Shown: positions 1 to 64,000 of the stretch, in pieces
Numbering within the stretch: position 1 is the first letter of the stretch
Layout: the number at the start of each line of letters is the position of its first letter
DNA from: a virus
Lineage: Duplodnaviria; Heunggongvirae; Uroviricota; Caudoviricetes
Virus record (IMG/VR): IMGVR_UViG_3300021426_000084
Strand: one strand, 5' to 3'
DNA: 64,000 nt
Notes under the pieces: generated by a model
Told to the model about the DNA's origin: nothing
Database searches by the model: none
Seen by the model: only the letters and a program-made list of their open reading frames with translations
Program-made: the position numbers and the translations under genes

Positions 1-4
1 AGGG

Positions 5-280
5 TTGTTGAAGATGAATAAGATTAGATTTTTATTAGGCCGCTACGCTTCAGTATATACGGATTACAGTGCCTGTATGTACTGGGGAATAGATAAAGAC
101 GCCCGGATTACGCAACGGGATTACTGGCTTAAGAGATTGGCGCGAAAAGGTGTTGATGGCGCAGCATTGAAATACATTGAGCTATTATGTGATTATGACC
201 CCGGCAATATGAGTGATGTTTCAGAAGAAATAATCTGTGAAGCCTGTGATAAAGTTGCTGCAGACATAGTGGCGGCATAA
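5..280 (+). CDS. hypothetical protein (frame open to window start; first ATG at 14)
   Basis: 91-aa ORF in track; no recognisable motif. Confidence 0.45.
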   Translation: MLKMNKIRFLLGRYASVYTDYSACMYWGIDKDARITQRDYWLKRLARKGVDGAALKYIELLCDYDPGNMSDVSEEIICEACDKVAADIVAA

Positions 281-358
281 AATATTGACACCTATGAAAT
301 GTTGAGTTGCCGTCTAGTTTTGAAGAGCTAGGCGGTTGTAATTAGGGAGGTTTTTCAA

Positions 359-691
359 ATGAAATTGACAAATTCCAACGGTGCAATATTTGAAATTAAC
401 CCGCTCGATTTAATGGAACGGGTCAACAAGGAAGGCATCGACCGGTTCTTTCATCCGAAAGAACTCTTCATAAAGAATGCCCAGGAGGGCGACTGGGCAG
501 AATATTTTGTAGTTCCTACTTCGAACGGGATTTATAATCCCGAAAGCAATAAAGTAGAATTCTGCACCCCGTTTTGGAATGGGGAGCTTACGGATGTAAG
601 AATAAAAAGGGTAGTATTTAGGAACGGTCAATGGCATTATGACCGCCATGCAGAAAGGGAAGCTTTTCCCGGCTGCACTTCCGAATACTGA
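359..691 (+). CDS. hypothetical protein
   Basis: 110-aa ORF with SD agggagg 8 nt upstream. Confidence 0.6.
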   Translation: MKLTNSNGAIFEINPLDLMERVNKEGIDRFFHPKELFIKNAQEGDWAEYFVVPTSNGIYNPESNKVEFCTPFWNGELTDVRIKRVVFRNGQWHYDRHAEREAFPGCTSEY

Positions 692-736
692 GTTTCACCA
701 CCTGAAGAAGCAGATAAAAAGCAGGGAGGCGAGAAT

Positions 737-901
737 ATGAACGAAGAGGAAGCAATTAAAATGCTGGAAGCTTGCCAGAGTAGTCCCGACATCGAAACTG
801 CCCATGAAGAAGCAGATGAAATTATCGCAGAGTTTCTTGTGGACGCAGGTTACAAAGAAGTAGCCGAGGCTTATGACAGAGTTCATAAGTGGTACTCTTA
901 A
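737..901 (+). CDS. small acidic hypothetical protein (54 aa)
   Basis: not in track (<60 aa); SD gcagggagg before ATG 737; fills the intergenic gap on the coding strand. Confidence 0.4.
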   Translation: MNEEEAIKMLEACQSSPDIETAHEEADEIIAEFLVDAGYKEVAEAYDRVHKWYS

Positions 902-972
902 AAGGATCTTGGGAAGTACCGGCGGTTTGGAGAGTTGTTGCAAACTGATTTAAGAAGGTGAAGGGTGAGAAA

Positions 973-1506
973 ATGAGCGTTTTTGTTATGCAGAGAATCA
1001 AAGTGGCAGACGGAGGTGTAACGATTAAGGATTTACTGGGAAGCCTTGTCCGCCCGCATGAAGTGTTCCGTTACGATCGTGATGATGAAGTGACAAGCAG
1101 AATACTGGAGGAAGTTATTGACCTTCGCGAACTCGGCGTAAACTACGATGAGGAGATTAAGAAAGGTTATCGCGTAAAAGCTTTCCTGAAAGACAAAGAA
1201 AAATTTCTTAGCAAGGGATTTTCGGTAGCTGAGCCGGCTAAAGATGATGCGCCGGACACTTACGTTACTTATTCCCGCCCTTGGGATATGCATGTAGCAG
1301 ATTGTCTGGGCATGGAACAGGTTGAATACAGCGATGACGGTACGGAACTTAATTGGTGGGGAAATTACATTTGCAATGAAGATATTGCGCCGGCCATTAG
1401 TAAAAAGTTTCCGAAAGTCAAATTTGAGCTGGAAGAAATCGTAGAGTATGAATTGACAAGCAAAGTTGTTATCCAAAACGGCAAGCTGATTGAGCGCATA
1501 AAATAA
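973..1506 (+). CDS. hypothetical protein
   Basis: ORF 958-1506; ATG 973 preceded by aaggtgaagggtgag. Confidence 0.55.
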   Translation: MSVFVMQRIKVADGGVTIKDLLGSLVRPHEVFRYDRDDEVTSRILEEVIDLRELGVNYDEEIKKGYRVKAFLKDKEKFLSKGFSVAEPAKDDAPDTYVTYSRPWDMHVADCLGMEQVEYSDDGTELNWWGNYICNEDIAPAISKKFPKVKFELEEIVEYELTSKVVIQNGKLIERIK

Positions 1507-1548
1507 ACGCCCATGAACTGACGGTATGAATAAGAAAGGAAAATAAAA

Positions 1549-1881
1549 ATGAACGAAACTATCAGTAAGTGGATAGAAGAACATAGCCGGAATACAGAAT
1601 TGGCGCCGGCTAAGATTGCTGCGCTGTTAAAAGATAGCGGCGTAAGCGCGATCGATGCATATGAAGCGGTTAAAGCCTTTAGGATTATTGGCGAGCTCAA
1701 AATGAAGTCGCTGCGAGCTGAAGAAGGGCTTCTGAGAGATGGTGAAGATGGCACCGGCGTAAGCGAAGAAGTCATCAGGGAGTGCATTGACACTATATTG
1801 ATATATCCGGCTTTCATTAATTATCGGGTAGGACAAGAAGTGGTAAAAGCATATAATATTGACGATAAAAAGACTGCGTAA
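1549..1881 (+). CDS. hypothetical protein
   Basis: 110-aa ORF with SD aagaaagga. Confidence 0.55.
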   Translation: MNETISKWIEEHSRNTELAPAKIAALLKDSGVSAIDAYEAVKAFRIIGELKMKSLRAEEGLLRDGEDGTGVSEEVIRECIDTILIYPAFINYRVGQEVVKAYNIDDKKTA

Positions 1882-1897
1882 GAAAGGACGAGTTGAA

Positions 1898-2452
1898 ATG
1901 AATAAAAAAGACGCTATCGAAACAGCGAAGGGAATTGGGGAAGTGGCCGCCCGCCGCCACAATTATAACATGTTAAGCGGCAAGGTAAATGAACTTTGGC
2001 AGCTTAAAGCAACATATGGCACAATCGTTCGCAATCTTGAAAGTGGAAAGTGCTCGGCTGAAGAAAATAAGGAAGCCGTCGAAACCGAGACAAAAATCCT
2101 CCACCTCCTTGAAGATATGGTAGCAAAAGAAAGATTTGCTATTGACTGCATCGGTATGTACAACTTTATCTGCAAAGAGCTGTTTGGTGAAGACTCTATT
2201 GATGGCGATAACAATCCGGATCCCGATGACAAGTATAAGGCAGCGAAGGAAGAAATTGAGCGATTAAAAGCAGAGAATAAAGACCTGCGACAGAAAATGA
2301 CAGAACGTGACCTTAGCTGGACAGATATGTACCGCAAAAACGGCGACCTTAGAAAAAAACTGGCCGTCCAGGATAGATACCGTAAACACTGGAAAGAAAA
2401 GTATGAAAACCTGCTTAAGGAAGTAGGGCAGCGGGACGCCAAAGTGGCGTAA
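1898..2452 (+). CDS. coiled-coil hypothetical protein
   Basis: K/E-rich heptad-like C-terminus; SD gaaagga before ATG 1898. Confidence 0.55.
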   Translation: MNKKDAIETAKGIGEVAARRHNYNMLSGKVNELWQLKATYGTIVRNLESGKCSAEENKEAVETETKILHLLEDMVAKERFAIDCIGMYNFICKELFGEDSIDGDNNPDPDDKYKAAKEEIERLKAENKDLRQKMTERDLSWTDMYRKNGDLRKKLAVQDRYRKHWKEKYENLLKEVGQRDAKVA

Positions 2453-2469
2453 AAAAAGGAGGGTTTTCG

Positions 2470-2808
2470 TTGAAAAAGAAAATTATTGCTTCATTTATAG
2501 CTGCCGGCATTATGAGCGCGAGCGTAGCGAGCGCAGGCCAAGTTACGACACACGCAGAAATGCCCGGTAAGACGGACTACATCTACTGCATGGAAACCTA
2601 TAAAGCGGATTCCTTAAAAGCAGAATCGCTTGATGATATCGTGGACTACTATCTCACCAAAAACACCTATGGTGAAAGAGCTCATGAGGAATTCAAGGAA
2701 GGAATTCTGGAAGTCAACCCATGGTTGTGTGACCGTAAGAAGGAACATGGCCAGATAATGGTTGGCGCCGGCGAAGAAATTGTGGTATACTACTGGAAGA
2801 AGAAGTAA
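2470..2808 (+). CDS. secreted small protein (N-terminal signal peptide)
   Basis: MKKKIIASFIAAGIMSASVASA signal-like N-terminus; TTG start after aaaggaggg. Confidence 0.55.
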   Translation: MKKKIIASFIAAGIMSASVASAGQVTTHAEMPGKTDYIYCMETYKADSLKAESLDDIVDYYLTKNTYGERAHEEFKEGILEVNPWLCDRKKEHGQIMVGAGEEIVVYYWKKK

Positions 2809-2859
2809 GTAGTTACCGCAAAACATGTAAGAAGTAAACTGAAAAGAAAGGTTAACGCC

Positions 2860-3306
2860 TTGGCCAATTGGAAGATTACAACCCCCTCCATTTACTGGAG
2901 CATAAAAAAAGAGCAAAAAGACAAAGAGCAGGAGCGGCATAAGAAGACAGCTGCACGCCTGTATCGCCAGCGAAATAGAGCCCGAAATATGGCTAAGCGG
3001 CATGAAGCTACTACAGATAGAAGGGCTAATGAACTGCGTCAGCTGGTTCTTAAAATAAAGGATTTGCGCAAGCGTAAGTTCAAGTGGAGAGAAATTGACA
3101 TTTTAATTAAGAAGCCCCGCAGCGCAACATTTTACTACCGGAATAAGTACCTGTGTGAAGGCGAAGATAGTGAAGTTGTGCGTGAATTTTTGTGCGCGCA
3201 GTGCCATGCGCCGGTTATCGTTACTAGCAAAGTAGACCGCAGAAGAAAGTTCTGCAGCAAGATTTGCGAAAAGCGCTACTGGCGCCACAGAAAAAATAAA
3301 AATTAA
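2860..3306 (+). CDS. basic protein with C-terminal Cys4 zinc-finger-like motif
   Basis: R/K-rich; CAQCHAP...CSKIC pairs. Confidence 0.5.
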   Translation: MANWKITTPSIYWSIKKEQKDKEQERHKKTAARLYRQRNRARNMAKRHEATTDRRANELRQLVLKIKDLRKRKFKWREIDILIKKPRSATFYYRNKYLCEGEDSEVVREFLCAQCHAPVIVTSKVDRRRKFCSKICEKRYWRHRKNKN

Positions 3307-3330
3307 AGAAGCTATAGAAAGGAAATCAAA

Positions 3331-3894
3331 ATGTTTGATGAATCCAAACTCAAGTTTGACCACTTCGTTGCTCTGACGGGAGCAGGCTGCAGCAAAGCAT
3401 CCGGTATCCCCACATTCGAGGAAGTCGACGGTTTGAAGCAGAAGCTTACCGTTGACTACAAGAAGTCAGAGCCGGAAAAGTTCAAGGCTGCTATGGAAGC
3501 GCTTAAAGCTTCTGTAAGAGACAAAGAGCCGAACGATGCGCATCTTGCTCTTGTAGAATATAATGTCCCCATCATTACTATGAATGTTGATGGCCTGCAC
3601 CAGAAAGCCGGCAGTAAGGTAGTTTATGAACTTCACGGTTCTGCAGCCGAAGATAACATCGTTCTTTACGGCGAAAATGTTCATTGTTATGATGAAGCTT
3701 ACGACCTCTTAAATGCCAACGTCGGGACACCAGATAATCATGTGTGCTTACTGATTATTGGTACATCCATGCAGACGCAGCTGGCAAATGAATTGAAATG
3801 GCACGCCATGACGTTCTGCAATATGTATGTCAAGACCATCAGTGAAGACGCAGAACATAAGGTTCGTGAGTTTTTGGAAAAGCATCATGTATAA
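3331..3894 (+). CDS. compact Sir2-family (sirtuin-like) NAD-binding protein
   Basis: GAGCSKASGIPTF (GAGIS-x-SGIP-F-like), LHGS and GTS motifs; no Zn-ribbon module; 187 aa. Confidence 0.55.
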   Translation: MFDESKLKFDHFVALTGAGCSKASGIPTFEEVDGLKQKLTVDYKKSEPEKFKAAMEALKASVRDKEPNDAHLALVEYNVPIITMNVDGLHQKAGSKVVYELHGSAAEDNIVLYGENVHCYDEAYDLLNANVGTPDNHVCLLIIGTSMQTQLANELKWHAMTFCNMYVKTISEDAEHKVREFLEKHHV

Positions 3895-3934
3895 AAATTA
3901 AGAAAATCAGATACAATTTAAGAAAGGAAAACAC

Positions 3935-4120
3935 ATGTTAGACGTATTAAGTGGATTAAAGAGGCTAACGTATCGTATACAGCCTATATCTCATATTCAG
4001 AAGAGAGAAAAGCGAAAGAAGCAACAGGAAGACCGCAAAACATATCACGAAGTCCAGAACTATATCAGCAAAATCCGGAAGGACATGGGATATAGCGATG
4101 GTGGAGAATGGCAGGCATAA
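3935..4120 (+). CDS. small basic hypothetical protein
   Basis: 61-aa ORF with SD aagaaagga. Confidence 0.4.
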   Translation: MLDVLSGLKRLTYRIQPISHIQKREKRKKQQEDRKTYHEVQNYISKIRKDMGYSDGGEWQA

Positions 4121-4145
4121 GCTAAAAAGAAAGGAATTTTCTATC

Positions 4146-4859
4146 ATGCAGAAAGAAGTCACTAGGAATGAGGCCATAGCATTGATAACTGCCGCAGTCG
4201 GTGCAGTTTACAGCGAATGTTTTGGGGAAAAGAAACATAAGCTTAGCAACTACGTTAGGCGGGCGGCAACGGTTGCCGGCCAGATAAGAAACACGGAAGA
4301 GAAAAGCCAATATATTCTTAGCCAAATGACCGAACTCAATTCTGAAATCGGAGAGCTGAGCTCGGAAGCACAACAAGTGCTTGCCATTTTTGATACTATG
4401 GTAAGTATGAGCAGTGTAGAGACTGAAGAATTGTGGGCGCGCATCAGGGATCTTGAGCAAAGAAATGATTCTAAGACCAGGGTTATTGAAGCCAATAACA
4501 ATCTTCAGAAGCGATTGGAAGTAGCACAGAGGGCACTGGGTGAGCTGCAAATCAAGCATGCGAAACTCCAGCAATCCTACAACACAATGGATAAAAATTT
4601 CCGCAGCAATGCGAATAAACTCATCGAACGAGTCAAAGAGGTTAACCAACTCAAAGAAAAGATGTCTAAGAGCAGCGTAAGAAGCTTAAAAAAAGAGCTG
4701 GAGGCTGCCAAATCAGAAATCTGCCGACTCCAGTGCAAGGTGGGTTCCGAAGACTGGGCACGCAGAGAATGGAAACGCAAATACGCAGAGCTTCTGCAGA
4801 AATATAAGGAACTGTCAAAAACAAGCGGCTTAACAGGCCGCAAAAGAAAAGCAGCGTAA
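4146..4859 (+). CDS. coiled-coil hypothetical protein
   Basis: long heptad-rich ORF; ATG 4146 after aaagaaagga. Confidence 0.55.
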   Translation: MQKEVTRNEAIALITAAVGAVYSECFGEKKHKLSNYVRRAATVAGQIRNTEEKSQYILSQMTELNSEIGELSSEAQQVLAIFDTMVSMSSVETEELWARIRDLEQRNDSKTRVIEANNNLQKRLEVAQRALGELQIKHAKLQQSYNTMDKNFRSNANKLIERVKEVNQLKEKMSKSSVRSLKKELEAAKSEICRLQCKVGSEDWARREWKRKYAELLQKYKELSKTSGLTGRKRKAA

Positions 4860-4909
4860 CCCCAACGAATGTTTTTGTAGGGGGTGAAAAAGAAAGGAAG
4901 TTGATTTAG

Positions 4910-5272
4910 ATGAAGTATGTAGTTAGAACGATGGAACGTCCGTACAGTGGTGGAGAATTTAAGTTGTACACCCGTCAGATGAACAGAGAGAAGTTTAATC
5001 TGATGATTAATATGCGCGGCTTTCACATTACACCGGAATATAGCGAGACAATTGTTGATAAAAATGGCAATCCGGCATTTATGCAGTACGGAATGACCTT
5101 TAACAGCAGCCTTCGGCACACGGCCTGCCGCGTAGTATCTATTGAACTGGACAATCAGCTCATTTACCAGTACGGTAATGAAGCTACCAAGTTTGTAGAT
5201 GAGATATTTAATAACGAACTTAGTATGCTCTGCAACATCAAGAAAGAGAAGGAGCAGGAGGCAGCAGCATGA
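4910..5272 (+). CDS. hypothetical protein
   Basis: 120-aa ORF with SD gaaaggaag. Confidence 0.55.
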   Translation: MKYVVRTMERPYSGGEFKLYTRQMNREKFNLMINMRGFHITPEYSETIVDKNGNPAFMQYGMTFNSSLRHTACRVVSIELDNQLIYQYGNEATKFVDEIFNNELSMLCNIKKEKEQEAAA

Positions 5273-5637
5273 TTGATATTGCGGGCAGAGAAATTGTTAC
5301 TGGCGATATTGTCATGGTGGGTGGTGCGTATTGCCAGTGTCACAATGGCTATTGGGTGGTAACACGTTCGCCTGGTGATGAGAACTGGATAGGCGAAGAC
5401 CATAGCCTCACAAAACTAAGTCGGTATGGTAAGGTAAGCTACGCAAAATATAATCTCAGCTCGTGGCCACTTATGCATTTTATTGCAAGCCAGAAGGTAG
5501 CAGACGAAGCGCGGATACATGATGAAAAATATGCATACATTCGCGTTATTGGACATACCGACATGCAGCCGGATGATTTTGAGAAGAGTAACCCAGAGCA
5601 TGTCGAGCGTATCGATTTTGGGAAGGCGCTGTTCTAA
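5269..5637 (+). CDS. hypothetical protein
   Basis: ATGA overlap with the upstream stop suggests coupling. Confidence 0.5.
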   Translation: MIDIAGREIVTGDIVMVGGAYCQCHNGYWVVTRSPGDENWIGEDHSLTKLSRYGKVSYAKYNLSSWPLMHFIASQKVADEARIHDEKYAYIRVIGHTDMQPDDFEKSNPEHVERIDFGKALF

Positions 5638-5658
5638 AAAAAGAAAGTGGGGAGAAAA

Positions 5659-6555
5659 ATGCAAAACGAGGAACTGGTCAAAAGCTGGCTAAAACTCAAG
5701 TATCCGCATGGCTATATGTTATATGCGGATTACAATGACCGCTTAAGCGATGAATCCATTTATGGGATTATAAGCTCAGATAATCCCCAGGCGGCATTAA
5801 ATGAAAAAATGTATTATACTTATATCGGCGATTGCGACTGTCGATATGAGCAGTACAAGGAAATCGCTAAAGAAGCGGCGGCAGAAATACCTGCAATTGC
5901 TAAAGAAGACATTGATGATGTGATTGAATGTGTGCAGGATAATCTTGAGATGACTTATCCGGTAGAACATTTTCTTAATCAGCGTGTACGCACGGATATT
6001 TATGTGGATACCGGCGACAGCGATCGTGATTTTACCTGTAATGCCATGTATCCGCATTACAATGGTAGAAAAGAGTGGCTGGAAGACCCGGATATTATAG
6101 AAGATGAATACAAGGACGCATCACTATTCTGGCTTGCAGAAACTCAGGGGTATAGCCGAGAAGATTTTGTAAAGTTTCTTCTGACTAATACAGACGATAC
6201 TACTTACAAAAAGAGCGGCTTTCTTAATAGCGTGTTCCAGGAAATGGCAAACATGCCTAGTCATATGCCGGCATTAGTTTTCTTACAGACTTATACTTTG
6301 CGGGAGCTCATTGATATTGTTCAGAATAAGAAAGATATCAGCATTATCCCCGGAACAATGTGTGGGCTGTATGATAACTGGCAGGGTGGCGGCGGCCCGT
6401 TAGGAATCGAAATTGAGAAGCCGATAACATTACCATACGATAAAGTATTCCGGATTTACCCGGCAACCTCTTATAGCTATAGCATTGACCAATGTTATAG
6501 CTTGATTGGTGAAGCATGGGACTATGCTAATGCGAAGCGGAGGAGAGTAGCTTGA
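5659..6555 (+). CDS. hypothetical protein (300 aa)
   Basis: ATG 5659 after aaagtgggga. Confidence 0.55.
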   Translation: MQNEELVKSWLKLKYPHGYMLYADYNDRLSDESIYGIISSDNPQAALNEKMYYTYIGDCDCRYEQYKEIAKEAAAEIPAIAKEDIDDVIECVQDNLEMTYPVEHFLNQRVRTDIYVDTGDSDRDFTCNAMYPHYNGRKEWLEDPDIIEDEYKDASLFWLAETQGYSREDFVKFLLTNTDDTTYKKSGFLNSVFQEMANMPSHMPALVFLQTYTLRELIDIVQNKKDISIIPGTMCGLYDNWQGGGGPLGIEIEKPITLPYDKVFRIYPATSYSYSIDQCYSLIGEAWDYANAKRRRVA

Positions 6556-6770
6556 TGATTACCGACAATGTACTTCAGTTTGAGGTTATGCTCAATATTT
6601 GTTTGATTCTTTTAGTTGTGTGTCTTTCTATGTATATTGTTGTACAAGGAAGAAAGCTTCAGCGCTGTGAGGCAAGAATAGAAGAGATGCGCTGTGTCGC
6701 AAGAAGACACAGGGAAGCTGAGAAGAATCGAGAGCGAGAACAACTCCGCAATGATTCGATAGCTGCATAA
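6552..6770 (+). CDS. small membrane protein
   Basis: one hydrophobic helix plus basic tail; ATGA overlap. Confidence 0.45.
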   Translation: MMITDNVLQFEVMLNICLILLVVCLSMYIVVQGRKLQRCEARIEEMRCVARRHREAEKNREREQLRNDSIAA

Positions 6771-6821
6771 TATTGCGGCTAGGCGCAGGATATTGTAAAA
6801 TAGGACAGGGAGGTGATTTGC

Positions 6822-7010
6822 ATGATTATCGGAGGTATAGGCATTTTAATTATATTCTTTATCTTCGTCAATATCATGGCACTGTTTGGCAATGAAGATG
6901 CACAGGACTGGGTAAAACAGGATCAGGAAAAAGCCGACGGGTGTCTCGCACCTGTTCTGTTGCTTGTTTTCTGTATCGGATTTGTTTTCTGGTGGTTCAC
7001 ACATCATTGA
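6822..7010 (+). CDS. small membrane protein (two TM helices)
   Basis: hydrophobic; SD gacagggaggtg. Confidence 0.5.
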   Translation: MIIGGIGILIIFFIFVNIMALFGNEDAQDWVKQDQEKADGCLAPVLLLVFCIGFVFWWFTHH

Positions 7011-7138
7011 TTTTTTACCCCACTCTTGGCGAGAAGGCTCCCGCTTCTTAAGCGGGAGGTGAATCGCCATAGTAAAACACAATTGAATATTATAAAATTG
7101 TATGATATAATAATCTTTACGAGAAAGGCTTGAAAATA

Positions 7139-7966
7139 ATGAGTTTTGGCAAGAGTAAAATCTATGTGCTGGATATCTTTGGTGAAATTTCTGCAACACC
7201 CGGTAGTTCGCTTGGCGGTAAAGCTACGGACATGCAGAAAGTTATCGACTTTTTGCATAAGGCCGAAATAGAGGGGCCGGAAGAAGTTAGCGGCATAATT
7301 ATCCGCCTCAATACTCCGGGCGGCACAACTGGTACATCTGAAGAAGTTGCCATGATGATTGGCAAAGTGAGACGGGCCGGGATTCCTGTAGTGGCATCCA
7401 TTGCGGATGTGTGCTGTTCTGGTGGTTACTGGATTGCATCGGCCTGCGACTATATCTTTGCCAACAGAACATCGATGACCGGCAGTATCGGTGTTATCAT
7501 GATGTTGCCGAACTACAAAGGACTTTCCGAAAAGGTCGGCGTTCATTATGTCACGGTCAAGGCTGGTAAAATGAAGGATATCGGGAATCCGTTCCGCGAA
7601 CTCAGCGAAGAAGAATCTGAGTTCTTACATCAGCATGCGGCCGAGACACATAAAATCTTCATCGATGAAGTGGTTAAGAACCGCCGGTTAACCCCAGGAG
7701 GAGAAGCTTGTACGTTGTTTGATGGCCGCCCATTTTCTGCGGAATTTGCAAAAGAAAACGGCATGATTGATGAAATTGGCACATTCTATGACGCCCTTGA
7801 CTACCTGCTTCTACGAATTGGCAAAAATGAAAAAGAAGTCAAAATCAAGACTGCCGTAAAAAGTAAGGGGGCCATCGCAAAATTATTCTCTGGTGAAATC
7901 AGCGACATCATCATGTCCATAATGCAAAAGTTTTTGGCTGGCGGAAACCAACTCATAATGCGATAA
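7139..7966 (+). CDS. sppA: S49-family serine peptidase (SppA/protease IV-like; ClpP/crotonase fold)
   Basis: SGGYWIASACDYIFANRTSMTGSIGVIM core motif. Confidence 0.7.
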   Translation: MSFGKSKIYVLDIFGEISATPGSSLGGKATDMQKVIDFLHKAEIEGPEEVSGIIIRLNTPGGTTGTSEEVAMMIGKVRRAGIPVVASIADVCCSGGYWIASACDYIFANRTSMTGSIGVIMMLPNYKGLSEKVGVHYVTVKAGKMKDIGNPFRELSEEESEFLHQHAAETHKIFIDEVVKNRRLTPGGEACTLFDGRPFSAEFAKENGMIDEIGTFYDALDYLLLRIGKNEKEVKIKTAVKSKGAIAKLFSGEISDIIMSIMQKFLAGGNQLIMR

Positions 7967-7997
7967 AGAATAAAATTAAGAAAGGATATAGCATATA

Positions 7998-8795
7998 ATG
8001 TCAAGAGAATTGCCGAAGGCCGGAGAAATCTGGCATCATTTTAAGAACCACGACTACAAAATCATCGCCTGCCCGGTATTGCATACTGAAACGGATGAGC
8101 GTATGGTTTGCTATCAGGCTCTTTATGGAGCTTTCGGGATTTATGTCCGCCCGCTTCAGATGTTCATGAGCGAAGTTGACCATGATAAGTATCCAGAGGT
8201 CAAGCAGAAGTACCGTTTCGAGAAAAAGGAAGAAGAAAAGACGAATATGAAAAAGGTTCGGTATGCAACCGTACATCCTTTTAACAACTTTCTTGCTTGT
8301 TATACCGAAATCGCGGAAGATAGTACTCTGGACGAGATATTCGATAAAATCCAGCAGCCCCATAAGATGGTTTGGTTCTACTGCGTATGTCCGCATTTGT
8401 CGGATGCTGATTATGGCAGAATGCTGAAGAAAAGCTGGATAATAGAAGGAAATCCAAATCAGGACGAACGCATTACTCAGGAAACGTCCGTGATGCTTTT
8501 CAGACATGCGAAAAAAGATTGCATCATGAATAAGGAAGAACTGGAATATTATCAGAGTCTGCCCGATGTATTGACAGTATATCGCGGTGTAAGTCCGGGC
8601 CGGGCGCGTATCGGTCTTTCTTGGACAAACAATAAAGAAGTGGCTTTGCGGTATAAGAAGCGCTTCGAAGAAGAAGACAAAGAGGGATTTATCTTAAAGG
8701 CCAGGGTCGCAAAGGAGCATGTCCTTGCTTATTTCAAGCAGGACGACGAGTTGATTATAAATCCATACGAGCTGGAAGACCTCGTGGAATTATAA
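7998..8795 (+). CDS. hypothetical protein with N-terminal DUF1653-like domain
   Basis: [15 protein letters not shown]...[20 protein letters not shown] pattern typical of DUF1653. Confidence 0.45.
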
Positions 8796-8836
8796 TCTGG
8801 CTGGCTCAAAAACCTGAGACTTGGAAGGAGAGCGCA

Positions 8837-9418
8837 ATGAAAAAAGAAATCATCTTTCCCTGTGGGGATAATTTGACGGCGAAGGCTGATTACGGCTATG
8901 CCTATGGCCGGCTTGTAAGGCATATCCCCATTGACGGCAAGGGTAAGCCGCAAATTATCGGGCCGTGCGGCGTATGTACAAAGTGCGACAAGATTACTCA
9001 TACTGCAAAGTATATGGATACTGAAACCGGTGAAGAGAGAAGGTACGAAGACACTTTCTGTATCGGCTATTCACAGGAATATCTTGATAACAAAGATAAG
9101 CCTACGGCTGATTATGTTGATATGGACGGCGGCATAATCGGGCCATATACTATCGAAGTTATCATCCAGTCCGAAGATTATCGCCGTGTAGAATATATCA
9201 AAGGCAAATCCGAAGGCTGTAGCATGCTTGACTTAATGGATTTTGACATCGATGAGCTATTAGAAACAGCTAAGGAAAAAGATGGCCCGTGCTATCACCT
9301 CATTATGTTCAATATTTATACCGGCCGGCTTCAGGATATTGAATTTGAGAATGAGGAGCAAGTGAAGAACAGTATCATATCTGTACGCCTTCTGAAAGAA
9401 GAGGAAGATGCAGCATGA
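8837..9418 (+). CDS. hypothetical protein
   Basis: 193-aa ORF with SD ggaaggagag. Confidence 0.55.
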   Translation: MKKEIIFPCGDNLTAKADYGYAYGRLVRHIPIDGKGKPQIIGPCGVCTKCDKITHTAKYMDTETGEERRYEDTFCIGYSQEYLDNKDKPTADYVDMDGGIIGPYTIEVIIQSEDYRRVEYIKGKSEGCSMLDLMDFDIDELLETAKEKDGPCYHLIMFNIYTGRLQDIEFENEEQVKNSIISVRLLKEEEDAA

Positions 9419-9855
9419 AAGACTGGAAAGAAGTCAAAGGTGTAATAACCCCCGGCGGCGACGCGGCATGGATATGTCCGGTGTGTGGCGATGAAAGCCG
9501 GGAGTCGTATCACGTCTATGGTATTGAGTGTCCGGAGAACAAGCTCAATCGCTGCCCGCATTGCGGTGAGATGCTGAAATACCCCTGGGAGAAAAATAAA
9601 ACCAATATTGACCATTTTCCTCTGTTGGTAGTAACCAAAGGGAATACGGATGGTTCTTTGGTCAAAGACGATATTGTCCACTATGATGCAAAGGGCAATC
9701 TTGTTCTACATCTGCCATCCGCATATGGCGGCGGCTGGATGAGCAAGGAAGAACTAACGCCGGAGATAACCGACTTTGAATACGTTGAACATGAAAAATA
9801 TGCCGTTAAAAGCATCAATGGCAGAGAGTTCATTGTAGGGAAGGACATGATATAA
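9415..9855 (+). CDS. zinc-ribbon protein
   Basis: CPVCG...CPHCGE; ATGA overlap. Confidence 0.5.
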   Translation: MKDWKEVKGVITPGGDAAWICPVCGDESRESYHVYGIECPENKLNRCPHCGEMLKYPWEKNKTNIDHFPLLVVTKGNTDGSLVKDDIVHYDAKGNLVLHLPSAYGGGWMSKEELTPEITDFEYVEHEKYAVKSINGREFIVGKDMI

Positions 9856-10328
9856 TGGGATATATTTTTAGACTTCGCAATGCTGACAAAGGGGGCGAAA
9901 TAGTCGCCCAAGCACGAGCCGAAGAATATCCATCTAAAGAATCTATTGAAGATAATCTGCGGCTTTTCAAGATTGATGATTATGAGCCGGACGACTTCAA
10001 GGAAAACTTATTTGACGTTCGCAGCAGTATCGAAGATTGTGACTATGTGGTATCTATCTACAAAGAGGATGAGCCAGACCCGTATGAAGATATGGCCAGA
10101 AGATGCCAGGAAACTCGCGAGAGACTGCAAAGATACGTCGTCAGGCCGAGAAAACGTGTGCCGCAGAAAAAGACGGAAAAACAGAAGGTCTTGGAAGAAG
10201 CGGCGACCATGCTAACGTCTGAAGGCTGCCTTTCCATTTACCCGGACGATATCGAAGACCTGTACGAAGATGGAATGAACACAGAAGATATCATCAAGCG
10301 TTTCAACGAAAGAGGTACGTGGCTGTAA
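9855..10328 (+). CDS. acidic hypothetical protein
   Basis: 157-aa ORF. Confidence 0.5.
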   Translation: MGYIFRLRNADKGGEIVAQARAEEYPSKESIEDNLRLFKIDDYEPDDFKENLFDVRSSIEDCDYVVSIYKEDEPDPYEDMARRCQETRERLQRYVVRPRKRVPQKKTEKQKVLEEAATMLTSEGCLSIYPDDIEDLYEDGMNTEDIIKRFNERGTWL

Positions 10329-10345
10329 GAAGGAGGAATCAAACA

Positions 10346-10633
10346 ATGTCAGTATATGCTATAAGCGGATTCAATAACAGCAATTATGAAGGCATTTTTA
10401 CGCTTCTTTTTGACAGCGAAGAAAAGATGATAGCCGAAGTAGAGGATATGATTGCCAGCGATATGGGATTGTCGCGGGCAGCCTTTATCCGGTTACGGCG
10501 AGAAGATAAAACCAAATTTGACGACTGGTTCACAGATAGCGGCGACCGGACTTATGAAAAGTGTCTTGAAGAAGGCGCTTATTACTGCAGTAATGGCTAT
10601 GAGCTCTCATGGGGAGAGTATGAAGTAAGATAA
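10346..10633 (+). CDS. hypothetical protein
   Basis: ATG 10346 after aaggagg. Confidence 0.55.
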   Translation: MSVYAISGFNNSNYEGIFTLLFDSEEKMIAEVEDMIASDMGLSRAAFIRLRREDKTKFDDWFTDSGDRTYEKCLEEGAYYCSNGYELSWGEYEVR

Positions 10634-10645
10634 GGATTTTGAATA

Positions 10646-11320
10646 ATGATAAAGTTTAAAGGCGCAAATATTGAAAAGATTATGTTGGCAACGTCCAACA
10701 AGGGCAAGATTCGCGAACTTCGGGAACTGTTTTCGGACGTTCCCGTAGAAATTGTTTCTATTGAAGACTTCTTCGGCGACAATCTGCCTACCGAGCCAGA
10801 AGAAAATGCAAAAACATTTGCCGGCAACGCAAAAATCAAAGCTGATTATTACGCCCGCCTCTCAGGGATGCCTTGCATCGCTGACGATTCTGGATTGCTG
10901 GTCAGTGAACTAAACGGAGCACCTGGACTGTATTCCCATCGTTTTGCCGCCACGGAAACCAATCCTAACCCAACTGACGACGACAAGAACAAGAAGCTTA
11001 TCGAATTGCTTCATCTTAATGGCTTATCAGAGTCCGACGCTGAGTACTATTGCGCCATAACAATGATTATTCCTAAAAGCATTGGCGTAGATTGTGATTA
11101 TGAGTTCCCGAATATAGGCAGCCTGTATGGCAAGTTCAAAGATGTTGCCTCTGGTACAAACGGATTCTCTTTCGATAAGCACTTTTATCTGAAGGAATAC
11201 GATTATAAGAAAACGGCAGCTGATATTTCTCCTGAAGAAAAGAATCGAATCAGTCACCGTGCCATTGCTATGAACAGGCTAAAAGACGACATCAAACGCT
11301 TTTTTGAGTTTGGAGGATAA
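10646..11320 (+). CDS. rdgB: non-canonical purine NTP pyrophosphatase (RdgB/Ham1, ITPase family)
   Basis: ATSNKGKIRELRELF ... ADDSGL ... NGAPGLYSHRFA motifs. Confidence 0.75.
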   Translation: MIKFKGANIEKIMLATSNKGKIRELRELFSDVPVEIVSIEDFFGDNLPTEPEENAKTFAGNAKIKADYYARLSGMPCIADDSGLLVSELNGAPGLYSHRFAATETNPNPTDDDKNKKLIELLHLNGLSESDAEYYCAITMIIPKSIGVDCDYEFPNIGSLYGKFKDVASGTNGFSFDKHFYLKEYDYKKTAADISPEEKNRISHRAIAMNRLKDDIKRFFEFGG

Positions 11321-11321
11321 T

Positions 11322-11603
11322 ATGACAAAAGACAAATTTTCGCCAAAAATTGGCGAGACGTATTTCACGATTGCGAAGTACTGCAGTAAGCCTTGGAAAG
11401 TTTGCGAGTTTGTATTCAAAAATAATATTGAAGACAGAATACGCATAAACCAGGGCGGTTGCTATAAAACCAGAGAAGAAGCTGAGGCAAAATGCAAAAA
11501 AATTGAAGAAATGCGCAATAACGGAGACCTTGCCGGTGAAATAAGCGCTGAATACGGACTGAACTTTAGTCCGGAAGACAAAGAATGGCTTAATAATCTT
11601 TAA
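11322..11603 (+). CDS. hypothetical protein
   Basis: ATG 11322 after ggagga. Confidence 0.5.
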   Translation: MTKDKFSPKIGETYFTIAKYCSKPWKVCEFVFKNNIEDRIRINQGGCYKTREEAEAKCKKIEEMRNNGDLAGEISAEYGLNFSPEDKEWLNNL

Positions 11604-11615
11604 GGGGCATGAACG

Positions 11616-12113
11616 GTGAAAGTAACGATTAATGGCCATGAGTTCAACTACTCTGGCTCAGGAAGTATATCCGTCAATGGTAACCATGTGGTAATCAACG
11701 GCCAGACTATTGATGGCGAATTCATGGAAAGCAAGGTCATCGATATTTGTGTCGAGGGTAATGTAGAGCACATCGAATCGACCGGTTCCGTAGCTGTCAA
11801 TGGTAACGTAGACCGCGTGGAGGCCGGCGGCACGGTTAAAGTCAGCGGTGACGCTGCTAGTGTTAATGCCGGTGGCAGCGTACTTGTTGAAGGTCAGGTA
11901 CATGGCGATATCAATGCGGGCGGAAGCGTGCATTGTGAAGAATGCAAATCATCCCAGACGAATGACCGGCAGTATTATGAAAAGGTCATTAAAGATGCTT
12001 ATGAGAGCAAAAAGGGTTTAGAAACCGTAGAAGAAGGCATACATTTTACAGATGCGCTTCGAGCCCTGTTCGGTACAAAATTGTATAATAAAAAGGGAAG
12101 TGGCAGGATATGA
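11616..12113 (+). CDS. beta-helical repeat protein (bactofilin-like)
   Basis: repeated V-N-G-N / A-G-G-S-V segments. Confidence 0.4.
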   Translation: MKVTINGHEFNYSGSGSISVNGNHVVINGQTIDGEFMESKVIDICVEGNVEHIESTGSVAVNGNVDRVEAGGTVKVSGDAASVNAGGSVLVEGQVHGDINAGGSVHCEECKSSQTNDRQYYEKVIKDAYESKKGLETVEEGIHFTDALRALFGTKLYNKKGSGRI

Positions 12114-12331
12114 CTAAAGAGGACAAAGAGCAGTTGTTTTGGGACGAATTGGGTTTTGCGCTTGAAGAAGCCAAACGGCACAATAAAAACTTCTGTGAAT
12201 ACTGCCCCGCTTTTCCTGGTAAGTTTACAACAAGCGCTTGTCAAGGCCCAGAGAGCAGTTGTCGCAATGGAATTAAGTATCTATACGAGGTGATGACAAA
12301 TGACAAGAGAAGAACATTTAGCAGCTATTAA
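12110..12331 (+). CDS. small Cys-rich protein (C-x2-CPA family member 1)
   Basis: CEYCPAFPGKFTTSAC; paralogs at 51012, 51897 and 59865. Confidence 0.45.
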   Translation: MTKEDKEQLFWDELGFALEEAKRHNKNFCEYCPAFPGKFTTSACQGPESSCRNGIKYLYEVMTNDKRRTFSSY

Positions 12332-14228
12332 ACAGGCTGACCACGAATACTACGACCTGGATAATCCTACTCTGTCCGATGCAGAGTATGACGAACTTCG
12401 CCGCAGTTATATCGACCAGTACGGCGCCGAGGATTTGAACTATATTCCCGGCAATGCAACGGATGGCTTTGAAAAATTTCGCCATCCGACGCCGGTCACT
12501 TCCCTTGGTAAGTGGACCAAAGGCGTAGATAGCGAAGAAAATCTCAAGAAGAAAATTGATGAACTCTGGCCCGCCATCATCGAGCCTAAGTATGACGGCT
12601 TGACGGTTGTTGCTTATCCGAACGAGGACGGTTCCTGTAAATTTGTGACCCGTGGCTTGGGCGGCGAAGTAGGCGAAGTCCTGCCAAACTTCATTCCTGA
12701 GTACGAAGGGGCGGAAGTTAACAACTCCGGCTATCCGTTCCGCGGCGAAGTATTCATCACGCCGGCAAATTTCGAGAAGCTGAACCAGATGCTGATTGAA
12801 GCTGGCGAAGAGCCCATGAAGAACATGCGCAACGCGGCAGCAGGCTTATTGCGCCGTAAAGAGCGCAGCCCGTATCTGAATCTGCTCAGCTATATTGTCT
12901 ATGAAATCCCCGGCTTTGATGGCTCCATAGAAAAAGTAGAAGGGCTGTCATTCAAGACCAAATTCAATTTCACGGAATATCATTGGAAGGACACCGTAAA
13001 TGAAACGGTTGACTTCATTCCGCGGTGGTATGCAGATATCGTGACGAACGATACTTTTCCAATTGACGGAATGGTTATTAAATACCGTCTTGAGGGCGGC
13101 TTGAAGAAGTTTGGTAGCACGGGGCATCATCCCAAGAATGCCGTGGCCTGGAAGCCGGACAGAACTGTTTTCACGACGGTAGTCCGTGATGTTATCTGGC
13201 AGATGGGCCGAAGTAAAGCAACGCCCGTGGCTATCGTAGACCCCGTGGAAATCGACGGGGCGACAGTTACAAAAGCGTCTCTGCATAATGCGGAACAGAT
13301 TCGTAGGCTCGGCCTTAAAATTGGAGCTAAAGTCACAATTTTCAAGGCAAATGAGATAATTCCCCAAATCGGCGAGGTGCTTGAGCCGGGCGATAAGGAC
13401 ATTGTGCTTGATGTATGTCCTGCCTGTGGCGGCCCGTTGAAAACCGTCAATGGCCAGCAATTCTGCACAAATCCGGACTGCACTGAACGTATTGCTCAAA
13501 ACATCGCTTTTCTCGGTCAGAAAGATGTGCTAGACATCCCCGGCCTGTCTATTCAGACCGCCCGCAAGATGGTTGAAACATATCCTGACATTCTGGATTT
13601 GAAGCAGAACATCATCTTTGAGCTCAGCGTAGCAGAAATCAAGAAACTCCCCGGTTTTGCCGAAAAGTCAGCTCAAAAGTTATATGATGCTATTCAGGCC
13701 GCCCGCAAAGACGTAGAACTGCCGCGGTTTATCAAAGCACTCTGCATTCCTGGCATCGGTAATAATATCGGCAAACTTTTGGCCGATAAATATGGCAGCA
13801 TTGAGAAGATGATAGACTGGATTGAAGGCTCAAAAGAATGCAATACCAGTGATATTGTTGAGGAACAATTGAAGCAGATTAATGGCATCGGCCCAGTCGC
13901 CGCGAAAACCATCATGTCAGACGAATTTTGGGAAGCTGTGGAAACCATAAGACCTGTGTTCACTATTGCTCCGTATAAGAAGTCCGAAGTTGCGGTAGGT
14001 GAATTCGCCGGAAAAATTTTCGTGCTGACCGGCAAGATGGAGCATCCGCGCAGCTATTATGTCGAGAAAATCGAAGCGGCAGGTGGCAAGGAAGGTTCCT
14101 CTGTCAACAGCAAGACTGATTACTTGGTTATTGCTGACGTTAATAGCCAAAGCACTAAGGCAAAGAAGGCCCGTGAGCTTGGGACTAAGCTGATTTCTCC
14201 TGAAGAACTGGAAGAAATGCTGGAATAA
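12300..14228 (+). CDS. ligA: NAD-dependent DNA ligase
   Basis: KYDG adenylation motif, C-x2-C...C-x4-C Zn finger, HhH region and BRCT-like C-terminus; 642 aa. Confidence 0.85.
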   Translation: MTREEHLAAIKQADHEYYDLDNPTLSDAEYDELRRSYIDQYGAEDLNYIPGNATDGFEKFRHPTPVTSLGKWTKGVDSEENLKKKIDELWPAIIEPKYDGLTVVAYPNEDGSCKFVTRGLGGEVGEVLPNFIPEYEGAEVNNSGYPFRGEVFITPANFEKLNQMLIEAGEEPMKNMRNAAAGLLRRKERSPYLNLLSYIVYEIPGFDGSIEKVEGLSFKTKFNFTEYHWKDTVNETVDFIPRWYADIVTNDTFPIDGMVIKYRLEGGLKKFGSTGHHPKNAVAWKPDRTVFTTVVRDVIWQMGRSKATPVAIVDPVEIDGATVTKASLHNAEQIRRLGLKIGAKVTIFKANEIIPQIGEVLEPGDKDIVLDVCPACGGPLKTVNGQQFCTNPDCTERIAQNIAFLGQKDVLDIPGLSIQTARKMVETYPDILDLKQNIIFELSVAEIKKLPGFAEKSAQKLYDAIQAARKDVELPRFIKALCIPGIGNNIGKLLADKYGSIEKMIDWIEGSKECNTSDIVEEQLKQINGIGPVAAKTIMSDEFWEAVETIRPVFTIAPYKKSEVAVGEFAGKIFVLTGKMEHPRSYYVEKIEAAGGKEGSSVNSKTDYLVIADVNSQSTKAKKARELGTKLISPEELEEMLE

Positions 14229-14240
14229 GGAGGAATTTTC

Positions 14241-14495
14241 ATGTATGCAATAAAAGAGTGGGCAGATGAAATAAAGGATATTGTAGCTAAATATCCTACA
14301 GCTAAGTTTGACGACGAATGCGATGAGATACTTTGCGACAGCGAAGAAGTTGCAGTTTCCATGGCAAATGAAATCGAAGAACGCATGGAAGAATTATGCG
14401 TCAACTGTTCAGTTCATACTTGTTATTACAATTCCGAGGAAGACAAAATATCAGACCCAGAATCATATAACGTATGGGCTGTGTATATCATGTAA
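14241..14495 (+). CDS. hypothetical acidic protein
   Basis: SD ggaggaat. Confidence 0.5.
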   Translation: MYAIKEWADEIKDIVAKYPTAKFDDECDEILCDSEEVAVSMANEIEERMEELCVNCSVHTCYYNSEEDKISDPESYNVWAVYIM

Positions 14496-14521
14496 AAGTG
14501 GGTTATAAACAGGGGCACAGG

Positions 14522-14713
14522 ATGTCACAAGAGAATAGTAAGCCAAAATTTGAAGTCGACCAGCCAGTTCGTGTAAAAGCGACCGGCTATGTCGGCGAAG
14601 TATACAGCCGCATTCTGGATTTAGATGGTGATTCATATTGCTATAAGCTCATTCATGGTATTGACTATGAATGGTATAAAGAAAATGAGCTGGAAGCAGT
14701 ACAAGAAGCTTAG
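14522..14713 (+). CDS. hypothetical protein
   Basis: ORF 14474-14713, trimmed to ATG 14522. Confidence 0.4.
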   Translation: MSQENSKPKFEVDQPVRVKATGYVGEVYSRILDLDGDSYCYKLIHGIDYEWYKENELEAVQEA

Positions 14714-14729
14714 GAGAAAATGCTGTAAA

Positions 14730-15083
14730 ATGAAAATCATAACTGTTTCAAATAATGTATTTCGGGAAGAACTTATCGAGAAGGTTCGGGCTGAACTTGG
14801 TACAATGCGCCCTCATAGTAAGGCACTTGTTCTTCTTGACGGCAAAACTACTCCTTATAGTAGCAAAACGGTTCAAGTAGATGGGCATATAATTCGGTAT
14901 GCACGAATTGGGCAAACCCTGCCTGTGGCTTTACGCGGCGCAATGGCAGACGTTATTGCGATTGAAACAACATATCGGCTCCCTAAAGAAGCTGTAGCAA
15001 TGGCACTTGTTATATTAAATGACCATGCAAATGACCATGGAGTATTGATATGCCCGGAAGAACTGGAGGAAATGCTAAAGTGA
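14730..15083 (+). CDS. hypothetical protein ending in PEELEEMLK
   Basis: ATG 14730 with AGGAG upstream; C-terminal tail shared with ligA and the next gene. Confidence 0.45.
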   Translation: MKIITVSNNVFREELIEKVRAELGTMRPHSKALVLLDGKTTPYSSKTVQVDGHIIRYARIGQTLPVALRGAMADVIAIETTYRLPKEAVAMALVILNDHANDHGVLICPEELEEMLK

Positions 15084-15469
15084 GCGATAAGATAAAAGTA
15101 GGACAGGAATTGTACGTCATTCCTGTGGGCGGTTTAATACGCTCCTACGGGAATTATGTCCGTAAAGGTGTAGTTACCAAAGTTGGCCGCAAATACCTGT
15201 ATGTCGAAATTGAGGGCGTATATTATGGAGAACATGGTGCCCGATTCGATAAAGAGACTTTGCGCAGTGAATCAGAGTACGGCTCTCCTTGGATTGCGTT
15301 TCATTCAATGCAGGAAATTAAGGACAGAGAAGAAGCCAGCCGGCTCCGTGAAGAACTCCGAAAGTTCTTTGACTGGACTGGAAAGAGTCATAAGCTTACA
15401 CTAAAGCAGTTAAAAGCTATCGAGAAGATTATAAAATGCCCCGAAGAGTTGGAGGATATGCTGGAATGA
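15080..15469 (+). CDS. hypothetical protein ending in PEELEDMLE
   Basis: GTG 15080 overlaps the upstream stop (GTGA) with GGAGGA 7 nt upstream. Confidence 0.45.
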   Translation: MSDKIKVGQELYVIPVGGLIRSYGNYVRKGVVTKVGRKYLYVEIEGVYYGEHGARFDKETLRSESEYGSPWIAFHSMQEIKDREEASRLREELRKFFDWTGKSHKLTLKQLKAIEKIIKCPEELEDMLE

Positions 15470-15696
15470 TTAAGTCGTGGAAAACACGAGCCAGGTTAGA
15501 TATCTTGAAACTCAAGAGAAGACATTGCCGCTTCGGAGAAATGGGCATAAATGCCTTAGCCATAGGCACAAGACAAACAATAGCGCACAATCAGCCTCTT
15601 TCCTATATTCATATGAAGACGAAACGCAGAAGAGCTTATATTGCTGCGCGGATATTGCTAACCGGTTATGCTCATAAAGTTTGGAGGAAATACTAA
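15466..15696 (+). CDS. small basic protein
   Basis: ATGA overlap; R/K-rich. Confidence 0.4.
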   Translation: MIKSWKTRARLDILKLKRRHCRFGEMGINALAIGTRQTIAHNQPLSYIHMKTKRRRAYIAARILLTGYAHKVWRKY

Positions 15697-15987
15697 ATGA
15701 CAGAGTGGATACCAGGGTATGAGTCCATTGAGGCACACATACTTATTTCTGGAATAGAAAACAAGAATCTTCGACATTATAATCCAGATTGTAGTAAAAC
15801 AAAATGGCTTCCTTTCCCGCGTAGGATTGGAAAAACTAATATGCTTTTGGCAGAACTTAAAGAGCGCCGACATCTTCGGCAACTGCAACCGATATTATTT
15901 GTGCCGCGTAATTTCTATGCGACAGACATGAGAATACCGTTAGAACGCAAAGTGCTAACTGATTTGGCTTTAAGAAATTGGTGGTAA
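15697..15987 (+). CDS. hypothetical protein
   Basis: 96-aa ORF abutting the upstream stop. Confidence 0.45.
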   Translation: MTEWIPGYESIEAHILISGIENKNLRHYNPDCSKTKWLPFPRRIGKTNMLLAELKERRHLRQLQPILFVPRNFYATDMRIPLERKVLTDLALRNWW

Positions 15988-15992
15988 TAACA

Positions 15993-16235
15993 ATGACCAA
16001 ATTTGATGGTAAAGAATATCCAGCTAAACCGTTGAATACCCCCTGTTTTGAGAAAAAGCCTGTCAATGTGGAAAGTTTAGAAAAATCTTTTTCTAATACT
16101 GAAGACTTTTATGCGTTCGACGAAGCACAAATTGTAGACGAAAAGACTTTCTCCTATATCCTGGACGACATTATTAATCGTAATAGGGAAAGTCTGGTAA
16201 AATTATCGAGGAAGCAATGCAATGAACCAGGTTAA
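15993..16235 (+). CDS. hypothetical protein
   Basis: 80-aa ORF. Confidence 0.45.
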   Translation: MTKFDGKEYPAKPLNTPCFEKKPVNVESLEKSFSNTEDFYAFDEAQIVDEKTFSYILDDIINRNRESLVKLSRKQCNEPG

Positions 16236-16635
16236 GGCAGGCGATTTGGTTGGCACTATTGTTGCCGCCAGCGAAAAATATCATACAGCGTTAACTCCGC
16301 TAAGGCTGCAAGCGATGCTTTTCTTTATCCAGAAAGAGTCGTTGTGGCGCCGGTTTATGCCGGCGTTTGACGACGATATTTGCGCTTGGGACTTTGGACC
16401 AGTTGTACCTGACGTATATTATGAGTATAGTCACTATGCCAGCATTCCAATAATCAACGTCGAGGAGAAAGAAATCGACAAGGAGCTTAGGGAAATTATA
16501 GATTGTGTGGCATACAGATACAGCGGCATTGCAACATGGAGACTCGTGGAGGCAATGATAAAAGACAAGGCATATATTAAGGCCCGTACGAGAGGAGATA
16601 ACATCGTCAAATTGGAGGGGATGCTTTATGGCTAA
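16222..16635 (+). CDS. hypothetical protein
   Basis: 137-aa ORF. Confidence 0.5.
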   Translation: MNQVKAGDLVGTIVAASEKYHTALTPLRLQAMLFFIQKESLWRRFMPAFDDDICAWDFGPVVPDVYYEYSHYASIPIINVEEKEIDKELREIIDCVAYRYSGIATWRLVEAMIKDKAYIKARTRGDNIVKLEGMLYG

Positions 16636-16864
16636 GATTGAGAATCAATTCATCGGTATGAATGATGATACATTGGCAACAACGATGAAAGAGTATGAAG
16701 AATGGTGTGACACCGGATTCATTCCTGAAGGCGGCCCGCTCGCAAAAGCTCGCGACAAATATTGCGACGCTTATGATGTCCATGGATTGCTCATCATGGA
16801 AAAAGAGTTGCTTTATGCCGGCACAAAGCGGTGGTTGGAAACTAAAGAAAAGGGAATAAAATAG
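16628..16864 (+). CDS. hypothetical protein
   Basis: 78-aa ORF. Confidence 0.45.
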   Translation: MAKIENQFIGMNDDTLATTMKEYEEWCDTGFIPEGGPLAKARDKYCDAYDVHGLLIMEKELLYAGTKRWLETKEKGIK

Positions 16865-16880
16865 GATTGGAGAAAGCGCC

Positions 16881-17216
16881 ATGACTTACGCAAAATGCAT
16901 AACTATTAGCAAGGAAAAAGCAAAGTTTATCAATTATGCTTTAACTCATGAACCGAAATGCAAGGAAGATATGGTTATTGGGGAAGACAGTACGATTGTA
17001 AATTATGTGAACTTCCCCAATGGCTATTCGATGGATATTAAATGCTGCGGCGTCAAATTTGACCCAAGCACGAGTAATACGGCCTGGACAGAAGCTGTGC
17101 TATTTGATGAAAATGGGGTTGAGGTTGCACGCTCAGATGCCGAAGAACAGTATACAGGCAAATGGGAACTGAAAGATGATAATACAACTTACATTGTAGA
17201 TGTAATGGTTGCTTGA
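16881..17216 (+). CDS. hypothetical protein
   Basis: 111-aa ORF with SD ttggagaaag. Confidence 0.5.
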   Translation: MTYAKCITISKEKAKFINYALTHEPKCKEDMVIGEDSTIVNYVNFPNGYSMDIKCCGVKFDPSTSNTAWTEAVLFDENGVEVARSDAEEQYTGKWELKDDNTTYIVDVMVA

Positions 17217-17240
17217 GTAAGGAAAAGGAATGAAATAAGA

Positions 17241-17681
17241 TTGGACATCAATATTAACAACTTAAAGAAATATGATACCGAACATGCTAAAGCGGGCGAT
17301 ATGCTGATTTCAGCTTATCGTTCCAGCTATAGCAGCCGTTGGGCCTTTAGTCAACATATCATTAAATCTGTATCTGATAAACGCGGCGACATTACGTTTG
17401 ATAATGGAAAACGGTTTGATCGCCAAGGACGGAGATACGGCAGACAAAGGTACGATACCAGTAATGATGTGCTGCTGGAGGTCAATGAGGATAATGTGAT
17501 AGAGATTAACGCCTATGCAAAACATCAGTCTTTGGTGTTTAAGACACGTAAGGCCCTGGAGGCTCTACTCAAAAATGGATGCAGCCGGTTAGACGATATG
17601 CCAACAGAAAAGATTGAGCAATTCTATGAAGTGGTAAAAGATTTTGCAGGAGGGGAATCAAATGAACTATTGGAGTGCTAA
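17241..17681 (+). CDS. hypothetical protein
   Basis: TTG start after aaggaaaagga. Confidence 0.45.
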   Translation: MDININNLKKYDTEHAKAGDMLISAYRSSYSSRWAFSQHIIKSVSDKRGDITFDNGKRFDRQGRRYGRQRYDTSNDVLLEVNEDNVIEINAYAKHQSLVFKTRKALEALLKNGCSRLDDMPTEKIEQFYEVVKDFAGGESNELLEC

Positions 17682-18420
17682 GCAGCAAAATGCCGAACGT
17701 GCCAGACGGCGCACAGAGGAATTCGAAGCGAACTTTACGCCGTCAATGAACTATGCGTTGGTCAGCACTACCGTATATGGCGGCAAAGACCAGAATGTCA
17801 TCGGCAACCCATTTACCGATATCTGTGAAGAATTTGAAGTGGTACAGATGTCTACGGCCGAAGCCATTTATGAGCTAGGGAATAACAACTGCATTGCTCT
17901 GAATTTCGCGTCATATAAAAATCCGGGCGGCGCGTACCTGAATGGCAGCTGCGCGCAGGAAGAATCTTTGTGTCACGAAAGCTGGTTGTATAACATTTTG
18001 GCTCGATTCCAGAGCTATTATGACTGGAACAAAAAGAATCTGAATCGCGGCTTATATAAAGACCGCGCTCTTTACACGCCGGATGTATATTTTAGCGACG
18101 GCGAAAGAAATGCCATAGCTGACATTCTTACCTGCGCTGCCCCGAATCGCAGTATCATTGTCAAAGGATACACCAACTTTACGGAGGAAGAGAACTATAA
18201 AGTTCTGCATGACCGTATGCTGTTCATGTCCAAGATTTGTTCTTTGAAAAAGAAGGACACACTTATTCTCGGCGCATGGGGATGCGGCGTGTTTAAACAG
18301 GACCCGAAAATTGTGGCAAGACTCATTCGCAATACTACATGGCGCGGCGTAAAGAAAATCGTACTGGCTGTCATTGATAAGCCAACGTATGAAGTATTCA
18401 AGAAAGTTTTTGAGGAATAA
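17662..18420 (+). CDS. PARG-like macrodomain protein (DUF2263/TIGR02452-type ADP-ribose hydrolase fold)
   Basis: NFASYKNPGGAYLNGSCAQEESLCHESWLY matches the bacterial-type PARG signature (G-G..QEE..C(R/H).S.LY); ATG 17662 after gcaggagggg. Confidence 0.6.
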   Translation: MNYWSAKQQNAERARRRTEEFEANFTPSMNYALVSTTVYGGKDQNVIGNPFTDICEEFEVVQMSTAEAIYELGNNNCIALNFASYKNPGGAYLNGSCAQEESLCHESWLYNILARFQSYYDWNKKNLNRGLYKDRALYTPDVYFSDGERNAIADILTCAAPNRSIIVKGYTNFTEEENYKVLHDRMLFMSKICSLKKKDTLILGAWGCGVFKQDPKIVARLIRNTTWRGVKKIVLAVIDKPTYEVFKKVFEE

Positions 18421-18437
18421 AGTCAGGAGGGATTATT

Positions 18438-19706
18438 GTGGCAGATATTCTATTGAAGAGTTTCTTTGAAAAATCGCGGTGGGAATCTGCCATTGATACG
18501 GGCGTAGCTAAACGTCTGGACAGATGCATGCTGAAAGAAATGTGTACTAAAGAAGGGCGCCTTGACCTTTACCATCGCATTCGTGATAACAAGTATTACA
18601 TCCGCCCACCGCATGAAGCACTTATCCCCAAGGATAACGGGGAATTTCGAACGGTTTACGTTAACGAAAATGAAGACCGAATTATCCTGTCCATCATCAA
18701 TGACATGCTGTTCGACCTGTATCCACAGAAAGTACATCCGGCCTGCCGTTCTTACCAGAAAGGTATCGGATGCGGCAAGATAGTGCAGGAGGCATCCAAA
18801 GTCCTGGCCGGTATTCATAGCAGCATCGTAGGCTACAAGGTTGACCTTAGTAAGTATTTCGACTCTGTACCTCGCCAGTATATCGATGAAGTATTTGATG
18901 ATGTCGAAAGTAAATTCGGCGCATCCAAAATCATCGATATCCTGCGTGAGTATTATCATACGGATATGGTATATAATCTGCAGAAAAAGCTGATTGAAAA
19001 ATACTCAAGCTTAAGACAGGGATGTGCCGTGGCCGCATATCTTGCCGATGCCGTTCTTTATGACATTGACGATTGCTTATCCAAAATGCCGGGTATTTAC
19101 TACGTCCGTTACTCCGACGACATTCTTATCCTGGGTGAACAAAACAGAACCGGAAAAGCCTTTGACAAACTCAGTGAACTTCTGACGCAGAAAGAGCTGA
19201 AGCTAAATCCAAAGAAGGTGGAAGTCCTGCAAAAAGACCGCTGGTTTAAGTTCCTGGGTTTCACACTGAAGGAAAATCATATCAGCCTGTCTAAGTCACG
19301 AATTAAGAGATTCCAAAAGGCAATTGATGAGCATACATTCAAAGGCAAGTCAAGGAATGAATACCAGCTGGTCAAGAATGTGTTCCGCGCCTTATATCAG
19401 GGCGAAGATGATTACAGTTGGGGAACTAGCGTATTGCCCATCATTAATGTTCAGAAGGACATCGATACCCTGAATTCTTATGTCATGGATGCTATTCGGG
19501 CGGCCATAACCGGGAAAACCCGTATTGGCGGCCTTGGCGTCACAATAAATCAAAGAGATTGTACTATTGCCAGAGGCAAGGGGCGTAACGTTAAGATGAA
19601 TCGGATAAAAAATCCTGTATTGGAATCTTATCTGAGTATCGGTTGCATGCGTAATGCCCTTCTAACTTCGAAAGAGGCTTATTTGACTTTGGCTATGTCA
19701 ATCTGA
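18438..19706 (+). CDS. reverse transcriptase (free-standing, group-II-intron-like/unclassified lineage)
   Basis: RT motifs 1-7: IPKDNGEFRTV, SYQKGIG, GYKVDLSKYFDSV, LRQGCAVAAYLAD, YYVRYSDDILIL (YxDD), LNPKKVEV, FKFLGF; about 110-aa thumb-like C-terminus; GTG start after aggaggg. Confidence 0.85.
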   Translation: MADILLKSFFEKSRWESAIDTGVAKRLDRCMLKEMCTKEGRLDLYHRIRDNKYYIRPPHEALIPKDNGEFRTVYVNENEDRIILSIINDMLFDLYPQKVHPACRSYQKGIGCGKIVQEASKVLAGIHSSIVGYKVDLSKYFDSVPRQYIDEVFDDVESKFGASKIIDILREYYHTDMVYNLQKKLIEKYSSLRQGCAVAAYLADAVLYDIDDCLSKMPGIYYVRYSDDILILGEQNRTGKAFDKLSELLTQKELKLNPKKVEVLQKDRWFKFLGFTLKENHISLSKSRIKRFQKAIDEHTFKGKSRNEYQLVKNVFRALYQGEDDYSWGTSVLPIINVQKDIDTLNSYVMDAIRAAITGKTRIGGLGVTINQRDCTIARGKGRNVKMNRIKNPVLESYLSIGCMRNALLTSKEAYLTLAMSI

Positions 19707-20156
19707 AAAAAAGTGAGCACACACTTTGACAGATATCCAGCCTATCTTTATCTATAAAGGCTGGGTCTGGAGGAATCTGGATAACTCCAGATCCATCCGA
19801 GACCAGCCTCTTATAGATTGGAAACAAATAAATAAATGTGCGAAAGGATTGTGTATCTGCAAAAAAATGAGCACACATTCTATATGTATGAGCTTGCGCA
19901 ATCAACTATTATGACATATCCTGAACACTGCTGCTGACCAAGCAGCTGAGTTCAGGATATGTCATCGTATATTGAGTCAATTAAAGAAATGTGCCAGCAA
20001 GCGTGTACATATTGGCGAGCATACGCCAGTTAAACATATTGGTTCCAGACCTTTAATATCGCTGATGAGAAGATGTCTCAGCTGCCGATAGCAGCTCCGA
20101 GACATCTTCTCATCTGGATATATTGAGCAAATAAAGAACTATGCAAAGGAGCATGT
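19707..20156. other. 450-bp structured non-coding region immediately 3' of the RT: three tandem units, each a long perfect hairpin plus a conserved ~40-nt motif
   Basis: 21-mer direct repeat ctg(a/c)aaaaaa(g/a)tgagcacaca at 19703 and 19857; hairpins 19775-19792, 19911-19975 (16-bp arms), 20064-20114 (16-bp arms); conserved tatattgagYcaaWtaaagaa..tgYRc..aRg..gtgta after each. Confidence 0.5.
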
Positions 20157-20540
20157 ATGTTATCGGTAAATCTTAATACAAAGACAGCCAAGAAAAACGG
20201 GAAGGTCATTATTAAAAACGGTATTCCACAAAACGGCTATAAAATAAGCGAAGCTCCGATATCGTTTGAAGATATTGAAACTTTATATACTGCTTATAAA
20301 CATTCTGTTCCTAATGGAATGCGACGGCAGCGCAAATTCTTTCGTGCCCTGTCAGAGAATGAGTTAAGCACGGAGGACTTAATTGCCGGCGAAAATCGAC
20401 AGAAAACAAAAGAAAGGCTGGAAATGGCTATCTTGGAAGGCGGCCTCAATGGCAGCCTGAAATGGCCAGATAGCACGAAATGGTTTTGGCAATCAGAAAA
20501 AGACCCAGATTTAATTGTATTGAAAAAGTGGATTGCTTAA
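20157..20540 (+). CDS. hypothetical protein
   Basis: 127-aa ORF with SD aaaggagc. Confidence 0.55.
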   Translation: MLSVNLNTKTAKKNGKVIIKNGIPQNGYKISEAPISFEDIETLYTAYKHSVPNGMRRQRKFFRALSENELSTEDLIAGENRQKTKERLEMAILEGGLNGSLKWPDSTKWFWQSEKDPDLIVLKKWIA

Positions 20541-20552
20541 GGAGAAAAAATA

Positions 20553-21644
20553 ATGAATGAAAATTTACATGTATACTGCCCGAAATGCGGTTCTGAAGTA
20601 ATGCTGGCCGATGAAAACGGCAAGGCAATTATGCCGAAAAGCGGTGATTTCTTTCTGCGGTTAAAGAATAACGACCCGGAAAAGGCTAAGAGACTGAAAA
20701 ACGTCATCAATGCCCTGTACGGTAACGACGTAGAGGTTAAGAATGTTGGTGTAGTAACGGAAAAATCCCGGCATCGCAATCCGTTTACAGATTTAGCAAT
20801 GTTTCATAAGGAACAGGACAAAGACGATATTGAAGAATCCATCCTGAAAGATGGTGATATCAATTCAAAGTTCTTGTGGCGCCGCTGGATTATGGCGCAA
20901 GTTCTTCGCCATTACAAAACTGCTGATGGTCAGGAAAATTTCCACAATTATTTCATTAAGAGCAAGAGTATGCACTATGTTTTTAAAACCTGTATCGCAG
21001 AAGCTAAAGCGTTGAGCAATCTCTCTGGCCAGGAACTGGAAGAGCGAAAAATGTTCTTCAACGGAGAGGTCTTTCAGCAGATCATTGGAGATTATTTTAC
21101 GCAATATCGCAATGAGATTACGGCGAAATTGGAAGAATTGGATCAGGCCAATCGCCGGACTGTCCTTAAAAAGGGCTTCAATGCAAAATTGGAAGACACC
21201 TTTGTTATCGGTAAGAAAGCTTACGGGGAATGTGACGTTGTGGTGGCTCAGAAATACATGGATGATTTCATGTATAAGATGACAACGTTTGTAAACGATG
21301 ACAACTACAAAGCCGTGGCAAAAACGATGTTCGAGATTTACCTCGCATTTCCGCCGTTCAAACATTGCAAAAAGAGCAAGGCTTGGATGGACGCATTTAA
21401 GGGCGCCGGCGCATTCTATACCTTGGACAATCTGCTTCGTTGGCATCATTGCACAATTCGTGACGAAAATACCAATGAAGTATATTCCGGCGACCGTGCG
21501 CTGAAATATCTGCGTGACAGAACAAAGGCTCTGCCATCCAAAGAATACTATAAACTCTATGCCATTATGAAGCGTGTGGTTGAGGAAAACAACTTTGATT
21601 TCAACAAGCGTATGGAAGAACTGCGCAATAAGGGGATAGCGTAA
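20553..21644 (+). CDS. hypothetical protein with N-terminal zinc ribbon
   Basis: CPKCGSEV; 363 aa; SD aaggagaaaaaat. Confidence 0.55.
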   Translation: MNENLHVYCPKCGSEVMLADENGKAIMPKSGDFFLRLKNNDPEKAKRLKNVINALYGNDVEVKNVGVVTEKSRHRNPFTDLAMFHKEQDKDDIEESILKDGDINSKFLWRRWIMAQVLRHYKTADGQENFHNYFIKSKSMHYVFKTCIAEAKALSNLSGQELEERKMFFNGEVFQQIIGDYFTQYRNEITAKLEELDQANRRTVLKKGFNAKLEDTFVIGKKAYGECDVVVAQKYMDDFMYKMTTFVNDDNYKAVAKTMFEIYLAFPPFKHCKKSKAWMDAFKGAGAFYTLDNLLRWHHCTIRDENTNEVYSGDRALKYLRDRTKALPSKEYYKLYAIMKRVVEENNFDFNKRMEELRNKGIA

Positions 21645-22006
21645 TGCGTACAATAATAGCGGGCGGCCGCGACTTTACCAATACAAGTGTAGCCTTTGCC
21701 TGTTTGGAGTCATTGGTCGAAGCCGGAGATATCATTATCTCCGGCCATGCCTCCGGCGCCGACCATATCGGAGAACTCTATGCGGAGAAGCATGGATTAG
21801 AGTGTGAGCTCTATCCGGCAGACTGGAAAACTTATGGCCGGGCGGCAGGGCCTATCCGCAACGAGCAGATGGCCAAAGTAGCCGACAGACTCATTGCTTT
21901 TTGGGACGGTAGGTCCCGTGGCACAAAGTCTATGATAAACCTGGCCAAGAAGCATGACTGCGAGGTAATCGTGTTTGATTACTACGGAAACGAGGTGTCG
22001 ATATGA
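21644..22006 (+). CDS. SLOG-fold protein (DprA/Smf/LOG-like Rossmann domain, DUF2493-type)
   Basis: IIAGGRDF...SGHASGADHIGE...GPIRNEQM...FWDGRSRGT pattern. Confidence 0.45.
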   Translation: MRTIIAGGRDFTNTSVAFACLESLVEAGDIIISGHASGADHIGELYAEKHGLECELYPADWKTYGRAAGPIRNEQMAKVADRLIAFWDGRSRGTKSMINLAKKHDCEVIVFDYYGNEVSI

Positions 22007-22380
22007 TTGATACAATAAAAGAAGTGCTCGAAAAAGAGCTGGGGGAAAAATTAAACATCTGCGGTGTCGAAATCCAAAATGGTGAATACTATGCAGAACT
22101 GGAATTTGGCAGTGATGCCGGCGAAGACTTTGTTTTCGATGTTTGGTTTGACGGTACATGGAATGATTTTGTAACAAAGTTCCGTCAATATGCTGCCGAT
22201 TTCGACCCGGATGAACATGCTGCAATGTGGGTTGACTCACGAGGGAAAAATGGTGTTCCGGATTCCATAAGAGCACTCATTAACGATGCAGATAGTATCC
22301 AAGAATATCTCGAACAGTTTTCAGATGGCCTGAAATACGACAAATATGATGACGAATGGAACGAGGTAGAACAATCATGA
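22003..22380 (+). CDS. acidic hypothetical protein
   Basis: 125-aa ORF with ATGA coupling. Confidence 0.5.
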   Translation: MIDTIKEVLEKELGEKLNICGVEIQNGEYYAELEFGSDAGEDFVFDVWFDGTWNDFVTKFRQYAADFDPDEHAAMWVDSRGKNGVPDSIRALINDADSIQEYLEQFSDGLKYDKYDDEWNEVEQS

Positions 22381-22553
22381 AAATCAGCGAAGTAATCAGC
22401 AGCCTCCAAAAATGGAAGAATACCATCGGTGATGCTGAAGTGATGATTGTCGTCGATGATAATGGTTCAACAGCGGCTACATTTGACTACCATTTTGAGC
22501 ATGGCCGTAATCCCTATGGCGATGAGATTCTGGTCATAAACGGAAGGAATTAA
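22377..22553 (+). CDS. small hypothetical protein
   Basis: ATG 22377 overlaps the upstream stop. Confidence 0.4.
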   Translation: MKISEVISSLQKWKNTIGDAEVMIVVDDNGSTAATFDYHFEHGRNPYGDEILVINGRN

Positions 22554-22555
22554 CA

Positions 22556-23002
22556 ATGAAGTATCTATTTCTTGACATTGATGGGGTGATGAACTCCGCT
22601 GCAGACTGGTTCTCTACAAAGCTCATAAGCGATAAGCCATTTGAGCTCCTAAAGAAAATCATAGATGAAACCGGCGCGAAAATCATCTTATCTTCGTCAT
22701 GGCGCGCCGGTTATGAGCGTGGTACTTGTGACCTGCTTAAACAGCGTTTAGCTGAGTACGGTTTATTCATAGAGGATGTAACACCGCAAAGTGGCCGGCG
22801 CGGAAAAGAAATTCAGGAATGGCTTACTGCGCATGACTACGATGAGAATGTAGATACCTTTGTCATTCTGGATGACGAAGATTTCGACATCCTGGCAATC
22901 TATCCAGAGCAGTTGGTTAAGACTGATGCCCTGATCGGCCTATCAGGCTATAACGCTTGGCAATGCATTAGCAAGCTAAATCGAAAGAAGCGAGTTGTAT
23001 GA
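22556..23002 (+). CDS. HAD-superfamily hydrolase-like protein
   Basis: FLDIDGVM motif I; 148 aa. Confidence 0.5.
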   Translation: MKYLFLDIDGVMNSAADWFSTKLISDKPFELLKKIIDETGAKIILSSSWRAGYERGTCDLLKQRLAEYGLFIEDVTPQSGRRGKEIQEWLTAHDYDENVDTFVILDDEDFDILAIYPEQLVKTDALIGLSGYNAWQCISKLNRKKRVV

Positions 23003-23310
23003 ATAAACTTGAAAAACAGTTGGCCTATCTTCGGCCTCCGAAAGAAAATTTAAATCAAGCGAACAAGTTAAGGAAGAAACTGGAAATGGCCCAATTGACT
23101 AAACGTGTTTTGGGCCGCCGCATTTGTTGCGACTACATGTACGACGTCTTTGATTCTACAGGCAAGATAGACGAAGCCGCCCGTCAAATGAAAGGCGTAT
23201 GCGGTACGGTTGAATCTGTGGATGATGCCTGCCAATTACATGTCAAATGGGATAACGGCAGTACGCTGGCTTTGAATCCTGATGTAGACGAGTTTACCAT
23301 ACTGGATTGA
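22999..23310 (+). CDS. hypothetical protein
   Basis: 103-aa ORF with ATGA overlap. Confidence 0.45.
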   Translation: MNKLEKQLAYLRPPKENLNQANKLRKKLEMAQLTKRVLGRRICCDYMYDVFDSTGKIDEAARQMKGVCGTVESVDDACQLHVKWDNGSTLALNPDVDEFTILD

Positions 23311-23311
23311 G

Positions 23312-23653
23312 GTGGAGAATTTGAATAGATTAAAAGCTTTAAGAGTCGCCGCTGGTTACAACAGCCAAAGAGAACTGGCGGCGGCAATTAGCCGTTGGGC
23401 CAATGGAAATACAGACAAAGAAGTTTCTTACGCTTCAATCGCACGCATGGAAGCAGGAAGCGATAATCCATGGTGGAGCAATGTAAATGCGCTTGCTCGT
23501 TTCTTCCAAGTATCAGCCGATTATCTCATGGGTACAGAGCGCGAAGGAGTAAAACCTGATTCTGGAACAAGGGAAGAAATCCGGTTGGCAGCGGAAGATT
23601 TCGCACATAGACTTGCCGACATTCTTGGAGGACAGCCCTGTGAGAATCGGTAA
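23312..23653 (+). CDS. XRE-family helix-turn-helix transcriptional regulator
   Basis: QRELAAAISRWANG..SYASIARMEAG HTH pattern. Confidence 0.55.
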   Translation: MENLNRLKALRVAAGYNSQRELAAAISRWANGNTDKEVSYASIARMEAGSDNPWWSNVNALARFFQVSADYLMGTEREGVKPDSGTREEIRLAAEDFAHRLADILGGQPCENR

Positions 23654-23858
23654 CGCAATCATCAATCCGCGGCATATATGTTATGCGGAGATAATCGAAA
23701 ACAATGATTGGCTTGGTATTCAGGACGGCTATCTTATCCAGTGTAAAATGGATGATGGCAGAAAAATCAAGATAAAAGATTCAGATGGCAGAGGCTTTTC
23801 TTGTCTTGAAGCCGACGATGCTCTGGATGAGATTAATGATGCATTGGAGGAAGAATAA
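23640..23858 (+). CDS. small protein, paralog of 47758-48027 (RIGNAxINPR family)
   Basis: GTG 23640 with GGAGGA 7 nt upstream; shared RIGNA(I/V)INPR...CKM.DG..I.IKDS.G motif. Confidence 0.45.
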   Translation: MRIGNAIINPRHICYAEIIENNDWLGIQDGYLIQCKMDDGRKIKIKDSDGRGFSCLEADDALDEINDALEEE

Positions 23859-23861
23859 CAA

Positions 23862-24203
23862 ATGGCAATTAAACAGATTGCAGAACATATTTACGAAGCT
23901 GATGAAGATACGACACGAAAAGAACTAAAGGAAGCCGGCTGGATTTCTTCTGTTAAACTTTCACGTATGGAAGATATGTGGGCCGTCGCGTTATTGAAGC
24001 GGGATATCAATGGTCTTGCAGCGGCAGGCTTAGAAATTCTCAGCTTTCATGGTGGCTGCGGTAAAAAGTATTACTACCACAAAGAACAGATAGTGCCGGC
24101 GCTTCGGGCACTGCAGGAATATCTGTGCAACAGAGATATTAACCATGCGTATGAAACGAGGATAGAACGCATAAGAGACTTTTGGAGGCAGTATAATGGC
24201 TGA
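23862..24203 (+). CDS. hypothetical protein
   Basis: 113-aa ORF. Confidence 0.5.
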   Translation: MAIKQIAEHIYEADEDTTRKELKEAGWISSVKLSRMEDMWAVALLKRDINGLAAAGLEILSFHGGCGKKYYYHKEQIVPALRALQEYLCNRDINHAYETRIERIRDFWRQYNG

Positions 24204-24696
24204 GATATACAGAGATAAGCGCGGCTGGCTTTATACGATTGATAAAGCATTTGCAATATATACCGCACTTTATCGTAAGCCCGAACAAGATAAATGGCAT
24301 GTAGCAAGATCTGTACTAACTAGCTCTAACTTTAAAGAAGTAGAAGTGATGCTTATGTCGAAGTTAGACCTTAGTAGTACCGGTATCGTGGGTTGGTATA
24401 ATGGCGAGAACACTCGCCCCAATCCTATTCTGACTGAAGAAGGCTTGCGGCACATCAATGAGTATATCCGTGAACTCTGGGCCAAGCGGATAGAGCTCCT
24501 AGACGCCAAGAAAGATACTGCTGATGATACTGAAATCGCTACCGTAGCTGACATCTTAAGTGATATGGACAAATATACCGTTAAGGACGTAGGCGATGGC
24601 TTGGAGTATCTGAATGGCTGGCCTGTAACGGACAATTATGAAGCCGACTATGCGCTGCGGCTGGAATACGGAAAGGATTTTACGTGGTTAAAATAG
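24196..24696 (+). CDS. hypothetical protein
   Basis: 166-aa ORF. Confidence 0.5.
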   Translation: MAEIYRDKRGWLYTIDKAFAIYTALYRKPEQDKWHVARSVLTSSNFKEVEVMLMSKLDLSSTGIVGWYNGENTRPNPILTEEGLRHINEYIRELWAKRIELLDAKKDTADDTEIATVADILSDMDKYTVKDVGDGLEYLNGWPVTDNYEADYALRLEYGKDFTWLK

Positions 24697-24730
24697 AATG
24701 CTATAATAAAGGCTAGAAAGGGGGATGTAG

Positions 24731-25372
24731 ATGGTTCGTTGGAAAAATGGTTTCCCAATCATGGCCGATATCCTTAACCCATCTAAGCATGGCAAAGCTT
24801 GTCTGGAAAAGTACAGGGTTAACGCATGTGATTTCCGTGCCCGCTTTTACGACCATATGGAAGTTGGCGAAGAATATATGGTGCTCAAAGTAGACGAGCA
24901 GCTTATGATGAGCGACACACCAATGGAGCGCGAAAGCAACCAGAAAATCTTAGACATGGCTTATGGAGATGTCCTGATTGGTGGGCTTGGACTTGGGATG
25001 ATACTTTTTGCATTGCAACAGAATCCGGGCGTAAAATCTATTCATGTTATTGAACAAAGCGCCGACGTTATTGAGCTAGTCGGTAAACAGATTGTCCATT
25101 TATTGGATGTTTCTTTACCAGCTGTACATATTGTGCAGGGGGACGTATTCGATTACCCCGCTGCTCATCCCACGGAACGTTACGATACTATCTATATGGA
25201 TATCTGGCCATATTACGGGCATGGAATGCAAGATGATATGATAAAACTCAAGCAGGCATATGCGCCTCTGCTTAAGAAAGACGGCTGGTTTGGCTGCTGG
25301 CAGGAAGATATTGCATTTGGAGCAGAATATTCCATGGAGAATGAGAGCTATTATTTTGGCGCTATGAATTGA
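24731..25372 (+). CDS. class I SAM-dependent methyltransferase-like protein
   Basis: VLIGGLGLGMI glycine-rich motif I and YDTIYMDIW motif. Confidence 0.5.
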   Translation: MVRWKNGFPIMADILNPSKHGKACLEKYRVNACDFRARFYDHMEVGEEYMVLKVDEQLMMSDTPMERESNQKILDMAYGDVLIGGLGLGMILFALQQNPGVKSIHVIEQSADVIELVGKQIVHLLDVSLPAVHIVQGDVFDYPAAHPTERYDTIYMDIWPYYGHGMQDDMIKLKQAYAPLLKKDGWFGCWQEDIAFGAEYSMENESYYFGAMN

Positions 25373-25624
25373 AAAACTCTCATGAGAAGGATAGCCAGAC
25401 TTGTTATTCTTTAACAACGCAAAAGGCCGCCCGAAGGCGGCCAGCTGCGTGTTAGATAATAAAAAAAGAAAATATTTCAATCCACTCCCAGTTTTCATAC
25501 TGGGAGACAACAACCGTGATGGTTGATGCCTTAATAGTAGCAAATATTTTTCTTCTTGTCTAGCAGGAATCCCAAAGGTTACGCTAGAATAGATTTAAGA
25601 AGTGCACAAAAGGAGGAATTAGTT

Positions 25625-25930
25625 ATGAAAAAGATTATTAACGGCAAAAAATATGATACCGAAACAGCCAAAGAACTCGGCAGTAGCTGGAATGGCTTAA
25701 GCCCGACAGACTTCAACTACTGTTCGGAAAAGCTTTACCGGAAAAAGACCGGCGAGTTCTTCTTGTATGGGAAGGGTGGTGCGCGCTCCCAGTACGCAGA
25801 ACAGGTAGGGAATGCCTGGTGCGGTGGCGAAGACATCACTCCCTACACAGAAGACAAGGCTAAACGTTGGTGCGAGAACCACTTATCTGTGGACGAGTAT
25901 GAAGCTATCTTTGGTGAAGTTGAGGAGTAA
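25625..25930 (+). CDS. small protein, paralog of 27320-27610
   Basis: MKKIINGKKYDTETAK... and shared ending EYE(A/S)IFGEVEE; SD aaaaggagg. Confidence 0.55.
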   Translation: MKKIINGKKYDTETAKELGSSWNGLSPTDFNYCSEKLYRKKTGEFFLYGKGGARSQYAEQVGNAWCGGEDITPYTEDKAKRWCENHLSVDEYEAIFGEVEE

Positions 25931-26407
25931 CTGCTTAGTAACTGAAAACGTACTCAGGTATGTAAAAATGTGTAGCAATATGCTAAAGACTCAAGAAATC
26001 CATTGAGTTAGTTCGTGCTGACTTTATAGCAGTCGGAATGGCTGGAAATAAACCAGAGGCGGTTGAAACAGTCCGTCTAACTACGGGATAGCACCCTGAT
26101 GGTAGCCGTTGGACAGTGGTAAATGCGAGAACCAAGCAAAGGCTGGCGAGCCTAAACGCAAAACAATATCACGAAAGGAGAAAGCTACTAGATGTAATCG
26201 GCAGAATATCATAAACAAGATACTGTCGATATGTACCGATGGCTAGTCGGGAATTTACGTCTTCGGAGTATCACACAAACGTTAGTAGCCTGTCTTTCGG
26301 GACGGCGAGAACGGATACGATGAACAAGGAACTACAAATCGTGAGATTGTAGCGATACATCTTGATATAGGCATATTTGTCTATATTTTAAGTAGCAGTA
26401 ACTGCCG

Positions 26408-26953
26408 ATGGGGAACTATAGTTATATGTGCAAGTGCGGACAACCAATCCGCGCAGGTGAAAAGGTTCACCTCATGCATGTTCGCCATGGAGAAGTGTTG
26501 GGTCACGCAGAAGGCGAGTTTGACGGCTATGGCAGTGTCATAGAAAACGAAGGTTTTAATAATGCCTCATTTGATAAGTGGGATGGCGTTAGCAAAAATG
26601 ACCCGAATTGCCATGATGAAATTATGAAATCTCGTTACAACTTCAATGATTCTGAACATGTATGCCAAGAGAAAATGAAAATTTATCAAGACGAACCAGT
26701 CAGCATTGAAGAATATTGCACTGCATTGAGTATTGCAACAAAATGGCCCGATGCAAATATCAAAAGTTTCAACGACGCTTGCGCAGCTTACAGAGAACTG
26801 GAAGATGCACCTAAAGTTACTCCGCAGAGCGGCGTGGCAGCTTATCATAAAGCTTGTTATGATGAAGCCGTAAAGCAGAATGCTGTAGATATTGTTCCAT
26901 CTGAAGCCGACCCGAATCAAGGTTGGGGAGAGCCGCAGAAAAGATTCATGTAA
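26408..26953 (+). CDS. hypothetical Cys/His-rich protein
   Basis: 181-aa ORF. Confidence 0.45.
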   Translation: MGNYSYMCKCGQPIRAGEKVHLMHVRHGEVLGHAEGEFDGYGSVIENEGFNNASFDKWDGVSKNDPNCHDEIMKSRYNFNDSEHVCQEKMKIYQDEPVSIEEYCTALSIATKWPDANIKSFNDACAAYRELEDAPKVTPQSGVAAYHKACYDEAVKQNAVDIVPSEADPNQGWGEPQKRFM

Positions 26954-27043
26954 CGCAAAAGGCCCCCAAAAGGGGGCCAACTGCGTGTTAGGTAACAAAA
27001 AAAGAAAGTGTTTCAATCCACTCCCGGTCAAAGCCAGGAGACA

Positions 27044-27205
27044 AGCCGCCTATTCGGCGGTAAACATGATATTCCAAATTCATAGATTTCTAAGCCGCCT
27101 ATCCGGCGGGAAAAAGGAACCACCAATTTGATAGATTTCTAAGCCACCTACTCGGCGGTAAACAAAACCAAGAAAAATATAAATTTCTAAGCCGCCTATG
27201 CGGCG
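27044..27205. repeat. four direct repeats of a 16-bp GC hairpin (gccRcctaYNcggcgg) at exact 49-bp spacing; copies 2-4 share the 5' flank atttctaa
   Basis: copies at 27044, 27093, 27142 and 27190; AT-rich variable spacers of about 25 bp. Confidence 0.7.
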
Positions 27206-27319
27206 GTGAACTGGAATATCATGATATAATGATATCAGAAATTTTTTTCTTTGTCTAGCAGGAGTCTTAAAGGATATGCTAGAATAAAGAAAGAAGATTG
27301 TGTAAAAGGGGGATTAATT

Positions 27320-27610
27320 ATGAAGAAGATTATTGGTGGCAAAAAGTATGATACGGATACGGCGAAGCGCCTGGCAGGTTACGACAACATCGGAAAGAAA
27401 AATATCGCTTCCTGTACCGATTTTGATTATTGGTGTACTTCGCTATACCGGAAGAAAACCGGTGAGTATTTCATTTACAAGCAAGATACAGCTTGGAATG
27501 ATAGAGAAGAAACCATTACCCCCGCTACGGAGGAAGAAGCCAAGGCGTGGGCTGAAAATTACTTAGACGGCGATGAATATGAGAGTATTTTTGGTGAAGT
27601 AGAAGAATGA
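27320..27610 (+). CDS. small protein, paralog of 25625-25930
   Basis: MKKIIGGKKYDTDTAK...; duplicated upstream region as well. Confidence 0.55.
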   Translation: MKKIIGGKKYDTDTAKRLAGYDNIGKKNIASCTDFDYWCTSLYRKKTGEYFIYKQDTAWNDREETITPATEEEAKAWAENYLDGDEYESIFGEVEE

Positions 27611-27777
27611 ACATTTGTGATATATGTTTGATAATAGAGCTAGGGCTGCTTGGGATGATAATGTTAATAACTATAGTAGCAGCTGTAATAGCAACAATAG
27701 ACAATTGGCTGGACGGCGCAATCCGCAAAAAGCTAAAAAAGATGATAGATTGATGTAACAAGGAAGGCGATTTTTAA

Positions 27778-28281
27778 TTGCAGATAAAAATAGCAGGAAT
27801 TCAGGACGATTCCGTAGTAGACGGTGAGGGCATCCGCATGACCGTGTTCGGGCAGGGATGCCCTCACCATTGTCACGGTTGTCACAATCCCGCCACATGG
27901 AATAGCGCGGGCGGCTATGTAACAACTACAGAAGAAATTCTGGAGCAATACAAGAACAATCCGTTACTGGATGGTATGACATTTAGCGGCGGCGAACCAT
28001 TTATACAGCCATTTGCTTTTATGGAGCTGGCTGATAAGGTGCATGAAATGGGCGGCAATGTGTGGTGCTATACTGGATTTACATTAAACCAGCTTATGCA
28101 GTATGGCTTCGGCCCACATAAGTTGTTACTGGATAAGATAGATGTACTGGTAGATGGCGAATTCATGGAGGAGCTGAAAGACCTTACACTGCAATTCCGT
28201 GGCAGCCGCAATCAGCGCATCTGGAGGCGCCGGGGAGATACCTGGAGCTTATGGATGAAGGAAGGAGTAATGGCAGCATGA
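27778..28281 (+). CDS. nrdG: anaerobic ribonucleotide reductase activating protein (radical SAM)
   Basis: VDGEGIRMTVFGQGCPHHCHGCHN cluster motif; 167 aa. Confidence 0.7.
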   Translation: MQIKIAGIQDDSVVDGEGIRMTVFGQGCPHHCHGCHNPATWNSAGGYVTTTEEILEQYKNNPLLDGMTFSGGEPFIQPFAFMELADKVHEMGGNVWCYTGFTLNQLMQYGFGPHKLLLDKIDVLVDGEFMEELKDLTLQFRGSRNQRIWRRRGDTWSLWMKEGVMAA

Positions 28282-28439
28282 ATAAAGGTGGGTTCTCCTG
28301 GAAAACTTTTCTTGGTATTACAAATGTTAAACGACAGTTCGCCCAAAAAACAGGTATTCCGACATCAAAAACGGGGCTGGAAGCAAAAATCGGCAGATTG
28401 GTTCTACAGACAATATTCGGCACCAAGAAAAAGTCTTGA
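28278..28439 (+). CDS. small basic hypothetical protein
   Basis: ATG 28278 after gaaggagtaa. Confidence 0.4.
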   Translation: MNKGGFSWKTFLGITNVKRQFAQKTGIPTSKTGLEAKIGRLVLQTIFGTKKKS

Positions 28440-28509
28440 CTAAAATGTAAGAAGAGACTATACTTTGGTGTAAGTAGTAATTAAGTAGTTTTTTTTTGGA
28501 GGATTCTCG

Positions 28510-29352
28510 ATGAAAATAGTATATCAACCGGGCGACGAAGTATATTGCGTAAACAATGGACGCATTTTTACCGTTTCTGCTTATAACGAAACGACGGGGA
28601 TGTATAACCTTAAATCTGGCAATCTTGATGCAAATGATATTCCAGAGGAATGTCTTACGCCTGTAATACTTAACAAAACAGACGTGACAAGATGGCTTGG
28701 CGCTCAGTTTGGTCTGGACAGTATGTTGTTTTGGCCTAAAAGCAGCAACATCCCGAAAACGAAAGACGACTTATTAAGAGAAGGGTATACTCTTGAGGAT
28801 ATCCTCTGCAATGACTGTGAATTAGTAAAAGTTCCTGTTACGTTATGGAAGAAATGCGAAGCCGCAGGCATTGTGGCAGATAAAGAATTTTTCATTGATA
28901 GTGGTGCTGAGGGGGAATGTCCGCGCGGCCCATTTGTTTTCCGTAATGGAATTTTATCTAGCGCATTAAAACCTGAAATCGAGTACAATATTGATTCGCT
29001 TGTAAGCCTGATTGAAGCAGGGGAGAAGGTCGTGGATGCTGAAAAAGCTCTGGGGAAGATCGGATTTATCCGTCCTGACCGCAAGAGCAGCGACATGGCT
29101 ATAATCCGGGACAATACTCAATCTAAAAAGAATGACACTGTATCTGACACTAACAATGCTTCTTACCCCCGTAAGGCGTCAGAAGCACATAGCCAGGCCG
29201 CAGAGATTTTTAGCGACTACAATACTGGCGAATACTCTATAAGAGCTCTCGCTAAAAAATACAATACCTCTATATCGACAACCTATCGCATCATCAAGAA
29301 AGAACAATCCAATCTCCGCTCTCGCATACAGAGTGCCATCGATGCTGCGTAA
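28510..29352 (+). CDS. hypothetical protein with C-terminal HTH-like segment
   Basis: 280 aa; SIRALAKKYNTSISTTYRIIKK resembles an HTH. Confidence 0.5.
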   Translation: MKIVYQPGDEVYCVNNGRIFTVSAYNETTGMYNLKSGNLDANDIPEECLTPVILNKTDVTRWLGAQFGLDSMLFWPKSSNIPKTKDDLLREGYTLEDILCNDCELVKVPVTLWKKCEAAGIVADKEFFIDSGAEGECPRGPFVFRNGILSSALKPEIEYNIDSLVSLIEAGEKVVDAEKALGKIGFIRPDRKSSDMAIIRDNTQSKKNDTVSDTNNASYPRKASEAHSQAAEIFSDYNTGEYSIRALAKKYNTSISTTYRIIKKEQSNLRSRIQSAIDAA

Positions 29353-29429
29353 CTCCCTCTCATCATTTTTTCGCCCGCTTCGCGGGCAGTTGTCTTGTTT
29401 TCTTTGTCTTTTTCTATGGAGTACTCATT

Positions 29430-29777
29430 ATGCGATATTTTAACGAAACTCTCCTCGTTCGCAGCCGCAATATTGCTGTTAATCGCGTTTACGGATTAAC
29501 GTATCGCGATTTAAAAGCAGGGGACTGTTATACATTTTATGGGTTTGGAGCAACCGGGCGTGTAACTCTTAAAGTCAATCGGCATCCAGGATATGACCCG
29601 GCAACAGGAGATAACGATTATGTGAGCATCACAGCAACGCACGAAGACCTTTTTAACGAAAAGGTAACGAGGGTGTATGAAAAGGAACAGATCTGTATGG
29701 CAAACGGAGATTATCAAAAAGAGCTGGAATATATCTGGGAAAAGTATTCAAAGCCCAGATTATCCGAAAATATGTAA
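29430..29777 (+). CDS. hypothetical protein
   Basis: 115-aa ORF. Confidence 0.5.
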   Translation: MRYFNETLLVRSRNIAVNRVYGLTYRDLKAGDCYTFYGFGATGRVTLKVNRHPGYDPATGDNDYVSITATHEDLFNEKVTRVYEKEQICMANGDYQKELEYIWEKYSKPRLSENM

Positions 29778-29815
29778 GAAGGAAAAAATTTTCAACTTCT
29801 TACATATTTTCTCTT
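29773..29815 (+). terminator. rho-independent terminator
   Basis: tgtaagaag/cttcttaca stem followed by a T-rich run. Confidence 0.6.
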
Positions 29816-29842
29816 GACATTTTATGTAAGAAGCTGTATAAT
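29814..29842 (+). promoter_or_regulatory. sigma70-type promoter facing the tRNA cluster
   Basis: TTGACA, 17 nt, TATAAT (perfect consensus). Confidence 0.65.
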
Positions 29843-30289
29843 TAAATCATCGTCAAGGAAGACGATAAGACATCTCCTACATAAATCATTTCAATCACAT
29901 CCAAGAAGGGCAAGACGCCTCTTGCGCTTCTACAATCTCCCCACAGTTTCTCCTATACCATATTTTCAAATCTCTCATAAGTATCAAATCTCCTTTCAAC
30001 CAGTCTTTATAGGCTGGTCGGTGCAAAGACCAAAGAGAAGTTTTTCAGTCTTCGTGTTCACCCCCATGAGCCTGTTCTTTGTACCGATGAACCTATAAGG
30101 TCACATCGGCCGGTTCTTAAACTGGTTAGTGTGTAGAAGTCAAACACCTCCGTTTCGCAGAACCCCAACCGCGAAACGTACTTCTACCCGCTAACGAGTC
30201 CAAGAACAGGGCTCAAGCCAATTTTTGGCTATATTTTCATGATAATGACTCCTTTCATACGACGTCCGGCCTTTACCGGGCGCCGTAAT

Positions 30290-30364
30290 TCCCCAGTAGC
30301 TCAGCTGGTAGAGCATCTGACGATTAATCAGGTGACGCAGGTTCGAGTCCTGCCTGGGGAGCCA
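30290..30364 (+). tRNA. tRNA, anticodon unresolved (loop CGATTAA lacks U33)
   Basis: 7-bp acceptor stem tccccag/ctgggga, D-arm gctc/gagc, T-loop ttcgagt, CCA encoded. Confidence 0.6.
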
Positions 30365-31018
30365 ATTTAATATTAACAAACAGAAAACTATGGCAAAGCA
30401 TACCTCGGTTATAAAACGCAATATCATGCGTCCGAGAATGGCCCCGTAATTGATACTGACAAACTGCAGTAGATATGCCTGCAGCGAGTACGTCCTTTCT
30501 TAGCGATAAGAGTAGGGTGATGCGTAAAGTGTAAGCGCATGTATCTTGAGGTTATGTGCATGCAATGCCGAGCGTTAAAGCAGGAACTGATAGGGTTTCA
30601 TAAGTGTATGAGTACAAATGGTGTGCTCCGCTGCCGCCAGTAAAGACTAAAGCGTGATAAACTTTAGGTACACGAGGTATTTATCAAGATGGAACTTTGC
30701 CGTGATGTCTTCAAAAGAGACTATAACTGTCAGTCGCCGTATGAGTAGCCCAAGGCAATGATACAGATCAAGTATGTAGCTTTATAGCAATCTATAATTC
30801 TGAATGACGGGTGAAAGTTGGAAGTCTTAATCTTCTCGGAGCTAGAAAGAGGCAAGAAGCGCGTGTCGACGGGCGCGTTGCTCAGACTTGTCTTCTCCGT
30901 GGCTGAATAAATGCAGAGCATCAAGTTGTGTACAGGGAAACCTGATGTTTTGCCGTAGTTTTGTGTTTGTTAATAACACAACTAAAAATGCGCCCAAGCG
31001 GCGCGGTTACAATTTTGT

Positions 31019-31094
31019 GTACCTTTGGTGTAATTGGTAACACGGCAGTCTCCAAAACTGTAAGATGTTGGTTCGAGTCCAGCAGGGTATGCCA
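31019..31094 (+). tRNA. tRNA-Trp (CCA)
   Basis: cloverleaf with anticodon loop ctCCAaa; CCA end. Confidence 0.75.
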
Positions 31095-31099
31095 TCTAT

Positions 31100-31173
31100 G
31101 CCGGTATAGCTCAATGGGGATAGAGCACCGAAACGTAACCTCGGCGACTCAGGTTCGAGTCCTGATACTGGCT
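31100..31173 (+). tRNA. tRNA or tRNA-like, anticodon unresolved (loop ACGTAAC)
   Basis: acceptor gccggta/tactggc, D-arm gctc/gagc, T-loop ttcgagt; no encoded CCA. Confidence 0.45.
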
Positions 31174-31556
31174 TAGCTAATTTAGTCTTACTGGTCTGAT
31201 CAACCGGTTAGGCGAAACACTACATGTAGTGCCGCGTAAAAGCGGTGTCCTTCGCGGTCGAGGGACATTAAAATTGACGGCCGCCTGTTTACGTCCCAGT
31301 ATCAGGTTAACGTCTGATCAGAGGCATACATTTTTCAGGGCGCCCACCGCAGCGCGGCACCACCGTTAATTATACGCCTAATGCCAAATGCGGTTAACTT
31401 GAATAATCCCCGTAAGGGATTAGATATATTGTTGTTAGACCCAGACGGTCGGCGACAAAGCACTGGTCACTATCCGACCACTCCGTAACTAAAATCCGTC
31501 AGCTACCGGAGGGAAACAGGACAGGTCCTGGGTAAGACATAACTGCCCACGCAAAA

Positions 31557-31632
31557 GCGGAAATAGCTCAGTTGGTAGAGCTTCTGCCTTCCAAGCAGAA
31601 TGTCGCGAGTTCGAGTCTCGTTTTCCGCTCCA
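31557..31632 (+). tRNA. tRNA-Gly (UCC)
   Basis: acceptor gcggaaa/tttccgc; anticodon loop ctTCCaa; CCA. Confidence 0.75.
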
Positions 31633-31638
31633 TATTAT

Positions 31639-31725
31639 GCCCCTGTCGCATAGAGGCCGATTGCACCGGTTTTGTAAACCGGTTCCGAAAAGGACACGTC
31701 AGTTCGAATCTGACCGGGGGCTCCA
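31639..31725 (+). tRNA. type II (long variable arm) tRNA, anticodon unresolved (loop TTTGTAA, apparent UGU)
   Basis: acceptor gcccctg/cgggggc, T-arm gtcag-ttcgaat-ctgac, 15-nt variable arm, CCA. Confidence 0.5.
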
Positions 31726-31773
31726 TAAAAACAAAAAAGCAAGACTATAAAAACATAAGGAAGGTAACAAACA

Positions 31774-32046
31774 TTGACATCTCTTGAATGGAATGACCTT
31801 GCCTCAAAATTCTATAGCTTCAAATCCGAGGCAGAAAAACATGGTTTCTATGTGCCAGAACTGGCCGGCATGGAAAACAGCCTGAATATCATTCGTCCCT
31901 ACCAGGAAAACGAAGAACTGCATAAGAAAACGGCAAGTGGATTTGTATCTCGTATGCAGAGTAAGGCTGATGATGTTAAGGCCTGGGCGTTGGCAAAGTT
32001 CAGCGCGCCGAAGTATAATGACGATGATGAGCTGGTGCATGCCTGA
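31774..32046 (+). CDS. hypothetical protein
   Basis: TTG start after taaggaaggtaa. Confidence 0.5.
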   Translation: MTSLEWNDLASKFYSFKSEAEKHGFYVPELAGMENSLNIIRPYQENEELHKKTASGFVSRMQSKADDVKAWALAKFSAPKYNDDDELVHA

Positions 32047-32288
32047 TGTTTAATTTTTCTAAATACGATATGCTGACTCTACTTGATGAGTATGTCACAT
32101 ACATTATGGCAACATGCGCAATTTTTACGGTAACAATCTTCGTCGCAATGGTAAAACATTCCCTTGAAACGGCGGTGATAATCGCTATCATGATTTTTAT
32201 CATAGGTCCAGCCGCGGGTTTCTTAGGTAGAACTATATATGACTTTATTTTAGAGAGGTTTGGTGGCAATGGTAAAGACTTATTCTAA
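32046..32288 (+). CDS. small membrane protein
   Basis: two hydrophobic helices. Confidence 0.45.
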   Translation: MFNFSKYDMLTLLDEYVTYIMATCAIFTVTIFVAMVKHSLETAVIIAIMIFIIGPAAGFLGRTIYDFILERFGGNGKDLF

Positions 32289-32513
32289 CACTAAAAAGGC
32301 AAAAGCGCTGTTTTATCCGAAGGCTAAGTGTTGCGCACACACCAATGTTATGATTGGCGGCGGCCGTTTGATGGGCCGCTACGTAGGATCGACCGGTAAA
32401 CGATGATAGCGTTAATGCTTGCTGTCGTGGTCTGGTGTTGTACGGATAACGGCTACGCAGCATTAGCAGCGTTCTTTGCTTGCTTAGCTTTGGAAAAATA
32501 AATGAGGAAAAAC

Positions 32514-33140
32514 ATGAACAATTGTCTTAAAAAGGAAATTATCTGCAGCTATAAACCTGGCGATTGGTTCGATAGGATTCCACTTGCGCATCTTTGCGAC
32601 GGCGGTATAACAGCAATCAATGTAGACCGCCGTTTTGGAAAGTCCACATTCGTCGCCAATGCAGCCAAAAAGATTTTGTCGCAAGATATGGCTGACATCA
32701 TTGTTGTTGAGTGTGGCGGCAAAAACAGAATAAAACTCATGAAAACGGTCTTTAAGGAAGTTTTCGGCGATAATTTCGAAAAACAGTACCCGCAGATTGA
32801 GATAAGGCCTCATGGCAATAGAGCACTAAGTAAGCGGCGTACAGTAATATTTATTGATGAATTTTCGTATACGGCAACCGACGATGACATCCATGAAATT
32901 CTGAAAAGCGAGCTCATCAGCGATGCACAAACCTGGATTCTTCTGGATACTTCTTATGAAGGTTCAACCGATATGAAAGACAAGAATCCGTTCGCTGGCT
33001 TACTAGAAATGCCCTTCGTAAGAACCTACGAAGTGGTTGGTCGCATTCCTGAAGAATGTCTCGCTTATTATAGCGATGAACAGCAGCAAGCGATTAAAAA
33101 GCGTCAAGAAGCATTTCATCTCCAGTGTTTCATGTTTTAA
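32514..33140 (+). CDS. P-loop NTPase-like protein
   Basis: Walker A-like VDRRFGKSTF and Walker B-like VIFIDEF. Confidence 0.5.
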   Translation: MNNCLKKEIICSYKPGDWFDRIPLAHLCDGGITAINVDRRFGKSTFVANAAKKILSQDMADIIVVECGGKNRIKLMKTVFKEVFGDNFEKQYPQIEIRPHGNRALSKRRTVIFIDEFSYTATDDDIHEILKSELISDAQTWILLDTSYEGSTDMKDKNPFAGLLEMPFVRTYEVVGRIPEECLAYYSDEQQQAIKKRQEAFHLQCFMF

Positions 33141-33223
33141 ACAAATCCCCCTCCATGTGACCGGCTAGGACGAGGCCATAGAATATCGTCCACTTTATTA
33201 AAATTCTGTTATAGGAGAGAAAA

Positions 33224-33451
33224 ATGACAGTATATATGGTTATTCACCAAACTTTGTGCGATGATTATGACCAGGACGTTATGGGTGTTTTTTCAAACGC
33301 CGAAGCCGCCCAGGCGTGCTATGACGACTGGATTAATGAATACGGCCTTGAGGGTTGTGACAATGGCGCGTATTACAATGATGGTGAACATCGCTTAGAA
33401 ATTCACTCATATAAAATTGAGGAAACTTACGAGCGAGATTCAGATTTTTAA
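33224..33451 (+). CDS. small acidic hypothetical protein
   Basis: 75-aa ORF with SD aggagagaaaa. Confidence 0.45.
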   Translation: MTVYMVIHQTLCDDYDQDVMGVFSNAEAAQACYDDWINEYGLEGCDNGAYYNDGEHRLEIHSYKIEETYERDSDF

Positions 33452-34102
33452 ATTTTGCGACCGACACTAATGTCGGCCATAAAACATGCGTGACCTGACT
33501 GCTGGTTGCCAAGAGAACCATGCAGCGAATAAAGAATGCGAAGAAGACTGACGTCATTCATCGCAAGCCTCGGAGAGCCCTGAAAGAAACTTGGCCTGTG
33601 GCAGAAATCTCCAATGAGGACACCGTAAACGCAAAATGAATTACGGTACAATCCGGCCCTAGAGAACAAGCCGGATAGACGCAAAGACCCTTACGGGTCT
33701 GAAAGATTATAGGAATAAGTGGGTCATCACCAAACCACCTATAACTGACGTTAGGCGCAGCGGAAAGACAAGTGCGATAGATGGTATGCCCAAGCCGAAT
33801 AAAAGTGAGGTCGTTCCTTATCGGAGCGAAGAAAAGTAGAGGCTTAGTCAGCACGGCGACAATGCAAAGAAAAGTTCGTGTAAAGCCGCGTTGTAAAATC
33901 AAAAGATTCAGCCCAGACCAGGCTCATAGCAGGAGGGGTTGACGCGCAATAATGACTTCATACCTTCTGGTATGGTCGCTGGACAAGGAAAAGTCTAAAA
34001 ACCCGGCACGAGAGAGGCTACACCGATGCTGAGTAGCTGAGCTGTTTGAGACGAGCAGTCATCCCGTGACGGCAGGATGTAAAATGAAGCCGCCCCTATA
34101 AT

Positions 34103-34185
34103 GAGGCAGTAGCTTAAATGGCTAGAGCAGACGGGAAAGCAAATGGGGCTTTCTTATGATGGTGGTTCGACTCCTCCCTGCCTCC
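34103..34185 (+). other. tRNA-like element (perfect acceptor pair, D- and T-arms, non-canonical anticodon region)
   Basis: gaggcag...ctgcctc acceptor pair; T-loop ttcgact; the middle 33 nt does not form a standard anticodon arm. Confidence 0.4.
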
Positions 34186-34198
34186 CCTATATCATACA

Positions 34199-34269
34199 TC
34201 CCCAAAGCTCCTCCGGCAGGGCTCGTAAGGCTACGGCCTGCGGCGAAGGTTCGAATCCTTCTTGGGGAT
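34199..34269 (+). other. tRNA-like element (acceptor pair plus T-arm, no canonical D/anticodon arms)
   Basis: tccccaa...ttgggga; gaagg-ttcgaat-ccttc. Confidence 0.35.
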
Positions 34270-35996
34270 ATCATGCTCATAGTCTGGGGGACACCGGCCG
34301 GTAGACAGGTTCGATTCCTGTAATGGGCAAAAACAAAATGCTTTCACGGAAAGTGTGCTCACCGCGAAAGAAGTTTTAGCCGCAGCAGACCGCACACCCT
34401 GGTAAATACGGCAAAAACGATGTTTCCCGATATCAAAGAATCGGGCATCAATGACTGTGGATGCGTATAAATAGACAGTCAGCTTGAGTCACCGTGGACC
34501 CCGGATACCCCAAAAGGAGTATGCCGGCTAACGCCTAGCCGAAATGGCGGGCGGCCCTGTGGGGCGCGATCCACGACACAAAAGCTTTCCTGCAGGCGGT
34601 GGGTTAACCTAGCGTATAGAAGGGGCTCCATTACCCCTGAGACAAAAGTCTCGAAGAGATGACCATTGAAGAAGGGTCTCCATTAACCCTGGCTGTAACC
34701 AGAATAGGCCAACCGTGTTTTCGGGCTCGCATCGTTATGAGCGTCCCGATTACCCGGCGCCAACAGCCGAAGAGATGACCTTTATCGGAGCGTTCGCTAT
34801 CGGACAATTACTGGGGAAGTAAGAACTAAAGGCCACGGTTTTTAGCACCCAGAATAACGACGCGAAGGCATTCCTTTCGGTGGAGGTATACCGAAGAACA
34901 ATATGAAACCTGGGCCGTCCCGATAACGCCATAAAGTACAAATGGTAGCTCGGTCAAACGGTAGCAAGGTTGCACCAAGCGTACCTGGATTACCTTCGCC
35001 TGGACGGACTAAAGTACACGGTCTATCAATTTAAGGGCGATAACAGGCACGAAGGCGATTTAGCCCCGGACAAGGCGAAAAACTGTTTAGTAGGCACCGA
35101 TTACTACTTAATAAGACAGTCGGGAACAGTGAAGACTCACTCTAAACAGGCTAGATGAGCATGGGTATCGCCCATGCCGAAGTTATCGGCCACTTCGCTG
35201 AAGACGACCGATGTGTTTGCGGGACGACCGCAACTGGGAGTGCATCCTCTCAGGATAAACCTGCAGAAGATACCTGTCCGAAACAGGATAGGGAAACCGG
35301 TGGCCAAGGCAATAATCCGGTAAACACCGATATATGTAGGACTCCCCTGCGGGGCGAGTAAGTTCATCGGTGGCCGCAAAAAGAAAACATCTCATAAGCG
35401 AGAGTCCGGTCATGAAAGCTAATCCCTTTCAGGCTCTCCCGATGCTGCTTATCTTTTCGGGCATTAAAAACACCAGACCTCGTAAGCGAAGACAGAGAGG
35501 ACGCTCTCGTTCAAATCGGTGAAGCTTGCCATCACCTATGTACAAAAAGCCTTGCCATGTAGAGCGAGCATGATGCTGCTGTAGAGTAGGTCGGGCATCA
35601 AAGATTTTAGACCTCGTAAGCAAAGACAGAGGAAACGTCCTCGTTCAAATCGGTATGAAGCTTACCCCAGATGACGGGCATTTGCCAAAGCTTGGATGGG
35701 TTAATCCGACATAGCGCTGCTACACTTCGGGCGCTAAATTAATCACACAACTGCTTGTATAAGTGCGTGTATGACTGCCGTGGAGGGGCTGCGCGTGATG
35801 GGAGAGGTTCTGCCTGATAGTGACCAAAAGAGTTCAACTACCGTGAGTCCCACGGGGAAACAACAAGCCCTGTACCTTACGAAACAGGCATGGCGCCGCT
35901 TTATGATAGTTGTTCGGGCGCTAAAAACCTGCACTGGCAACTTCATCTTTCATTGTCAGTAAAAGCGTTTGATAACCCGACCCGAAAGGGTCATAT

Positions 35997-36399
35997 GGGG
36001 CTGTAAAGGTTTCGACAGGATATTGAAGCCGTAAGATTCGCAGGCCGATGGTTATGAAGCCTAACTCATTAACCGCTAAATTCAACTGACGAAGCTGAAT
36101 ATCGTCTCGCTGCCTAATCTGCCTTAACGGTAGATTGGTTAGCCCCTATCGTATCACTAGCTGTGAGCAGGGCGATAGGTTTCAAATAAACACAGCAAAA
36201 CGTCAGGAGGCCCGCTCGACGTAAACAACACGGGGAGTTTTCCTGCTTTCTCAAAAGCAGGTGGTGGAGGTGTAGACCATTGCATCGTTGTTCGGCTGGT
36301 TACACCCTAGAGAATGGCGCTCTTAAAAATGCCTATTGCGATAATGTCTTACAGGTGGATGTATTTTGGACAGGAGTTCGATTCTCCTCAGCTCCACCA
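35997..36399 (+). ncRNA. ssrA: tmRNA (ssrA)
   Basis: 5' ggggctgtaaaggtttcgacagg and 3' ggacaggagttcgattctcctcagctccacca match tmRNA tRNA-like domain consensus; internal tag frame ends ...DEAEYRLAA-TAA. Confidence 0.8.
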
Positions 36400-36582
36400 T
36401 CGTTTCAACGAGGTTAGCGTCTCGAAGAAGCGGATTGAGAAGCTAAAATCAGCCATATCGGCTGATTGAAGTAAATCTGTGATTCTGCAGAATCTCTGGA
36501 AGCTTGCGCCAGACTTGGAATACAGCAAGACAGGTTTACTTCAGTGAACCGATATGGAAAGTAAAAATAGGGGGTACATATC

Positions 36583-36918
36583 ATGACAATTGAAGAGTTT
36601 TCTGAAAAGATAAAACTCAAAGAAGAAAACGTAGGACGATTAAAAGAATACATCAAACAGGCAGATAGAATGGACTCGGTTGTATTTTGGTATCGCAAAA
36701 CGGAAGAATACATGGGCAATCATGGTTACGCCGAAGGCGACAATAGTTTTTCCGTTGCTATTAAAGATAATAGCGGCCTCTTTGGCCCTGATTTTAATGA
36801 GTTAAAGACGCATTATCTTCAGATATTAGAAGACGAATTAGCTAAAGCTGAAAATGAACTGAAAGCCATGAAAGAGAAAAAGATAAAAATAGAAGAGTGG
36901 CTTTCTGAAGAATTATGA
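36583..36918 (+). CDS. coiled-coil hypothetical protein
   Basis: 111-aa ORF with SD aaaatagggggt. Confidence 0.5.
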   Translation: MTIEEFSEKIKLKEENVGRLKEYIKQADRMDSVVFWYRKTEEYMGNHGYAEGDNSFSVAIKDNSGLFGPDFNELKTHYLQILEDELAKAENELKAMKEKKIKIEEWLSEEL

Positions 36919-37472
36919 ACAAGACAGTAAAGTTATATCTTCTCGGTGGTACTGCTGTCGTAGACTTTGTTTATTCGGCAACATCACCAATTATTCATAT
37001 ATATTTCATAAGTCTGATAAGTTCCAGCGTTTTGGCCATGGCCAATATCCTGACCACCGCTTTAGCAGCAGGTGTAAATGCTTCGATTCAGTCTGACAAA
37101 CTTAAGGATTTTTATCGGCATCATTTTCTCTGGATAATTACAATAGATATTATCTGCTTCGCGCTTATCAGTTTCGAAGGTATATCTATACCGGAAGTCA
37201 GGTTTCTCGGCTTAGCAGTTTTAAATGCTGTGTCATCAACACTCTGGTTTACGGTAATAAACGACGCGATTAATCATCAAATTGAAGGCGATAGATTGAC
37301 AAAATGGAATAGCTTATCTAAAACGGTTAACCTTACAGCCGCCCTCGCCGGCAGCGTAATCGCGATAATCTTTACAAATATCGGCGTAGAGTATTGTATC
37401 GCGGCCCAGTGCATAGCAAATCTTGTCATGGGTGCAACTGATTGGCTGGCTTATAAGAGGATAAGATATTGA
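36915..37472 (+). CDS. integral membrane protein (about 5 TM helices)
   Basis: hydrophobic throughout; ATGA overlap. Confidence 0.55.
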   Translation: MNKTVKLYLLGGTAVVDFVYSATSPIIHIYFISLISSSVLAMANILTTALAAGVNASIQSDKLKDFYRHHFLWIITIDIICFALISFEGISIPEVRFLGLAVLNAVSSTLWFTVINDAINHQIEGDRLTKWNSLSKTVNLTAALAGSVIAIIFTNIGVEYCIAAQCIANLVMGATDWLAYKRIRY

Positions 37473-37618
37473 TTAATCTGCTTGATTTTATTATATACTT
37501 TTTTATTTTCATCACGTTACTGTGTATAATAAAAGCCACTATTGTTCTTGGCTTCACAATAACTTTTCCGGCAATTTTGATGTTTGTAGCTATTGTTTTG
37601 GCAATGATGGAGGAAGAA

Positions 37619-37818
37619 TGAGTAAAAGAAATTTACGCATTGGCGATAATGCTTATCTGGCTAATTGTGAAGACTGGTCAAATAGCTATTATCCTTGCAA
37701 AGTCATCAAGGTAAGGGATGACAACACGTATGACTTGTACGAACCTAGTATTGGCAAAACTCATTACGGTGTTCATCGTGATGCTATTGTGGATCAGATT
37801 GAATTCGATGCCGGATGA
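37619..37818 (+). CDS. small hypothetical protein
   Basis: ATG 37619 after ggaggaaga. Confidence 0.45.
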
Positions 37819-37845
37819 TGAGATATTAAAAGGGGATAGAATTAC

Positions 37846-38094
37846 ATGATAGCGAAAAAGACGTGGAATGAGTTTAGAGAGACAGGCTTATTCCTTCTGG
37901 TAAATCAGTTCCTGCACATTTTTGGATGGGCGTTGGTTGTTGAGGCAACGGAAGACGGAGAAGTAATTGAATGTTATCCCGCCCGCACTAAATTCAGAGG
38001 ATTTGGCGAGAAAAGCGTTTCGGCAGCTTACCAAAAAGTAAGCAAATATATGGCAGATAACGCCGCCGAGTTATACGAAGAAGCAAAGCGATAA
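37846..38094 (+). CDS. hypothetical protein
   Basis: 82-aa ORF with SD aaaggggat. Confidence 0.5.
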   Translation: MIAKKTWNEFRETGLFLLVNQFLHIFGWALVVEATEDGEVIECYPARTKFRGFGEKSVSAAYQKVSKYMADNAAELYEEAKR

Positions 38095-38219
38095 TGGAGA
38101 AAAAATCGAATGATAGCAATAGATGACAGTTTTGTGGCGGCCATGCTTATATTCGCCTTCGCAATGATTTGGGTAATAGCGATTGGAGCTGTATCCATGT
38201 TGAATGATGAAGATAGAAC

Positions 38220-38417
38220 ATGAATAAAGTCATTGATTTACAAAAGTACAGAGAAGAAAACAACCCACATGAAGTGGCCGAAGTAATCTGTTTGCATTGT
38301 ATGAACCGTTGGATATCCGTGCATGAGCAAGGTGAATGGCTTGCTAAATGGGAATGTCCTAAATGTAGTAAAGTGGGCGGCATTATATATACGGGACAAC
38401 CATTGCCAGAGGAGTGA
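38220..38417 (+). CDS. small zinc-ribbon protein
   Basis: CLHC...CPKC. Confidence 0.45.
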   Translation: MNKVIDLQKYREENNPHEVAEVICLHCMNRWISVHEQGEWLAKWECPKCSKVGGIIYTGQPLPEE

Positions 38418-38484
38418 ATAAATAATGAATGATGAATGGACGTAAAAGCTAACAACAGATAGCACTAGATGAGGAGTGATAAGC

Positions 38485-38712
38485 TTGAAAAAATATATGA
38501 TTGGAGTCCTGATGGGGCTAATCATTGGCTTAACAGCTACGGCGTTTGCCGGTTATTGGAGTCAGAGTGTTACTGTTTATACTGACCCAGACACGCAGGT
38601 GCAATACCTTATCGTCGAAGAAAATAGCAGTGATGGCATGGGTGTTGGTATCTGCCCGCGTTACACGTCTTCCGGCAACATTATGTATGTTGGCAGTGAG
38701 ATAGTAGAATGA
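38485..38712 (+). CDS. small membrane/secreted protein
   Basis: TTG start after gaggag; hydrophobic N-terminus. Confidence 0.45.
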   Translation: MKKYMIGVLMGLIIGLTATAFAGYWSQSVTVYTDPDTQVQYLIVEENSSDGMGVGICPRYTSSGNIMYVGSEIVE

Positions 38713-38921
38713 TTAGGTCAAAAAAGCTTCGATATTACAACAAGAAAATGTGGCGCGCATTATATGTTTGCCATAATTCGAGAAATACATTACTCGATAG
38801 TATAACGGGAGTTTTTGGAAATCCTCCGCACCGTCCTGAGCGGGGATTAAAATTTGCCGCTGAACTATATCAATGTCTAGGATTAAAACTTCCGACATTT
38901 TATGCGAGAGAAGACAGATGA
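38709..38921 (+). CDS. hypothetical protein
   Basis: 70-aa ORF with ATGA overlap. Confidence 0.4.
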   Translation: MIRSKKLRYYNKKMWRALYVCHNSRNTLLDSITGVFGNPPHRPERGLKFAAELYQCLGLKLPTFYAREDR

Positions 38922-39103
38922 TGGAATTCAAATTAAATCCAAAGCTTGAAGAATGGATAAATGAGCATAACAAAATCTGTCATTCCAATGCTTCGGCCGG
39001 CGAACATTATCAATTTGAATTTCTACCAACAGGCATTATGGAAATCCAAACCGTTAAATGTCTTTGCTGCGGAGAAGAAAGGACAGAATATGATGGCTGG
39101 TGA
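38918..39103 (+). CDS. small zinc-ribbon protein
   Basis: CHS...C...CLCCGE. Confidence 0.4.
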   Translation: MMEFKLNPKLEEWINEHNKICHSNASAGEHYQFEFLPTGIMEIQTVKCLCCGEERTEYDGW

Positions 39104-39299
39104 ATGGGCGCAAAAATTGACAACAGAACGAGTAATTAAACATATTCAAGATGGTATAAAGAAAGCGCACAAAGCATTTTTGGCTCAACAAGCTATCCTT
39201 TCAATGAATAAATCTCACAGAAGGCGTCGGCAAATAGCAAAAGCTTATAAGCTGATTTACCCAATGGCAACGATAAATTTGACAAGGAAAAGTCATTAA
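39090..39299 (+). CDS. small basic protein
   Basis: ATG 39090 after gaaaggacag. Confidence 0.4.
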   Translation: MMAGEWAQKLTTERVIKHIQDGIKKAHKAFLAQQAILSMNKSHRRRRQIAKAYKLIYPMATINLTRKSH

Positions 39300-39860
39300 A
39301 ACCCATCACAGCAGGAGCGTCTGTGGATACGTTGAGCTCGCACCCAGGAGTCAATAGCCGTGTTAAAGTCAGGCAACGTAGAGGCCAAATACTTAGATAT
39401 AATAGTAGTATCACCCCGTCGCGCAGGGGAGGTGTACGGTGCAAGTCCGTACAGACATTGGCAAGAGAGCTTCATAATCTGCAGTAAAGCAGCAAAAATC
39501 CTCCGCCCATGTTCGCAACAGGTAAAGGGCGTAAAAGATGTAAACCTGTCCGGCCGAACGCAAAACCTGTGATGCATGCTGTAACAGGAAGGTCACTGCC
39601 GCCTTAAGAGAAGAAAAGTGATTCCCATGGAGAACTCCAGTGTGGTCCGTTCCGCTCCATGGTATAGCTATTGCGTTATGCTATGTAAAAAGTACGCACG
39701 TTCGGGTGAATGTGAGACCCCGCGTGAGGAACAACGAAAGAGATTCCTGTTTTCCCAGCATTTTTGGTACAAAAATGTTGCGCCAGCCTTTGACCTGACC
39801 AGTCAATAAAAAGTCAGCGATATGACCAGGGGGGCAGTTAGCTTGAGCCCCCACCATTAT

Positions 39861-39953
39861 GGGAGATTGGACCTGGATTGGAGCCAGGGCAGCATTTAGC
39901 GCTGCGCAGGGTACGCGCCCTCAACGTAAGTTCGAATCTTACATCTCCCGCCA
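39861..39953 (+). tRNA. type II tRNA (93 nt), anticodon loop ATTTAGC (apparent UUA or UAG; unresolved)
   Basis: acceptor gggagat/atctccc, T-arm gtaag-ttcgaat-cttac, long variable arm, CCA encoded. Confidence 0.5.
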
Positions 39954-40121
39954 AAAGAAAAAAACAGGTGATAAATATGTCTCCTCTCGATTGGCTTGAT
40001 GATGAAGAAGATAAAATTGATCATCATTAAGGGGCCATCCGTAGTCCACTGCAAAGGACGAGCCGGTAGAATGATGGGTTGGCATCCTCCGTTTCGGGCT
40101 TCGTAAAAAGTACCACAAGGG

Positions 40122-40160
40122 CTGCGGCGTGATTTGCAGACGCCGCAGAATTACTCTTGT
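40122..40160 (+). terminator. hairpin, possible terminator
   Basis: ctgcggcg ... cgccgcag stem followed by a partly T-rich tract. Confidence 0.35.
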
Positions 40161-40169
40161 TATTATTAT

Positions 40170-40246
40170 GCGCCACTTAGCTTAACAGGAAGAGCCTATG
40201 GGTCTAGCTCATAGAGATTCTGGTTCAAATCCAGAGGGGCGCACCA
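40170..40246 (+). tRNA. type I tRNA with apparent CUA anticodon (amber-suppressor-like)
   Basis: acceptor gcgccac/ggggcgc (one mismatch), D gctt/gagc, anticodon stem tatgg/tcata with loop gtCTAgc, T-arm tctgg-ttcaaat-ccaga, ACCA. Confidence 0.5.
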
Positions 40247-40544
40247 ATATCATGTCCCTAATGAGGTTAGCGTCTCAGCGGGGAGGAATCCGTTTTAGTT
40301 TACCCTGAGGAATAGGCAATGATGAGTGCGCAATTATCTAGCTGAAACGAGGGGTAAATGAGGGCCTGCAGGGCAACCAGGTGCGGATATAGTATGCAGA
40401 GAACTACAACCTGCCGGAAACTTGACTGCCGTTATAGATGTCAAGCGTAGAATACCACGTTAGGTGTATCGAGGGAGCCGGCAATCTCCCGACGTCAGCC
40501 AAAAACTTACCAGAGGCGGCAAATTGCCATGCCGTCTCGATTAA

Positions 40545-40621
40545 GGACCCCTAGCTCAGTTGGTCAGAGCATCCGGCTCATAACCGGCGGGTCCTCGGTT
40601 CAAGTCCGAGGGGGTCCACCA
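40545..40621 (+). tRNA. tRNA-Met/Ile2 (CAU)
   Basis: acceptor ggacccc/ggggtcc; loop ctCATaa; CCA. Confidence 0.7.
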
Positions 40622-41285
40622 TAATGGAACAGGCAAGGCGAAAGTCTTGTAAGTTCCTCTCCTTTTCTAAACCAATGAACTACAAAAACAGCGAGTGTCC
40701 TGAACTTCGGTTCAGGCGCCCGTAGAGCCCTTAATGAAGGTTGAGGGTTGTACGGGCGAAAGCCCGACCAAGAATATTACAATAACTGCGCGGGGACAGT
40801 ATAACAGCCCTGTAGTGCTTCGGTGGTCTGTGCACGAAAGAAATACAGCCTTCCACTTATGAGGGGTCGTTGAGAGGTGGGCGCATCGTCGTCGTAGGTT
40901 CGAACCCTACCGTCCCTCATCTATTATGGCAGCGTTGGCTATATCGGGTATCTGGTTGCAAACGGATACTTTGATGAATGGGTGGGCCAATGAAACTGGA
41001 AGAGGTTGCAAACTCCGAAGGGTACGCGGGTTCAACTCCCGCCGCTGTCTCTATCATGTCAGTGTCGGCATAATGGTAATGCCAGGGCCGCAAGCCTGAT
41101 ATGCGGGTTCAACTCCCGCCGCTGACCGTATACGTAAAGTCATGTGACTTGTCATTCTTTCCGAGGGTTATCAAGACTCAAACAAGAAACCCTTCGCAAC
41201 ATTTCAAGCTTTGGCTGGCGTCTGTCTTACGACAGGAACACTGGAGGCAAAGCTAGGGGCAGTTGGCAACAGCTGCTCCGGTACT

Positions 41286-41360
41286 AGGGGTATCGCCAAG
41301 CGGTTAAGGCACCGGGTTTTGATCCCGGCATCTTCAGTTCAAATCTGAATACCCCCGCCA
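41286..41360 (+). tRNA. tRNA-Gln (UUG)
   Basis: anticodon stem ccggg/cccgg with loop ttTTGat; T-arm ttcag-ttcaaat-ctgaa; GCCA end. Confidence 0.6.
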
Positions 41361-41364
41361 TTAT

Positions 41365-41469
41365 GGGAAGCAATCTGGTGGTTTGTAAGTGCAAATGCAG
41401 GTTCGACTCCTGCCACCTCGTAAGAGGTTTGGGGAAAACAAGGGCCCGGTTCGATTCCGGGGCTTCCCG
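41365..41469 (+). other. tRNA-like element with two T-arm-like hairpins inside one acceptor pair
   Basis: gggaagc ... gcagg-ttcgact-cctgc ... cccgg-ttcgatt-ccggg ... gcttccc. Confidence 0.4.
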
Positions 41470-41771
41470 CCTTAATCATGAAGCTAATATGTTGGCGTCA
41501 GCTTTCCTCGTATGATAAAGATACGGATAAGCTATATGGCCGTATATTGGCACCGGTAAAAGCTCGAAACAAAAGTAAGTAGCCGGGGCAAGACCGGGAC
41601 ACCTCCTGGAATTTATTGTGAACATCGAGATTATTATGCATATACTTTTTGTCCAAAAAGCCAGGTGTGGCTTCCGACTCGATGCGGTTAAAAGAGGATG
41701 AAAAGTATAGTGAAGATATCTACAAAGGGCAACCGCTTAGTCGAGCTCCCTGCGAATCGGATATCTATCAT

Positions 41772-41846
41772 GGCTTGGTAGTCTAGTGGTTAGGCAACGG
41801 TCTGCAAAACCGTTTTACGCCGGTTCGATTCCGGCCCAAGCCTCCA
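41772..41846 (+). tRNA. tRNA-Cys (GCA)
   Basis: acceptor ggcttgg/ccaagcc; loop ctGCAaa; CCA. Confidence 0.75.
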
Positions 41847-41852
41847 TATCAT

Positions 41853-41949
41853 GGGAAACGTCATGGTGGCGGAAAAGAGCATTCGGGTTCGATTCCCGAC
41901 GCCCTGCGGGGTCCGTGGTGGTCAGCCTGGTTCGAGTCCAGGGTTTCCT
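41853..41949 (+). other. second tRNA-like element with two T-arm-like hairpins
   Basis: gggaaac ... tcggg-ttcgatt-cccga ... cctgg-ttcgagt-ccagg ... gtttcct. Confidence 0.4.
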
Positions 41950-42289
41950 TTACATTGCCGTAGTAACTCTGCGTATGTATACCTTCCGTTAAAGGCGACT
42001 CAAACGCCGGAAGCCGGGCCTACAGCCCGAGGCAGCGAAATCCCTCCGATTTGAGCGGAGAACCTGACAGCCAGCTCGAAGTTTTAGTAGGGCAGGTTCA
42101 TGTCGAAATGGTAGCGGTGGCGAAGTCCTTGGGGTGGATGAGTAGCCGATATTGGAGTTCCTATATTGGACAGTAAAAGCGGGTTCGATTCCCGACACGC
42201 CGACGGGCGTCCTGGTGGTAAAGTGCCGGTGCGTGCAGGCTTCAAATCCGGATTGAGCCTGTGCAATTCCGGCAGCTCCAAACTATTAT

Positions 42290-42382
42290 GGAGATGTACC
42301 CAAGTGGTTTAAGGGGGCTGCTTTGAAAGCAGATAGGCCGCAGTGATGCGACGCGCGGGTTCGAATCCTGCCATCTCCTCCA
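42290..42382 (+). tRNA. tRNA-Ser (UGA), type II
   Basis: acceptor ggagatg/catctcc; loop ttTGAaa; long variable arm; CCA. Confidence 0.7.
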
Positions 42383-42388
42383 TATTAC

Positions 42389-42476
42389 GGAGAGGTGTCC
42401 GAGTGGCTAAAGGAACCGGTTTCGAAAATCGGCGTACTGAAAAGTACCGTGGGTTCGAATCCCACTCTCTCCGCCA
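42389..42476 (+). tRNA. tRNA-Ser (CGA), type II
   Basis: acceptor ggagagg/tctctcc; loop ttCGAaa; long variable arm; CCA. Confidence 0.7.
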
Positions 42477-42503
42477 GCAATTATATAAGGGGGAGTTTTC
42501 ATT

Positions 42504-42629
42504 ATGATGAGAGCAATGATTCTTTGTCTTGCAGTTGCTTTTATTGGCTTGTTTGTATTCTTTGGAATTCATTATGCTGATGAAGTAGGACGTGAGATTA
42601 AGAATACCCTAAAAAAGTTATTCGGCTAA
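42504..42629 (+). CDS. 41-aa membrane micro-protein upstream of the SPFH gene
   Basis: not in track; strong SD aagggggag 7 nt before ATGATG; one TM helix. Confidence 0.5.
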   Translation: MMRAMILCLAVAFIGLFVFFGIHYADEVGREIKNTLKKLFG

Positions 42630-42655
42630 AAGCCGAAAAAAGGAGGAATTATATT

Positions 42656-43543
42656 TTGGAAAACAAAGGTCTTGGGCTCGTAGGTATTTTGGTGGTCATG
42701 GGTATCGCATTAGCCGGTATGCTGATGTGTGTAACTCGTATCGGCCCCGGTTATGCAGGTGTTATTTACAACATGGACGGCGGCATTGAGGATGAAACGC
42801 TTGGTCAGGGCTTCCATATGGTTGCACCGTGGAAGCATGTGAGCGAATATCCGATTTCCACGGAAACGGTCTACTATACAAAAAATTCTGTAGACGGTAA
42901 TGACGATGACAAGGATAAGAAGACCGACAAGTCGGTGAATGTAAATACGAAAGACGGCAAGCAGGTCAATGTGAGCGTGACGTACGCCTACCACATGGAT
43001 CCGGAGAAGCTTCCGACCGTTTTTGCCAAATTCCGTGGCCAGGACATCAAGTCTATTGAATCCGGTTACATGAAGAATGCTATGTACGAAGCGCTCAACA
43101 ATGTTACCAGCCAGTATAGCTTGATGGAACTTGTTGGCGATAAGCGCCCGGAAATCAATCAGAAGATTTTCGAAGCGTTTAAGGCTGACTTAGAAGAATG
43201 CGGCATTGTAATTGAAACTTTCAACTTGTCCGACGTAGTTCCGGATGATGCAACGGCGACAGCCATTCAGAATGTTGTAAATGCTCAGAACGCTTTGATG
43301 CAGGCGAAAATCGAGAAGGAGCAGGCGGAAGTAGAAGCCGAAAAGGCTCGTGTTACTGCCAAAGGTAAAGCAGACGCAGCTCTTATCGAAGCTGAAGGCC
43401 AGGCACAGGCTAACGCAAAACTGCAGCAGTCCCTGACTCCGGGAGTACTCCAGCAGAATGCAATCTCTAAGTGGGACGGAAAGCTCCCGCAGATTAGCGG
43501 TCAGAACGGCGGTTTCATTCTTGGAGCCGACTTCTTGAAGTAA
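42656..43543 (+). CDS. SPFH/band-7 (prohibitin/HflKC-like) membrane protein
   Basis: N-terminal TM helix, IGPGYAGVIY...GQGFHMVAPW SPFH core, Ala/Glu-rich coiled-coil C-terminus. Confidence 0.75.
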   Translation: MENKGLGLVGILVVMGIALAGMLMCVTRIGPGYAGVIYNMDGGIEDETLGQGFHMVAPWKHVSEYPISTETVYYTKNSVDGNDDDKDKKTDKSVNVNTKDGKQVNVSVTYAYHMDPEKLPTVFAKFRGQDIKSIESGYMKNAMYEALNNVTSQYSLMELVGDKRPEINQKIFEAFKADLEECGIVIETFNLSDVVPDDATATAIQNVVNAQNALMQAKIEKEQAEVEAEKARVTAKGKADAALIEAEGQAQANAKLQQSLTPGVLQQNAISKWDGKLPQISGQNGGFILGADFLK

Positions 43544-43576
43544 TATTGAAGTTATATTGAAGTTATATTGAAGTAG
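43544..43576. repeat. 11-bp tandem repeat tattgaagtta x3 (a fourth partial copy overlaps the SPFH stop)
   Basis: direct reading. Confidence 0.7.
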
Positions 43577-43957
43577 CTTCAAACCAACTCTTTTTGGGTT
43601 GGTTGATGTTCAGATAGCCTTATCTGGGTATCAACGGGCCCAAAAGGTTCGACTAAAACTACACATAGCTATCCGCAGCTAGGAGCCAGTCGCAGGTGGC
43701 TGGCTGCCAAAAGTGGAGTCCTCAGCAAGACATAACTGCTGATTTGCTTCCAGGGCCGAAAGCTGATACTTGACCGTTCAGCCTTAGTAAGCGGGCGCAT
43801 TGATGTCCGCGCCCATGACCTGTAAGTCAACCTGGAAGCATAATGCCTTAGCCGCTTAATAGTGAGATAGTGGTTATCACGAAGCCGGTGCAATTCCGGG
43901 GCGAGGCACATATTTTGTAAGCAAAAAAAAGAATATATAAGGACATCAAACACGCAC

Positions 43958-44005
43958 AGAGACTACTGGCTTATTTTGTATGCCCTTAGTCTCTTTTTTT
44001 GTTTC
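43958..44005 (+). terminator. hairpin plus T-run, probable terminator
   Basis: agagacta/tagtctct stem followed by tttttttgttt. Confidence 0.45.
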
Positions 44006-44040
44006 GCGTATACATTTATCAAGAGAGGAATGATTTCAAA

Positions 44041-44442
44041 ATGACCGGGACAGAAGAGTATAACGAATTCGGCGTATACAACAACATATATGATAAGATT
44101 GAAGAAGCGGCGAAAGCTGTTAGAGGAGTAATGGGGCAGAAAGATACGCTGGCAAGGCGACAATCACAGCTCGATAACCAAATCAACGATATCTTGCATG
44201 AAATCGAGATTGATAATCTTGATGCTGTCAGTCTTATGCACTGGGCTTCAATGCTCAGAAAGGCTCTGAGAGAACGGCGCAAAGTAAAGACATCGCAGGC
44301 AATGCTTCGCAGCTTGCAGGATATGCGAATCTCCTCATCGCTTGACCGCTGTGTTGCAAATGCTCAGAAGCGCCCGGAAAAGATGGAATACGCATATCGG
44401 GACATTGAAGTACCCATTGCAAAATGTAAGAAGATTGCTTAA
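44041..44442 (+). CDS. coiled-coil hypothetical protein
   Basis: ATG 44041 after agagagga. Confidence 0.5.
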   Translation: MTGTEEYNEFGVYNNIYDKIEEAAKAVRGVMGQKDTLARRQSQLDNQINDILHEIEIDNLDAVSLMHWASMLRKALRERRKVKTSQAMLRSLQDMRISSSLDRCVANAQKRPEKMEYAYRDIEVPIAKCKKIA

Positions 44443-44528
44443 TGGTACGTAAGAAGGGAAGAAAATACCGTAAAGAGCAGAGTTATTAGCATAAAGCATT
44501 TGATAATAACTCCGGACGGTAGCTATCA

Positions 44529-44563
44529 GGGCTTGACCTCAAAACTCAAGCCCTTTTTGTTTT
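44529..44563 (+). terminator. rho-independent terminator
   Basis: gggcttga-cctcaaaac-tcaagccc followed by tttttgtttt. Confidence 0.7.
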
Positions 44564-44653
44564 ACGGAAATCTGGGAATGGAAGGTGTAGTTTGGCTTCA
44601 GAACCAAGCTACTAACAAAATGTCCAAATGAAATCTTTCCAAACAAAAAACGG

Positions 44654-44682
44654 TTGACGGCAAGGTTGTTTGGGTCTATACT
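44654..44682 (+). promoter_or_regulatory. sigma70-type promoter
   Basis: TTGACG, 17 nt, TATACT. Confidence 0.55.
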
Positions 44683-44856
44683 GTATTAAGAAGTATGTAA
44701 GTAAGTTCCCAAATCTTGTAAGTAAGACATTCGCAGTCACCTTTGTTTTGCGGCAGAAGTCACGTTTCGCAAAGAGAAAGCGGGCTGATCTTGTCAAAAC
44801 AAAAGGCTTGAAGAAGCGGGAATTAGCAGAAAAACAGAAAAGGACTGATGTAACTG

Positions 44857-45609
44857 GTGTTTAAGTCTGGAGATAAGGTATGCCATATAGCATACGGTAT
44901 TGGTGAAATCGTATCGGTTGAACATACGACAAACGGAACGATTCGTTATGAAGTGAATTTTCGACGGTATCCGCAAAAGCTTATCACGGTAGTTGGTGAT
45001 GATGACATGCACAAGTTAGATGCATCGGAAAAAAGTGTAAGAAGCGGCCAATCGGAAACAGATAAGGAGAAAAAGGAAAATATCCGGCAGCTTGTCGATA
45101 ATATTTTTGAAATTTATGACAATGATTTTGCTAAGATATTGAAGAAAAGTTTAGACAATGCGACAACAGATAAGAAGGAGAACACTGTAATGGCAAATGA
45201 ACGAAAACTGACAATGGATAATAACGGCAATGTAATCGGCGGCGCAATCCTTGGCGGCCCCACCCCGGAAATCACCCCTACGTTTGGAACTGTATCGACA
45301 AGTCGTAAGTCAGAACCGGATAACGTAGCCCGGCATCGCAAGATTGTCATGGGGCTTAACGAGCTTTATGCCCGCAAAAATGCTGATTATGGCGACAGTT
45401 TCCATGATACCTATATTGAAGAAGGCATGGCCATGGCCCGCATTCGCCTGTCAGATAAGCTCAATCGTTTTAAGAGCTTGACTCGCAACAATCAGCAGCA
45501 GGTGAAGGATGAAAGCATCCGCGACACCCTTCTTGATTTGGCTAACTATGCCATCATGACGGTTATCGAAATGGATAGAGAAGCTGACGTGAAAGTGAAG
45601 GCGGTATAA
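44857..45609 (+). CDS. hypothetical protein, possible MazG-like/DUF1599-like C-terminal domain
   Basis: GTG start; KNADYGDSF...RIRLSDKLNRFKSL motif. Confidence 0.4.
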   Translation: MFKSGDKVCHIAYGIGEIVSVEHTTNGTIRYEVNFRRYPQKLITVVGDDDMHKLDASEKSVRSGQSETDKEKKENIRQLVDNIFEIYDNDFAKILKKSLDNATTDKKENTVMANERKLTMDNNGNVIGGAILGGPTPEITPTFGTVSTSRKSEPDNVARHRKIVMGLNELYARKNADYGDSFHDTYIEEGMAMARIRLSDKLNRFKSLTRNNQQQVKDESIRDTLLDLANYAIMTVIEMDREADVKVKAV

Positions 45610-45709
45610 GAATTTTGGAAACAACAGCAGGTATCATAATTAATTCGTGTATCGGATTTGCAGCGACAATATATTTTGTCCGTAGATTGCTAGAGGAGCG
45701 TAAAGGTTA

Positions 45710-45985
45710 ATGAATCTCATTACAAAGAAAAAGCTGCTCAATCTTCTGCAGGAGTATGCAAAAGAAAAATGTACAGAGTATGGTGGTGATGGGGATGGCT
45801 GCCCCTTCAACGACGGAGAAAACGAGGGGATGCACTGGTGTGCTTTTGATTCCCTCTTTGATAAACTAGGTGAAGAAACTGGCCAGGGCCAGAAGATATC
45901 CGACGATTTTGCAGATTTTCAGCACGAGCTGAGAGAAAAGGAATATGCAAATCAGAAGGGTGATAAAGATGGAACCTATTATTAA
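45710..45985 (+). CDS. acidic hypothetical protein
   Basis: 91-aa ORF. Confidence 0.45.
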   Translation: MNLITKKKLLNLLQEYAKEKCTEYGGDGDGCPFNDGENEGMHWCAFDSLFDKLGEETGQGQKISDDFADFQHELREKEYANQKGDKDGTYY

Positions 45986-46310
45986 CCCATGGATTGTTTA
46001 TGGCATAGATGTGATAAGCAAACTGTCCGTAGTAGCCTTTATTACGGTCATTGCGTCCCTCATAGGTATGCTTATATTCGCCATGAATGATTCAACATAT
46101 GGAAACGACGAACAAGAAAATAGGATTTTCAAGATACTGCTCATCGTTTTTCTGGTAGCTACGGTATTTTTGGTGATATTGCCTTCTAAGGACACCATGC
46201 TTACTATGCTGGCTCTTCATTATGTAACACCTGACAACATTCAAGCTGTACAGGGCAATATCGTAGATTTTGTAAATCAGATTGCGCACGCCGTTAAGGA
46301 CGCGAAGTAA
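45969..46310 (+). CDS. membrane protein, tandem paralog A
   Basis: MEPIINPW...; two TM helices; shared C-terminus YVTPDN(I/V)QAVQGNIVDFV. Confidence 0.55.
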   Translation: MEPIINPWIVYGIDVISKLSVVAFITVIASLIGMLIFAMNDSTYGNDEQENRIFKILLIVFLVATVFLVILPSKDTMLTMLALHYVTPDNIQAVQGNIVDFVNQIAHAVKDAK

Positions 46311-46348
46311 TAAAAAAAGAATATGTAGAGAACAGAAAGAGTGATAAA

Positions 46349-46693
46349 GTGGAACCAATTATTTCGCCGTGGCTTGTCTACGGAATAAGTGTCTTAGCAA
46401 AATTTCAAATGGCTATTCATTTCCTCCTCTGCCTATCAATTGTCGGTTTATGTATAATGGTGCCGGCATTTCTTGATGGTGATGATGTGTCAGATGACGT
46501 AAAAAGAGCGCGGACAAAAGCATTAAAGGCCGTACTGATATTTGGCACAATAGAAATCTTGTTGCCGGATAAAGATACCCTCATGACCATGTTAGCTCTG
46601 CAGTATGTAACACCTGACAATGTGCAGGCTGTACAGGGTAACATTGTCGACTTTGTAGGCCAGATTGCGGAAGCTGTTAAAAACGCGAAATAA
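46349..46693 (+). CDS. membrane protein, tandem paralog B
   Basis: MEPIISPW...; GTG start; same C-terminal motif. Confidence 0.55.
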   Translation: MEPIISPWLVYGISVLAKFQMAIHFLLCLSIVGLCIMVPAFLDGDDVSDDVKRARTKALKAVLIFGTIEILLPDKDTLMTMLALQYVTPDNVQAVQGNIVDFVGQIAEAVKNAK

Positions 46694-46707
46694 TCAGAGG
46701 TAAGCAG

Positions 46708-47049
46708 ATGAATTTTCAAAAGCGCAAGCAATTGGTTAGGCAGTGCATAGCTGGTGCAAGAAACAACTGTCTTTGTCTGCCGCAGTTTATCTCCGGCTGG
46801 TTGGAAGTAGTCAACGAATCGAATAGCAAATGCGCGCCAGAAGACAAAATAATCATAGCCATCTGGAAAAACAGTGAAGGATACTGTGTTCACAGCGTTG
46901 ATGTTAAGGTCGACGAAGATACTGTTTTTGGCGGCTGGGAACTTGGCAGAGAACTTAGTGTGGCAGAAGAAGAGTATAAGAACAAGGACGATGCCATCAA
47001 ATGCATTGAGGAATACACGCGCCAATATCGGACGTTACTAAAAGCATAA
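46708..47049 (+). CDS. hypothetical protein
   Basis: 113-aa ORF. Confidence 0.5.
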   Translation: MNFQKRKQLVRQCIAGARNNCLCLPQFISGWLEVVNESNSKCAPEDKIIIAIWKNSEGYCVHSVDVKVDEDTVFGGWELGRELSVAEEEYKNKDDAIKCIEEYTRQYRTLLKA

Positions 47050-47068
47050 AAATGTGGAGGTAGTATAA

Positions 47069-47800
47069 ATGTTTAATGCAGGAGATATGATTGATGGCCA
47101 TACTATCTGCTTAAAGGCATTAGTGGGCAGCCATAATTACAATCTCAACACACCGGAATCCGACAGGGATTACAAATACTTCGTGTGGCCGACGTTCAGT
47201 GACCTGTACGACAATAAAATGTATCACAAAGAAGTGGTCACGGATGCCGAGGACTATACTGTCCATGATGTTCGTAAGCTCCCGATGCTTCTTTGGAAAG
47301 CCAATCTGAATTTTATTGAGATTCTGTATTCCAAGGAACTTACCGGTGATTCAAGCTTGCTGGAGTATCTGGAAGAACATAAAGAAGAACTGGCAACAAT
47401 GAATTTGCCAGGCTTATATATGGCTGCCATGAACATGTCTCTTGATAAAGAAAAGCTTATGACAAAGGATTCGCCGGCGCGGCATGACGCCATCGAAAAA
47501 TATGGTTACGATCCGAAAAGCGCCTGTCATGCATTGAGAGTCGTTGACTTTTTGAGAAAGTACCATGTGTTCCGGGATATGTCTGACGCATTCTGGTATC
47601 CAACGGGTTCATTGGATTACGCTGGCATCATGGATATCAAGCAAGGAAAGTTGTCTCTTCAGGATTTCAAAGACTGCCTGTATGATATCAGAGAAACAGC
47701 TAAATCCTTTAAATACAGTTTTTCCGCGCCAAAGGATGAACTCGCTTATAATGATTTTTGCATAGTCCTGAAGCAGAAAGTGAGACAGAGACTTTGCTAA
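47069..47800 (+). CDS. Pol-beta-superfamily nucleotidyltransferase
   Basis: LVGSHNYNLNTPESDRDYKYFV matches hG[GS]-x(9-13)-D-x-[DE]h; 243 aa with helical C-terminal half. Confidence 0.55.
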   Translation: MFNAGDMIDGHTICLKALVGSHNYNLNTPESDRDYKYFVWPTFSDLYDNKMYHKEVVTDAEDYTVHDVRKLPMLLWKANLNFIEILYSKELTGDSSLLEYLEEHKEELATMNLPGLYMAAMNMSLDKEKLMTKDSPARHDAIEKYGYDPKSACHALRVVDFLRKYHVFRDMSDAFWYPTGSLDYAGIMDIKQGKLSLQDFKDCLYDIRETAKSFKYSFSAPKDELAYNDFCIVLKQKVRQRLC

Positions 47801-48027
47801 GAATAGGTAACGCTGTTATTAATCCCAGACTTGTTCAGAGCGCTACTATTGAAGAAAAGACGGGCTTCCTGGGATTGTGGGACGGTTGGTATATCGAATG
47901 CAAAATGACGGACGGCAAAACCATTGCAATTAAAGACAGTAATGGCGAATGTTTTCCGTCACCGATCCCTGCCGGCTTGGAATTAGATAAGATTGTAAGA
48001 AGAACAAACAACGCCATTGTTGCATAA
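47758..48027 (+). CDS. small protein, paralog of 23640-23858 (start uncertain; overlaps the 3' end of the NTase gene)
   Basis: RIGNAVINPR...CKMTDGKTIAIKDSNG. Confidence 0.4.
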   Translation: MHSPEAESETETLLRIGNAVINPRLVQSATIEEKTGFLGLWDGWYIECKMTDGKTIAIKDSNGECFPSPIPAGLELDKIVRRTNNAIVA

Positions 48028-48557
48028 TGGAAAGGGTGATAAGATTGCTCGACATTAGTATAGGCGATATTGTCAGCTTCAAAGAAGACAAGAAGCATAC
48101 TCCTTATACTGTGAGCTGGCTCATTAATGGAAAAGACATTGAGTTGAAGGAAGTTGGAAGCGATTATTACTTTCCGTCAAAAATGTTCAATGTAGTGGCA
48201 AAATGCCGCTACCAAAACGGCGACCGAGTAAAACTCATAGCTGTATTCTGGCACGATGAAAAGAAAGAGTTCCAGGAAGAAGAAATTATGGGCACGGTAA
48301 GAGGTGGGTTTATCGATTTTGATAAGCGCACATATGACCATTATCGTGTCTGCAAGGTTAATCTCAATGAGGTGTATCCAGCAGACCGTGATGGAGTTGA
48401 TTATGACTGTGCTTTTTGCGAGCCCAGCGAAGAGAACATTCGAAAGGCAAAGCTGTCATATCTGAGACGGTTAACATCCAAGGTGGAAGACCTCAAAGAA
48501 GATTATGAAGATGCCAATAGTCAGTTACTGGCCATGCGGCAGCAGATTGGAGGTTAA
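48027..48557 (+). CDS. hypothetical protein
   Basis: 176-aa ORF. Confidence 0.5.
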   Translation: MERVIRLLDISIGDIVSFKEDKKHTPYTVSWLINGKDIELKEVGSDYYFPSKMFNVVAKCRYQNGDRVKLIAVFWHDEKKEFQEEEIMGTVRGGFIDFDKRTYDHYRVCKVNLNEVYPADRDGVDYDCAFCEPSEENIRKAKLSYLRRLTSKVEDLKEDYEDANSQLLAMRQQIGG

Positions 48558-48560
48558 GCT

Positions 48561-48791
48561 ATGCCACCGGAAAACTATAAAGAAAATTGGCAGGATATGC
48601 CTATGAAGGTATATCTTGACGATAAAGAAATTGGAGTAACCGTAGGGGATACCGCCATGACGATTAGTATGGAGGCTAATTTCCAGGGGAAACGCCGCCG
48701 CATGAAAGAGCGCGCCATGAAACTGTTATGGCATCATGTGCGCGATTTAAGCGGCAAGGGTATTCTCTCACTGAAGGCAGGTGTCTTATGA
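48561..48791 (+). CDS. hypothetical protein
   Basis: 76-aa ORF. Confidence 0.45.
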   Translation: MPPENYKENWQDMPMKVYLDDKEIGVTVGDTAMTISMEANFQGKRRRMKERAMKLLWHHVRDLSGKGILSLKAGVL

Positions 48792-49042
48792 GCAAGAATA
48801 AATTTGTTTGGTTGGGCAGCAATACTTATGTACCCTATACAGATGTCTTGATGCTGACGGACTACAATGAGCCGCAGACAAAAAAGATTGTCAAGAAAGC
48901 CAAGGAAGAAAATATGCTGCTCGACTATTCCCGCGGGCAGGGCAAAGAAACCGTATGTATGCTTAAGGATAATACGGTTATCGTAACCAGCGCAGAGTTG
49001 TATGAAGTGCTGCGCCCGTACGAAGAGCCGGAACAGGCCTAA
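48788..49042 (+). CDS. hypothetical protein
   Basis: ATGA overlap; SD gaaggcaggtg. Confidence 0.45.
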   Translation: MSKNKFVWLGSNTYVPYTDVLMLTDYNEPQTKKIVKKAKEENMLLDYSRGQGKETVCMLKDNTVIVTSAELYEVLRPYEEPEQA

Positions 49043-49059
49043 AAGCGAGGTGCTTTTCA

Positions 49060-49434
49060 ATGACGCCACAGGAGTATTTAGCCTACAGGACGCAGATAGA
49101 TGTTCGGCGTCTGAGTAATAATGATGTCTTCTATCTGCTGGATGCCGCGGTGGCTGAAATCCTCGAACGATATGGCAAAGAGGAAGCTGCCAGAGCGTTG
49201 GAAAGGCGCGCCATTCAAACAGACCAGGTTACATCCATTGAAGAAATGGGTCTTTCGGTAAGGGCATTCAATGTGCTATGGCGCAATAAAATCTATACGC
49301 TTGAACAGTTACTGACAACAAAGGCTTTAGACGTATATACAGCCAGAAACTGCGGCAAAAAAACCTTTCAGAACATTGTTGACGCCGTAAGGCGCTACGG
49401 AAACCAAGAATGGGGTAAACATTTGGTTAAGTGA
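49060..49434 (+). CDS. protein with RNA-polymerase alpha-CTD-like helix-hairpin-helix domain
   Basis: GLSVRAFNVLWRNKIYTLEQLL...NCGKKTFQNI resembles LSVRSANCLK..I.TV.EL...NLGKKSL.EI of RpoA CTD. Confidence 0.45.
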   Translation: MTPQEYLAYRTQIDVRRLSNNDVFYLLDAAVAEILERYGKEEAARALERRAIQTDQVTSIEEMGLSVRAFNVLWRNKIYTLEQLLTTKALDVYTARNCGKKTFQNIVDAVRRYGNQEWGKHLVK

Positions 49435-49445
49435 GGTGTTGCGCA

Positions 49446-49658
49446 ATGGCCGGTAAATATGAACCAAGAGAGCGTATAGCTCTGGACGGTGTTGTATGGT
49501 GGGTGCCGTACAATGTACAAACACAGCGGTATTCTACAATGCTGTGTCATGGCAAATACCGCACGAAAAAAGCATGTGCGGTGGCGATTGAATTTGCTGA
49601 TAAGAAATACCGCGATTTCCTTTATAAGAGAGGTGAATTAAGTGATTATCGCCGTTGA
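49446..49658 (+). CDS. small hypothetical protein
   Basis: ATG 49446 after gaggtg. Confidence 0.4.
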   Translation: MAGKYEPRERIALDGVVWWVPYNVQTQRYSTMLCHGKYRTKKACAVAIEFADKKYRDFLYKRGELSDYRR

Positions 49659-50001
49659 TTTCGATGGTACGATCAGCCACGCAAAATATCCGGGCGTAAA
49701 ACTGGATGATATGGCTGTTGACATACTGCGGCGCGCCAAAGAAAACGGCCACAAGCTTATTCTTTGGACATGCCGTATTGATAACGCACTGATAGCAGCA
49801 GTAGAAGCCTGTCTTGAAGAAGGATTGGACTTTGATGCTATCAATGATAATATCCCGGAGCAAGCTGCAGAATGGACAGCTCTTACGGGCGAAACGGATT
49901 TTAGCCCCAAGGTTTACGCCGATTATTATATTGACGAAAAAGCCTACCCGAACAAAAAGGTAGATTGGAAAACCTGGGATAGGATTCTCAACCGAAACTA
50001 A
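49642..50001 (+). CDS. small HAD-like hydrolase
   Basis: VDFDGTI motif I; 119 aa. Confidence 0.45.
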   Translation: MIIAVDFDGTISHAKYPGVKLDDMAVDILRRAKENGHKLILWTCRIDNALIAAVEACLEEGLDFDAINDNIPEQAAEWTALTGETDFSPKVYADYYIDEKAYPNKKVDWKTWDRILNRN

Positions 50002-50026
50002 AAACTTAAGAAGGGGGCCAGTGGCT

Positions 50027-50194
50027 ATGCAATATATCGTAACCTACGAGTGCAAAGGTAAGAGAGGGATATGCGTCGTAGAAGCCGACGACATCGAAAA
50101 TGCGGAAGAAGTATTTCGGCGCGAAAATCCTCAGCTTGAGAACGTATTTATAACGTCTGTAACCAGAGGCTACAAAACGACGCCGGAGGAATAA
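50027..50194 (+). CDS. 55-aa hypothetical protein
   Basis: not in track; SD aagaagggggcc before ATG 50027. Confidence 0.4.
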   Translation: MQYIVTYECKGKRGICVVEADDIENAEEVFRRENPQLENVFITSVTRGYKTTPEE

Positions 50195-50199
50195 AAACA

Positions 50200-50736
50200 G
50201 TGAATAAATGTGGTTGCCTTATTGTAATCATTTTTCTCGTGTTCATTGGTTATCTGTGTTATCCCAAACCAGCGACAGTTGAAGTAATTGATATTGGCTG
50301 GGAATGCGAGGTTCAGCTTCAGGAGTTGAAAACGGTAACGGAGTCCGATTGGTCAGTTCCGTCAGGAGCAAGGGTGCGTGATTCGTACAGCGATATTTAC
50401 ACGTATACGTACGTGAATAATATACCCATTCCCATATACGAGACAAAGTATGATTACGATGTTGAGCGGTGGGTGAAAGGCCGAACCATAAAAACTTCCG
50501 GCAATAATAAGTCACCCTATTATGGTGAGGTAGAACTTGCACCGGCATCGGGCGAATATGGCGTTGGAGAAGAAAGAGAATATCGCAGAACAACCACACG
50601 TACAGTCACTGGGAAAGTAAATGGTGAATACAGGACATTGGTTGTTGATAACGATTCCTGGTGGCAGGAAATAAATATCGGCGACAGAATTAGCGGAGAC
50701 ATTACGTTTTTTGACCACTTAAAAAGAGAAGGGTGA
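50200..50736 (+). CDS. membrane-anchored hypothetical protein
   Basis: GTG start; N-terminal TM helix. Confidence 0.5.
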   Translation: MNKCGCLIVIIFLVFIGYLCYPKPATVEVIDIGWECEVQLQELKTVTESDWSVPSGARVRDSYSDIYTYTYVNNIPIPIYETKYDYDVERWVKGRTIKTSGNNKSPYYGEVELAPASGEYGVGEEREYRRTTTRTVTGKVNGEYRTLVVDNDSWWQEINIGDRISGDITFFDHLKREG

Positions 50737-50738
50737 AA

Positions 50739-50981
50739 ATGATGGCTAATGAATTTTTCCGTTTTTTTGATGAAGTAATTAAACGCAGTTACTATATACA
50801 TTTGGATGTTGGCTATAATAAGGCTGCAGATTATTGCATTAAAGTTTATCGCAAGGGTTGCGGAGAAGATGGCAAGGATTTGGTGCTATGTAGGGCACAG
50901 GACAGCGATATGGAGCTTGCTTTTGCAAAGGCCTATGTCGAGTTGAAGCAATGGCTTTGTGATAACAAGGTTGGCTATTGA
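50739..50981 (+). CDS. hypothetical protein
   Basis: ATG 50739 after agaagggtga. Confidence 0.45.
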   Translation: MMANEFFRFFDEVIKRSYYIHLDVGYNKAADYCIKVYRKGCGEDGKDLVLCRAQDSDMELAFAKAYVELKQWLCDNKVGY

Positions 50982-51011
50982 TGACAAGAAAAGAAACGAG
51001 GATGATGACTA

Positions 51012-51194
51012 ATGCTGACCGAAAATGAATTTTGGAAACAGCTAGGCAGCATGATAGAGTGCAAGTCCATGTGCCATCTTTGCCCTGCAAATACTATCTG
51101 CATACCATCCAGTCCATGTAAAGTAGTTTTGCAGGAAATGTATGAACGGGTTAAGCAGGCAGAAAGGGAGTGTAAAAATGTTAACAAATCTTGA
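51012..51194 (+). CDS. small Cys-rich protein (C-x2-CPA family member 2)
   Basis: CHLCPANTIC. Confidence 0.4.
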   Translation: MLTENEFWKQLGSMIECKSMCHLCPANTICIPSSPCKVVLQEMYERVKQAERECKNVNKS

Positions 51195-51900
51195 TACTAC
51201 TATTATGGTTTTTGCTTATCGTTATGCTGTTGAGCATTATATGTCGTATACTCTCGAACCTGTCTGTGATTACATCATTGACAAAGTACCGGAGATGACT
51301 GACCAGCAGATTACAACTCTCAAGAATGAAGTTAAGTACGCGCTGGAAAACAATAAATATACTGACGATATTGTTTTCAGCAAAGCTAATAAACTTTTTC
51401 AGCGGCTGCTTCACGGCAATATCCATGTTGATGATTGGTTTTACGATATTGCAGGTGGCGAACAGGTATGGGCGCGTGTTGTCCACAATAATCGTTATTG
51501 CTATTGGGGCTGCGAAACAAAAGATGTCTTTCCTGATAGCCAGGATTTTTACGATGGTTGTGAACAGGGAAATAAGTTGTTGTTGGACAAAATCATCCGT
51601 GACAGCTTTGACCCGGCCAAGCTTCCGCGCATTGAAGACGCTTCACCGGCTATGCAGTATCTTTGGCACAATATTACAGACAGCGATAACTGCATGTGGT
51701 TTGTCGATAACGATGAATTCGAGTTTAGCAGCTATTATGAAGACCTGAAACTTACCAAAGAAGAATTTCAGAAACAGGTTGATGCTGATATCAAGAAGTA
51801 TCATCTGGAAGATGTCATTACAAAATATGAGGATGCAACAGCAATGTACACCTGTTATGGCGACTTGCAGAGTAAGTTCTCAGGAAGTAATGCTGCATGA
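51178..51900 (+). CDS. hypothetical protein
   Basis: ATG 51178 after aaagggagtg. Confidence 0.5.
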   Translation: MLTNLDTTIMVFAYRYAVEHYMSYTLEPVCDYIIDKVPEMTDQQITTLKNEVKYALENNKYTDDIVFSKANKLFQRLLHGNIHVDDWFYDIAGGEQVWARVVHNNRYCYWGCETKDVFPDSQDFYDGCEQGNKLLLDKIIRDSFDPAKLPRIEDASPAMQYLWHNITDSDNCMWFVDNDEFEFSSYYEDLKLTKEEFQKQVDADIKKYHLEDVITKYEDATAMYTCYGDLQSKFSGSNAA

Positions 51901-52118
51901 CAAAGTTTGATAAACAGGTTATGATAGCCGCTTTAGGTGCCATACAAAATATCTGCGAAGAAAATTACAAAAAGAAGGATGGCTGTGCCAACTGCCCCGC
52001 CAACGGGAAAGGAAAACTCTGTCATTCAGGTTCCATTTCCTGTTGCGCGCCGCATGGCTGGTACGGCTTCAACGAAAAAGAAGAACGCTTGAAATTGGGC
52101 AAGGAAGTGGAGCAATGA
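51897..52118 (+). CDS. small Cys-rich protein (C-x2-CPA family member 3)
   Basis: CANCPANGKGKLC. Confidence 0.45.
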   Translation: MTKFDKQVMIAALGAIQNICEENYKKKDGCANCPANGKGKLCHSGSISCCAPHGWYGFNEKEERLKLGKEVEQ

Positions 52119-52324
52119 CCAACATGGAATATGCAAAAAGCCTCTTGCCGTCATCCTTGTCGCTCCCCATCTCCGATGAAACATTGGATAACTTGATTGA
52201 CGCACAATCATTGAAGCTTTGTTTGATGAAAGGCGTTCCACTAGAAGAGTGTGGTTCAGGAGCTATGGATATGGTAATTTTGGCGGCTTTGCTTGAGTTA
52301 AAAGAGAAAAGAGGAAATGAATAA
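52115..52324 (+). CDS. small protein, module-1 small subunit (paralog of 56451-56825)
   Basis: AKSLLPSSL..P..DET.D.LI..Q...ALLAALLELKE shared pattern. Confidence 0.45.
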   Translation: MTNMEYAKSLLPSSLSLPISDETLDNLIDAQSLKLCLMKGVPLEECGSGAMDMVILAALLELKEKRGNE

Positions 52325-52836
52325 TGGCAGAAACTGCTGTCTCTTTGAGACTAGAAGACTGGAGTCAGCTATTGGTTAAGCTTAAAAACGCTATCGGCTT
52401 AGAAAAAGCCGATAGCTTTATCAAGGAAGCCGATATCGTGCTGACTCCCAAGAAACATCCGAAAATGATTACGCTTCGGTGGATTGATTTTGACTTAAAC
52501 GAGCCGGCGACAGAGGCGCAGGATATGTTTAGAATGTTCCTGCAGTCTTACAAATATAACGCCATCAGCATACCGGATTATGTCGAAGGCATTACGGAAA
52601 ATTACGATTACCGTAATGAGGTAAATGATTTTAATTGGCAGTGGCCAATGATCGTGTTACCAACGGAAGAAGCTTATATGAGAGAGCTTGAACGTATCCT
52701 GCCTAAAGTCATTAAGCTGGCAATGGATGCAGGCGTTACCAAAGAACAGCTGCTTCCGGTATTTGAAAATGCCTTGAATTGGCGCAAGAGCAAGGAAGAA
52801 GTGCTTGACGCGTACATCGAAAAAAGCAGGCATTAA
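52324..52836 (+). CDS. module-1 large subunit (paralog of 55920-56447)
   Basis: MAETAVSLRLEDWSQLLVKLKNAIGLEKAD vs MSETAITMRLEDWSQVLVQFKNAVGLEKAD. Confidence 0.55.
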   Translation: MAETAVSLRLEDWSQLLVKLKNAIGLEKADSFIKEADIVLTPKKHPKMITLRWIDFDLNEPATEAQDMFRMFLQSYKYNAISIPDYVEGITENYDYRNEVNDFNWQWPMIVLPTEEAYMRELERILPKVIKLAMDAGVTKEQLLPVFENALNWRKSKEEVLDAYIEKSRH

Positions 52837-52868
52837 CATCACTGAGTATGAAGAAAGGTGTGTGGATA

Positions 52869-53087
52869 ATGATGCTTAAGTACAGTGTTCGCGCTTATCC
52901 AGTAAATTACATCAATGACTTCCCTGTTGTTGAAAAGGAAATTGTTGTAAAAAAAGTATCACCTTATACAATCATTGAAGACTTTTACGGACGCAGAGTA
53001 ACCTATGTCCGTAAGATGTCTGATGGTTATATAGCTACAAGCGGTTACGTCAACTTCAGGATTGAAGCAACCAAGATAAAAGATTGA
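52869..53087 (+). CDS. small hypothetical protein
   Basis: ATG 52869 after aaaggtg. Confidence 0.4.
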   Translation: MMLKYSVRAYPVNYINDFPVVEKEIVVKKVSPYTIIEDFYGRRVTYVRKMSDGYIATSGYVNFRIEATKIKD

Positions 53088-53109
53088 TTTTTTAAAGGAG
53101 AGATTTAAA

Positions 53110-53865
53110 ATGGCAAACGAATTGACGGTAGTAAATGAAAAAGAACGTGCTATCCTGCTGTCCGTAGTGGGCGGCAAACTGGCGCAGGAAATCGAATTCA
53201 CGCAGCTTGACAACGCAATCGAAAAGATTGCGGCCCACACCACGGCGCTCACCGATGGTGAGCGTGAAAGCGCGGCAAACCTTATCGACAAGTTCGAAAA
53301 CCGTGTCGTATACGCGATTGGCGAAAAGAGCCAGACTCTGCATGATTTCGCGGCTAACTTCAAACTGGAGACGAATGCCTCGTATCATAGAATCACCGAT
53401 GCGCTGGATGAATACGGCCCGCAGATTCATGCTGTGCTTGCCAGTCAGGAACTCAGCGAACTTGACGAGGCTCTGACCGCGATTGAAACGAGTATCGAGA
53501 AAATTGATGACTATAAGCTCGAAAACGAGCCGGAAAAGCCTTTTATCGATGAAGATGTGATGACTCGGATTGAAGTATCCGAAATCAACATGGAATACAA
53601 CATGAACAAGGCCAAGTTCGAGAATGCTGTTCATAAGCTGGAATATAGCGTCCGTAGTCAGTTCCATGATTTCATGGTTGCGTTGAGAAAGGACAAGAAA
53701 ATCAAGCGCTTCCTGAAGATTTTGGACGAACAGGCTAAAAACGCTCAGCAGGCAAAAGGCATTGTTGAAGAAAAGGCAGAAGCCGCCAAAATGGCCATTA
53801 TGATTAGCGACGGCGATATCCGTGCAGCGCTGCAGGATTTCCATGATTTCGCATCAACCCTGTAA
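53110..53865 (+). CDS. acidic helical hypothetical protein
   Basis: 251-aa ORF with SD aaaggagag. Confidence 0.55.
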   Translation: MANELTVVNEKERAILLSVVGGKLAQEIEFTQLDNAIEKIAAHTTALTDGERESAANLIDKFENRVVYAIGEKSQTLHDFAANFKLETNASYHRITDALDEYGPQIHAVLASQELSELDEALTAIETSIEKIDDYKLENEPEKPFIDEDVMTRIEVSEINMEYNMNKAKFENAVHKLEYSVRSQFHDFMVALRKDKKIKRFLKILDEQAKNAQQAKGIVEEKAEAAKMAIMISDGDIRAALQDFHDFASTL

Positions 53866-53957
53866 CCGGTAAATAAGGCCAAGAGCACTCAAATGGTTTG
53901 TCTGTTTGAGTGTTGCTACGCTTTATTTACCGGAGCGCGCAAGAAAAGGAGAGAGAA

Positions 53958-55139
53958 ATGATGAACAACAAAGAAAAGCTGAAAATGCTTACCGGAGATG
54001 ATGTAACTATAGTATGGCATACTCTGGAGATACTAAAAATATTGGCAACAGTACCGGAAGATATGATGACGCCGGAAATTAAGAAGACAAAAGTAGCATG
54101 CACCAGTTTTATAAATAAGTATGTTGACACTTTGGAAGAAACAGTAGACAAAACTGGCATTAAAAAGAAATCAGAGCGTCATAATACTTATTTTTATCCC
54201 AGCGGAATGATAGGTATGTCATATAGTAGCTCGTCGTATTATGACATTGGATTAAAACCGTGGACGCCTAGTAAAAAAGCGCTGGAAGAATATGAACGGT
54301 TGAAATCCGGCAATACCAAAACCGTTACAGAGTTGACTGCAGAAGAACAGCAGAAAAAAGACAAGTTGGAAGCACAACGCCAAAAAAGAAAGGCAAATCT
54401 TAGCCAGGGAAAACTTAATTTAGGCGCTATAAAGAAAGTTTCTTCTATAATTTATTGGCAGCTTAAGGATTCCTGTGGCAAGAAATACAAGTTCCCGGTT
54501 AACGAAGGGAAACCTCTGGCAACGATTATCCAAAAGATGGGCGAATGTAGTCGTGCTCTTGAAGATGTTGACTCGGAATCGCAGAAAGCTGCAGTCTTGA
54601 GTAAAGTATGCCAAAAGTACGAAGACCAGATTAACGATTGCATTAAGTTATACATGGGAGATAGGCGCTTGTTTGTGTATACTTATCATTACTGGGATAA
54701 TGACTGTAGGAAAGAAAAGCATGACATAAGTTGTCATGAAAAGTGGACGAATATTATTCCGGGAAAAGAAAAAGAATTTTCAACTTTGCTTTCTTCTCTA
54801 GCGGCCAAAGTCTTTCAGTATAATGAAAACCCTGAAAATCGTTGGAAAAGCAATATTTCTATGGCAGATGTAATACGCACCATAATTAAAAAGTCATTAT
54901 CTAAAAGCAACTTAGGATATCGTATTGTAGATAACCTCGATGCGAAAAATGAATTTGACGAAGCAGCGAAAATGCTGGAAGTCAGCACAAATGTAAAAGA
55001 CGCTATTGTGCAGAACAATCCAAATGTTGACGGGGTAACTCCGTTTATGCGCAATATGCTGATTCGTATGAATTTCTGCGATGGTGAAATCGTAGAAGCG
55101 CAGGAAGAATCCGAACAGGAAGAAGAGGTGGCTGTATGA
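53958..55139 (+). CDS. hypothetical protein (about 393 aa)
   Basis: ATG 53958 after aaaaggagagagaa. Confidence 0.55.
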   Translation: MMNNKEKLKMLTGDDVTIVWHTLEILKILATVPEDMMTPEIKKTKVACTSFINKYVDTLEETVDKTGIKKKSERHNTYFYPSGMIGMSYSSSSYYDIGLKPWTPSKKALEEYERLKSGNTKTVTELTAEEQQKKDKLEAQRQKRKANLSQGKLNLGAIKKVSSIIYWQLKDSCGKKYKFPVNEGKPLATIIQKMGECSRALEDVDSESQKAAVLSKVCQKYEDQINDCIKLYMGDRRLFVYTYHYWDNDCRKEKHDISCHEKWTNIIPGKEKEFSTLLSSLAAKVFQYNENPENRWKSNISMADVIRTIIKKSLSKSNLGYRIVDNLDAKNEFDEAAKMLEVSTNVKDAIVQNNPNVDGVTPFMRNMLIRMNFCDGEIVEAQEESEQEEEVAV

Positions 55140-55534
55140 TACCCGGAGTTAGAAGCTTGGAAGAAGCTATTGAATATGTAAAAGATCCAGATGTAAAGGA
55201 AGAACTTCTGCATCAATATTCATTTTCAATTATACCAAAGCTCGAAAAACTTGAAGAGATGACCAATCTTGAGGACGACCTGGAAGATGCTCAGGACGAA
55301 ATTGACGACTTAAGACGGGAATGCGAGAGTCTGGAGGACAATGTTGCTGAGCTGGAATGCGCAGAAGAAACATTGGATATAGTCAGGTCAAGGCTTATCG
55401 GGTGTGTTGGTAAACTAACGGCAGAAAAAGCTGTAGATTACCTCAATGAAGTTTTGAGAGCTTTGGATGAGAGAACAGTTGAAATCGTATCAAAAGAAGA
55501 ATATGACGAATGCTGCGGCAAGATACCGTTTTGA
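55136..55534 (+). CDS. acidic coiled-coil protein
   Basis: 132-aa ORF with ATGA overlap. Confidence 0.5.
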   Translation: MIPGVRSLEEAIEYVKDPDVKEELLHQYSFSIIPKLEKLEEMTNLEDDLEDAQDEIDDLRRECESLEDNVAELECAEETLDIVRSRLIGCVGKLTAEKAVDYLNEVLRALDERTVEIVSKEEYDECCGKIPF

Positions 55535-55548
55535 GGAGATGATTGACA

Positions 55549-55899
55549 ATGGGGCCATGGATTCGTACCGACGGGCTACAGATTGTGCGGCAACTTGGCT
55601 CTCGGGTTTTTGAGCTGGCAGAAGTTCAGCAAGCAGAACCGGGAAAATACGTCGTGGTTAAGACTATAATCGACCTCGATGATTACCTTGAAGAAGATAT
55701 TCTTGATTACATTCAGGGATATGGTTACAAAAGCATTGCGGATATGAAGAGACAATACGGCGAGGATACAAATCAGGTCATAGCAGAATGTATATTTGAA
55801 TGTCTGCAGCTTATCGATTATGATTTTGTTTCTTTCCTGTATCCATCCGAAAGTAGTGCTGAGTCATCGCTCCGAGCAATTGAAGGAAAACCATTGTGA
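55549..55899 (+). CDS. hypothetical protein
   Basis: ATG 55549 after gaggag. Confidence 0.45.
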   Translation: MGPWIRTDGLQIVRQLGSRVFELAEVQQAEPGKYVVVKTIIDLDDYLEEDILDYIQGYGYKSIADMKRQYGEDTNQVIAECIFECLQLIDYDFVSFLYPSESSAESSLRAIEGKPL

Positions 55900-55919
55900 T
55901 AAAAGAAAGGATGATATAA

Positions 55920-56447
55920 ATGTCAGAAACCGCTATTACCATGCGGCTTGAAGATTGGAGCCAGGTATTGGTTCAGTTCAAAAACGCCGTAGGCTTGGAA
56001 AAAGCGGATCGCTTGATTCGCGAATTGGAATTCGTGTTAATTCCGCGCAAAAATCCTCATTCGATTGCTTTTCGTGCGGATTTCGATATGGAAATCCCGA
56101 ACGATGAAATTGAAGAAGAGTTCATGGATATCGTAGAAGGGTTCAAGTACTACCTCATTGCCTGTACCGAAGACGCTACCGGTGAAACTGCCGGCTATCT
56201 TACTTACGAGGGTGATTGCGGCGACGGATATATCGGCCTGCAATCTCCGGAAGTTGTTCTTACGTCCAAGGAAATGTACATGACTGAACTGGAACGTGCG
56301 CTGCCGAAGATGATGGCACTGGCCGATAAGTTGGGCGCCACTAAGCAAGAAATCAGTGACATTCTCGATGAATCGGTAAATTATCGCGACAACAGGAAAG
56401 ACTTATTCGCGGCTTACTTTGAGAAGGCCGGCATTAAGGAGGTATGA
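55920..56447 (+). CDS. module-2 large subunit (paralog of 52324-52836)
   Basis: see 52324. Confidence 0.55.
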   Translation: MSETAITMRLEDWSQVLVQFKNAVGLEKADRLIRELEFVLIPRKNPHSIAFRADFDMEIPNDEIEEEFMDIVEGFKYYLIACTEDATGETAGYLTYEGDCGDGYIGLQSPEVVLTSKEMYMTELERALPKMMALADKLGATKQEISDILDESVNYRDNRKDLFAAYFEKAGIKEV

Positions 56448-56450
56448 GTT

Positions 56451-56825
56451 ATGATAAATACTACAGTAGATCCGGAACATGCAAAATCTTTTTTGCCGAG
56501 TCAATTAAAGTTCCCACTGCCGGATGAGACTGTGGATGCGCTTATCACTACCCAAGAAATTGCTATTCATTTGCCTGAAGATGATGATATCGATACAACG
56601 AATAATCATAATTACGCTTTGTTGGCGGCGCTTATCGAACTCAAAGAGTTGAGAGCCGAGAAAGATAACGTGCTTGACGACCAGGCCCAAAAAGACCTGT
56701 ATCGTCTCTATAAAGAAGAAGTTGCGTATAGCACTACCACAAAACAATGGTTCTTCTGGTCTGTTTTGGAATGTATTGGCTGTGAAGAAGAATTTAAGAA
56801 ATACAAGGAGGGCCGGGAATGTTAA
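56451..56825 (+). CDS. module-2 small subunit (paralog of 52115-52324)
   Basis: see 52115. Confidence 0.5.
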   Translation: MINTTVDPEHAKSFLPSQLKFPLPDETVDALITTQEIAIHLPEDDDIDTTNNHNYALLAALIELKELRAEKDNVLDDQAQKDLYRLYKEEVAYSTTTKQWFFWSVLECIGCEEEFKKYKEGREC

Positions 56826-57100
56826 GAGTAACAGTTTGGTATTGCCAGAATAAAGATGGCTCTTGGAGCCATAATCATATCGAAGATGGTTGGGCTATTG
56901 ACCTGGATATGCCGACGGCCATCAACGAACATCAGAAAGCAGCATGGGCCGGCAAGAAGTGGAAAGCGATGTATGCATACAAAACATCTGACGGCCTTGT
57001 AAGTGAAAAGGCGGCTTGCATTACTGCCCTGCGAATGTCAATAGCAAATATCAATTTTCCCGACGATTTGTTTGTGAAAAGTATGGAAGGAAAGATTTGA
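56819..57100 (+). CDS. hypothetical protein
   Basis: 93-aa ORF. Confidence 0.45.
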   Translation: MLRVTVWYCQNKDGSWSHNHIEDGWAIDLDMPTAINEHQKAAWAGKKWKAMYAYKTSDGLVSEKAACITALRMSIANINFPDDLFVKSMEGKI

Positions 57101-57102
57101 CA

Positions 57103-57372
57103 ATGACCGAAGAGAAGGATTTTACAAAAGAAGCGCTGAAAGGTATGGGCGCAACGGCCGTAGTAGGCTTGATTGTTTTTGCGGTGTCGGCCTTAATTAT
57201 TGGAACGCCTGTAGCGGTGGCTGCCGTATTAGGCTTGGACTGCGAAAATGCTTTTTGCATAGGTTACATCCTGCTCATTTTCATTGTGGTCCTACTACTT
57301 TGGTTTGTAGCTGAATACGATGCCGCCGAAAGAAAATATCGCGACCGAGGCACTTATCGGGAGGGGCTATAA
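57103..57372 (+). CDS. membrane protein (two TM helices)
   Basis: ATG 57103 after ggaaggaaag. Confidence 0.5.
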   Translation: MTEEKDFTKEALKGMGATAVVGLIVFAVSALIIGTPVAVAAVLGLDCENAFCIGYILLIFIVVLLLWFVAEYDAAERKYRDRGTYREGL

Positions 57373-57674
57373 TGCAACCGTCTGATACACAGATGGCTGC
57401 CGCCATGGATGTAATCAAAGCATATTATCGAAACATCATAGAAAATCCGAACGAAAATGCTACGATTTCCACGATGGTAGCCACCACGCTGGCTGTGATT
57501 GAATGGAAACGGTATGTGCCCGAAGAAACCGTGTACTGTTCAGAGTTTAATAGCATTACTTTGAACGATGCTCTTGATAAACTATTGACAGACGTTAAAA
57601 AAGCCACTGCCAGTCAAGATAAAGCCGTGGCGGACGTAGCTCGCAAATGTTTCCGGGCGCTAATGCTTTTATAG
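57372..57674 (+). CDS. hypothetical protein
   Basis: 100-aa ORF with ATGA-type overlap. Confidence 0.45.
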   Translation: MQPSDTQMAAAMDVIKAYYRNIIENPNENATISTMVATTLAVIEWKRYVPEETVYCSEFNSITLNDALDKLLTDVKKATASQDKAVADVARKCFRALMLL

Positions 57675-57690
57675 AGTGAAGGTGGTAAAA

Positions 57691-57849
57691 GTGAAGGAGT
57701 TAAGAGTAGAAACTGTTCTGTACCTTCCCATGGAAGAAGGAGAAACTCAGGATGATGCCGAGTTAAGATTCCTTGGACTTTTGGACGAAGTAGGCATCGA
57801 ATGTTCCTATGGCGCTTCAAAGTTTGAAGAAAGGGATTTGGATGAATAA
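57691..57849 (+). CDS. 52-aa acidic hypothetical protein
   Basis: not in track; GTG 57691 after gaaggtgg. Confidence 0.35.
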   Translation: MKELRVETVLYLPMEEGETQDDAELRFLGLLDEVGIECSYGASKFEERDLDE

Positions 57850-58123
57850 ATATATCAAGTTCAAAAAGCGTTATCCGGCAGAATATCATTTCGGTATTTC
57901 GGCGCTCAAAACGTGTCCCATTACAGGAAAATTTGATCGAAATGAGATTTACAGCAATAAATGGATAAACGAAGTGCGTGCGCAGCATTTAACAGAAAGA
58001 ACGCATCCTGATTGGAAAAAATTTCGCAGATATGATTTAGAACTGGCATGGGGTAAACATCGCGGCATCAAAGAATGGGTGAGCGCTTTAATCATTAACG
58101 GAAAGGTAGTTGACGTGCATTGA
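57842..58123 (+). CDS. hypothetical protein
   Basis: ATG 57842 after gaagaaaggg. Confidence 0.45.
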   Translation: MNKYIKFKKRYPAEYHFGISALKTCPITGKFDRNEIYSNKWINEVRAQHLTERTHPDWKKFRRYDLELAWGKHRGIKEWVSALIINGKVVDVH

Positions 58124-58467
58124 TTTACACAAGTTACTTTGCCAAAATGCGTAAGATGACGCCGGAGCAGCAGGCTAAATGTATGAGCATCGCCCGCTTT
58201 ACTCCGAAAGGCGTCAATATTCCTATCAATACGATGCTGGCACCGGGATGGGAAATTCTTAAAGCTTACAAGGAAGATGGCAACGAAGAAAAGTACACGA
58301 AGGCTTACCAGGAATACCTTAAGACCCTCAACGTACATAAAGTCGGCGCCAGTATGCAGGACAGAATTCTCCTGTGTTATGAGAAGCCAGAGACTTTTTG
58401 TCACCGTCATATATTGGCCAAATGGCTAAGCGACCACGGTTATAAATGCGAGGAGCTGGAGGTTTGA
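58120..58467 (+). CDS. hypothetical protein
   Basis: 115-aa ORF with ATGA overlap. Confidence 0.5.
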   Translation: MIYTSYFAKMRKMTPEQQAKCMSIARFTPKGVNIPINTMLAPGWEILKAYKEDGNEEKYTKAYQEYLKTLNVHKVGASMQDRILLCYEKPETFCHRHILAKWLSDHGYKCEELEV

Positions 58468-58778
58468 TGGAACTAATAATAGCTATCTGGTTCAGTCTTC
58501 TAGTAACGGTGCCTATATGGTCAAGAGAACTTGGAACGAACGAAGCTATAAGCGGAATAATCTATGCCATAATGTTCACCATAACGTTTGTTGTAGGATA
58601 TTGGCTCGATGAAGCTGACCGTGCTGATAAAGAAAGAATAAATCAGTTATTCGATAAAATAGACAAGGATATGTATAATTTAGCATGTAGGCCTAGCGAC
58701 GAAGAAATGAAAAAAGATATTGAAGAAGCCAAAAAGATTGTTATCGGGCAATCAGAAAGGGAAAAATTAATGTTATGA
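58467..58778 (+). CDS. membrane protein
   Basis: ATG 58467 overlaps the upstream stop; two TM helices. Confidence 0.5.
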   Translation: MELIIAIWFSLLVTVPIWSRELGTNEAISGIIYAIMFTITFVVGYWLDEADRADKERINQLFDKIDKDMYNLACRPSDEEMKKDIEEAKKIVIGQSEREKLML

Positions 58779-59008
58779 GTAGCTTTGGCAGTTATGAAGC
58801 TTGTTCAACAGTATGTCAATGTCACGATTGCAGGTTGCAGAATAGTGTTCCTTGTAATCCATGTATCTGTTGTGAAGGAATACACGAAAGCGAATTGACC
58901 GATTATGACATTGAATGTGGCAGCTGCGGTTATAAGATGCGCGGCGAATATTGCGAAACAAGAGAAAAATGGGAAAGAAAACATAAAAAATGTGGAGGTG
59001 CAGAATGA
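58775..59008 (+). CDS. Cys-rich small protein
   Basis: 14 Cys in 77 aa (CQCHDC...CNPCICCEG...CGSCG...). Confidence 0.45.
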   Translation: MSSFGSYEACSTVCQCHDCRLQNSVPCNPCICCEGIHESELTDYDIECGSCGYKMRGEYCETREKWERKHKKCGGAE

Positions 59009-59862
59009 AGACAGCAGAACAAATCTTAATGAAATATTACGAACAGCTCAAGAAAGTCAATCCCAATCTTGAAGTAGAAGGGTATTATCCTTATTACTTT
59101 GTTTTTAACCAGGATGTGTTGCATTTTTATTCTACAAAACTTAATAGCGACAGAAAACATGACTGGACGTTTGGCATCTGGGCTCGCTACGACAAGAGTG
59201 GAAACATCACTGGCTGCACGTATTTTGGTGAAGCAAACGAGTTTGTGGATAAGTTTAAGCCGAGCCGTACAAATATCTCCACGGACAGCGCGGAGGTATT
59301 TCTGAGAAAAGTCGCAGAGCTGGAAAAAGACCCCAAGCAAGGGTTTATTGACGAATATTTTGCTGACGATGATACGGACGGCGTGGAAGAATACAACGAA
59401 TATTTTGCCGAGAAAGAGCGCAAGGAAAAAATAAAGGAAAAATGTCTTGAGCTCTTAAAAACAGAGCTTCCCCGCCTTGCAAAAGAAGCCGGATTAGGAC
59501 TTCGTGGCATTGCTATCGAGGACCAAAATTGGAACACCGGATGGTTGGTAAGTCCCCGTTACCGAATTCACGGATGGGAAAGCTGCAAAACGGCTAAGAC
59601 AGCTACCAATAAATACTGGCAGGATTTTGAAGACAGAATTCTTACGCCGTACAACAAAAAGTTGGAGAGTTTGGCGGGAGATTTTGGATGGCTTGTTCGT
59701 AGTGTTTTCGAGATTGATACGTACGAGGTCAAGCTTTGGACAAAACAGGATGATATCTGTCGTCGCGGGCGATACATTACATTCTTTGAACCTCCGATTA
59801 AAAGCCAAAAACATCCGAGAAAAATCATGATTGCAAAAGCAAAGAAGGGAATGCGGCAATAA
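59005..59862 (+). CDS. hypothetical protein
   Basis: ATG 59005 after ggaggtgcagaa. Confidence 0.55.
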   Translation: MKTAEQILMKYYEQLKKVNPNLEVEGYYPYYFVFNQDVLHFYSTKLNSDRKHDWTFGIWARYDKSGNITGCTYFGEANEFVDKFKPSRTNISTDSAEVFLRKVAELEKDPKQGFIDEYFADDDTDGVEEYNEYFAEKERKEKIKEKCLELLKTELPRLAKEAGLGLRGIAIEDQNWNTGWLVSPRYRIHGWESCKTAKTATNKYWQDFEDRILTPYNKKLESLAGDFGWLVRSVFEIDTYEVKLWTKQDDICRRGRYITFFEPPIKSQKHPRKIMIAKAKKGMRQ

Positions 59863-59864
59863 AA

Positions 59865-60047
59865 GTGAGTAATTTAGATACTTCTAGAAGAGAGTTTTGG
59901 GACTTTATAGGTGATGCTGTTAAAAAGAATAATAACATTTATTGTAAGAATTGCCCTGCTTATAGTGCATGTAATGCTAGGTGTCATCTTTCGTGTGCAG
60001 AAGCTCTTAGGTACTATTACGAACATTTGGGTACTGAGGAAATATGA
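59865..60047 (+). CDS. small Cys-rich protein (C-x2-CPA family member 4)
   Basis: CKNCPAYSACNARC. Confidence 0.4.
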   Translation: MSNLDTSRREFWDFIGDAVKKNNNIYCKNCPAYSACNARCHLSCAEALRYYYEHLGTEEI

Positions 60048-60059
60048 GGAGCTGATTTT

Positions 60060-60308
60060 ATGAAATGCATAATCAAAAGCATGCAGTATCGAAAGATAGA
60101 AAATCTTATCGATGAATACGCAAAAACCATTCTTAAAGCTGGCTTCACGTTGGAACGACTTGATGAAGGCGAAAATGCCAAGCTCTTGATTGAACTTGAC
60201 TATATGGAAGATTTAAAGAGATTGGCTGATGCTGTAGAACGTAACATTGTTTTTGAGTCACAGCGTTCTCACAACGACATCTATCCAACTCTTACCATTT
60301 ATTTATGA
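60060..60308 (+). CDS. hypothetical protein
   Basis: 82-aa ORF. Confidence 0.45.
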   Translation: MKCIIKSMQYRKIENLIDEYAKTILKAGFTLERLDEGENAKLLIELDYMEDLKRLADAVERNIVFESQRSHNDIYPTLTIYL

Positions 60309-60323
60309 GAGGAGGAGTAACTT

Positions 60324-60692
60324 ATGGCTATTGTGGTTAAAAACAGTATCGCCCATGCTAATTGGAGACGAATTCTTGCTCGCTACCCGCGTCTTATCGC
60401 CTGCATGATAGAAGAATCTTTGGGGTATTTCACACCGCACGCTGCAGCCGAAGCTATCCGGGCGCATAAAACCAATGGTTATTGGGGGTGCGAATGGTAT
60501 ACCCATATTGACTCAGTTCAAAATCCGGGCAAGACCTGGGATGACAGCTATAATGACCGCATCAAGAAGATTAACCATGAGATTATCAGCGATGCATTTT
60601 CGCGCCGAAAATATTATCGTTCAGAACAGGCACGTCACGTTGTACAACTGAATCTGAACGGGAAAGAATCTGTTGGCGCAGCTTGGTTTTGA
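60324..60692 (+). CDS. hypothetical protein
   Basis: SD gaggaggag. Confidence 0.5.
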   Translation: MAIVVKNSIAHANWRRILARYPRLIACMIEESLGYFTPHAAAEAIRAHKTNGYWGCEWYTHIDSVQNPGKTWDDSYNDRIKKINHEIISDAFSRRKYYRSEQARHVVQLNLNGKESVGAAWF

Positions 60693-60988
60693 AGAAGGAG
60701 AAAAAATTGAAAAAGTTTTTTGCCGCAGTATTATTAACAGCCGCTATTTTTTGCACTGGTTGTGGCGGAGATAAAAAATTGATTGACAATGGGGATACAA
60801 CTTTTATTGACTTACCTGCGGGAGAAAAATTTGTGAATTTTGCTCATAGCAGTGTCAATGGTTATGTTGTCCATCGAAAAAGACGAGCAAGTGAAGAACC
60901 TGAAGAGTATGTAATTGATTTGGTTCATACAGACGGTTTCGGATATAGCGAGCAAACAAGTGAAGTCTTTGTTGTTCGTGAACATTAA
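60683..60988 (+). CDS. putative lipoprotein (alternative TTG start at 60706)
   Basis: KKFFAAVLLTAAIFCTGCGG signal peptide plus lipobox-like Cys. Confidence 0.5.
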   Translation: MVLKKEKKLKKFFAAVLLTAAIFCTGCGGDKKLIDNGDTTFIDLPAGEKFVNFAHSSVNGYVVHRKRRASEEPEEYVIDLVHTDGFGYSEQTSEVFVVREH

Positions 60989-61005
60989 GGAAGGAGAGTT
61001 GAAAT

Positions 61006-61242
61006 ATGAAAGTATATGCATTAGTAAGCTGGGCACACGATGGCGCATCTCTGTGTGATGTTTTTGATTCAAGAGAAAAAGCTCATAAAGCTTTTTACGA
61101 AACTCTTGATAATATGTTCTATTCCGATGAAATAGCAGACGGCGACTTAGTGGATGATATTACCGAACTTCATTTTTGGGACAATAAAGAACACTGCGAA
61201 GCTGAATACGAATTAAAACTTGTCGAAAAAGAACTTAAATGA
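61006..61242 (+). CDS. small protein, paralog of 61720-61965
   Basis: MKVYALVSWAHDGASLCDVFD vs MKVYALVEWGHEGAYLCDVFD. Confidence 0.5.
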   Translation: MKVYALVSWAHDGASLCDVFDSREKAHKAFYETLDNMFYSDEIADGDLVDDITELHFWDNKEHCEAEYELKLVEKELK

Positions 61243-61320
61243 GGTTGTTAACATGTCTTTGGATAAAGTCATTGTTCATGGCAAAGAGTACCACAAGTCT
61301 AATAAGTCATGGGAAAGGGA

Positions 61321-61704
61321 ATGATGAGCATGAATAGCAATTTAACCTGGGTAGAGGCTAAGCTCAAAAAATGTCCCTGCTGTGGCGCTTCTGTAGAATT
61401 CAAGGTCCGCGAGTATGCCGGCTACAATAAGCATGCTCACATTCATTGTCCTGCTTGTGGACTACGTTCTCGTTATGAATGTGTGGATGATCTGAATGAA
61501 ATACGCATGCTGGTTCGTGACTGGAACCAGCGAGTTGACCAGTCAAATGAGAATTATCTGGTATGGCGTAAAGCCAAATATATCGCTTTGTGGCCGGTAT
61601 TTATGATTCCCACGTACGCAATGGCGATAGTAGCTACTATAGGTAAAGTCTGTGATGTAGCTTCTGACAACTTGCTTAAAGCATATAGAGATTTTGTTAG
61701 ATAG
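61321..61704 (+). CDS. Lar-family restriction-alleviation-like zinc-ribbon protein with C-terminal TM helix
   Basis: CPCCGASVEF...CPACGLRS...IRMLVRDWNQRV resembles Lar (CPFCG..., ...WNRR). Confidence 0.45.
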   Translation: MMSMNSNLTWVEAKLKKCPCCGASVEFKVREYAGYNKHAHIHCPACGLRSRYECVDDLNEIRMLVRDWNQRVDQSNENYLVWRKAKYIALWPVFMIPTYAMAIVATIGKVCDVASDNLLKAYRDFVR

Positions 61705-61719
61705 GGAGGCAGTAAGGTT

Positions 61720-61965
61720 ATGAAGGTATACGCATTAGTCGAATGGGGCCACGAAGGCGCCTATCTGTGCGATGTATTTGACACATACACAGAAGCAAGG
61801 AAAGCTTTCTTCGAGCACTTAAAGAATAGCGGCTACGACATTGAAGAGGGCGATCTTCGGGATGGCGACGAAATGTACTTCTGTGATGATCCGGAAGAAG
61901 GGCATTGTAATGCCGAATATGAACTTGAGCTTGTTGAAAGAGAAGTCAAGCAAGCGAAAAAATGA
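61720..61965 (+). CDS. small protein, paralog of 61006-61242
   Basis: see 61006. Confidence 0.5.
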   Translation: MKVYALVEWGHEGAYLCDVFDTYTEARKAFFEHLKNSGYDIEEGDLRDGDEMYFCDDPEEGHCNAEYELELVEREVKQAKK

Positions 61966-61982
61966 TGAAGGGAGCCATAAAA

Positions 61983-62234
61983 ATGACAGAAAACAAGAAA
62001 GTCATTATGATAGATGAGGTTTCCATCTCATATCGCAGTGACGGCACAATCGTGTATGATACAGATGAGCCGACGGACGATTACATGGAAGTTGCCCGCA
62101 AAATGGCGCGAATAATCTATAGCGCTATAAAAATGAAAGAAGCACATGAGGGCGAACTATCAGCTGGAGAATCAGGGGCTCTTAAAGGCGAAATAACAAG
62201 TGCTTTTACAGGCACTATTCTGCTGGAAAAATAG
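61983..62234 (+). CDS. hypothetical protein
   Basis: ATG 61983 after gaagggagcc. Confidence 0.45.
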   Translation: MTENKKVIMIDEVSISYRSDGTIVYDTDEPTDDYMEVARKMARIIYSAIKMKEAHEGELSAGESGALKGEITSAFTGTILLEK

Positions 62235-62247
62235 AGGAGTGCGCCTT

Positions 62248-62427
62248 ATGAGCCTTGACAAAGCAATTCTGCATCATAAAGAACACCGCAAGCCATATCA
62301 CGGCGCCAAAGCGGTAGACCATACCTGCCGCAATCATGGCAGCTGCGAACATTGCAAGAGTAATCGGCTGCATAAATACGAGCGGCAGAAGCCATTGGAG
62401 GAAAAAGATGATAAAATTAATCGATAA
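62248..62427 (+). CDS. small Cys/His-rich basic protein
   Basis: HTCRNHGSCEHCKSNRLH. Confidence 0.4.
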   Translation: MSLDKAILHHKEHRKPYHGAKAVDHTCRNHGSCEHCKSNRLHKYERQKPLEEKDDKINR

Positions 62428-62674
62428 AAATGCCGCAGCAACAGCCTGTAAGAAAGTTTACAAAGACATGATTGATGCCGCTAAGGTTCTAACTCTGGTA
62501 ACGTTATCCTGCTCATTGGTTGCTATGTTAATGGCAGGAGTGTTGCACGGTTTTCTGGGAATGATGGGAGAAACTGCGCAGCTTATTTGCTGGATTATCG
62601 GAGCAATCGTATCGTTGGCGATTTTACTCTTTTTTATCGAGTATGATGTTGCCAGAGAATCCATGAAAAGATAA
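62408..62674 (+). CDS. small membrane protein
   Basis: two TM helices. Confidence 0.45.
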   Translation: MIKLIDKNAAATACKKVYKDMIDAAKVLTLVTLSCSLVAMLMAGVLHGFLGMMGETAQLICWIIGAIVSLAILLFFIEYDVARESMKR

Positions 62675-62701
62675 TTGTAAATTTAAGAAGGTGAAGACAA
62701 A

Positions 62702-63331
62702 ATGCCTAATTGGTGTTCAACCAATATCGAATTCAGAGGCCCCGAAAAAGATATCAAGAAGCTGTACGAGTTCATTGATAATAAAAACGGTGAACAGGTT
62801 CCGAATATCGAAACAGATTTCGGCGCAAGATGGTTAGGATATTATCTTTTGCGAGTCGGCCTTAGCGATGAGCGATATAATTGCCGGGGTACTGTTGCGG
62901 ATTTAAGCAAAATTAGTGCTACCGATAATGCGTTTGAGTTTAAAATCTGGACAGAAACAGCCTGGGGGCCGATGATTCAAATGTGGCTTGCAATCATCAA
63001 AAAGTTGGAGCTTAACGGTATCCAAGTCGCATATAGCGCCGTAGAACCGGGATGCGAAGTCTATCAGACCAACGATCCGGAGCAGGCTAAACTTTACGTC
63101 GTAGACCTTTACGACGAAGATGAGGTTGATAAAAAGATAGTAGATGCTTTAGGCTTTGACGATTTTCAGGACGTAACGGAAGAGCAGCTGCGTGAGGGGC
63201 TGCTTGAAGTATTTCCCGGCGAAGATAATCTTTCGACGGAGGCTCTTATCAAGAAACTGGATAAACTAACCGGTGACGGTGGCATCAATATCTGTAAATG
63301 GAGTTATGTTCCGGCAGAAGAGCAGGGCTAA
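62702..63331 (+). CDS. hypothetical protein
   Basis: 209-aa ORF with SD gaaggtgaagac. Confidence 0.55.
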   Translation: MPNWCSTNIEFRGPEKDIKKLYEFIDNKNGEQVPNIETDFGARWLGYYLLRVGLSDERYNCRGTVADLSKISATDNAFEFKIWTETAWGPMIQMWLAIIKKLELNGIQVAYSAVEPGCEVYQTNDPEQAKLYVVDLYDEDEVDKKIVDALGFDDFQDVTEEQLREGLLEVFPGEDNLSTEALIKKLDKLTGDGGINICKWSYVPAEEQG

Positions 63332-63384
63332 AAACCAACGTCACCAAAAAGTAACTTTAGAGAAAGAAGGACGTTGCGATTTAG

Positions 63385-64000
63385 ATGGAAATAGATAATC
63401 ATATTCAGAGCATGGCTCAACGCATATATCACCTGATGATGGATAAAGAAACATTCACACTAAAAGAGCTGAATGAAGCCATTACAGATAAGCCGGCCTC
63501 AACGCTTCGGGCCAGAGTGTATGATAATCTTGGTACTATGTTCCAGAGAGTTGGCCGCGGAGTATATGCCGTTATAGAAGATAATGGTTCTGCGGTGGTA
63601 GCAATGAACGGTGACGGACGAGATTTAAGTATGCTTAATGATAATTCTTTTGATGCTATCATTACTGACCATCCTTACGAAGACAAGAAAAGTCTTAAAG
63701 GCGGCAGCCGTGATTTTGCCAATTACGAGCTCTTTAAGTACACGCAGGAAGATTTTGATGAAAAGGCTCGAGTACTAAAAGACGGAGCATTTCTTGTCGA
63801 GTTCTTTGCCGAGGAAAATGTTAATAACTATGACTACATTTATCAGTGCAAGAAGATGGCAGAGAAGGCCGGGTTCAAATATTACGCTACCGTGCCGTGG
63901 ACAAAAGGGACTTTTGTGGCCAATACGGGGCGGAAAGCAAAAAATATGGAGCAGGTAGTTATCTTCACAAAAGGTGAGCCGCGCAGACTGCGACCCGACA
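63385..64000 (+). CDS. DNA methyltransferase, N-terminal part (amino-MTase, non-canonical D-H-P-Y motif IV); continues past the window end
   Basis: open frame from ATG 63385 to 64000 (not in track because incomplete); SFDAIITDHPYED resembles S.D.I.TDPPY. Confidence 0.5.
   Translation, partial: MEIDNHIQSMAQRIYHLMMDKETFTLKELNEAITDKPASTLRARVYDNLGTMFQRVGRGVYAVIEDNGSAVVAMNGDGRDLSMLNDNSFDAIITDHPYEDKKSLKGGSRDFANYELFKYTQEDFDEKARVLKDGAFLVEFFAEENVNNYDYIYQCKKMAEKAGFKYYATVPWTKGTFVANTGRKAKNMEQVVIFTKGEPRRLRPD

Follow-up and report, generated by a model that had tools for sequence, protein, structure and literature searches.

A ligA-derived junction sequence, probably repeated by homologous recombination, at sites of small-gene exchange in very large uncultivated phages

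Three genes in the 64,000-nucleotide stretch of phage DNA analysed here (the window) end in similar DNA, and the reading that we favour, with a probability of roughly 0.6, is that this DNA is a translational-coupling junction derived from ligA and repeated, as a product of homologous recombination, at sites where small genes are inserted, lost or swapped. The source segment would be the 27–30 nt at the 3′ end of ligA that encode the final BRCT helix; it would also hold GGAGGA and a spacer for whichever gene follows, the start of which overlaps the stop codon (ATGA or GTGA). The same junction would then have been copied to the 3′ ends of ORF4 and ORF5, two unrelated small genes in the variable region after ligA, and its 3′ half would serve several neighbouring small genes as a translation-initiation region. 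The resulting direct repeats would be the footprints of homologous recombination, and probably its substrates too, through which small cassettes are inserted, deleted and relocated while the upstream frame stays closed and the downstream gene is translated. We place this recombinational copying at the 3′ end of ligA because the comparison with relatives points there. The shared PEELEEML peptide would accordingly differ in status between LigA, ORF4 and ORF5, because what they have in common is junction DNA, reshuffled by recombination.

The motif, CCNGAAGARYTGGARGAWATGCTRRAR, has three copies in the window, starting at 14199, 15054 and 15440, and each reads into a stop codon (Table 1). As had been predicted, LigA and the ORFs ending at 15083 and 15469 have the same PEELEEMLE-type C-terminus (LigA ends in LISPEELEEMLE, ORF4 in LICPEELEEMLK and ORF5 in IKCPEELEDMLE), and by protein comparison the three are alike solely over their last 9–13 residues. 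A degenerate 27-nt pattern, searched with up to three mismatches on both strands of the 64 kb, matched solely at these three junctions and nowhere else, against a chance mean of 0.00 in 100 shuffles, a test that is partly circular since the pattern was built from the copies themselves. A repeat search recovered the motif family independently (D5/D11, 31 nt, 68–84% identity). Scanning 2.9 million viral contigs for the coding pattern returned 19 loci, which are C-terminal only in the relatives of this phage; unrelated contigs carry the pattern inside unrelated proteins and its placement at the LigA end is limited to relatives, so that a widespread phage motif was rejected. The predicted overlaps of GTG 15080 and ATG 15466 with the preceding stops are present as GTGA (ORF4/ORF5) and ATGA (ORF5/ORF6). 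The accompanying claim, that GGAGGA or GGAAGA lies 7–9 nt before the next start, is borne out at these two starts, at the upper end of that range (9 nt), but not for LigA, where GGAAGA is unused as a ribosome-binding site in the window: the stop is TAA, and a separate GGAGGA (14229–14234) serves the ATG at 14241.

Table 1. Motif copies, half-copies and associated features in the window
Feature	Coordinates	Strand	Description
Motif copy 1	14199–14228	+	Last nine LigA codons plus TAA stop; PEELEEMLE
Separate ribosome-binding site	14229–14243	+	Own GGAGGA + 6 nt + ATG of the 84-aa gene (14241–14495)
Degenerate half-copy TAGGAGAAAATGCTgtaaaATG	14711–14732	+	Intergenic; ORF4 translation-initiation region
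ORF4	14730–15083	+	117 aa, no known family; half-motif upstream, full motif at 3′ end
Motif copy 2	15054–15083	+	ORF4 3′ end; PEELEEMLK; GGAGGA 15065–15070; GTG 15080 (ORF5) overlaps TGA
ORF5	15080–15469	+	129 aa, Phage_ProQ_C_like (PF24203); domain match ends at residue 118
Motif copy 3	15440–15469	+	ORF5 3′ end; PEELEDMLE; GGAGGA 15451–15456; ATG 15466 (ORF6) overlaps TGA
Half-copy TTGGAGGAAATACTaaATG	15681–15699	+	ORF7 (15697–15987) initiation region; fourth D5 member
Half-copy TTGGAGGGGATGCTttATG	16612–16630	+	Initiation region of ORF at 16628

The relatives comprised about a dozen contigs of uncultivated phages of 250–330 kb, mostly from ENA, Logan and JGI assemblies, with three close contigs from IMG/VR; GenBank phages gave no DNA match to this phage, and the best LigA protein match was 33% identical. 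Gene content after ligA is variable across the related contigs, with breakpoints on motif copies and one copy left where a cassette is absent. The genes after ligA are B, E, J, G or, in L058, a 75-aa gene; the placement of genes G (84 aa), J and B differs from genome to genome, that of B-type ORF4 in L058/L059 and in L055. In blastn comparisons with six relatives, synteny broke at 14221–14231, 14702–14714, 15052–15079, 15452–15462 and 15691. Copy 2 is the breakpoint against L001, L047, L044 and L046 (at 15052, 15077 and 15079), copy 3 has breakpoints at 15452 and 15462, and the half-copy at 15681 has the one at 15691. Where synteny with L004, L001 and L047 breaks at the motif, a stretch of 25–30 nt in the relative can be aligned to two copies in the window: positions 9628–9657 of L004 align both to the stretch of the 14711 half-copy and to copy 1, and the LigA–ORF5 junction of L001 and L047 corresponds to the left flank of copy 1 joined to the right flank of copy 2. 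In L046 a 127-aa gene has been relocated, its window homologue lying 40 kb off (55543–55899); it terminates at the TGA within CCTGAAG, and the full 23-nt motif comes after it. The 84-aa gene after ligA is 95% identical to L050 6362–6628, where it follows ORF5, although the two contigs are only 73% identical in LigA, and it is probably a mobile cassette with its own ribosome-binding site. Some exchanges in the region lie away from the motif, with one breakpoint inside ligA at about 13774–13957. An apparent simple swap of the order of ORF4 and ORF5 in L001 proved wrong, the L001 gene being a paralogue, B′. A read-through LigA::84-aa fusion via the phage's TAA-reading tRNA was also considered, the two genes being in frame and 15 nt apart in the window; in L044 the spacer is one base shorter and the two genes are out of frame, and the arrangement was treated as coincidence.

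From these alignments, we infer that the arrangements arose by recombination between the repeats and not by selection on random joints. The motif would mark homologous recombination and probably mediates it. Against an active role of the motif, selection for intact genes after random illegitimate joints would also leave breakpoints at gene ends. Ongoing gene conversion has left few traces: copies in the same genome tend to be no closer to each other than orthologous copies are, and general concerted evolution was set aside since only L001 has two copies identical over 24 nt. A bolder version, which we regard as tentative, is that the junction is an active portable element, a coding-compatible recombination site doubling as a ribosome-binding site, with the flanked genes looping out as circles and reinserting at other copies. 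If this were true, a homology-driven, integron-like cassette system would lie directly downstream of ligA in these 250–330 kb phages, in which each landed cassette is closed by a PEELEEML-type ending and passes a start signal to its neighbour.

The peptide itself could be read in another way. The original prediction had offered, as one of two possibilities, a shared protein docking tail, in which PEELEEML is a short linear motif through which LigA, ORF4 and ORF5 bind one hub, such as a clamp, polymerase or SSB-like partner; this is not supported and we consider it unlikely, although some conservation speaks for it. LigA is an NAD-dependent DNA ligase (12300–14228), and the Pfam BRCT match (PF00533) covers residues 569–640 of its 642, with the tail inside the match. 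The tail also aligns to the last residue of the BRCT structure of Thermus filiformis LigA, 1l7b ('ispeeleemle' versus 'LTEEELYRLLE'), as it does to the α3 helix of the bacterial NAD-dependent ligase BRCT domain more generally (1l7b, 1dgs, 2owo). In LigA, PEELEEMLE is the C-terminal helix of the BRCT domain, native and structural, a buried terminal helix common to bacterial LigA rather than a free tail. All 11 related contigs examined have PEELExM[LI]x at this place, and 25 of the 35 LigA-tail codon cells off consensus are synonymous (10 are not), indicating purifying selection on the peptide, a point that a docking motif would also explain.

ORF4 is intermediate. In B-type ORF4, residues P, E3, L4, E5, M7 and L8 of the tail are kept through synonymous changes, which is compatible with docking as well; the tail is retained under purifying selection and probably forms a terminal helix. 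The paralogue B′ (49–52% identity) ends in CPEMMGALLQ and has LICPE....LL in common with ORF4, and the ORF4 tail may therefore be an old and in part native feature instead of a copied one. ORF4 does not appear to conceal a BRCT domain or to duplicate the C-terminus of LigA; these ideas were rejected or left unsupported, as hhalign aligned the last 13 residues only, and neither ORF4 nor ORF5 has BRCT similarity beyond the tail. The AlphaFold2 model of ORF4 is poor (pLDDT 63), and in a Foldseek search of this model against the PDB nothing was found at E ≤ 0.001 and no BRCT match appeared.

In ORF5, the tail is a lineage-specific extension of 9–10 residues beyond the PF24203 match. It is absent in 14 distant ProQ_C-like homologues and replaced in close ones (EEPEGKPK, EELEDKSK, EEMS), which keep GGAGG and the ATGA overlap; this loss of the tail with retention of the Shine–Dalgarno sequence is the outcome that the original prediction had named as counting against a docking tail. 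Between the window and L047, eight of the nine nucleotide differences at the ORF5–ORF6 junction alter an amino acid, yet GGAGG and ATGA are both intact, and across relatives the ORF5-tail codon cells off consensus comprise 6 synonymous and 18 nonsynonymous ones. In L050 the next gene is the 84-aa one, and the ORF5 tail, EEEFSCTQQKSGLTK, is simply an out-of-frame reading of its ribosome-binding site and 5′ end. Combined, these patterns suggest that the ORF5 tail is an unselected by-product. On the docking side, the divergent homologues P0012 and P0014 (64–67% identity) keep SPEELEEMLQ and SPEKLEEMLE, and L060 keeps PEELENMLQ in spite of having lost its Shine–Dalgarno sequence (GGAAAA) and having nothing that overlaps the stop, as expected under some constraint on the peptide or if the change was just recent. 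The acidic and hydrophobic C-terminal docking tails of replication-related proteins, such as the SSB C-terminus and those of T7 gp2.5 and gp4, are disordered, conserved across homologues and directed at a defined partner. The tails here are likewise acidic and hydrophobic, but they are conserved across homologues in LigA and ORF4 and variable or absent in ORF5, and in LigA the copy belongs to a folded domain. By inspection, PEELEEML is also unlike clamp-binding QL[SD]LF or SSB-type DDDIPF tails, and at other junctions the same DNA is untranslated or lies in another frame.

Those other junctions bear on the second possibility of the original prediction, an RNA-level translational-coupling element that incidentally fixes the peptide. 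The 3′ half of the motif consists of YTGGAGGAAATGCT plus 2–5 nt and ATG or GTG, and forms the initiation region of at least five small genes at 14.7–16.6 kb, at some of them in other frames or intergenic. Seven half-motif matches were found with up to two mismatches, versus 1.24 expected, and six of the seven lie within 14208–16625. The half-copy at 15681 is read by the upstream ORF6 in another frame, as VWRKY before the stop, and that at 16612 gives a SocA/Panacea-like protein the tail KLEGMLYG. It had also been asked whether the motif occurs only at gene junctions: the full copies all run into stops, and beyond the three sites already known the half-copies precede the starts of ORF4, ORF7 and the ORF at 16628. 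In translational coupling, the stop and start codons overlap (ATGA or GTGA) and the Shine–Dalgarno sequence lies inside the upstream gene, 5–10 nt before the start. Copies 2 and 3 have this geometry, as does the LigA junction in 8 of 10 distinct relatives (not L044 or L058, and not this window), and the motif junctions are predicted to be translationally coupled. The RNA-level idea comes near the mark for the 3′ half, where the same Shine–Dalgarno–spacer–start unit precedes different genes in other frames or intergenically, but it leaves the 5′ half and the origin of the copies unexplained.

The demands of such signals on the peptide invite the idea of independent convergence, in which the need for a C-terminal helix (N-cap S/C-P-E-E) together with an in-frame GGAGGA gave the same nine residues three times. 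An xTG GAG GAx in this frame must read L-E-E/D, and in-frame Shine–Dalgarno sequences of this form give LE[EG] or EE tails elsewhere in the window for that reason (KLEGMLYG, ALEEE, MMEEE); TTGGAGG is a frequent Shine–Dalgarno context in this phage, and B′ has CPE....LL natively. However, neither constraint calls for the AATGCT spacer or the 5′ CCNGAAGAR, yet both are shared, the full motif is out of frame in L046, the ORF5 tail was gained as an extension in one subclade, and the pattern is as rare as the contig scan indicates, all of which makes convergence improbable. A translational operator, in which UUGGAGGAAAUGCU-N-AUG is kept alike by one regulator (either a repressor protein of the RegA type or a small RNA) co-regulating the small-gene block, would fit six half-motif copies within 2.4 kb, each just before a start except the LigA-tail copy, and a spacer conserved beyond Shine–Dalgarno needs, but it is doubtful because no regulator was identified, RNA structure and an Rfam family are both lacking at the junctions, orthologous junctions drift freely outside GGAGG, and the conserved 5′ half and the breakpoints are left unexplained. 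A structured RNA element was ruled out, as the four folded junctions had no RNA structure (z-scores −0.66 to +0.38) and 13500–17500 had no Rfam match at E ≤ 1.

A ligA-derived coupling junction spread by recombination would be a clean multi-copy case of accessory small-gene shuffling in variable parts of the genomes of very large uncultivated phages. One 30-nt junction would keep the essential end of the upstream protein, give the next gene its translation signals and provide recombination with homology. It also carries a caution for annotation and motif hunting, as the same C-terminal peptides on adjacent phage proteins can reflect junction DNA and not interaction motifs.

By comparison with described systems, the motif appears to resemble two kinds already known, boundary sequences and PeSLs. 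Ordinary coupled junctions have the same 4-nt overlap and GGAGGA 9 nt upstream in the last codons of the upstream gene, where an in-frame Shine–Dalgarno sequence forces L-E-E/D, but in unrelated genes they do not resemble each other over as much as 27 nt. In mycobacteriophage Island3, the C-terminal 18 residues of gp68 and about 50 bp are common with the upstream gp67, the inserted gene is missing from a related genome with a single copy, and the authors invoked homologous recombination between short boundary sequences repeated at gene ends (PMC3029335). Our case is alike in that a small gene shares C-terminal residues and DNA with its upstream gene, the same short sequence lies at the ends of unrelated adjacent genes, and the flanked gene is present, absent or replaced in relatives with a single copy at the empty site. 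It differs in having three full and at least three half-copies, in that the segment also carries the Shine–Dalgarno sequence, spacer and overlapping start, in that the source copy would be a BRCT structural helix, and in the many alternative arrangements among about a dozen relatives. The PeSLs of T4-type phages are intergenic elements of about 100 bp with a sigma-70 promoter and a stem-loop terminator, and mediate shuffling (PMC2839356; PMC4122927). The motif is like them a repeated regulatory junction clustered in a hyperplastic region of small ORFans, flanking present, absent or relocated genes and giving expression signals to its neighbours. It differs from them, for which mini-circles are described, in being about 30 nt long, inside coding sequence and acting at the level of translation. 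A PeSL-type promoter/terminator cassette was rejected: no promoter-like site lies inside the motif copies, the nearest being a weak one (9/12) at 15410–15437 that abuts copy 3 (14 such sites in the region versus 9.2 ± 3.0 expected), and neither a + strand terminator nor a stable stem-loop was found at the copies. If the repeats were shown to drive excision and insertion, the idea of PeSLs and boundary sequences would be extended from transcriptional to translational, in-frame signals.

The peptide ending that the original prediction placed at three consecutive gene ends is a real, non-random feature: a degenerate 27-nt pattern, with three mismatches allowed, matched the window at 14199 (end of ligA), 15054 (end of ORF4) and 15440 (end of ORF5) only, against 0 expected, and the same family was found again by an independent repeat search (repeats D5/D11). 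The geometry predicted for the Shine-Dalgarno (SD) sequence and overlapping starts holds for the second and third copies, where GTG 15080 and ATG 15466 overlap the stops with GGAGGA 9 nt 5' of each start, but not for the LigA copy, which reads GGAAGA and then TAA, the next gene having a separate GGAGGA. The three tails had been listed correctly, but additional half-copies ahead of other starts had not.

The window looks like a section of a very large phage genome, with almost all ORFs on the plus strand, a tRNA/tmRNA array, related contigs of 249-327 kb and a 334-kb contig encoding an ORF4 protein identical to that of the window. The array includes suppressor-type tRNAs, and stop codons may be recoded in part of this phage.

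Features of the window and half-copies of the motif
Feature	Position	Length	Match or context	C-terminus
NAD-dependent DNA ligase (LigA)	12300-14228	642 aa		..LISPEELEEMLE
ORF4	14730-15083	117 aa	no Pfam or PHROG match	..LICPEELEEMLK
ORF5	15080-15469	129 aa	PF24203 Phage_ProQ_C_like	..IKCPEELEDMLE
Half-copy TAGGAGAAAATGCTgtaaaATG	14711		intergenic, ahead of ORF4 start
Half-copy TTGGAGGAAATACTaaATG	15681		ahead of ORF7 start; read by upstream ORF6 in a different frame	VWRKY (ORF6)
Half-copy TTGGAGGGGATGCTttATG	16612		upstream SocA-like protein	KLEGMLYG
SocA/Panacea-domain protein	16222-16635		antitoxin-like, PF13274, E = 2e-12
Microbial-type PARG/macro-domain protein	17662-18420		PF10021
Reverse transcriptase	18438-19706		RVT_1, E = 7e-25; directly after the PARG/macro gene
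Repeat with GC hairpin AAAAGGCCGCCCGAAGGCGGCC	25416 and 26952	77 nt	87% identical
Repeat	25532 and 27227	60 nt
Four tandem units	27043-27237	49 nt each	hairpin AAGCCGCCTATTCGGCGG at start of each
Small gene	25625-25930		paralogue of next, after first repeated block	YEAIFGEVEE
Small gene	27320-27610		after second repeated block	YESIFGEVEE
12 tRNA-like genes and tmRNA	30290-42476		ARAGORN
tmRNA	35997-36399		tag DEAEYRLAA
Suppressor-type tRNA	39861-39953		anticodon tta, reads TAA
Suppressor-type tRNA	40170-40246		anticodon cta, reads TAG

About 12 related contigs of uncultivated phages (L numbers) were retrieved via ORF4 and ORF5 homologues, and the gene families 3' of ligA occur in many orders among them. 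With A for ligA, B for the ORF4 type, B' for its paralogue, E for ORF5, G for an 84-aa gene and other letters for further families, the window reads A-G-K-B-E-F-C, L004 A-B-E, L057 A-B-F-J-C, L046 A-J-B-C, L001 A-E-P-.-B'-C, L047 A-E-F-B'-C, L054 A-E-F-J-C, L050 A-E-G, L053 A-E-C and L058/59 A-.-E-F-B. L055 has two B copies (3158-4454), about 0.6 kb apart with two other small genes between them and both with motif tails (CPAELEAML and CPEELEGMLK). Block ends in blastn comparisons of the window with six relatives fell at 14221-14231, 14702-14714, 15052-15079, 15452-15462 and 15691, all on motif copies, and at such breakpoints against L004, L001 and L047 a stretch of 25-30 nt from the other genome aligned to two window copies. 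The LigA-ORF5 junction in L001, L047 and L005 has the flank of copy 1 on its left and that of copy 2 on its right, a chimera that recombination between both repeats, or the reverse insertion, would be expected to leave. Cassette mobility is also supported by the 84-aa gene, whose window and L050 versions share 95% identity yet sit on opposite sides of ORF5 (LigA of this pair, 73%), and by L046, in which a 127-aa gene whose window homologue lies 40 kb away (55543-55899) was brought into the region downstream of ligA. This gene stops at the TGA inside CCTGAAG and is followed by a complete 23-nt motif, whose PEELEEMLNA frame is not that of the gene and which still supplies GGAGGA-N8-ATG for the next one.

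The origin and multiplicity of the motif are, on these sequence comparisons, probably best explained by recombination at a boundary sequence derived from ligA, the recombination step being the main part of the mechanism that we infer. The 3' end of ligA would carry an essential helix plus coupling signals for the next gene, and homologous recombination between junction copies would let small genes enter, leave or move behind ligA; after each event the upstream ORF would still be closed by a PEELEEML-type ending, and the gene downstream would be given an identical SD, spacer and start. Breakpoints would also come to lie at gene ends if joints were random and selection then kept the intact genes, and some exchanges in the region lie off the motif, as inside ligA. 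The ligase gene (window 12300-14228) is itself mosaic when compared with 3572-5500 of L044, a 327-kb JGI contig: its 5' 1.5 kb is 70% identical, and identity is 89% from about 13957 on, through the ligA 3' end and ORF4, a step that indicates a recombination breakpoint within the gene near 13774-13957. L044 also has a scar at the ORF6 start (6630-6660, ATGATTAAG TGA TAAAATCATGG), where two variant 5' ends of ORF6 seem to have been joined one behind the other; a 93-aa gene lies ahead of them in place of ORF5.

One of the two readings that had been proposed, an RNA-level coupling element by which the peptide is fixed only incidentally, accounts for the 3' half of the motif but not for its other half. 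Several genes share this 3' half as their translation-initiation region: when up to two mismatches were allowed, YTGGAGGAAATGCT matched seven times in 64 kb (1.24 expected), six of these within 14208-16625, and all except the LigA-tail copy directly precede a start codon, SD contexts elsewhere being varied among about 100 predicted starts surveyed. Because in-frame xTG GAG GAx yields LE[EG] or EE endings in other proteins (ALEEE, MMEEE), the L-E-E/D core is dictated by the ribosome-binding site. The junctions showed no RNA structure (z-scores -0.66 to +0.38), no Rfam family matched, and no promoter or terminator was found at the motif copies. The out-of-frame copy in L046 and the out-of-frame and intergenic half-copies together show that the copies have a DNA sequence in common, not a peptide.

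Profile comparison confined the likeness of LigA, ORF4 and ORF5 to their last 9-13 residues, and the status of the tail differs among them. The LigA segment is no free tail: the Pfam BRCT match extends to residue 640 of 642, and in phmmer 'kakkarelgtklispeeleemle' aligns with 'KLEKARALGVPTLTEEELYRLLE', with which structure 1l7b, the BRCT domain of T. filiformis LigA, ends. PEELExM[LI]x was kept in LigA of every related contig examined, with mostly synonymous variation (25 synonymous versus 10 nonsynonymous codon cells). The ORF4 tail, CP[AE]ELE[EAGK][MIL]L, was conserved in 16 close homologues (CPEMMGALLQ in the paralogue B') and was modelled by AlphaFold2, at low confidence, as a strand plus terminal helix, the model matching neither BRCT nor any other fold. 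For ORF5, the Pfam and PHROG profiles stop at about residue 118-120, and tails among 18 homologues included CPEELEDMLE, SPEELEALPQ, SPEEMEESLQ, SSEELEGKPK, SPEELEDKSK, PLEKPEDTSE, EEMS and EENVDR, with 6 synonymous versus 18 nonsynonymous codon cells overall; all 14 more distant ProQ_C-like genes from other viral contigs lacked a PEELEEML-type tail and ended ..QL+RI..II[ND]E. At the orthologous ORF5-ORF6 junction, 9 of 33 nt differ between the window and L047, eight of them altering the amino acid, with GGAGG, spacing and ATGA unchanged, and the L050 tail (EEEFSCTQQKSGLTK) is encoded by the first codons of the next, 84-aa gene together with its ribosome-binding site, read out of frame. ORF5 homologues thus lack the tail and keep the SD, an outcome that the original prediction had named as refuting it, and since the segment is a BRCT end in LigA and labile in ORF5, the suggested docking tail common to all three proteins is not supported.

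The small gene 5' of ligA offers another labile C-terminus at a coupled junction. In L001 and L004 its last residues are ..YEVMTK, and stop and start overlap as ATGA; in the window (12280-12331) one A of an A-run is missing (ACAAATGAC against ACAAAATGA), so that the frame continues for nine further codons (..TNDKRRTFSSY) to give a 32-nt overlap with ligA. The SocA/Panacea-domain gene lies within the same variable block as the motif copies.

The nearest precedent is mycobacteriophage Island3, in which the last 18 residues of gp68, and about 50 bp of DNA, are the same as in gp67 just upstream, while a related genome is without gp68, an arrangement that the authors ascribe to recombination at short boundary sequences (PMC3029335). 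As a translationally coupled junction, the motif is ordinary in geometry and unusual only in its 27-nt repetition between unrelated genes. Shuffled ORFans of T4-type phages are flanked by promoter-early stem-loop (PeSL) cassettes, which carry expression signals with them (PMC2839356); the repeated blocks within 25416-27290 look like regulatory cassettes of this type. The motif is functionally similar in lying beside shuffled genes with expression signals, but it contains neither promoter nor stem-loop and does not lie between genes, lacking the features that define PeSLs; it works like a PeSL from outside that family.

Follow-up and report, generated by a model that had tools for sequence, protein, structure and literature searches.

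The window analysed here, a 64-kb (64,000-nucleotide) stretch of viral DNA (IMGVR_UViG_3300021426_000084), carries a reverse transcriptase (RT) gene, an intergenic array of structured RNA units and two further genes, sORF and bORF, with a PARG-like macrodomain gene upstream and a SLOG gene downstream (Table 1), and all open reading frames were found where an earlier, sequence-only reading of this DNA had placed them. The stretch from 18438 to 21644 is very probably a complete UG27 reverse-transcriptase system of a large gut phage, comprising the RT, a three-unit ncRNA array, sORF and bORF. UG27 enzymes are among the few reverse transcriptases that phages, not hosts, carry. Using PADLOC, the three proteins were assigned to three UG27 families, and the genes follow the order RT, array, sORF, bORF; among 91 related loci, sORF comes after the RT in 82 and bORF in 80. 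The UG27 architecture has been published (Mestre 2022, NAR, PMC9226505; 'Minerva' preprint, bioRxiv 10.64898/2026.09.22.753630), and in the five systems tested in the preprint, RT, sORF and bORF jointly yield cDNA hairpins of 50-100 nt, one per central hairpin of the array. The locus is a phage copy of an already known kind of element and leaves the picture of the family unchanged. The sequence-only reading had proposed an RT with a template or scaffold ncRNA ('DRT-like') in a phage, which agrees with our result, but it missed that this is a known UG27 system.

Table 1. Features between 17662 and 22006, with positions counted from the first letter of the window
Feature	Position	Strand	Evidence and remarks
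PARG-like macrodomain gene	17662-18420	+	Pfam PARG_cat_microb 6e-27
UG27 reverse transcriptase, 422 aa, GTG start	18438-19706	+	PADLOC RT_UG27 4.7e-178; Pfam RVT_1 7e-25
ncRNA unit 1	19709-19860	+	R1 103.6 bits, E=8e-20; R2 10.1 bits, E=0.95; unit fold z=-6.0; fits architecture descriptor
Unit 1 basal hairpin	19712-19725	+	loop AGCACA 19716-19721
Unit 1 outer stem	about 19730-19743 with 19846-19859	+	
Unit 1 central hairpin and predicted cDNA template	19751-19819	+	
Unit 1 motifs	UUUA 19747-19750; AUU 19817-19819; UAAAU 19829-19833; UGUGC 19837-19841	+	UGUGC, pseudoknot partner
ncRNA unit 2	19863-20012	+	R1 102.2 bits; R2 18.3 bits, E=0.02; inverted repeats I1 and I6
Unit 2 basal hairpin	19866-19879	+	loop AGCACA 19870-19875
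Unit 2 outer stem	19882-19897 with 19997-20012	+	
Unit 2 central hairpin	19911-19965	+	predicted template 19905-19973
Unit 2 motifs	AUCA 19901-19904; AUU 19971-19973; UAAAG 19982-19986; UGUGC 19990-19994	+	AUCA, degenerate UUYA
ncRNA unit 3	20013-20162	+	R1 88.8 bits; R2 25.5 bits, E=7e-4
Unit 3 basal hairpin	20014-20027	+	loop AGCAUA 20018-20023; GGCG-AGCAUA-CGCC
Unit 3 outer stem	20033-20046 with 20148-20161	+	
Unit 3 central hairpin	20064-20114	+	predicted template 20056-20124
Unit 3 motifs	UUUA 20052-20055; AUU 20122-20124; UAAAG 20132-20136; UAUGC 20140-20144	+	UAUGC, pseudoknot partner
UG27 small accessory protein, sORF (cluster 346 / RTas346), 127 aa	20157-20540	+	RTas346 8e-36
UG27 large accessory protein, bORF (cluster 337 / RTas337), 363 aa	20553-21644	+	RTas337 1.8e-43
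SLOG (YAcAr) gene	21644-22006	+	Pfam YAcAr 1e-14

Judged by its sequence, the RT is a full-length member of the UG27 group, in class 2 of the UG/Abi enzymes. It matches the RT_UG27 profile at 590 bits, with residues 1-420 aligned to positions 1-418 of 420, and the runner-up RT profiles in PADLOC are UG26 (137 bits, 1.9e-40) and, in third place, UG17 (1.2e-32); Pfam RVT_1 also matches (7e-25). The protein contains YVRYSDDILIL, whose catalytic YSDD (residues 225-228) is invariant across the alignment of RT homologues, and more than 4,600 homologues were found at E<=1e-20. Identity to the UG27 copies compared from IMG/VR and genomes is 48-56% (52% for Alistipes putredinis and 51% for Phocaeicola coprophilus). 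The profile classification, which points to UG27 by a wide margin, is in line with the earlier description of the RT as free-standing and as belonging neither to an intron, nor to a diversity-generating retroelement, nor to a retron.

Two other kinds of RT element were considered and set aside. For a group II intron, no Rfam intron family matched at 17000-23000 (E<=1), and the RT is flanked by the array and by the PARG-like gene, which ends 17 nt before the RT start. For a diversity-generating retroelement, the best match of the RT is UG27 and not a DGR RT, and a variable-repeat copy of the array was not found: the search for such a copy of any part of the array, as the sequence-only reading had suggested, gave no stretch of more than 14 nt shared by the array and the remainder of the 64-kb window.

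The accessory proteins match their profiles over nearly the full length, sORF covering positions 18-144 of 147 in RTas346 and bORF positions 2-315 of 316 in RTas337. bORF is mostly helical and carries the conserved motifs RRWIMAQ and AFKGAGAFYT. Its former label as a Zn-ribbon protein is weak, as there is a single CPxC, the N-terminal 100 residues are modelled at a pLDDT of about 44-73, and this segment is missing from many homologues.

Between the RT and sORF, the gap 19707-20156 has no ORF conserved among relatives and folds strongly as RNA, with z-scores of -14.8 on the plus strand and -10.9 on the minus strand. It holds exactly three tandem units of 152, 150 and 150 nt, arranged head-to-tail, and these lengths fit the published class of about 149 nt (UG27 units span about 135-167 nt). 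When our covariance model R1 was run over the 64-kb window with filters off, these three units were the only ones found. Every unit combines a basal hairpin and a pseudoknot with an outer stem, an asymmetric internal loop and a central hairpin that is long and variable. The basal loop (AGCACA or AGCAUA) pairs as a 5-bp pseudoknot with UGUGC or UAUGC of the 3' internal loop, and the UAUGC of unit 3 is compensatory with its AGCAUA loop. The internal loop carries UUYA on its 5' side and AUU-N7-9-UAAAG/U on its 3' side. Inverted-repeat analysis recovered the hairpins recognised earlier, namely one with perfect 16-bp arms (20064-20079/20099-20114) and one with a long, imperfect stem (19750-19818); the second hairpin is equally real, with 25-bp arms at 19911-19935/19941-19965, but ends at 19965 and not at 19975. 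The periodicity of about 150 nt and the conserved 3' motif also hold, the direct repeats being spaced by 153 and 150 nt. The reported 21-nt direct repeat exists, but it is present in all three units instead of two and corresponds to the basal hairpin, NNNG-AGCACA-CNNN.

The covariation check proposed in the sequence-only reading was carried out in related loci, and it supported the basal stem, the outer stem and the pseudoknot. The set comprised 28 units from the window, L004, L005, L086 and L087, of which 12 came from two loci outside model building. Across these 28 units, 96.3% of the cells were paired, compared with 14-56% when the partners were slid, and 18 of the 21 pairs of the basal stem, outer stem and pseudoknot had changed on both sides. 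The pseudoknot, which is absent from the structure of the model, was paired in 100% of cells and showed compensatory changes in four of its five pairs. The central segments gave a mean fold z-score of -6.4 and formed a single hairpin in 25 of the 28 units despite unrelated sequences; those of the window scored -6.9 to -9.4. Close relatives have arrays of 3, 3, 4, 7, 7 and 9 units, and L086, whose RT is 95% identical to that of the window, keeps the same three units. Between orthologous units, the scaffold is 63-93% identical (mostly 74-93%) and the central hairpin 62-75%.

Of the published motif pair, in which UUYA precedes the central hairpin and AUCNNNNNNNUANAG follows it, the exact pattern is absent from the array, and variants stand at the equivalent positions. 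On the 5' side, units 1-3 read UUUA, AUCA and UUUA; on the 3' side, where the exact motif AUCN7UANAG was not found in the window's array, they read AUU-N9-UAAAU, AUU-N8-UAAAG and AUU-N7-UAAAG. The exact published motif occurs at unit spacing in L022, L027, L028 and L157. Within the clade, AUU was seen in 20 of 20 array units from six loci that fit a descriptor requiring AUC or AUU, and in 12 of 18 when the triplet was left free. An architecture descriptor fits the units of the window as well as those of Alistipes putredinis DSM 17216 (L157, 6 units) and Phocaeicola coprophilus (L142), and over 1.0 Mb of loci it gave 207 hits on the forward strand versus 9 on the reverse. The A. putredinis DSM 17216 locus is an experimentally tested UG27 system (bioRxiv 10.64898/2026.09.22.753630). 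Using R2, a covariance model built from 52 units of other clades only, including A. putredinis and P. coprophilus, as a substitute for the model of the preprint authors, the window units were found at their exact coordinates and took three of the top four hits, although the support for units 1 and 2 is marginal (Table 1). In loci with an RT 52-63% identical, the clade-specific R1 detected no units.

By homology with the five tested systems, transcription of the operon would run through the array, and a complex of RT, sORF and bORF would bind each unit. DNA synthesis would then begin opposite AUU, the triplet that reads AUC in the published systems' motif, copy the central hairpin and halt after the UUYA motif. 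The predicted output is three different single-stranded DNA hairpins of about 68-69 nt, complementary to the templates given in Table 1; folded as DNA, these predicted cDNAs form hairpins scoring z=-7 to -10.

Other explanations of the array are possible in principle and were weighed against the same data. If it were a retron-like msr/msd with a retron RT, making branched multicopy msDNA primed from the 2'-OH of a conserved G, then a free-standing RT adjoining a structured ncRNA, a closed outer stem and a short ssDNA hairpin product would be expected just as in UG27; a match to the retron-type RT domain cd01646 is noted in the preprint (bioRxiv 10.64898/2026.09.22.753630), and the Ec86 RT is a weak PDB match (7e-5). 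However, the retron-type RT models of PADLOC score 1e-14 to 6e-18 against 4.7e-178 for UG27, three tandem units stand in place of one msr-msd, the RT is conserved together with two accessory proteins whose families are not known from retrons, and no Rfam retron ncRNA family matched even at E<=1, which makes this explanation extremely improbable. We also give next to no credence to the hairpin block controlling transcription of the genes downstream, as promoter, operators and terminators, or encoding two small peptides. The promoter alternative of the sequence-only reading was built on a TTGACA-17-TATCTA match at 19726-19754, but this match sits in the 5' strand of the unit 1 outer stem, the orthologous units in L086 and L001 do not preserve its TTGACA, and a consensus scan reported neither that promoter-like site nor a terminator-like site inside 19707-20156. 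Similarly, ATG- or GTG-initiated frames of 14-15 codons do open where units 1 and 2 begin, but these 'mini-ORFs' are the basal hairpins: their start codons lie in a covarying stem (AAGUG/CACUU, AAUG/CAUU, GGCG/CGCC, AACG/CGUU), where other units read GGCG, AACG or UGCG, and the pairing is conserved while the reading frame is not.

A decaying, non-functional UG27 remnant is very unlikely. With just three units the array is the smallest among the close relatives examined, the AUC and UUYA motifs are degenerate and the exact published motif is missing; on the other hand, the three ORFs are intact with invariant residues kept, including YSDD, compensatory changes maintain base pairing, the 95%-identical relative has the same three units, and AUU is common to the clade (20 of 20 units with AUC or AUU required, 12 of 18 with the triplet free). 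Similarly low is the probability we assign to one composite ADP-ribose/nucleotide-signalling anti-defence module of PARG, RT, array, sORF, bORF and SLOG. All genes are co-oriented with gaps of 0-17 nt, the array excepted, and PARG adjoins the RT also in L001 and L004, as SLOG follows bORF in L005. However, the window and these two closest relatives are the only loci with PARG upstream of the RT, apart from a fragment in L086, which another ORF separates from the RT; counting the window, PARG makes up 3 of the 98 non-redundant upstream neighbours. SLOG follows bORF in no locus other than the window and L005, making up 2 of the 48 non-redundant downstream neighbours, and the three proteins alone suffice for cDNA in the five tested systems (bioRxiv 10.64898/2026.09.22.753630). 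Compared with the regular presence of sORF and bORF, these neighbours are rare, which speaks against the single nucleotide-signalling module of PARG, RT, 'Zn-ribbon' and SLOG suggested earlier; the PARG-like gene and the SLOG gene are neighbours in particular lineages and do not belong to the core UG27 module.

Compared with the published UG27 systems of gut phages, the window shares the three protein families and their order, is likewise phage-borne, and has an intergenic array of about 150-nt units with the same structural elements and a unit number that varies between relatives. It differs in the AUU instead of AUC start triplet, in spacers of 7-9 nt, in AUCA for UUYA in unit 2, in its short array and in its RT (48-56% identical). 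The characterised UG/Abi defence systems DRT10 (UG17), DRT9 (UG28), DRT2 (UG2) and DRT3 (UG3 and UG8) also combine a stand-alone RT with an adjacent structured ncRNA that is scaffold and template at once; the first three are class 2, as is UG27, and DRT9 and Drt3a are weak PDB matches to the RT. However, these are bacterial anti-phage systems producing long or repetitive DNA, as in DRT10, where protein priming yields tandem repeats (PMC12632851), and in DRT2, which makes concatemers (10.1101/2024.05.08.593200), whereas UG27 is phage-encoded, makes discrete hairpins of 50-100 nt, requires two extra proteins and uses an array of templates. Retrons resemble UG27 in making a short ssDNA hairpin from a defined segment of a stem-closed ncRNA, with a defined start and stop, but the UG27 RT belongs to a different clade, its template is an array and not a single ncRNA, and retron effectors are unrelated to sORF and bORF. 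Retron msDNA is also branched, being joined to RNA by a 2'-5' link.

As to the role of this UG27 system, our best guess, made purely by inference, is that in the course of infection the DNA hairpins may engage host proteins or structures formed by nucleic acids; serving as decoys against the defences of the host would be one example. The guess builds on the phage-borne nature of the system, on the faster divergence of the hairpin segment relative to the scaffold, and on the gain and loss of units among close relatives. Against an anti-defence role stand the findings that UG27 shows no defence-island enrichment (Mestre 2022, PMC9226505) and that the cDNA hairpins have no complementarity to phage or host genomes (bioRxiv 10.64898/2026.09.22.753630). 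A bolder and, in our estimate, unlikely proposal is that the array serves the phage as a 'library' of ssDNA-hairpin effectors, modular and quick to evolve, with sORF translation possibly tied to array folding or processing. If this were true, the hairpin of every unit would serve to neutralise or imitate a host target of its own, such as a defence sensor or a nuclease recognising DNA structures, and the gain, loss and rewriting of units would belong to an arms race. The locus adds a divergent, compact, three-unit UG27 example, in which the start triplet is AUU and not the AUC of the published motif. Its relatives carry 3 to 9 units, L001 having the window's three and one more, and therefore form a convenient natural series, which is suited to studying the start and stop determinants of reverse transcription, the gain and loss of units and the relevance of the hairpin sequence.

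The array extends to 20162 and thus overlaps the start of sORF. The 3' closing stem of unit 3 contains GGAG (20148-20151) and the sORF ATG (20157-20159), so that the ribosome-binding site and start codon lie inside the last closing stem, a local peculiarity that sets the window apart from the published UG27 systems. By hiding these signals, the stem could tie translation of the accessory protein to folding or processing of the array.

The element belongs to UG27, a known system with an already demonstrated biochemical output, and its novelty lies only in clade-level variants. The genes of 17662-22006 have the same orientation and are closely spaced. When the RT was compared with the PADLOC models, RT_UG27 covered its whole length (E=4.7e-178), with UG26 (1.9e-40) and UG17 (1.2e-32) as the runner-up groups and far weaker scores for retron-type and CRISPR-associated RT models, and the HMM classification called for by the sequence-only reading was thereby obtained as UG27. 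In gut phages, UG27 RTs have been associated with two gene clusters, RTas346 and RTas337, and an ncRNA between the UG27 RT and the next gene was already predicted (Mestre et al. 2022, PMC9226505). The sequence-only reading had joined a free-standing RT to a hairpin array and downstream genes; this observation was confirmed, and its core interpretation was correct, the parts now being a UG27 RT, accessory proteins (sORF and bORF) and a three-unit array. The fold search it proposed for the 20157 and 20553 products gave no informative fold or sequence match in PDB, and we therefore propose no function for sORF or bORF. The 'Zn-ribbon' label of bORF was dropped as well. The bORF N-terminus has a single CPxC and a pLDDT of ~44-73 over residues 1-100, and this segment is absent from many homologues.

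Features of the UG27 locus and its RNA units, with supporting matches
Feature	Coordinates	Support
PARG-like gene	17662-18420	Pfam PARG_cat_microb 6e-27
RT	18438-19706	Pfam RVT_1 7e-25
450-nt gap	19707-20156	between RT and 127-aa ORF
127-aa ORF (sORF)	20157-20540	PADLOC RTas346 8e-36
363-aa ORF (bORF)	20553-21644	PADLOC RTas337 1.8e-43
SLOG gene	21644-22006	Pfam YAcAr/SLOG 1e-14
ncRNA unit 1	19709-19860	R1
ncRNA unit 2	19863-20012	R1
ncRNA unit 3	20013-20162	R1
Basal stem, 4 pairs		97% of cells paired, 28-unit alignment
Outer stem, 12 pairs		94-95% of cells paired, 28-unit alignment
Pseudoknot, 5 pairs		100% of cells paired, 28-unit alignment

On the coding strand, the fold of the gap is far more stable than that of shuffled sequence (z=-14.8), and the long inverted repeats and ~150-nt direct periodicity claimed for it are both present. 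In five relatives from metagenome assemblies with 80-95% RT identity (L001, L004, L005, L086 and L087), the RT-to-sORF gap is 456 to 1381 nt long, and a repeating unit is visible when these gaps are read side by side. R1, a clade-specific covariance model built from 19 units, detected three units and no more across the 64-kb window (both strands, filters off) and, together with four relatives, 28 units, 12 of them from two loci outside its training set. Hairpin covariation in relatives, another proposed check, was borne out for the basal stem, outer stem and pseudoknot: 96.3% of the cells were paired overall, compared with 14-56% when the 3' partners were slid by one to three columns, and 18 of the 21 pairs varied at both positions. 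In the pseudoknot, the loop of the basal hairpin pairs with a box of the 3' internal loop, in unit 1 19717-19721 with 19837-19841. R1's structure does not include the pseudoknot, and the alignment was therefore made without fitting to it. In unit 3 it is compensatory (loop GCAUA, box UAUGC) relative to units 1 and 2 (GCACA and UGUGC). The central segments share no common sequence, yet 25 of the 28 form one long hairpin (mean fold z -6.4).

Among 175 distinct single-hairpin segments from the window and the related loci L001-L170, 71 central-hairpin loops were tetraloops; UAUC was the commonest loop (26), followed by UAU, GAUU and UAAC, the last of which is found in window unit 1. This preference may be a recognition feature or may come from kinship among the loci. 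One unit of the 7-unit array of L005 (3059-3214), overlooked by R1, carries AUGCAUUUGCAU in place of the AGCACA basal hairpin and keeps the 3' UGUGC box, resembling the pseudoknot-lacking class of a recent preprint (bioRxiv 10.64898/2026.09.22.753630).

That preprint (Sept 2026) describes the UG27 intergenic region as a variable array of ~150-nt units. Every unit combines a basal hairpin and a pseudoknot with a main hairpin, whose asymmetric internal loop bears UUYA and AUCN7UANAG; in E. coli, RT, sORF and bORF are all required for each central hairpin to be copied into ssDNA of 50-100 nt, and the biological role is given by its authors as unknown (bioRxiv 10.64898/2026.09.22.753630). The exact AUCN7UANAG was not found in the window's array. 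It occurs at unit spacing 3' of the RT in three related loci (L022, L027 and L028) and also in the Alistipes putredinis DSM 17216 locus (L157), which is among the systems tested experimentally (bioRxiv 10.64898/2026.09.22.753630). The A. putredinis unit reads ACCG-AACACA-CGGT ... UUCA ... hairpin ... AUC-GAAGUCG-UAAAG-AAA-UGUGU, and window unit 2 reads AAUG-AGCACA-CAUU ... AUCA ... hairpin ... AUU-GAGUCAAU-UAAAG-AAA-UGUGC; compared in this way, the two are the same design.

Since loci with an RT of 52-63% identity lie beyond the reach of R1, an explicit architecture descriptor (4-bp stem, 6-nt loop starting with A, AU[CU]-N7-9-UANAN-N2-4, then the reverse complement of the loop) and a second, cross-clade model, R2, were used. 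Over 1.0 Mb of loci the descriptor gave 207 matches on the forward strand versus 9 on the reverse strand, and all three window units satisfy it. R2 was trained on 52 units from other clades only, including L157 and L142 (Phocaeicola coprophilus), and its RNAalifold structure was reduced to the basal stem of 4 bp, the variable hairpins being unalignable with MAFFT. In the window, the three units were among its top four matches with correct coordinates (25.5, 18.3 and 10.1 bits). Based on the side-by-side design, the descriptor scan and the R2 matches, we therefore assign the window RNA to UG27, as the array of a divergent clade, with AUU rather than AUC as the start triplet. By the published rules (start at the AUC-equivalent triplet, stop after UUYA), the reverse-transcription templates would be 19751-19819, 19905-19973 and 20056-20124, with predicted cDNAs of 68-69 nt that form hairpins when folded as DNA (z -7 to -10); we infer these products from homology.

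Other readings of the RT and the gap were weighed against UG27. A retron-msd-like RNA had seemed plausible from the position of the hairpins 3' of the RT, and it was rejected as retron-type RT models scored far below RT_UG27 (4.7e-178) and Rfam gave no match over 17000-23000, gap included, even at E<=1; the same empty search disposed of a group II intron. A DGR was rejected on the PADLOC assignment of the RT and on a comparison of the array with the rest of the window for VR-like or target-like copies, in which the longest match was 14 nt (E=0.09). The view of the gap as a promoter/operator block for the downstream genes was also rejected, and the two mini-ORFs proposed there were abandoned, their claimed start codons falling in the covarying basal stem.

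The UG27 module had further been extended to a composite with PARG and SLOG, which did not hold. PARG is directly upstream of related RTs in 3 of 98 non-redundant genes (97 loci and the window's own; window, L001 and L004) and SLOG directly downstream of bORF in 2 of 48 (window and L005), whereas the RT is followed by sORF in 82 and by bORF in 80 of 91 loci. Both genes flank the UG27 module and are not conserved with it; the microbial-type PARG macrodomain and the YAcAr SLOG may be independent counter-defence genes of the phage lineage. The protein encoded at 22003-22380 (125 aa) has no match in Pfam; 13 of 91 related loci have a homologue near the UG27 module, which in L007, L023 and L025 lies between RT and sORF.

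The three window units have orthologues in the three units of L086 and in units 2-4 of L001, which has one additional unit at the 5' end. Between orthologous units, identity is 63-93% in the scaffold outside the central hairpin (74-93% in most comparisons) and 62-75% in the central hairpin, with 80-88% nucleotide identity of the RT gene, and these values indicate that central hairpins evolve faster than the scaffold. Paired changes, judged by eye from the alignment, appear to keep the stems. Both GGAG (20148-20151) and the sORF ATG (20157-20159) lie in the 3' strand of the unit 3 closing stem, an arrangement common to L001 and L086 and absent in L004, L005 and A. putredinis. With the ribosome-binding site placed in this way, translation of sORF may be linked to how the RNA folds or is processed.

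The window is part of a large phage, with a head maturation protease, tRNAs, tmRNA and ROOL RNA, and one relative sits on a 285-kb pig-gut contig. Searches by blastn of 17600-22100 against phage records gave nothing close, RT-only searches of viral and genome contigs found no close relative, and among genome-borne RTs the closest has 56% identity (uncultured Bacilli MAG). About 15 tRNA genes lie within 30290-42476, together with the tmRNA (35997-36399, tag DEAEYRLAA); two are suppressor-like (anticodon UUA, 39861-39953; anticodon CUA, 40170-40246), a hint that stop codons are recoded in part of the phage genome. A full-length ROOL RNA (30380-30963; Rfam RF03087, 216 bits) directly follows the tRNA at 30290-30364, just 5' of the tRNA cluster, and a RAGATH-18 motif is at 26260-26331 (66 bits, gathering score 45). 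At 27043-27237 there are four tandem 48-49-nt units, the conserved part of which (GTTTACCGCCGAATAGGCGGCTTAGAAA on the minus strand) we take to resemble a type I-F CRISPR repeat. Rfam CRISPR-DR4 matches at 27184-27211 (46 bits) and the 'spacers' are only ~21 nt; the set may represent either a mini-array of the phage or solitary repeats of an RNA anti-CRISPR-like kind.

Follow-up and report, generated by a model that had tools for sequence, protein, structure and literature searches.

A probable Cracr array of a rumen phage with guides to csy promoters of Selenomonas ruminantium

[quoted passage not shown] Cracrs (crRNA-like anti-CRISPR RNAs) are encoded by phages and plasmids and imitate the host RNAs CreR or CreA, and the class has been described only in a 2024-2026 preprint (10.1101/2024.10.29.618823). 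At the level of sequence, each of the three type I-F guides of the array matches the csy promoter of a different S. ruminantium strain or allele.

Results

Structure of the repeat array

Tandem Repeats Finder reported a tandem repeat of period 49 at 27043-27211 (3.5 copies, score 180), and a repeat search resolved four copies spaced by 49, 49 and 48 bp. The first-pass annotation had described four repeats at exact 49-bp spacing; the four copies stand, and the spacing is near-exact. The core pattern was counted three times, compared with 0.00 expected from 100 shuffles of the window, and has no other occurrence in the 64 kb. The same annotation had set the repeat unit at 16-24 nt and the spacers at about 25 bp, and had considered the repeats too short and degenerate for a CRISPR. 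These points had to be revised: the unit is 28 nt long and lies on the minus strand, the spacers (the guides Sa, Sb and Sc) are 20, 21 and 21 nt long compared with the usual 32 nt of type I-F, and all four repeats match the Rfam family RF01317, so that the short part of the array is its spacers. Nor are the spacers fully unique, since TCTATnAAnTTGG is common to Sb and Sc. The order on the minus strand, with checked coordinates, is R4, Sa, R3, Sb, R2, Sc, R1 (Table 1). A metagenome contig (L140, AUXO011655025.1) is 99.5% identical to the window over 26394-27145, and because this contig is independent, the array is not an assembly artefact.

Table 1. Features of the array and of its paralogous cassette
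Feature	Position	Strand	Description
Predicted sigma-70-type promoter	27229..27257	minus	-35 TAGACA (27257-27252), 17-nt spacer, TG-extended -10 TATCAT (27234-27229)
Pseudo-repeat R4 GTTCACCGCCGCATAGGCGGCTTAGAAA	27184..27211	minus	complete 28-nt type I-F repeat; RF01317 46.4 bits, model positions 1-28
Guide Sa TTTATATTTTTCTTGGTTTT, 20 nt	27164..27183	minus	target CC then TTTATATTTTTATTGGTATTGAC, upstream of csy1, L192
Pseudo-repeat R3 GTTTACCGCCGAGTAGGTGGCTTAGAAA	27136..27163	minus	RF01317 30.8 bits; stem with G-U pair
Guide Sb TCTATCAAATTGGTGGTTCCT, 21 nt	27115..27135	minus	target CC then TCTATAAAATTTGTGGTAATTATTGAC, L034:2740
Pseudo-repeat R2 TTTTCCCGCCGGATAGGCGGCTTAGAAA	27087..27114	minus	RF01317 31.3 bits
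Guide Sc TCTATGAATTTGGAATATCAT, 21 nt	27066..27086	minus	target CC then TCTATAAATTTTGAATAAATATTGAC, L064:7077
Terminal pseudo-repeat R1 GTTTACCGCCGAATAGGCGGCTT	27043..27065	minus	RF01317 19.0 bits; hairpin intact, handle missing
I-C-like pseudo-repeat GTCTCCTGGCTTTGACCGGGAGTGGATTGAAAC	27010..27042	minus	7-bp stem including G-U, then ...GGATTGAAAC handle; abuts R1 with zero gap
I-C guide ACTTTCTTTTTTTGTTACCTAACACGCAG	26981..27009	minus	target TTC then ACTTTATTTTTATGTTAATAATG, L183
Predicted intrinsic terminator	26957..26980	minus	GGCCCCC-TTTT-GGGGGCC, then TTTT
Paralogous cassette without I-F array	25421..25562	minus	single I-C guide unit
25.4-kb promoter	25562-25557, 25539-25534	minus	hexamers TAGACA and TACTAT
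25.4-kb I-C pseudo-repeat	25508-25474	minus	RF01322 20.0 bits
25.4-kb I-C guide ATTTTCTTTTTTTATTATCTAAC...	25473-25445	minus	target in L173
25.4-kb terminator	25444-25421	minus	end of cassette

The repeats belong to the type I-F family

A scan with Rfam matched RF01317 (CRISPR-DR4, the type I-F repeat, with the consensus GUUCACUGCCGcACAGGCAGCUUAGAAA) to the minus strand at 27184-27211, and a sensitive scan extended the match to all four copies on that strand (scores in Table 1; the gathering score of the family is 35, which R4 alone, the fourth copy, passes). Further CRISPR-repeat-like elements were not found in a scan of the whole window by E-value. The I-F repeat consists of a 5-bp stem, a 5-nt loop and an 8-nt handle, CTTAGAAA; the pseudo-repeats of the array resemble RF01317, flank short pseudo-spacers and carry the same stem variant as the I-F arrays of Selenomonadaceae. 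In R1, the start of a type I-C repeat takes the place of the 3' handle, and R1 forms the 3' hairpin for guide Sc. The early description of the array as a CRISPR-like miniature was therefore right as to likeness, given the I-F repeats, and wrong as to the repeats being sub-canonical, because the unit is a complete 28-nt repeat whose functional strand is the minus strand.

We then aligned the stems of the four phage copies with those of 19 relatives found on other mobile elements and in host loci (n = 23 repeats). All stem cells pair (115/115), including 4 G-U pairs and 10 doubly changed cells; the observed covariation score was equalled in 0/500 shuffles, and in slid registers pairing drops to 20-57% of cells. 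The G-U pairs, such as that in the R3 stem, become A-C mismatches on the plus strand, which argues that the conserved object is an RNA of the minus strand and not a site in the DNA. This bears on the proposal that the repeats are bound by a protein as DNA, whether as iterons of an origin, as a partition site or as operators of the divergent promoter. The regular spacing of about 49 bp, the intergenic position and the promoter alongside are what one would expect of such sites. However, the neighbours of the array are a methyltransferase, small ORFs of unknown function and NrdG, with no adjacent rep or par gene, and the cumulative GC skew has no inflection at 27 kb. Moreover, the repeats are members of an established RNA family, their G-U pairs are strand-specific and their stems show compensatory changes, and the spacers have specific host targets. 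We regard a DNA-level role as next to negligible in probability, and the iteron and partition-site alternative of the first-pass annotation was given up. Plus-strand terminators and a protein-coding reading of ORF 26892-27131 were likewise dropped because the strand-specific RNA signals all lie on the minus strand.

Predicted transcription unit

The array is predicted to be transcribed from the minus strand, with a putative promoter and a putative terminator bracketing it. The promoter was the top promoter-like site in 26300-27900, with 10/12 matches and the TG element present. Counterparts of both hexamers, likewise 17 nt apart, occur in the 25.4-kb cassette (TAGACA/TACTAT) and in related cassettes (TAGGCA/TAATAT in L130, TAGACA/TAATAT in L146), and the sequence between the hexamers varies among these paralogous and related-phage cassettes. 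The terminator scan found a hairpin at 26978-26961 with seven G-C pairs and a T tail, on the minus strand only. The predicted RNA from 27225 to 26950 has a folding energy of -103.7 kcal/mol (z = -6.0), and in the minimum-energy fold the hairpins of R4, R2, R1 and the I-C repeat and the terminator are formed, with R3 in an alternative pairing. The genes and tRNAs of the window are all on the plus strand, so that the array is antisense to every neighbouring gene.

Each I-F guide matches a csy promoter allele

Type I Cascade flips positions 6, 12 and 18 out of the guide-target duplex. We therefore scored each candidate target by a CC PAM followed by positions 1-17 without the flipped positions 6 and 12, that is, over 15 positions. 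The search of the spacers against host genomes, which had been proposed as a check from the start, proved decisive, as the guides match csy promoters at 15/15 positions. Guide Sb reached 15/15 at L034:2740 in S. ruminantium RUG12654, where the target TCTATAAAATTTGTGGT extends into the -35 element TTGACT of the csy promoter, and guide Sc reached 15/15 at L064:7077 in S. ruminantium UBA3715. The best score of guide Sa among the first 127 loci was 12/15; its allele was found after more csy1 upstream regions had been sampled via Csy1 homologues. Against this locus (L192, from the rumen metagenome ERZ931398), whose Csy1 shares 93% identity with the L034 protein, Sa matches at all 15 non-flipped positions and at 18/20 positions overall, with mismatches only at 12 and 18. 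All three guides have the CC PAM, and their mismatches are confined to positions 6, 12 and 18.

Shuffled guides reached a score of 15 in 0/600 cases over the 903 kb of retrieved host loci. In a cross-table of four guides and 11 promoter alleles, each guide reached 15 with one allele, its own, and stayed at 7-14 with the remaining ten. The fourth guide comes from another viral contig (L003/L007), where a unit of two repeats is accompanied by a perfect TTGACA-17-TATAAT promoter and a terminator; this guide matches a further csy promoter allele, L184, at 15/15 positions.

Each target lies at the -35 box of a csy promoter and adjoins a host CreR mini-array. In both L034 and L064, the order is a hipA-like gene, the host mini-array PsiR1-PsiS-PsiR2, CC and the target, csy1-csy2-csy3-csy4, and a CRISPR array; here the target runs into TTGAC(-35)-17-TATAAT upstream of csy1-4. 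The csy1, csy2, csy3 and csy4 products were identified with Pfam E-values of 4e-88, 8e-84, 3e-141 and 8e-54 (1e-54 to 1e-141 overall). The host CreR guide TCTATTAAATTTGTGGT resembles the phage guide Sb TCTATCAAATTGGTGGT, both facing the target given above. The phage guides thus appear, from these comparisons, to mimic the autoregulatory CreR RNAs of the host, which are located immediately upstream of each target. The earlier alternatives of a small-RNA cluster or a decoy pointed in the right direction, except that the spacers are not anonymous, as they match host cas promoters.

A pure decoy is the main rival of the Cracr reading. In this case the repeats would soak up Cas6f and Cas7f in the manner of Racrs, and the matches between guides and promoters would be relics of a copied host CreR. 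The repeats do mimic host repeats, Racrs are documented for type I-F (Camara-Wilpert et al. 2023, PMC10651486), the single R1 hairpin of the related contigs L130-L132 resembles a solitary repeat unit, and in two other mobile elements (L002, L053) the spacers of the arrays are nearly identical, which would suit a sponge. RacrIF1 and other Racrs are, like the present array, phage small RNAs that mimic I-F repeats, are bound and cut by Cas6f and compete with crRNAs; unlike it, they are solitary repeats with no guide or functional 5' handle, and they trap Cas6f and Cas7f without Cas5f and Cas8f (PMC10651486). The phage array instead consists of complete handle-guide-hairpin units with promoter targets, with an intact CTTAGAAA handle before each guide, whereas RacrIF1 has no usable 5' handle and excludes Cas5f/Cas8f. 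It does not have the solitary, guide-free form of a Racr, which the single-hairpin state of L130-L132 would fit. In addition, the three guides pair perfectly at the 15 constrained positions with three different alleles. Because the constrained positions are kept while positions 6, 12 and 18 vary freely, the pairing with the targets seems to be under selection. We consider a pure decoy unlikely; the two roles are also compatible, as Cracrs likewise compete for Cas proteins (10.1101/2024.10.29.618823).

We also considered the possibility that this is a genuine phage mini-CRISPR array, by which host Cas proteins would be used against competing phages or plasmids or would be made to cleave the host chromosome. 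Its repeats are bona fide I-F repeats, and PAM-plus-seed matches to the guides do occur in viral contigs (8, 4 and 36 per guide). These matches are scattered with no common context, and their number is close to the estimated chance expectation for 17 specified bases; therefore the targeting of other phages was set aside. The 28-nt repeat sequence and structure, the degenerate terminal repeat and the AT-rich upstream region are shared with canonical I-F arrays and with phage mini-arrays that have normal spacers (e.g. L006). The spacers of the present array, however, are 20-21 nt long rather than 32, resemble one another and the host CreR guides, and are directed to host cas promoters with a complementarity that ends at about 17-20 nt. 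No cas1, cas2 or other cas gene, whether for adaptation or for an effector, was found among the ORFs tested. A canonical CRISPR array was thus ruled out on its spacers, and a functional mini-CRISPR is most improbable.

A type I-C unit fused to the array

The first-pass annotation had placed the array in one copy of a duplicated cassette, and this was borne out. The halves of the two copies align (25416-25492 with 26952-27028, 87%; 25532-25591 with 27227-27286, 78%), and the I-F array lies only between the 27-kb halves, without a counterpart in the 25.4-kb copy. Both copies carry an I-C-like pseudo-repeat, a conserved guide and then a terminator. The ...GGATTGAAAC handle is typical of type I-C repeats, and the layout of the pseudo-repeats is the same as in the host I-C CreR repeats of L173 and L183. 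Their matches to RF01322 are weak (16.7 bits at 27 kb and 20.0 bits at 25.4 kb, with a gathering score of 45); the two copies differ in the stem by one compensatory change (A-T to G-C) and by one G-C pair turned into G-U. R1 is without a handle because it runs straight into GTCTCCTGGCTTTGACCGGGAGTGGATTGAAAC, and this junction is also found in L130-L132.

The 27-kb I-C guide matches TTC followed by ACTTTATTTTTATGTTAATAATG / ACTTTATTTTTATGTTAAT of L183 at all 15 non-flipped positions, with mismatches at 6, 12 and 18 and then at 19-20. This target closely follows the cas5d promoter (TTGACA-17-TATCAT), and L183 had been retrieved by Cas3 homology, independently of the guide sequence. The 25.4-kb guide also scores 15/15, with TTC followed by ATTTTATTTTTATATTAAC upstream of cas5d in L173, a locus with Cas3, a CreR on the opposite strand and cas5d, in which Cas3 is 100% identical to an NCBI S. 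ruminantium protein. The gene order of both loci is cas3-CreR-cas5d-csd1. A metagenome scan for the repeat-guide junction found the phage cassettes L142 and L146, the mobile element L155 and the host locus L173. L155 has a two-guide I-C array, and over the first 20 positions one of its guides departs from the 27-kb guide at 6 and 12 only. Both phage units thus combine an I-C-type pseudo-repeat with a TTC-PAM guide to an I-C cas promoter region, as in a type I-C Cracr.

Because the junction of R1 and the I-C repeat has zero intervening nucleotides and both parts have a common promoter and terminator, we infer that the I-F and I-C parts are co-transcribed. On balance we favour the view that one phage transcript forms a composite anti-CRISPR array of two types, in which three I-F guides and an I-C guide follow one another with no gap, and which would be processed by two unrelated nucleases, Cas6f and Cas5c, so that both CRISPR systems of the host population are shut down.

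Host, phage genome and relatives

To our scan for the repeat CCGCCGNNTAGGCGGCTTAGAAA, which covered one genome per species, at least 120 stretches answered. Among the matches listed, about 30 are canonical arrays with a 60-bp period in Selenomonadaceae (Selenomonas ruminantium, S. ruminis, Anaerovibrio, Schwartzia and Pectinatus) with the same CCGCC/GGCGG variant; the other matches listed are from assorted Proteobacteria and Desulfobacterota. From the matches of repeats and guides, the predicted host is S. ruminantium. The 2163 spacers of the retrieved host I-F arrays gave no match to the window (best 23/32, without a PAM), and hence no spacer-based link to the host.

The content of the window points to a large phage with an anaerobic host. 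It encodes a NAD-dependent ligase (annotated with PHROG), a reverse transcriptase and NrdG, together with at least 15 tRNAs, a tmRNA, a ROOL RNA and a RAGATH-18 RNA, and its relatives in IMG/VR are contigs of 147-236 kb. When 22-32 kb was searched for near-identity among 50,697 phage records, only tRNAs matched, and no relative of the flanking 181-aa protein was found in viral contigs. In a search for AcrIF24 or another Acr of solved structure, neither the 280-aa HTH protein nor the concatenated ORFs of 20157-29777 (NrdG and the 280-aa protein excluded) matched a PDB sequence. The small ORFs near the array include a MKKIINGKKYDT... family.

The comparison of repeat number among relatives, suggested in the first-pass annotation, showed that it varies. 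The closest relative (L129, NrdG 95% identical) has the I-C cassette only and is without the whole 25680-27761 segment; in the more distant L130-L132 (77%), the R1 hairpin adjoins the I-C repeat directly, without I-F guides; and three repeat-guide units are added in the window and in L140. Because of these differences, the array lies in a variable region, and it seems, from the states compared, to have grown stepwise by the addition of repeat-guide units. Since the closest relative is without the array, it is dispensable for the phage lineage.

That absence, together with the truncation of R1 and the degenerate 5' ends of R2 and R3, would also suit an inert remnant, namely a decaying fragment of a host CRISPR or CreR gained by recombination. 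However, each retrieved host locus has one CreR unit and none has three in tandem, the array carries guides for three different alleles and is set precisely between a conserved promoter and terminator, and its functional parts (hairpins, handles and guide positions 1-17) are intact. An inert remnant is therefore very unlikely in our estimation.

Discussion

By analogy with the I-F systems of the cited papers, we propose the following for the Cracr array. In infected S. ruminantium, host Cas6f would cut at the base of each hairpin and release three RNAs of 48, 49 and 49 nt, each with an 8-nt CUUAGAAA handle, a guide and a 20-nt hairpin. These RNAs would assemble shortened Csy (I-F Cascade) complexes, and each guide would pair with one allele of the csy operon promoter, starting at the CC PAM, over about 17 nt and overlapping the -35 box. 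Because so short a pairing is proposed to permit binding and not cleavage by Cas2/3, the complex would act as a repressor of csy1-4. The array would also dilute the immune crRNAs, and the csy operon would be repressed in three strain backgrounds. The I-C unit and its 25.4-kb paralogue may have the same effect on the cas5-cas8c-cas7 operon through Cas5c and I-C Cascade.

This scheme follows what has been reported for Cracrs. Viral I-F Cracr guides are mostly 17-21 nt long, with mature RNAs of 46-49 nt and Csy complexes of about four Cas7f subunits (10.1101/2024.10.29.618823). Through a PAM and partial pairing, they occupy cas or creT promoters and repress transcription without cleavage, and they also compete with crRNAs for Cas proteins (10.1101/2024.10.29.618823). 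They often form multi-guide arrays against variants of one subtype, and the guides of one array are always of the same type (10.1101/2024.10.29.618823). The present array resembles them in being encoded on a mobile element outside a cas locus (Cas domains are absent among the ORFs scanned), in its PsiR-PsiS-PsiR layout on I-F repeats, in its guide lengths and predicted mature RNAs of 48-49 nt (CracrIF2 has 49 nt), and in the PAM-proximal pairing of all three guides at the -35 of a csy promoter, the mimicry of CreR and the use of several guides for the alleles of one subtype.

It also differs in several ways. The predicted host is a Negativicute (Selenomonas), whereas beta- and gamma-proteobacteria are the hosts named for the acrIF24-linked I-F Cracrs, and no acrIF24 was found near the array. 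In the AcrIF24-linked trend, viral guides are shorter than host CreR guides (10.1101/2024.10.29.618823); here the phage guides of 20-21 nt are not shorter than the Selenomonas CreR guides, which are 19-24 nt as counted from the retrieved sequences. The relatives of the carrier phage are contigs of roughly 200 kb and above. Finally, the array continues into a type I-C unit; because the preprint describes one type per array (10.1101/2024.10.29.618823), the composite layout would be a new variant.

The I-F and I-C CreRs of S. ruminantium share with the phage array the repeat family, the handle, the guide seed and a target beside or overlapping the promoter. The host loci differ from the phage array in having a single unit each, which directly precedes its own target and whose first repeat is divergent (CCGTC/GACGG stem); the phage has three tandem units for three alleles, with their own predicted promoter and terminator.

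Taken as a Cracr array, the element most likely turns the CRISPR proteins of the host into repressors of their own genes. It would be an instance of the Cracr type in rumen Selenomonas (Negativicutes), on a phage with large-contig relatives, and it indicates that the I-F and I-C loci of S. ruminantium carry CreR autoregulatory mini-arrays. The guides for two CRISPR types are physically fused in one predicted transcript. The units may also serve as compact, ready-made guide scaffolds of 48-49 nt, and their matches provide a host prediction for an uncultured phage that is independent of host spacer matches. The presence of one guide per promoter allele suggests that the phage tracks promoter polymorphism across the strains of its host.

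Predicted small-RNA cassettes and host targets

The second, paralogous guide-RNA cassette, which carries no type I-F array, is predicted from its sequence elements to be a small-RNA gene in its own right. We compared its guide with the sequence preceding cas5d in the I-C locus L173 of S. ruminantium, and found that the two pair at 15 of 15 positions next to a TTC PAM. In the retrieved S. ruminantium-type I-F host loci (L034:1454-2800, L184 and L185), the position upstream of the csy operon is occupied not by cas2/3 but by a gene for a hipA-like kinase and by a CreR mini-array (encoding the autoregulatory crRNA-like RNA). The guides of these host CreR RNAs are short, at only 19-24 nt.

Within the predicted transcript of the viral I-F array, guide Sc would pair with the 5' leader through a perfect inverted repeat; the 5' and 3' ends of small RNAs of the same kind on two other contigs (L003 and L005) are likewise closed by stems. 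The same I-F repeat also recurs in differing layouts on other mobile elements, as listed in the table.

Features of the window and of other mobile elements (coordinates refer to the window unless a contig is named)
Feature	Location	Strand	Details
Cassette without I-F array	25421-25562	(-)	Promoter, type I-C-like repeat, guide, terminator
Perfect inverted repeat	27212-27223 and 27065-27076		12 nt
Small paralogous genes	25626-25930, 27320-27610, 17241-17681		Start MKKII(N/G)GKKYDT(E/D)TAK
Poly(ADP-ribose) glycohydrolase domain protein, microbial type	17644-18420		Immediately upstream of reverse transcriptase
Reverse transcriptase	18438-19706
RAGATH-18 RNA	26260-26331		65.9 bits; inside 459-bp segment 25935-26393
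ROOL RNA	30380-30963		216 bits
tmRNA	35997-36399
Suppressor-type tRNA	39861-39953		Anticodon tta
Suppressor-type tRNA	40170-40246		Anticodon cta
Tandem repeat	43535-43575		11-nt unit, 3.7 copies
Direct repeat pair	46179-46311 / 46562-46694		133 nt, 76% identity, 383 bp apart
Three I-F repeats	L002:11380-11560		22-nt near-identical 'spacers'
Three I-F repeats	L053:1300-1500 (bin: Desulfovibrio)		23-nt near-identical spacers
Two separate single-repeat I-F units	L005:430-680		One promoter per unit
I-F mini-array	L006:230-320		Repeat-32 nt-repeat; second repeat also serves as terminator

Other features and neighbouring genes

RNA genes are densely packed between 30290 and 42476, where at least 15 tRNAs, the two suppressor-type ones included, accompany the ROOL RNA and the tmRNA. 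The segment containing the RAGATH-18 RNA is missing from metagenome contig L140, which is otherwise 99% identical; this segment may therefore represent either an indel or an inserted small mobile element. The adjacent glycohydrolase and reverse transcriptase genes may constitute a counter-defence or diversity-generating module.

Each guide-RNA cassette in the window has one of the small paralogous genes as a divergent neighbour, and genes of this type also adjoin the cassettes of the closest phage relative (L129) and of a related phage (L146). Their products had no match in Pfam and only a weak match in PHROG, to an entry of unknown function. We propose these genes as candidates for a co-regulated partner of the cassettes, for example an Acr or Aca.
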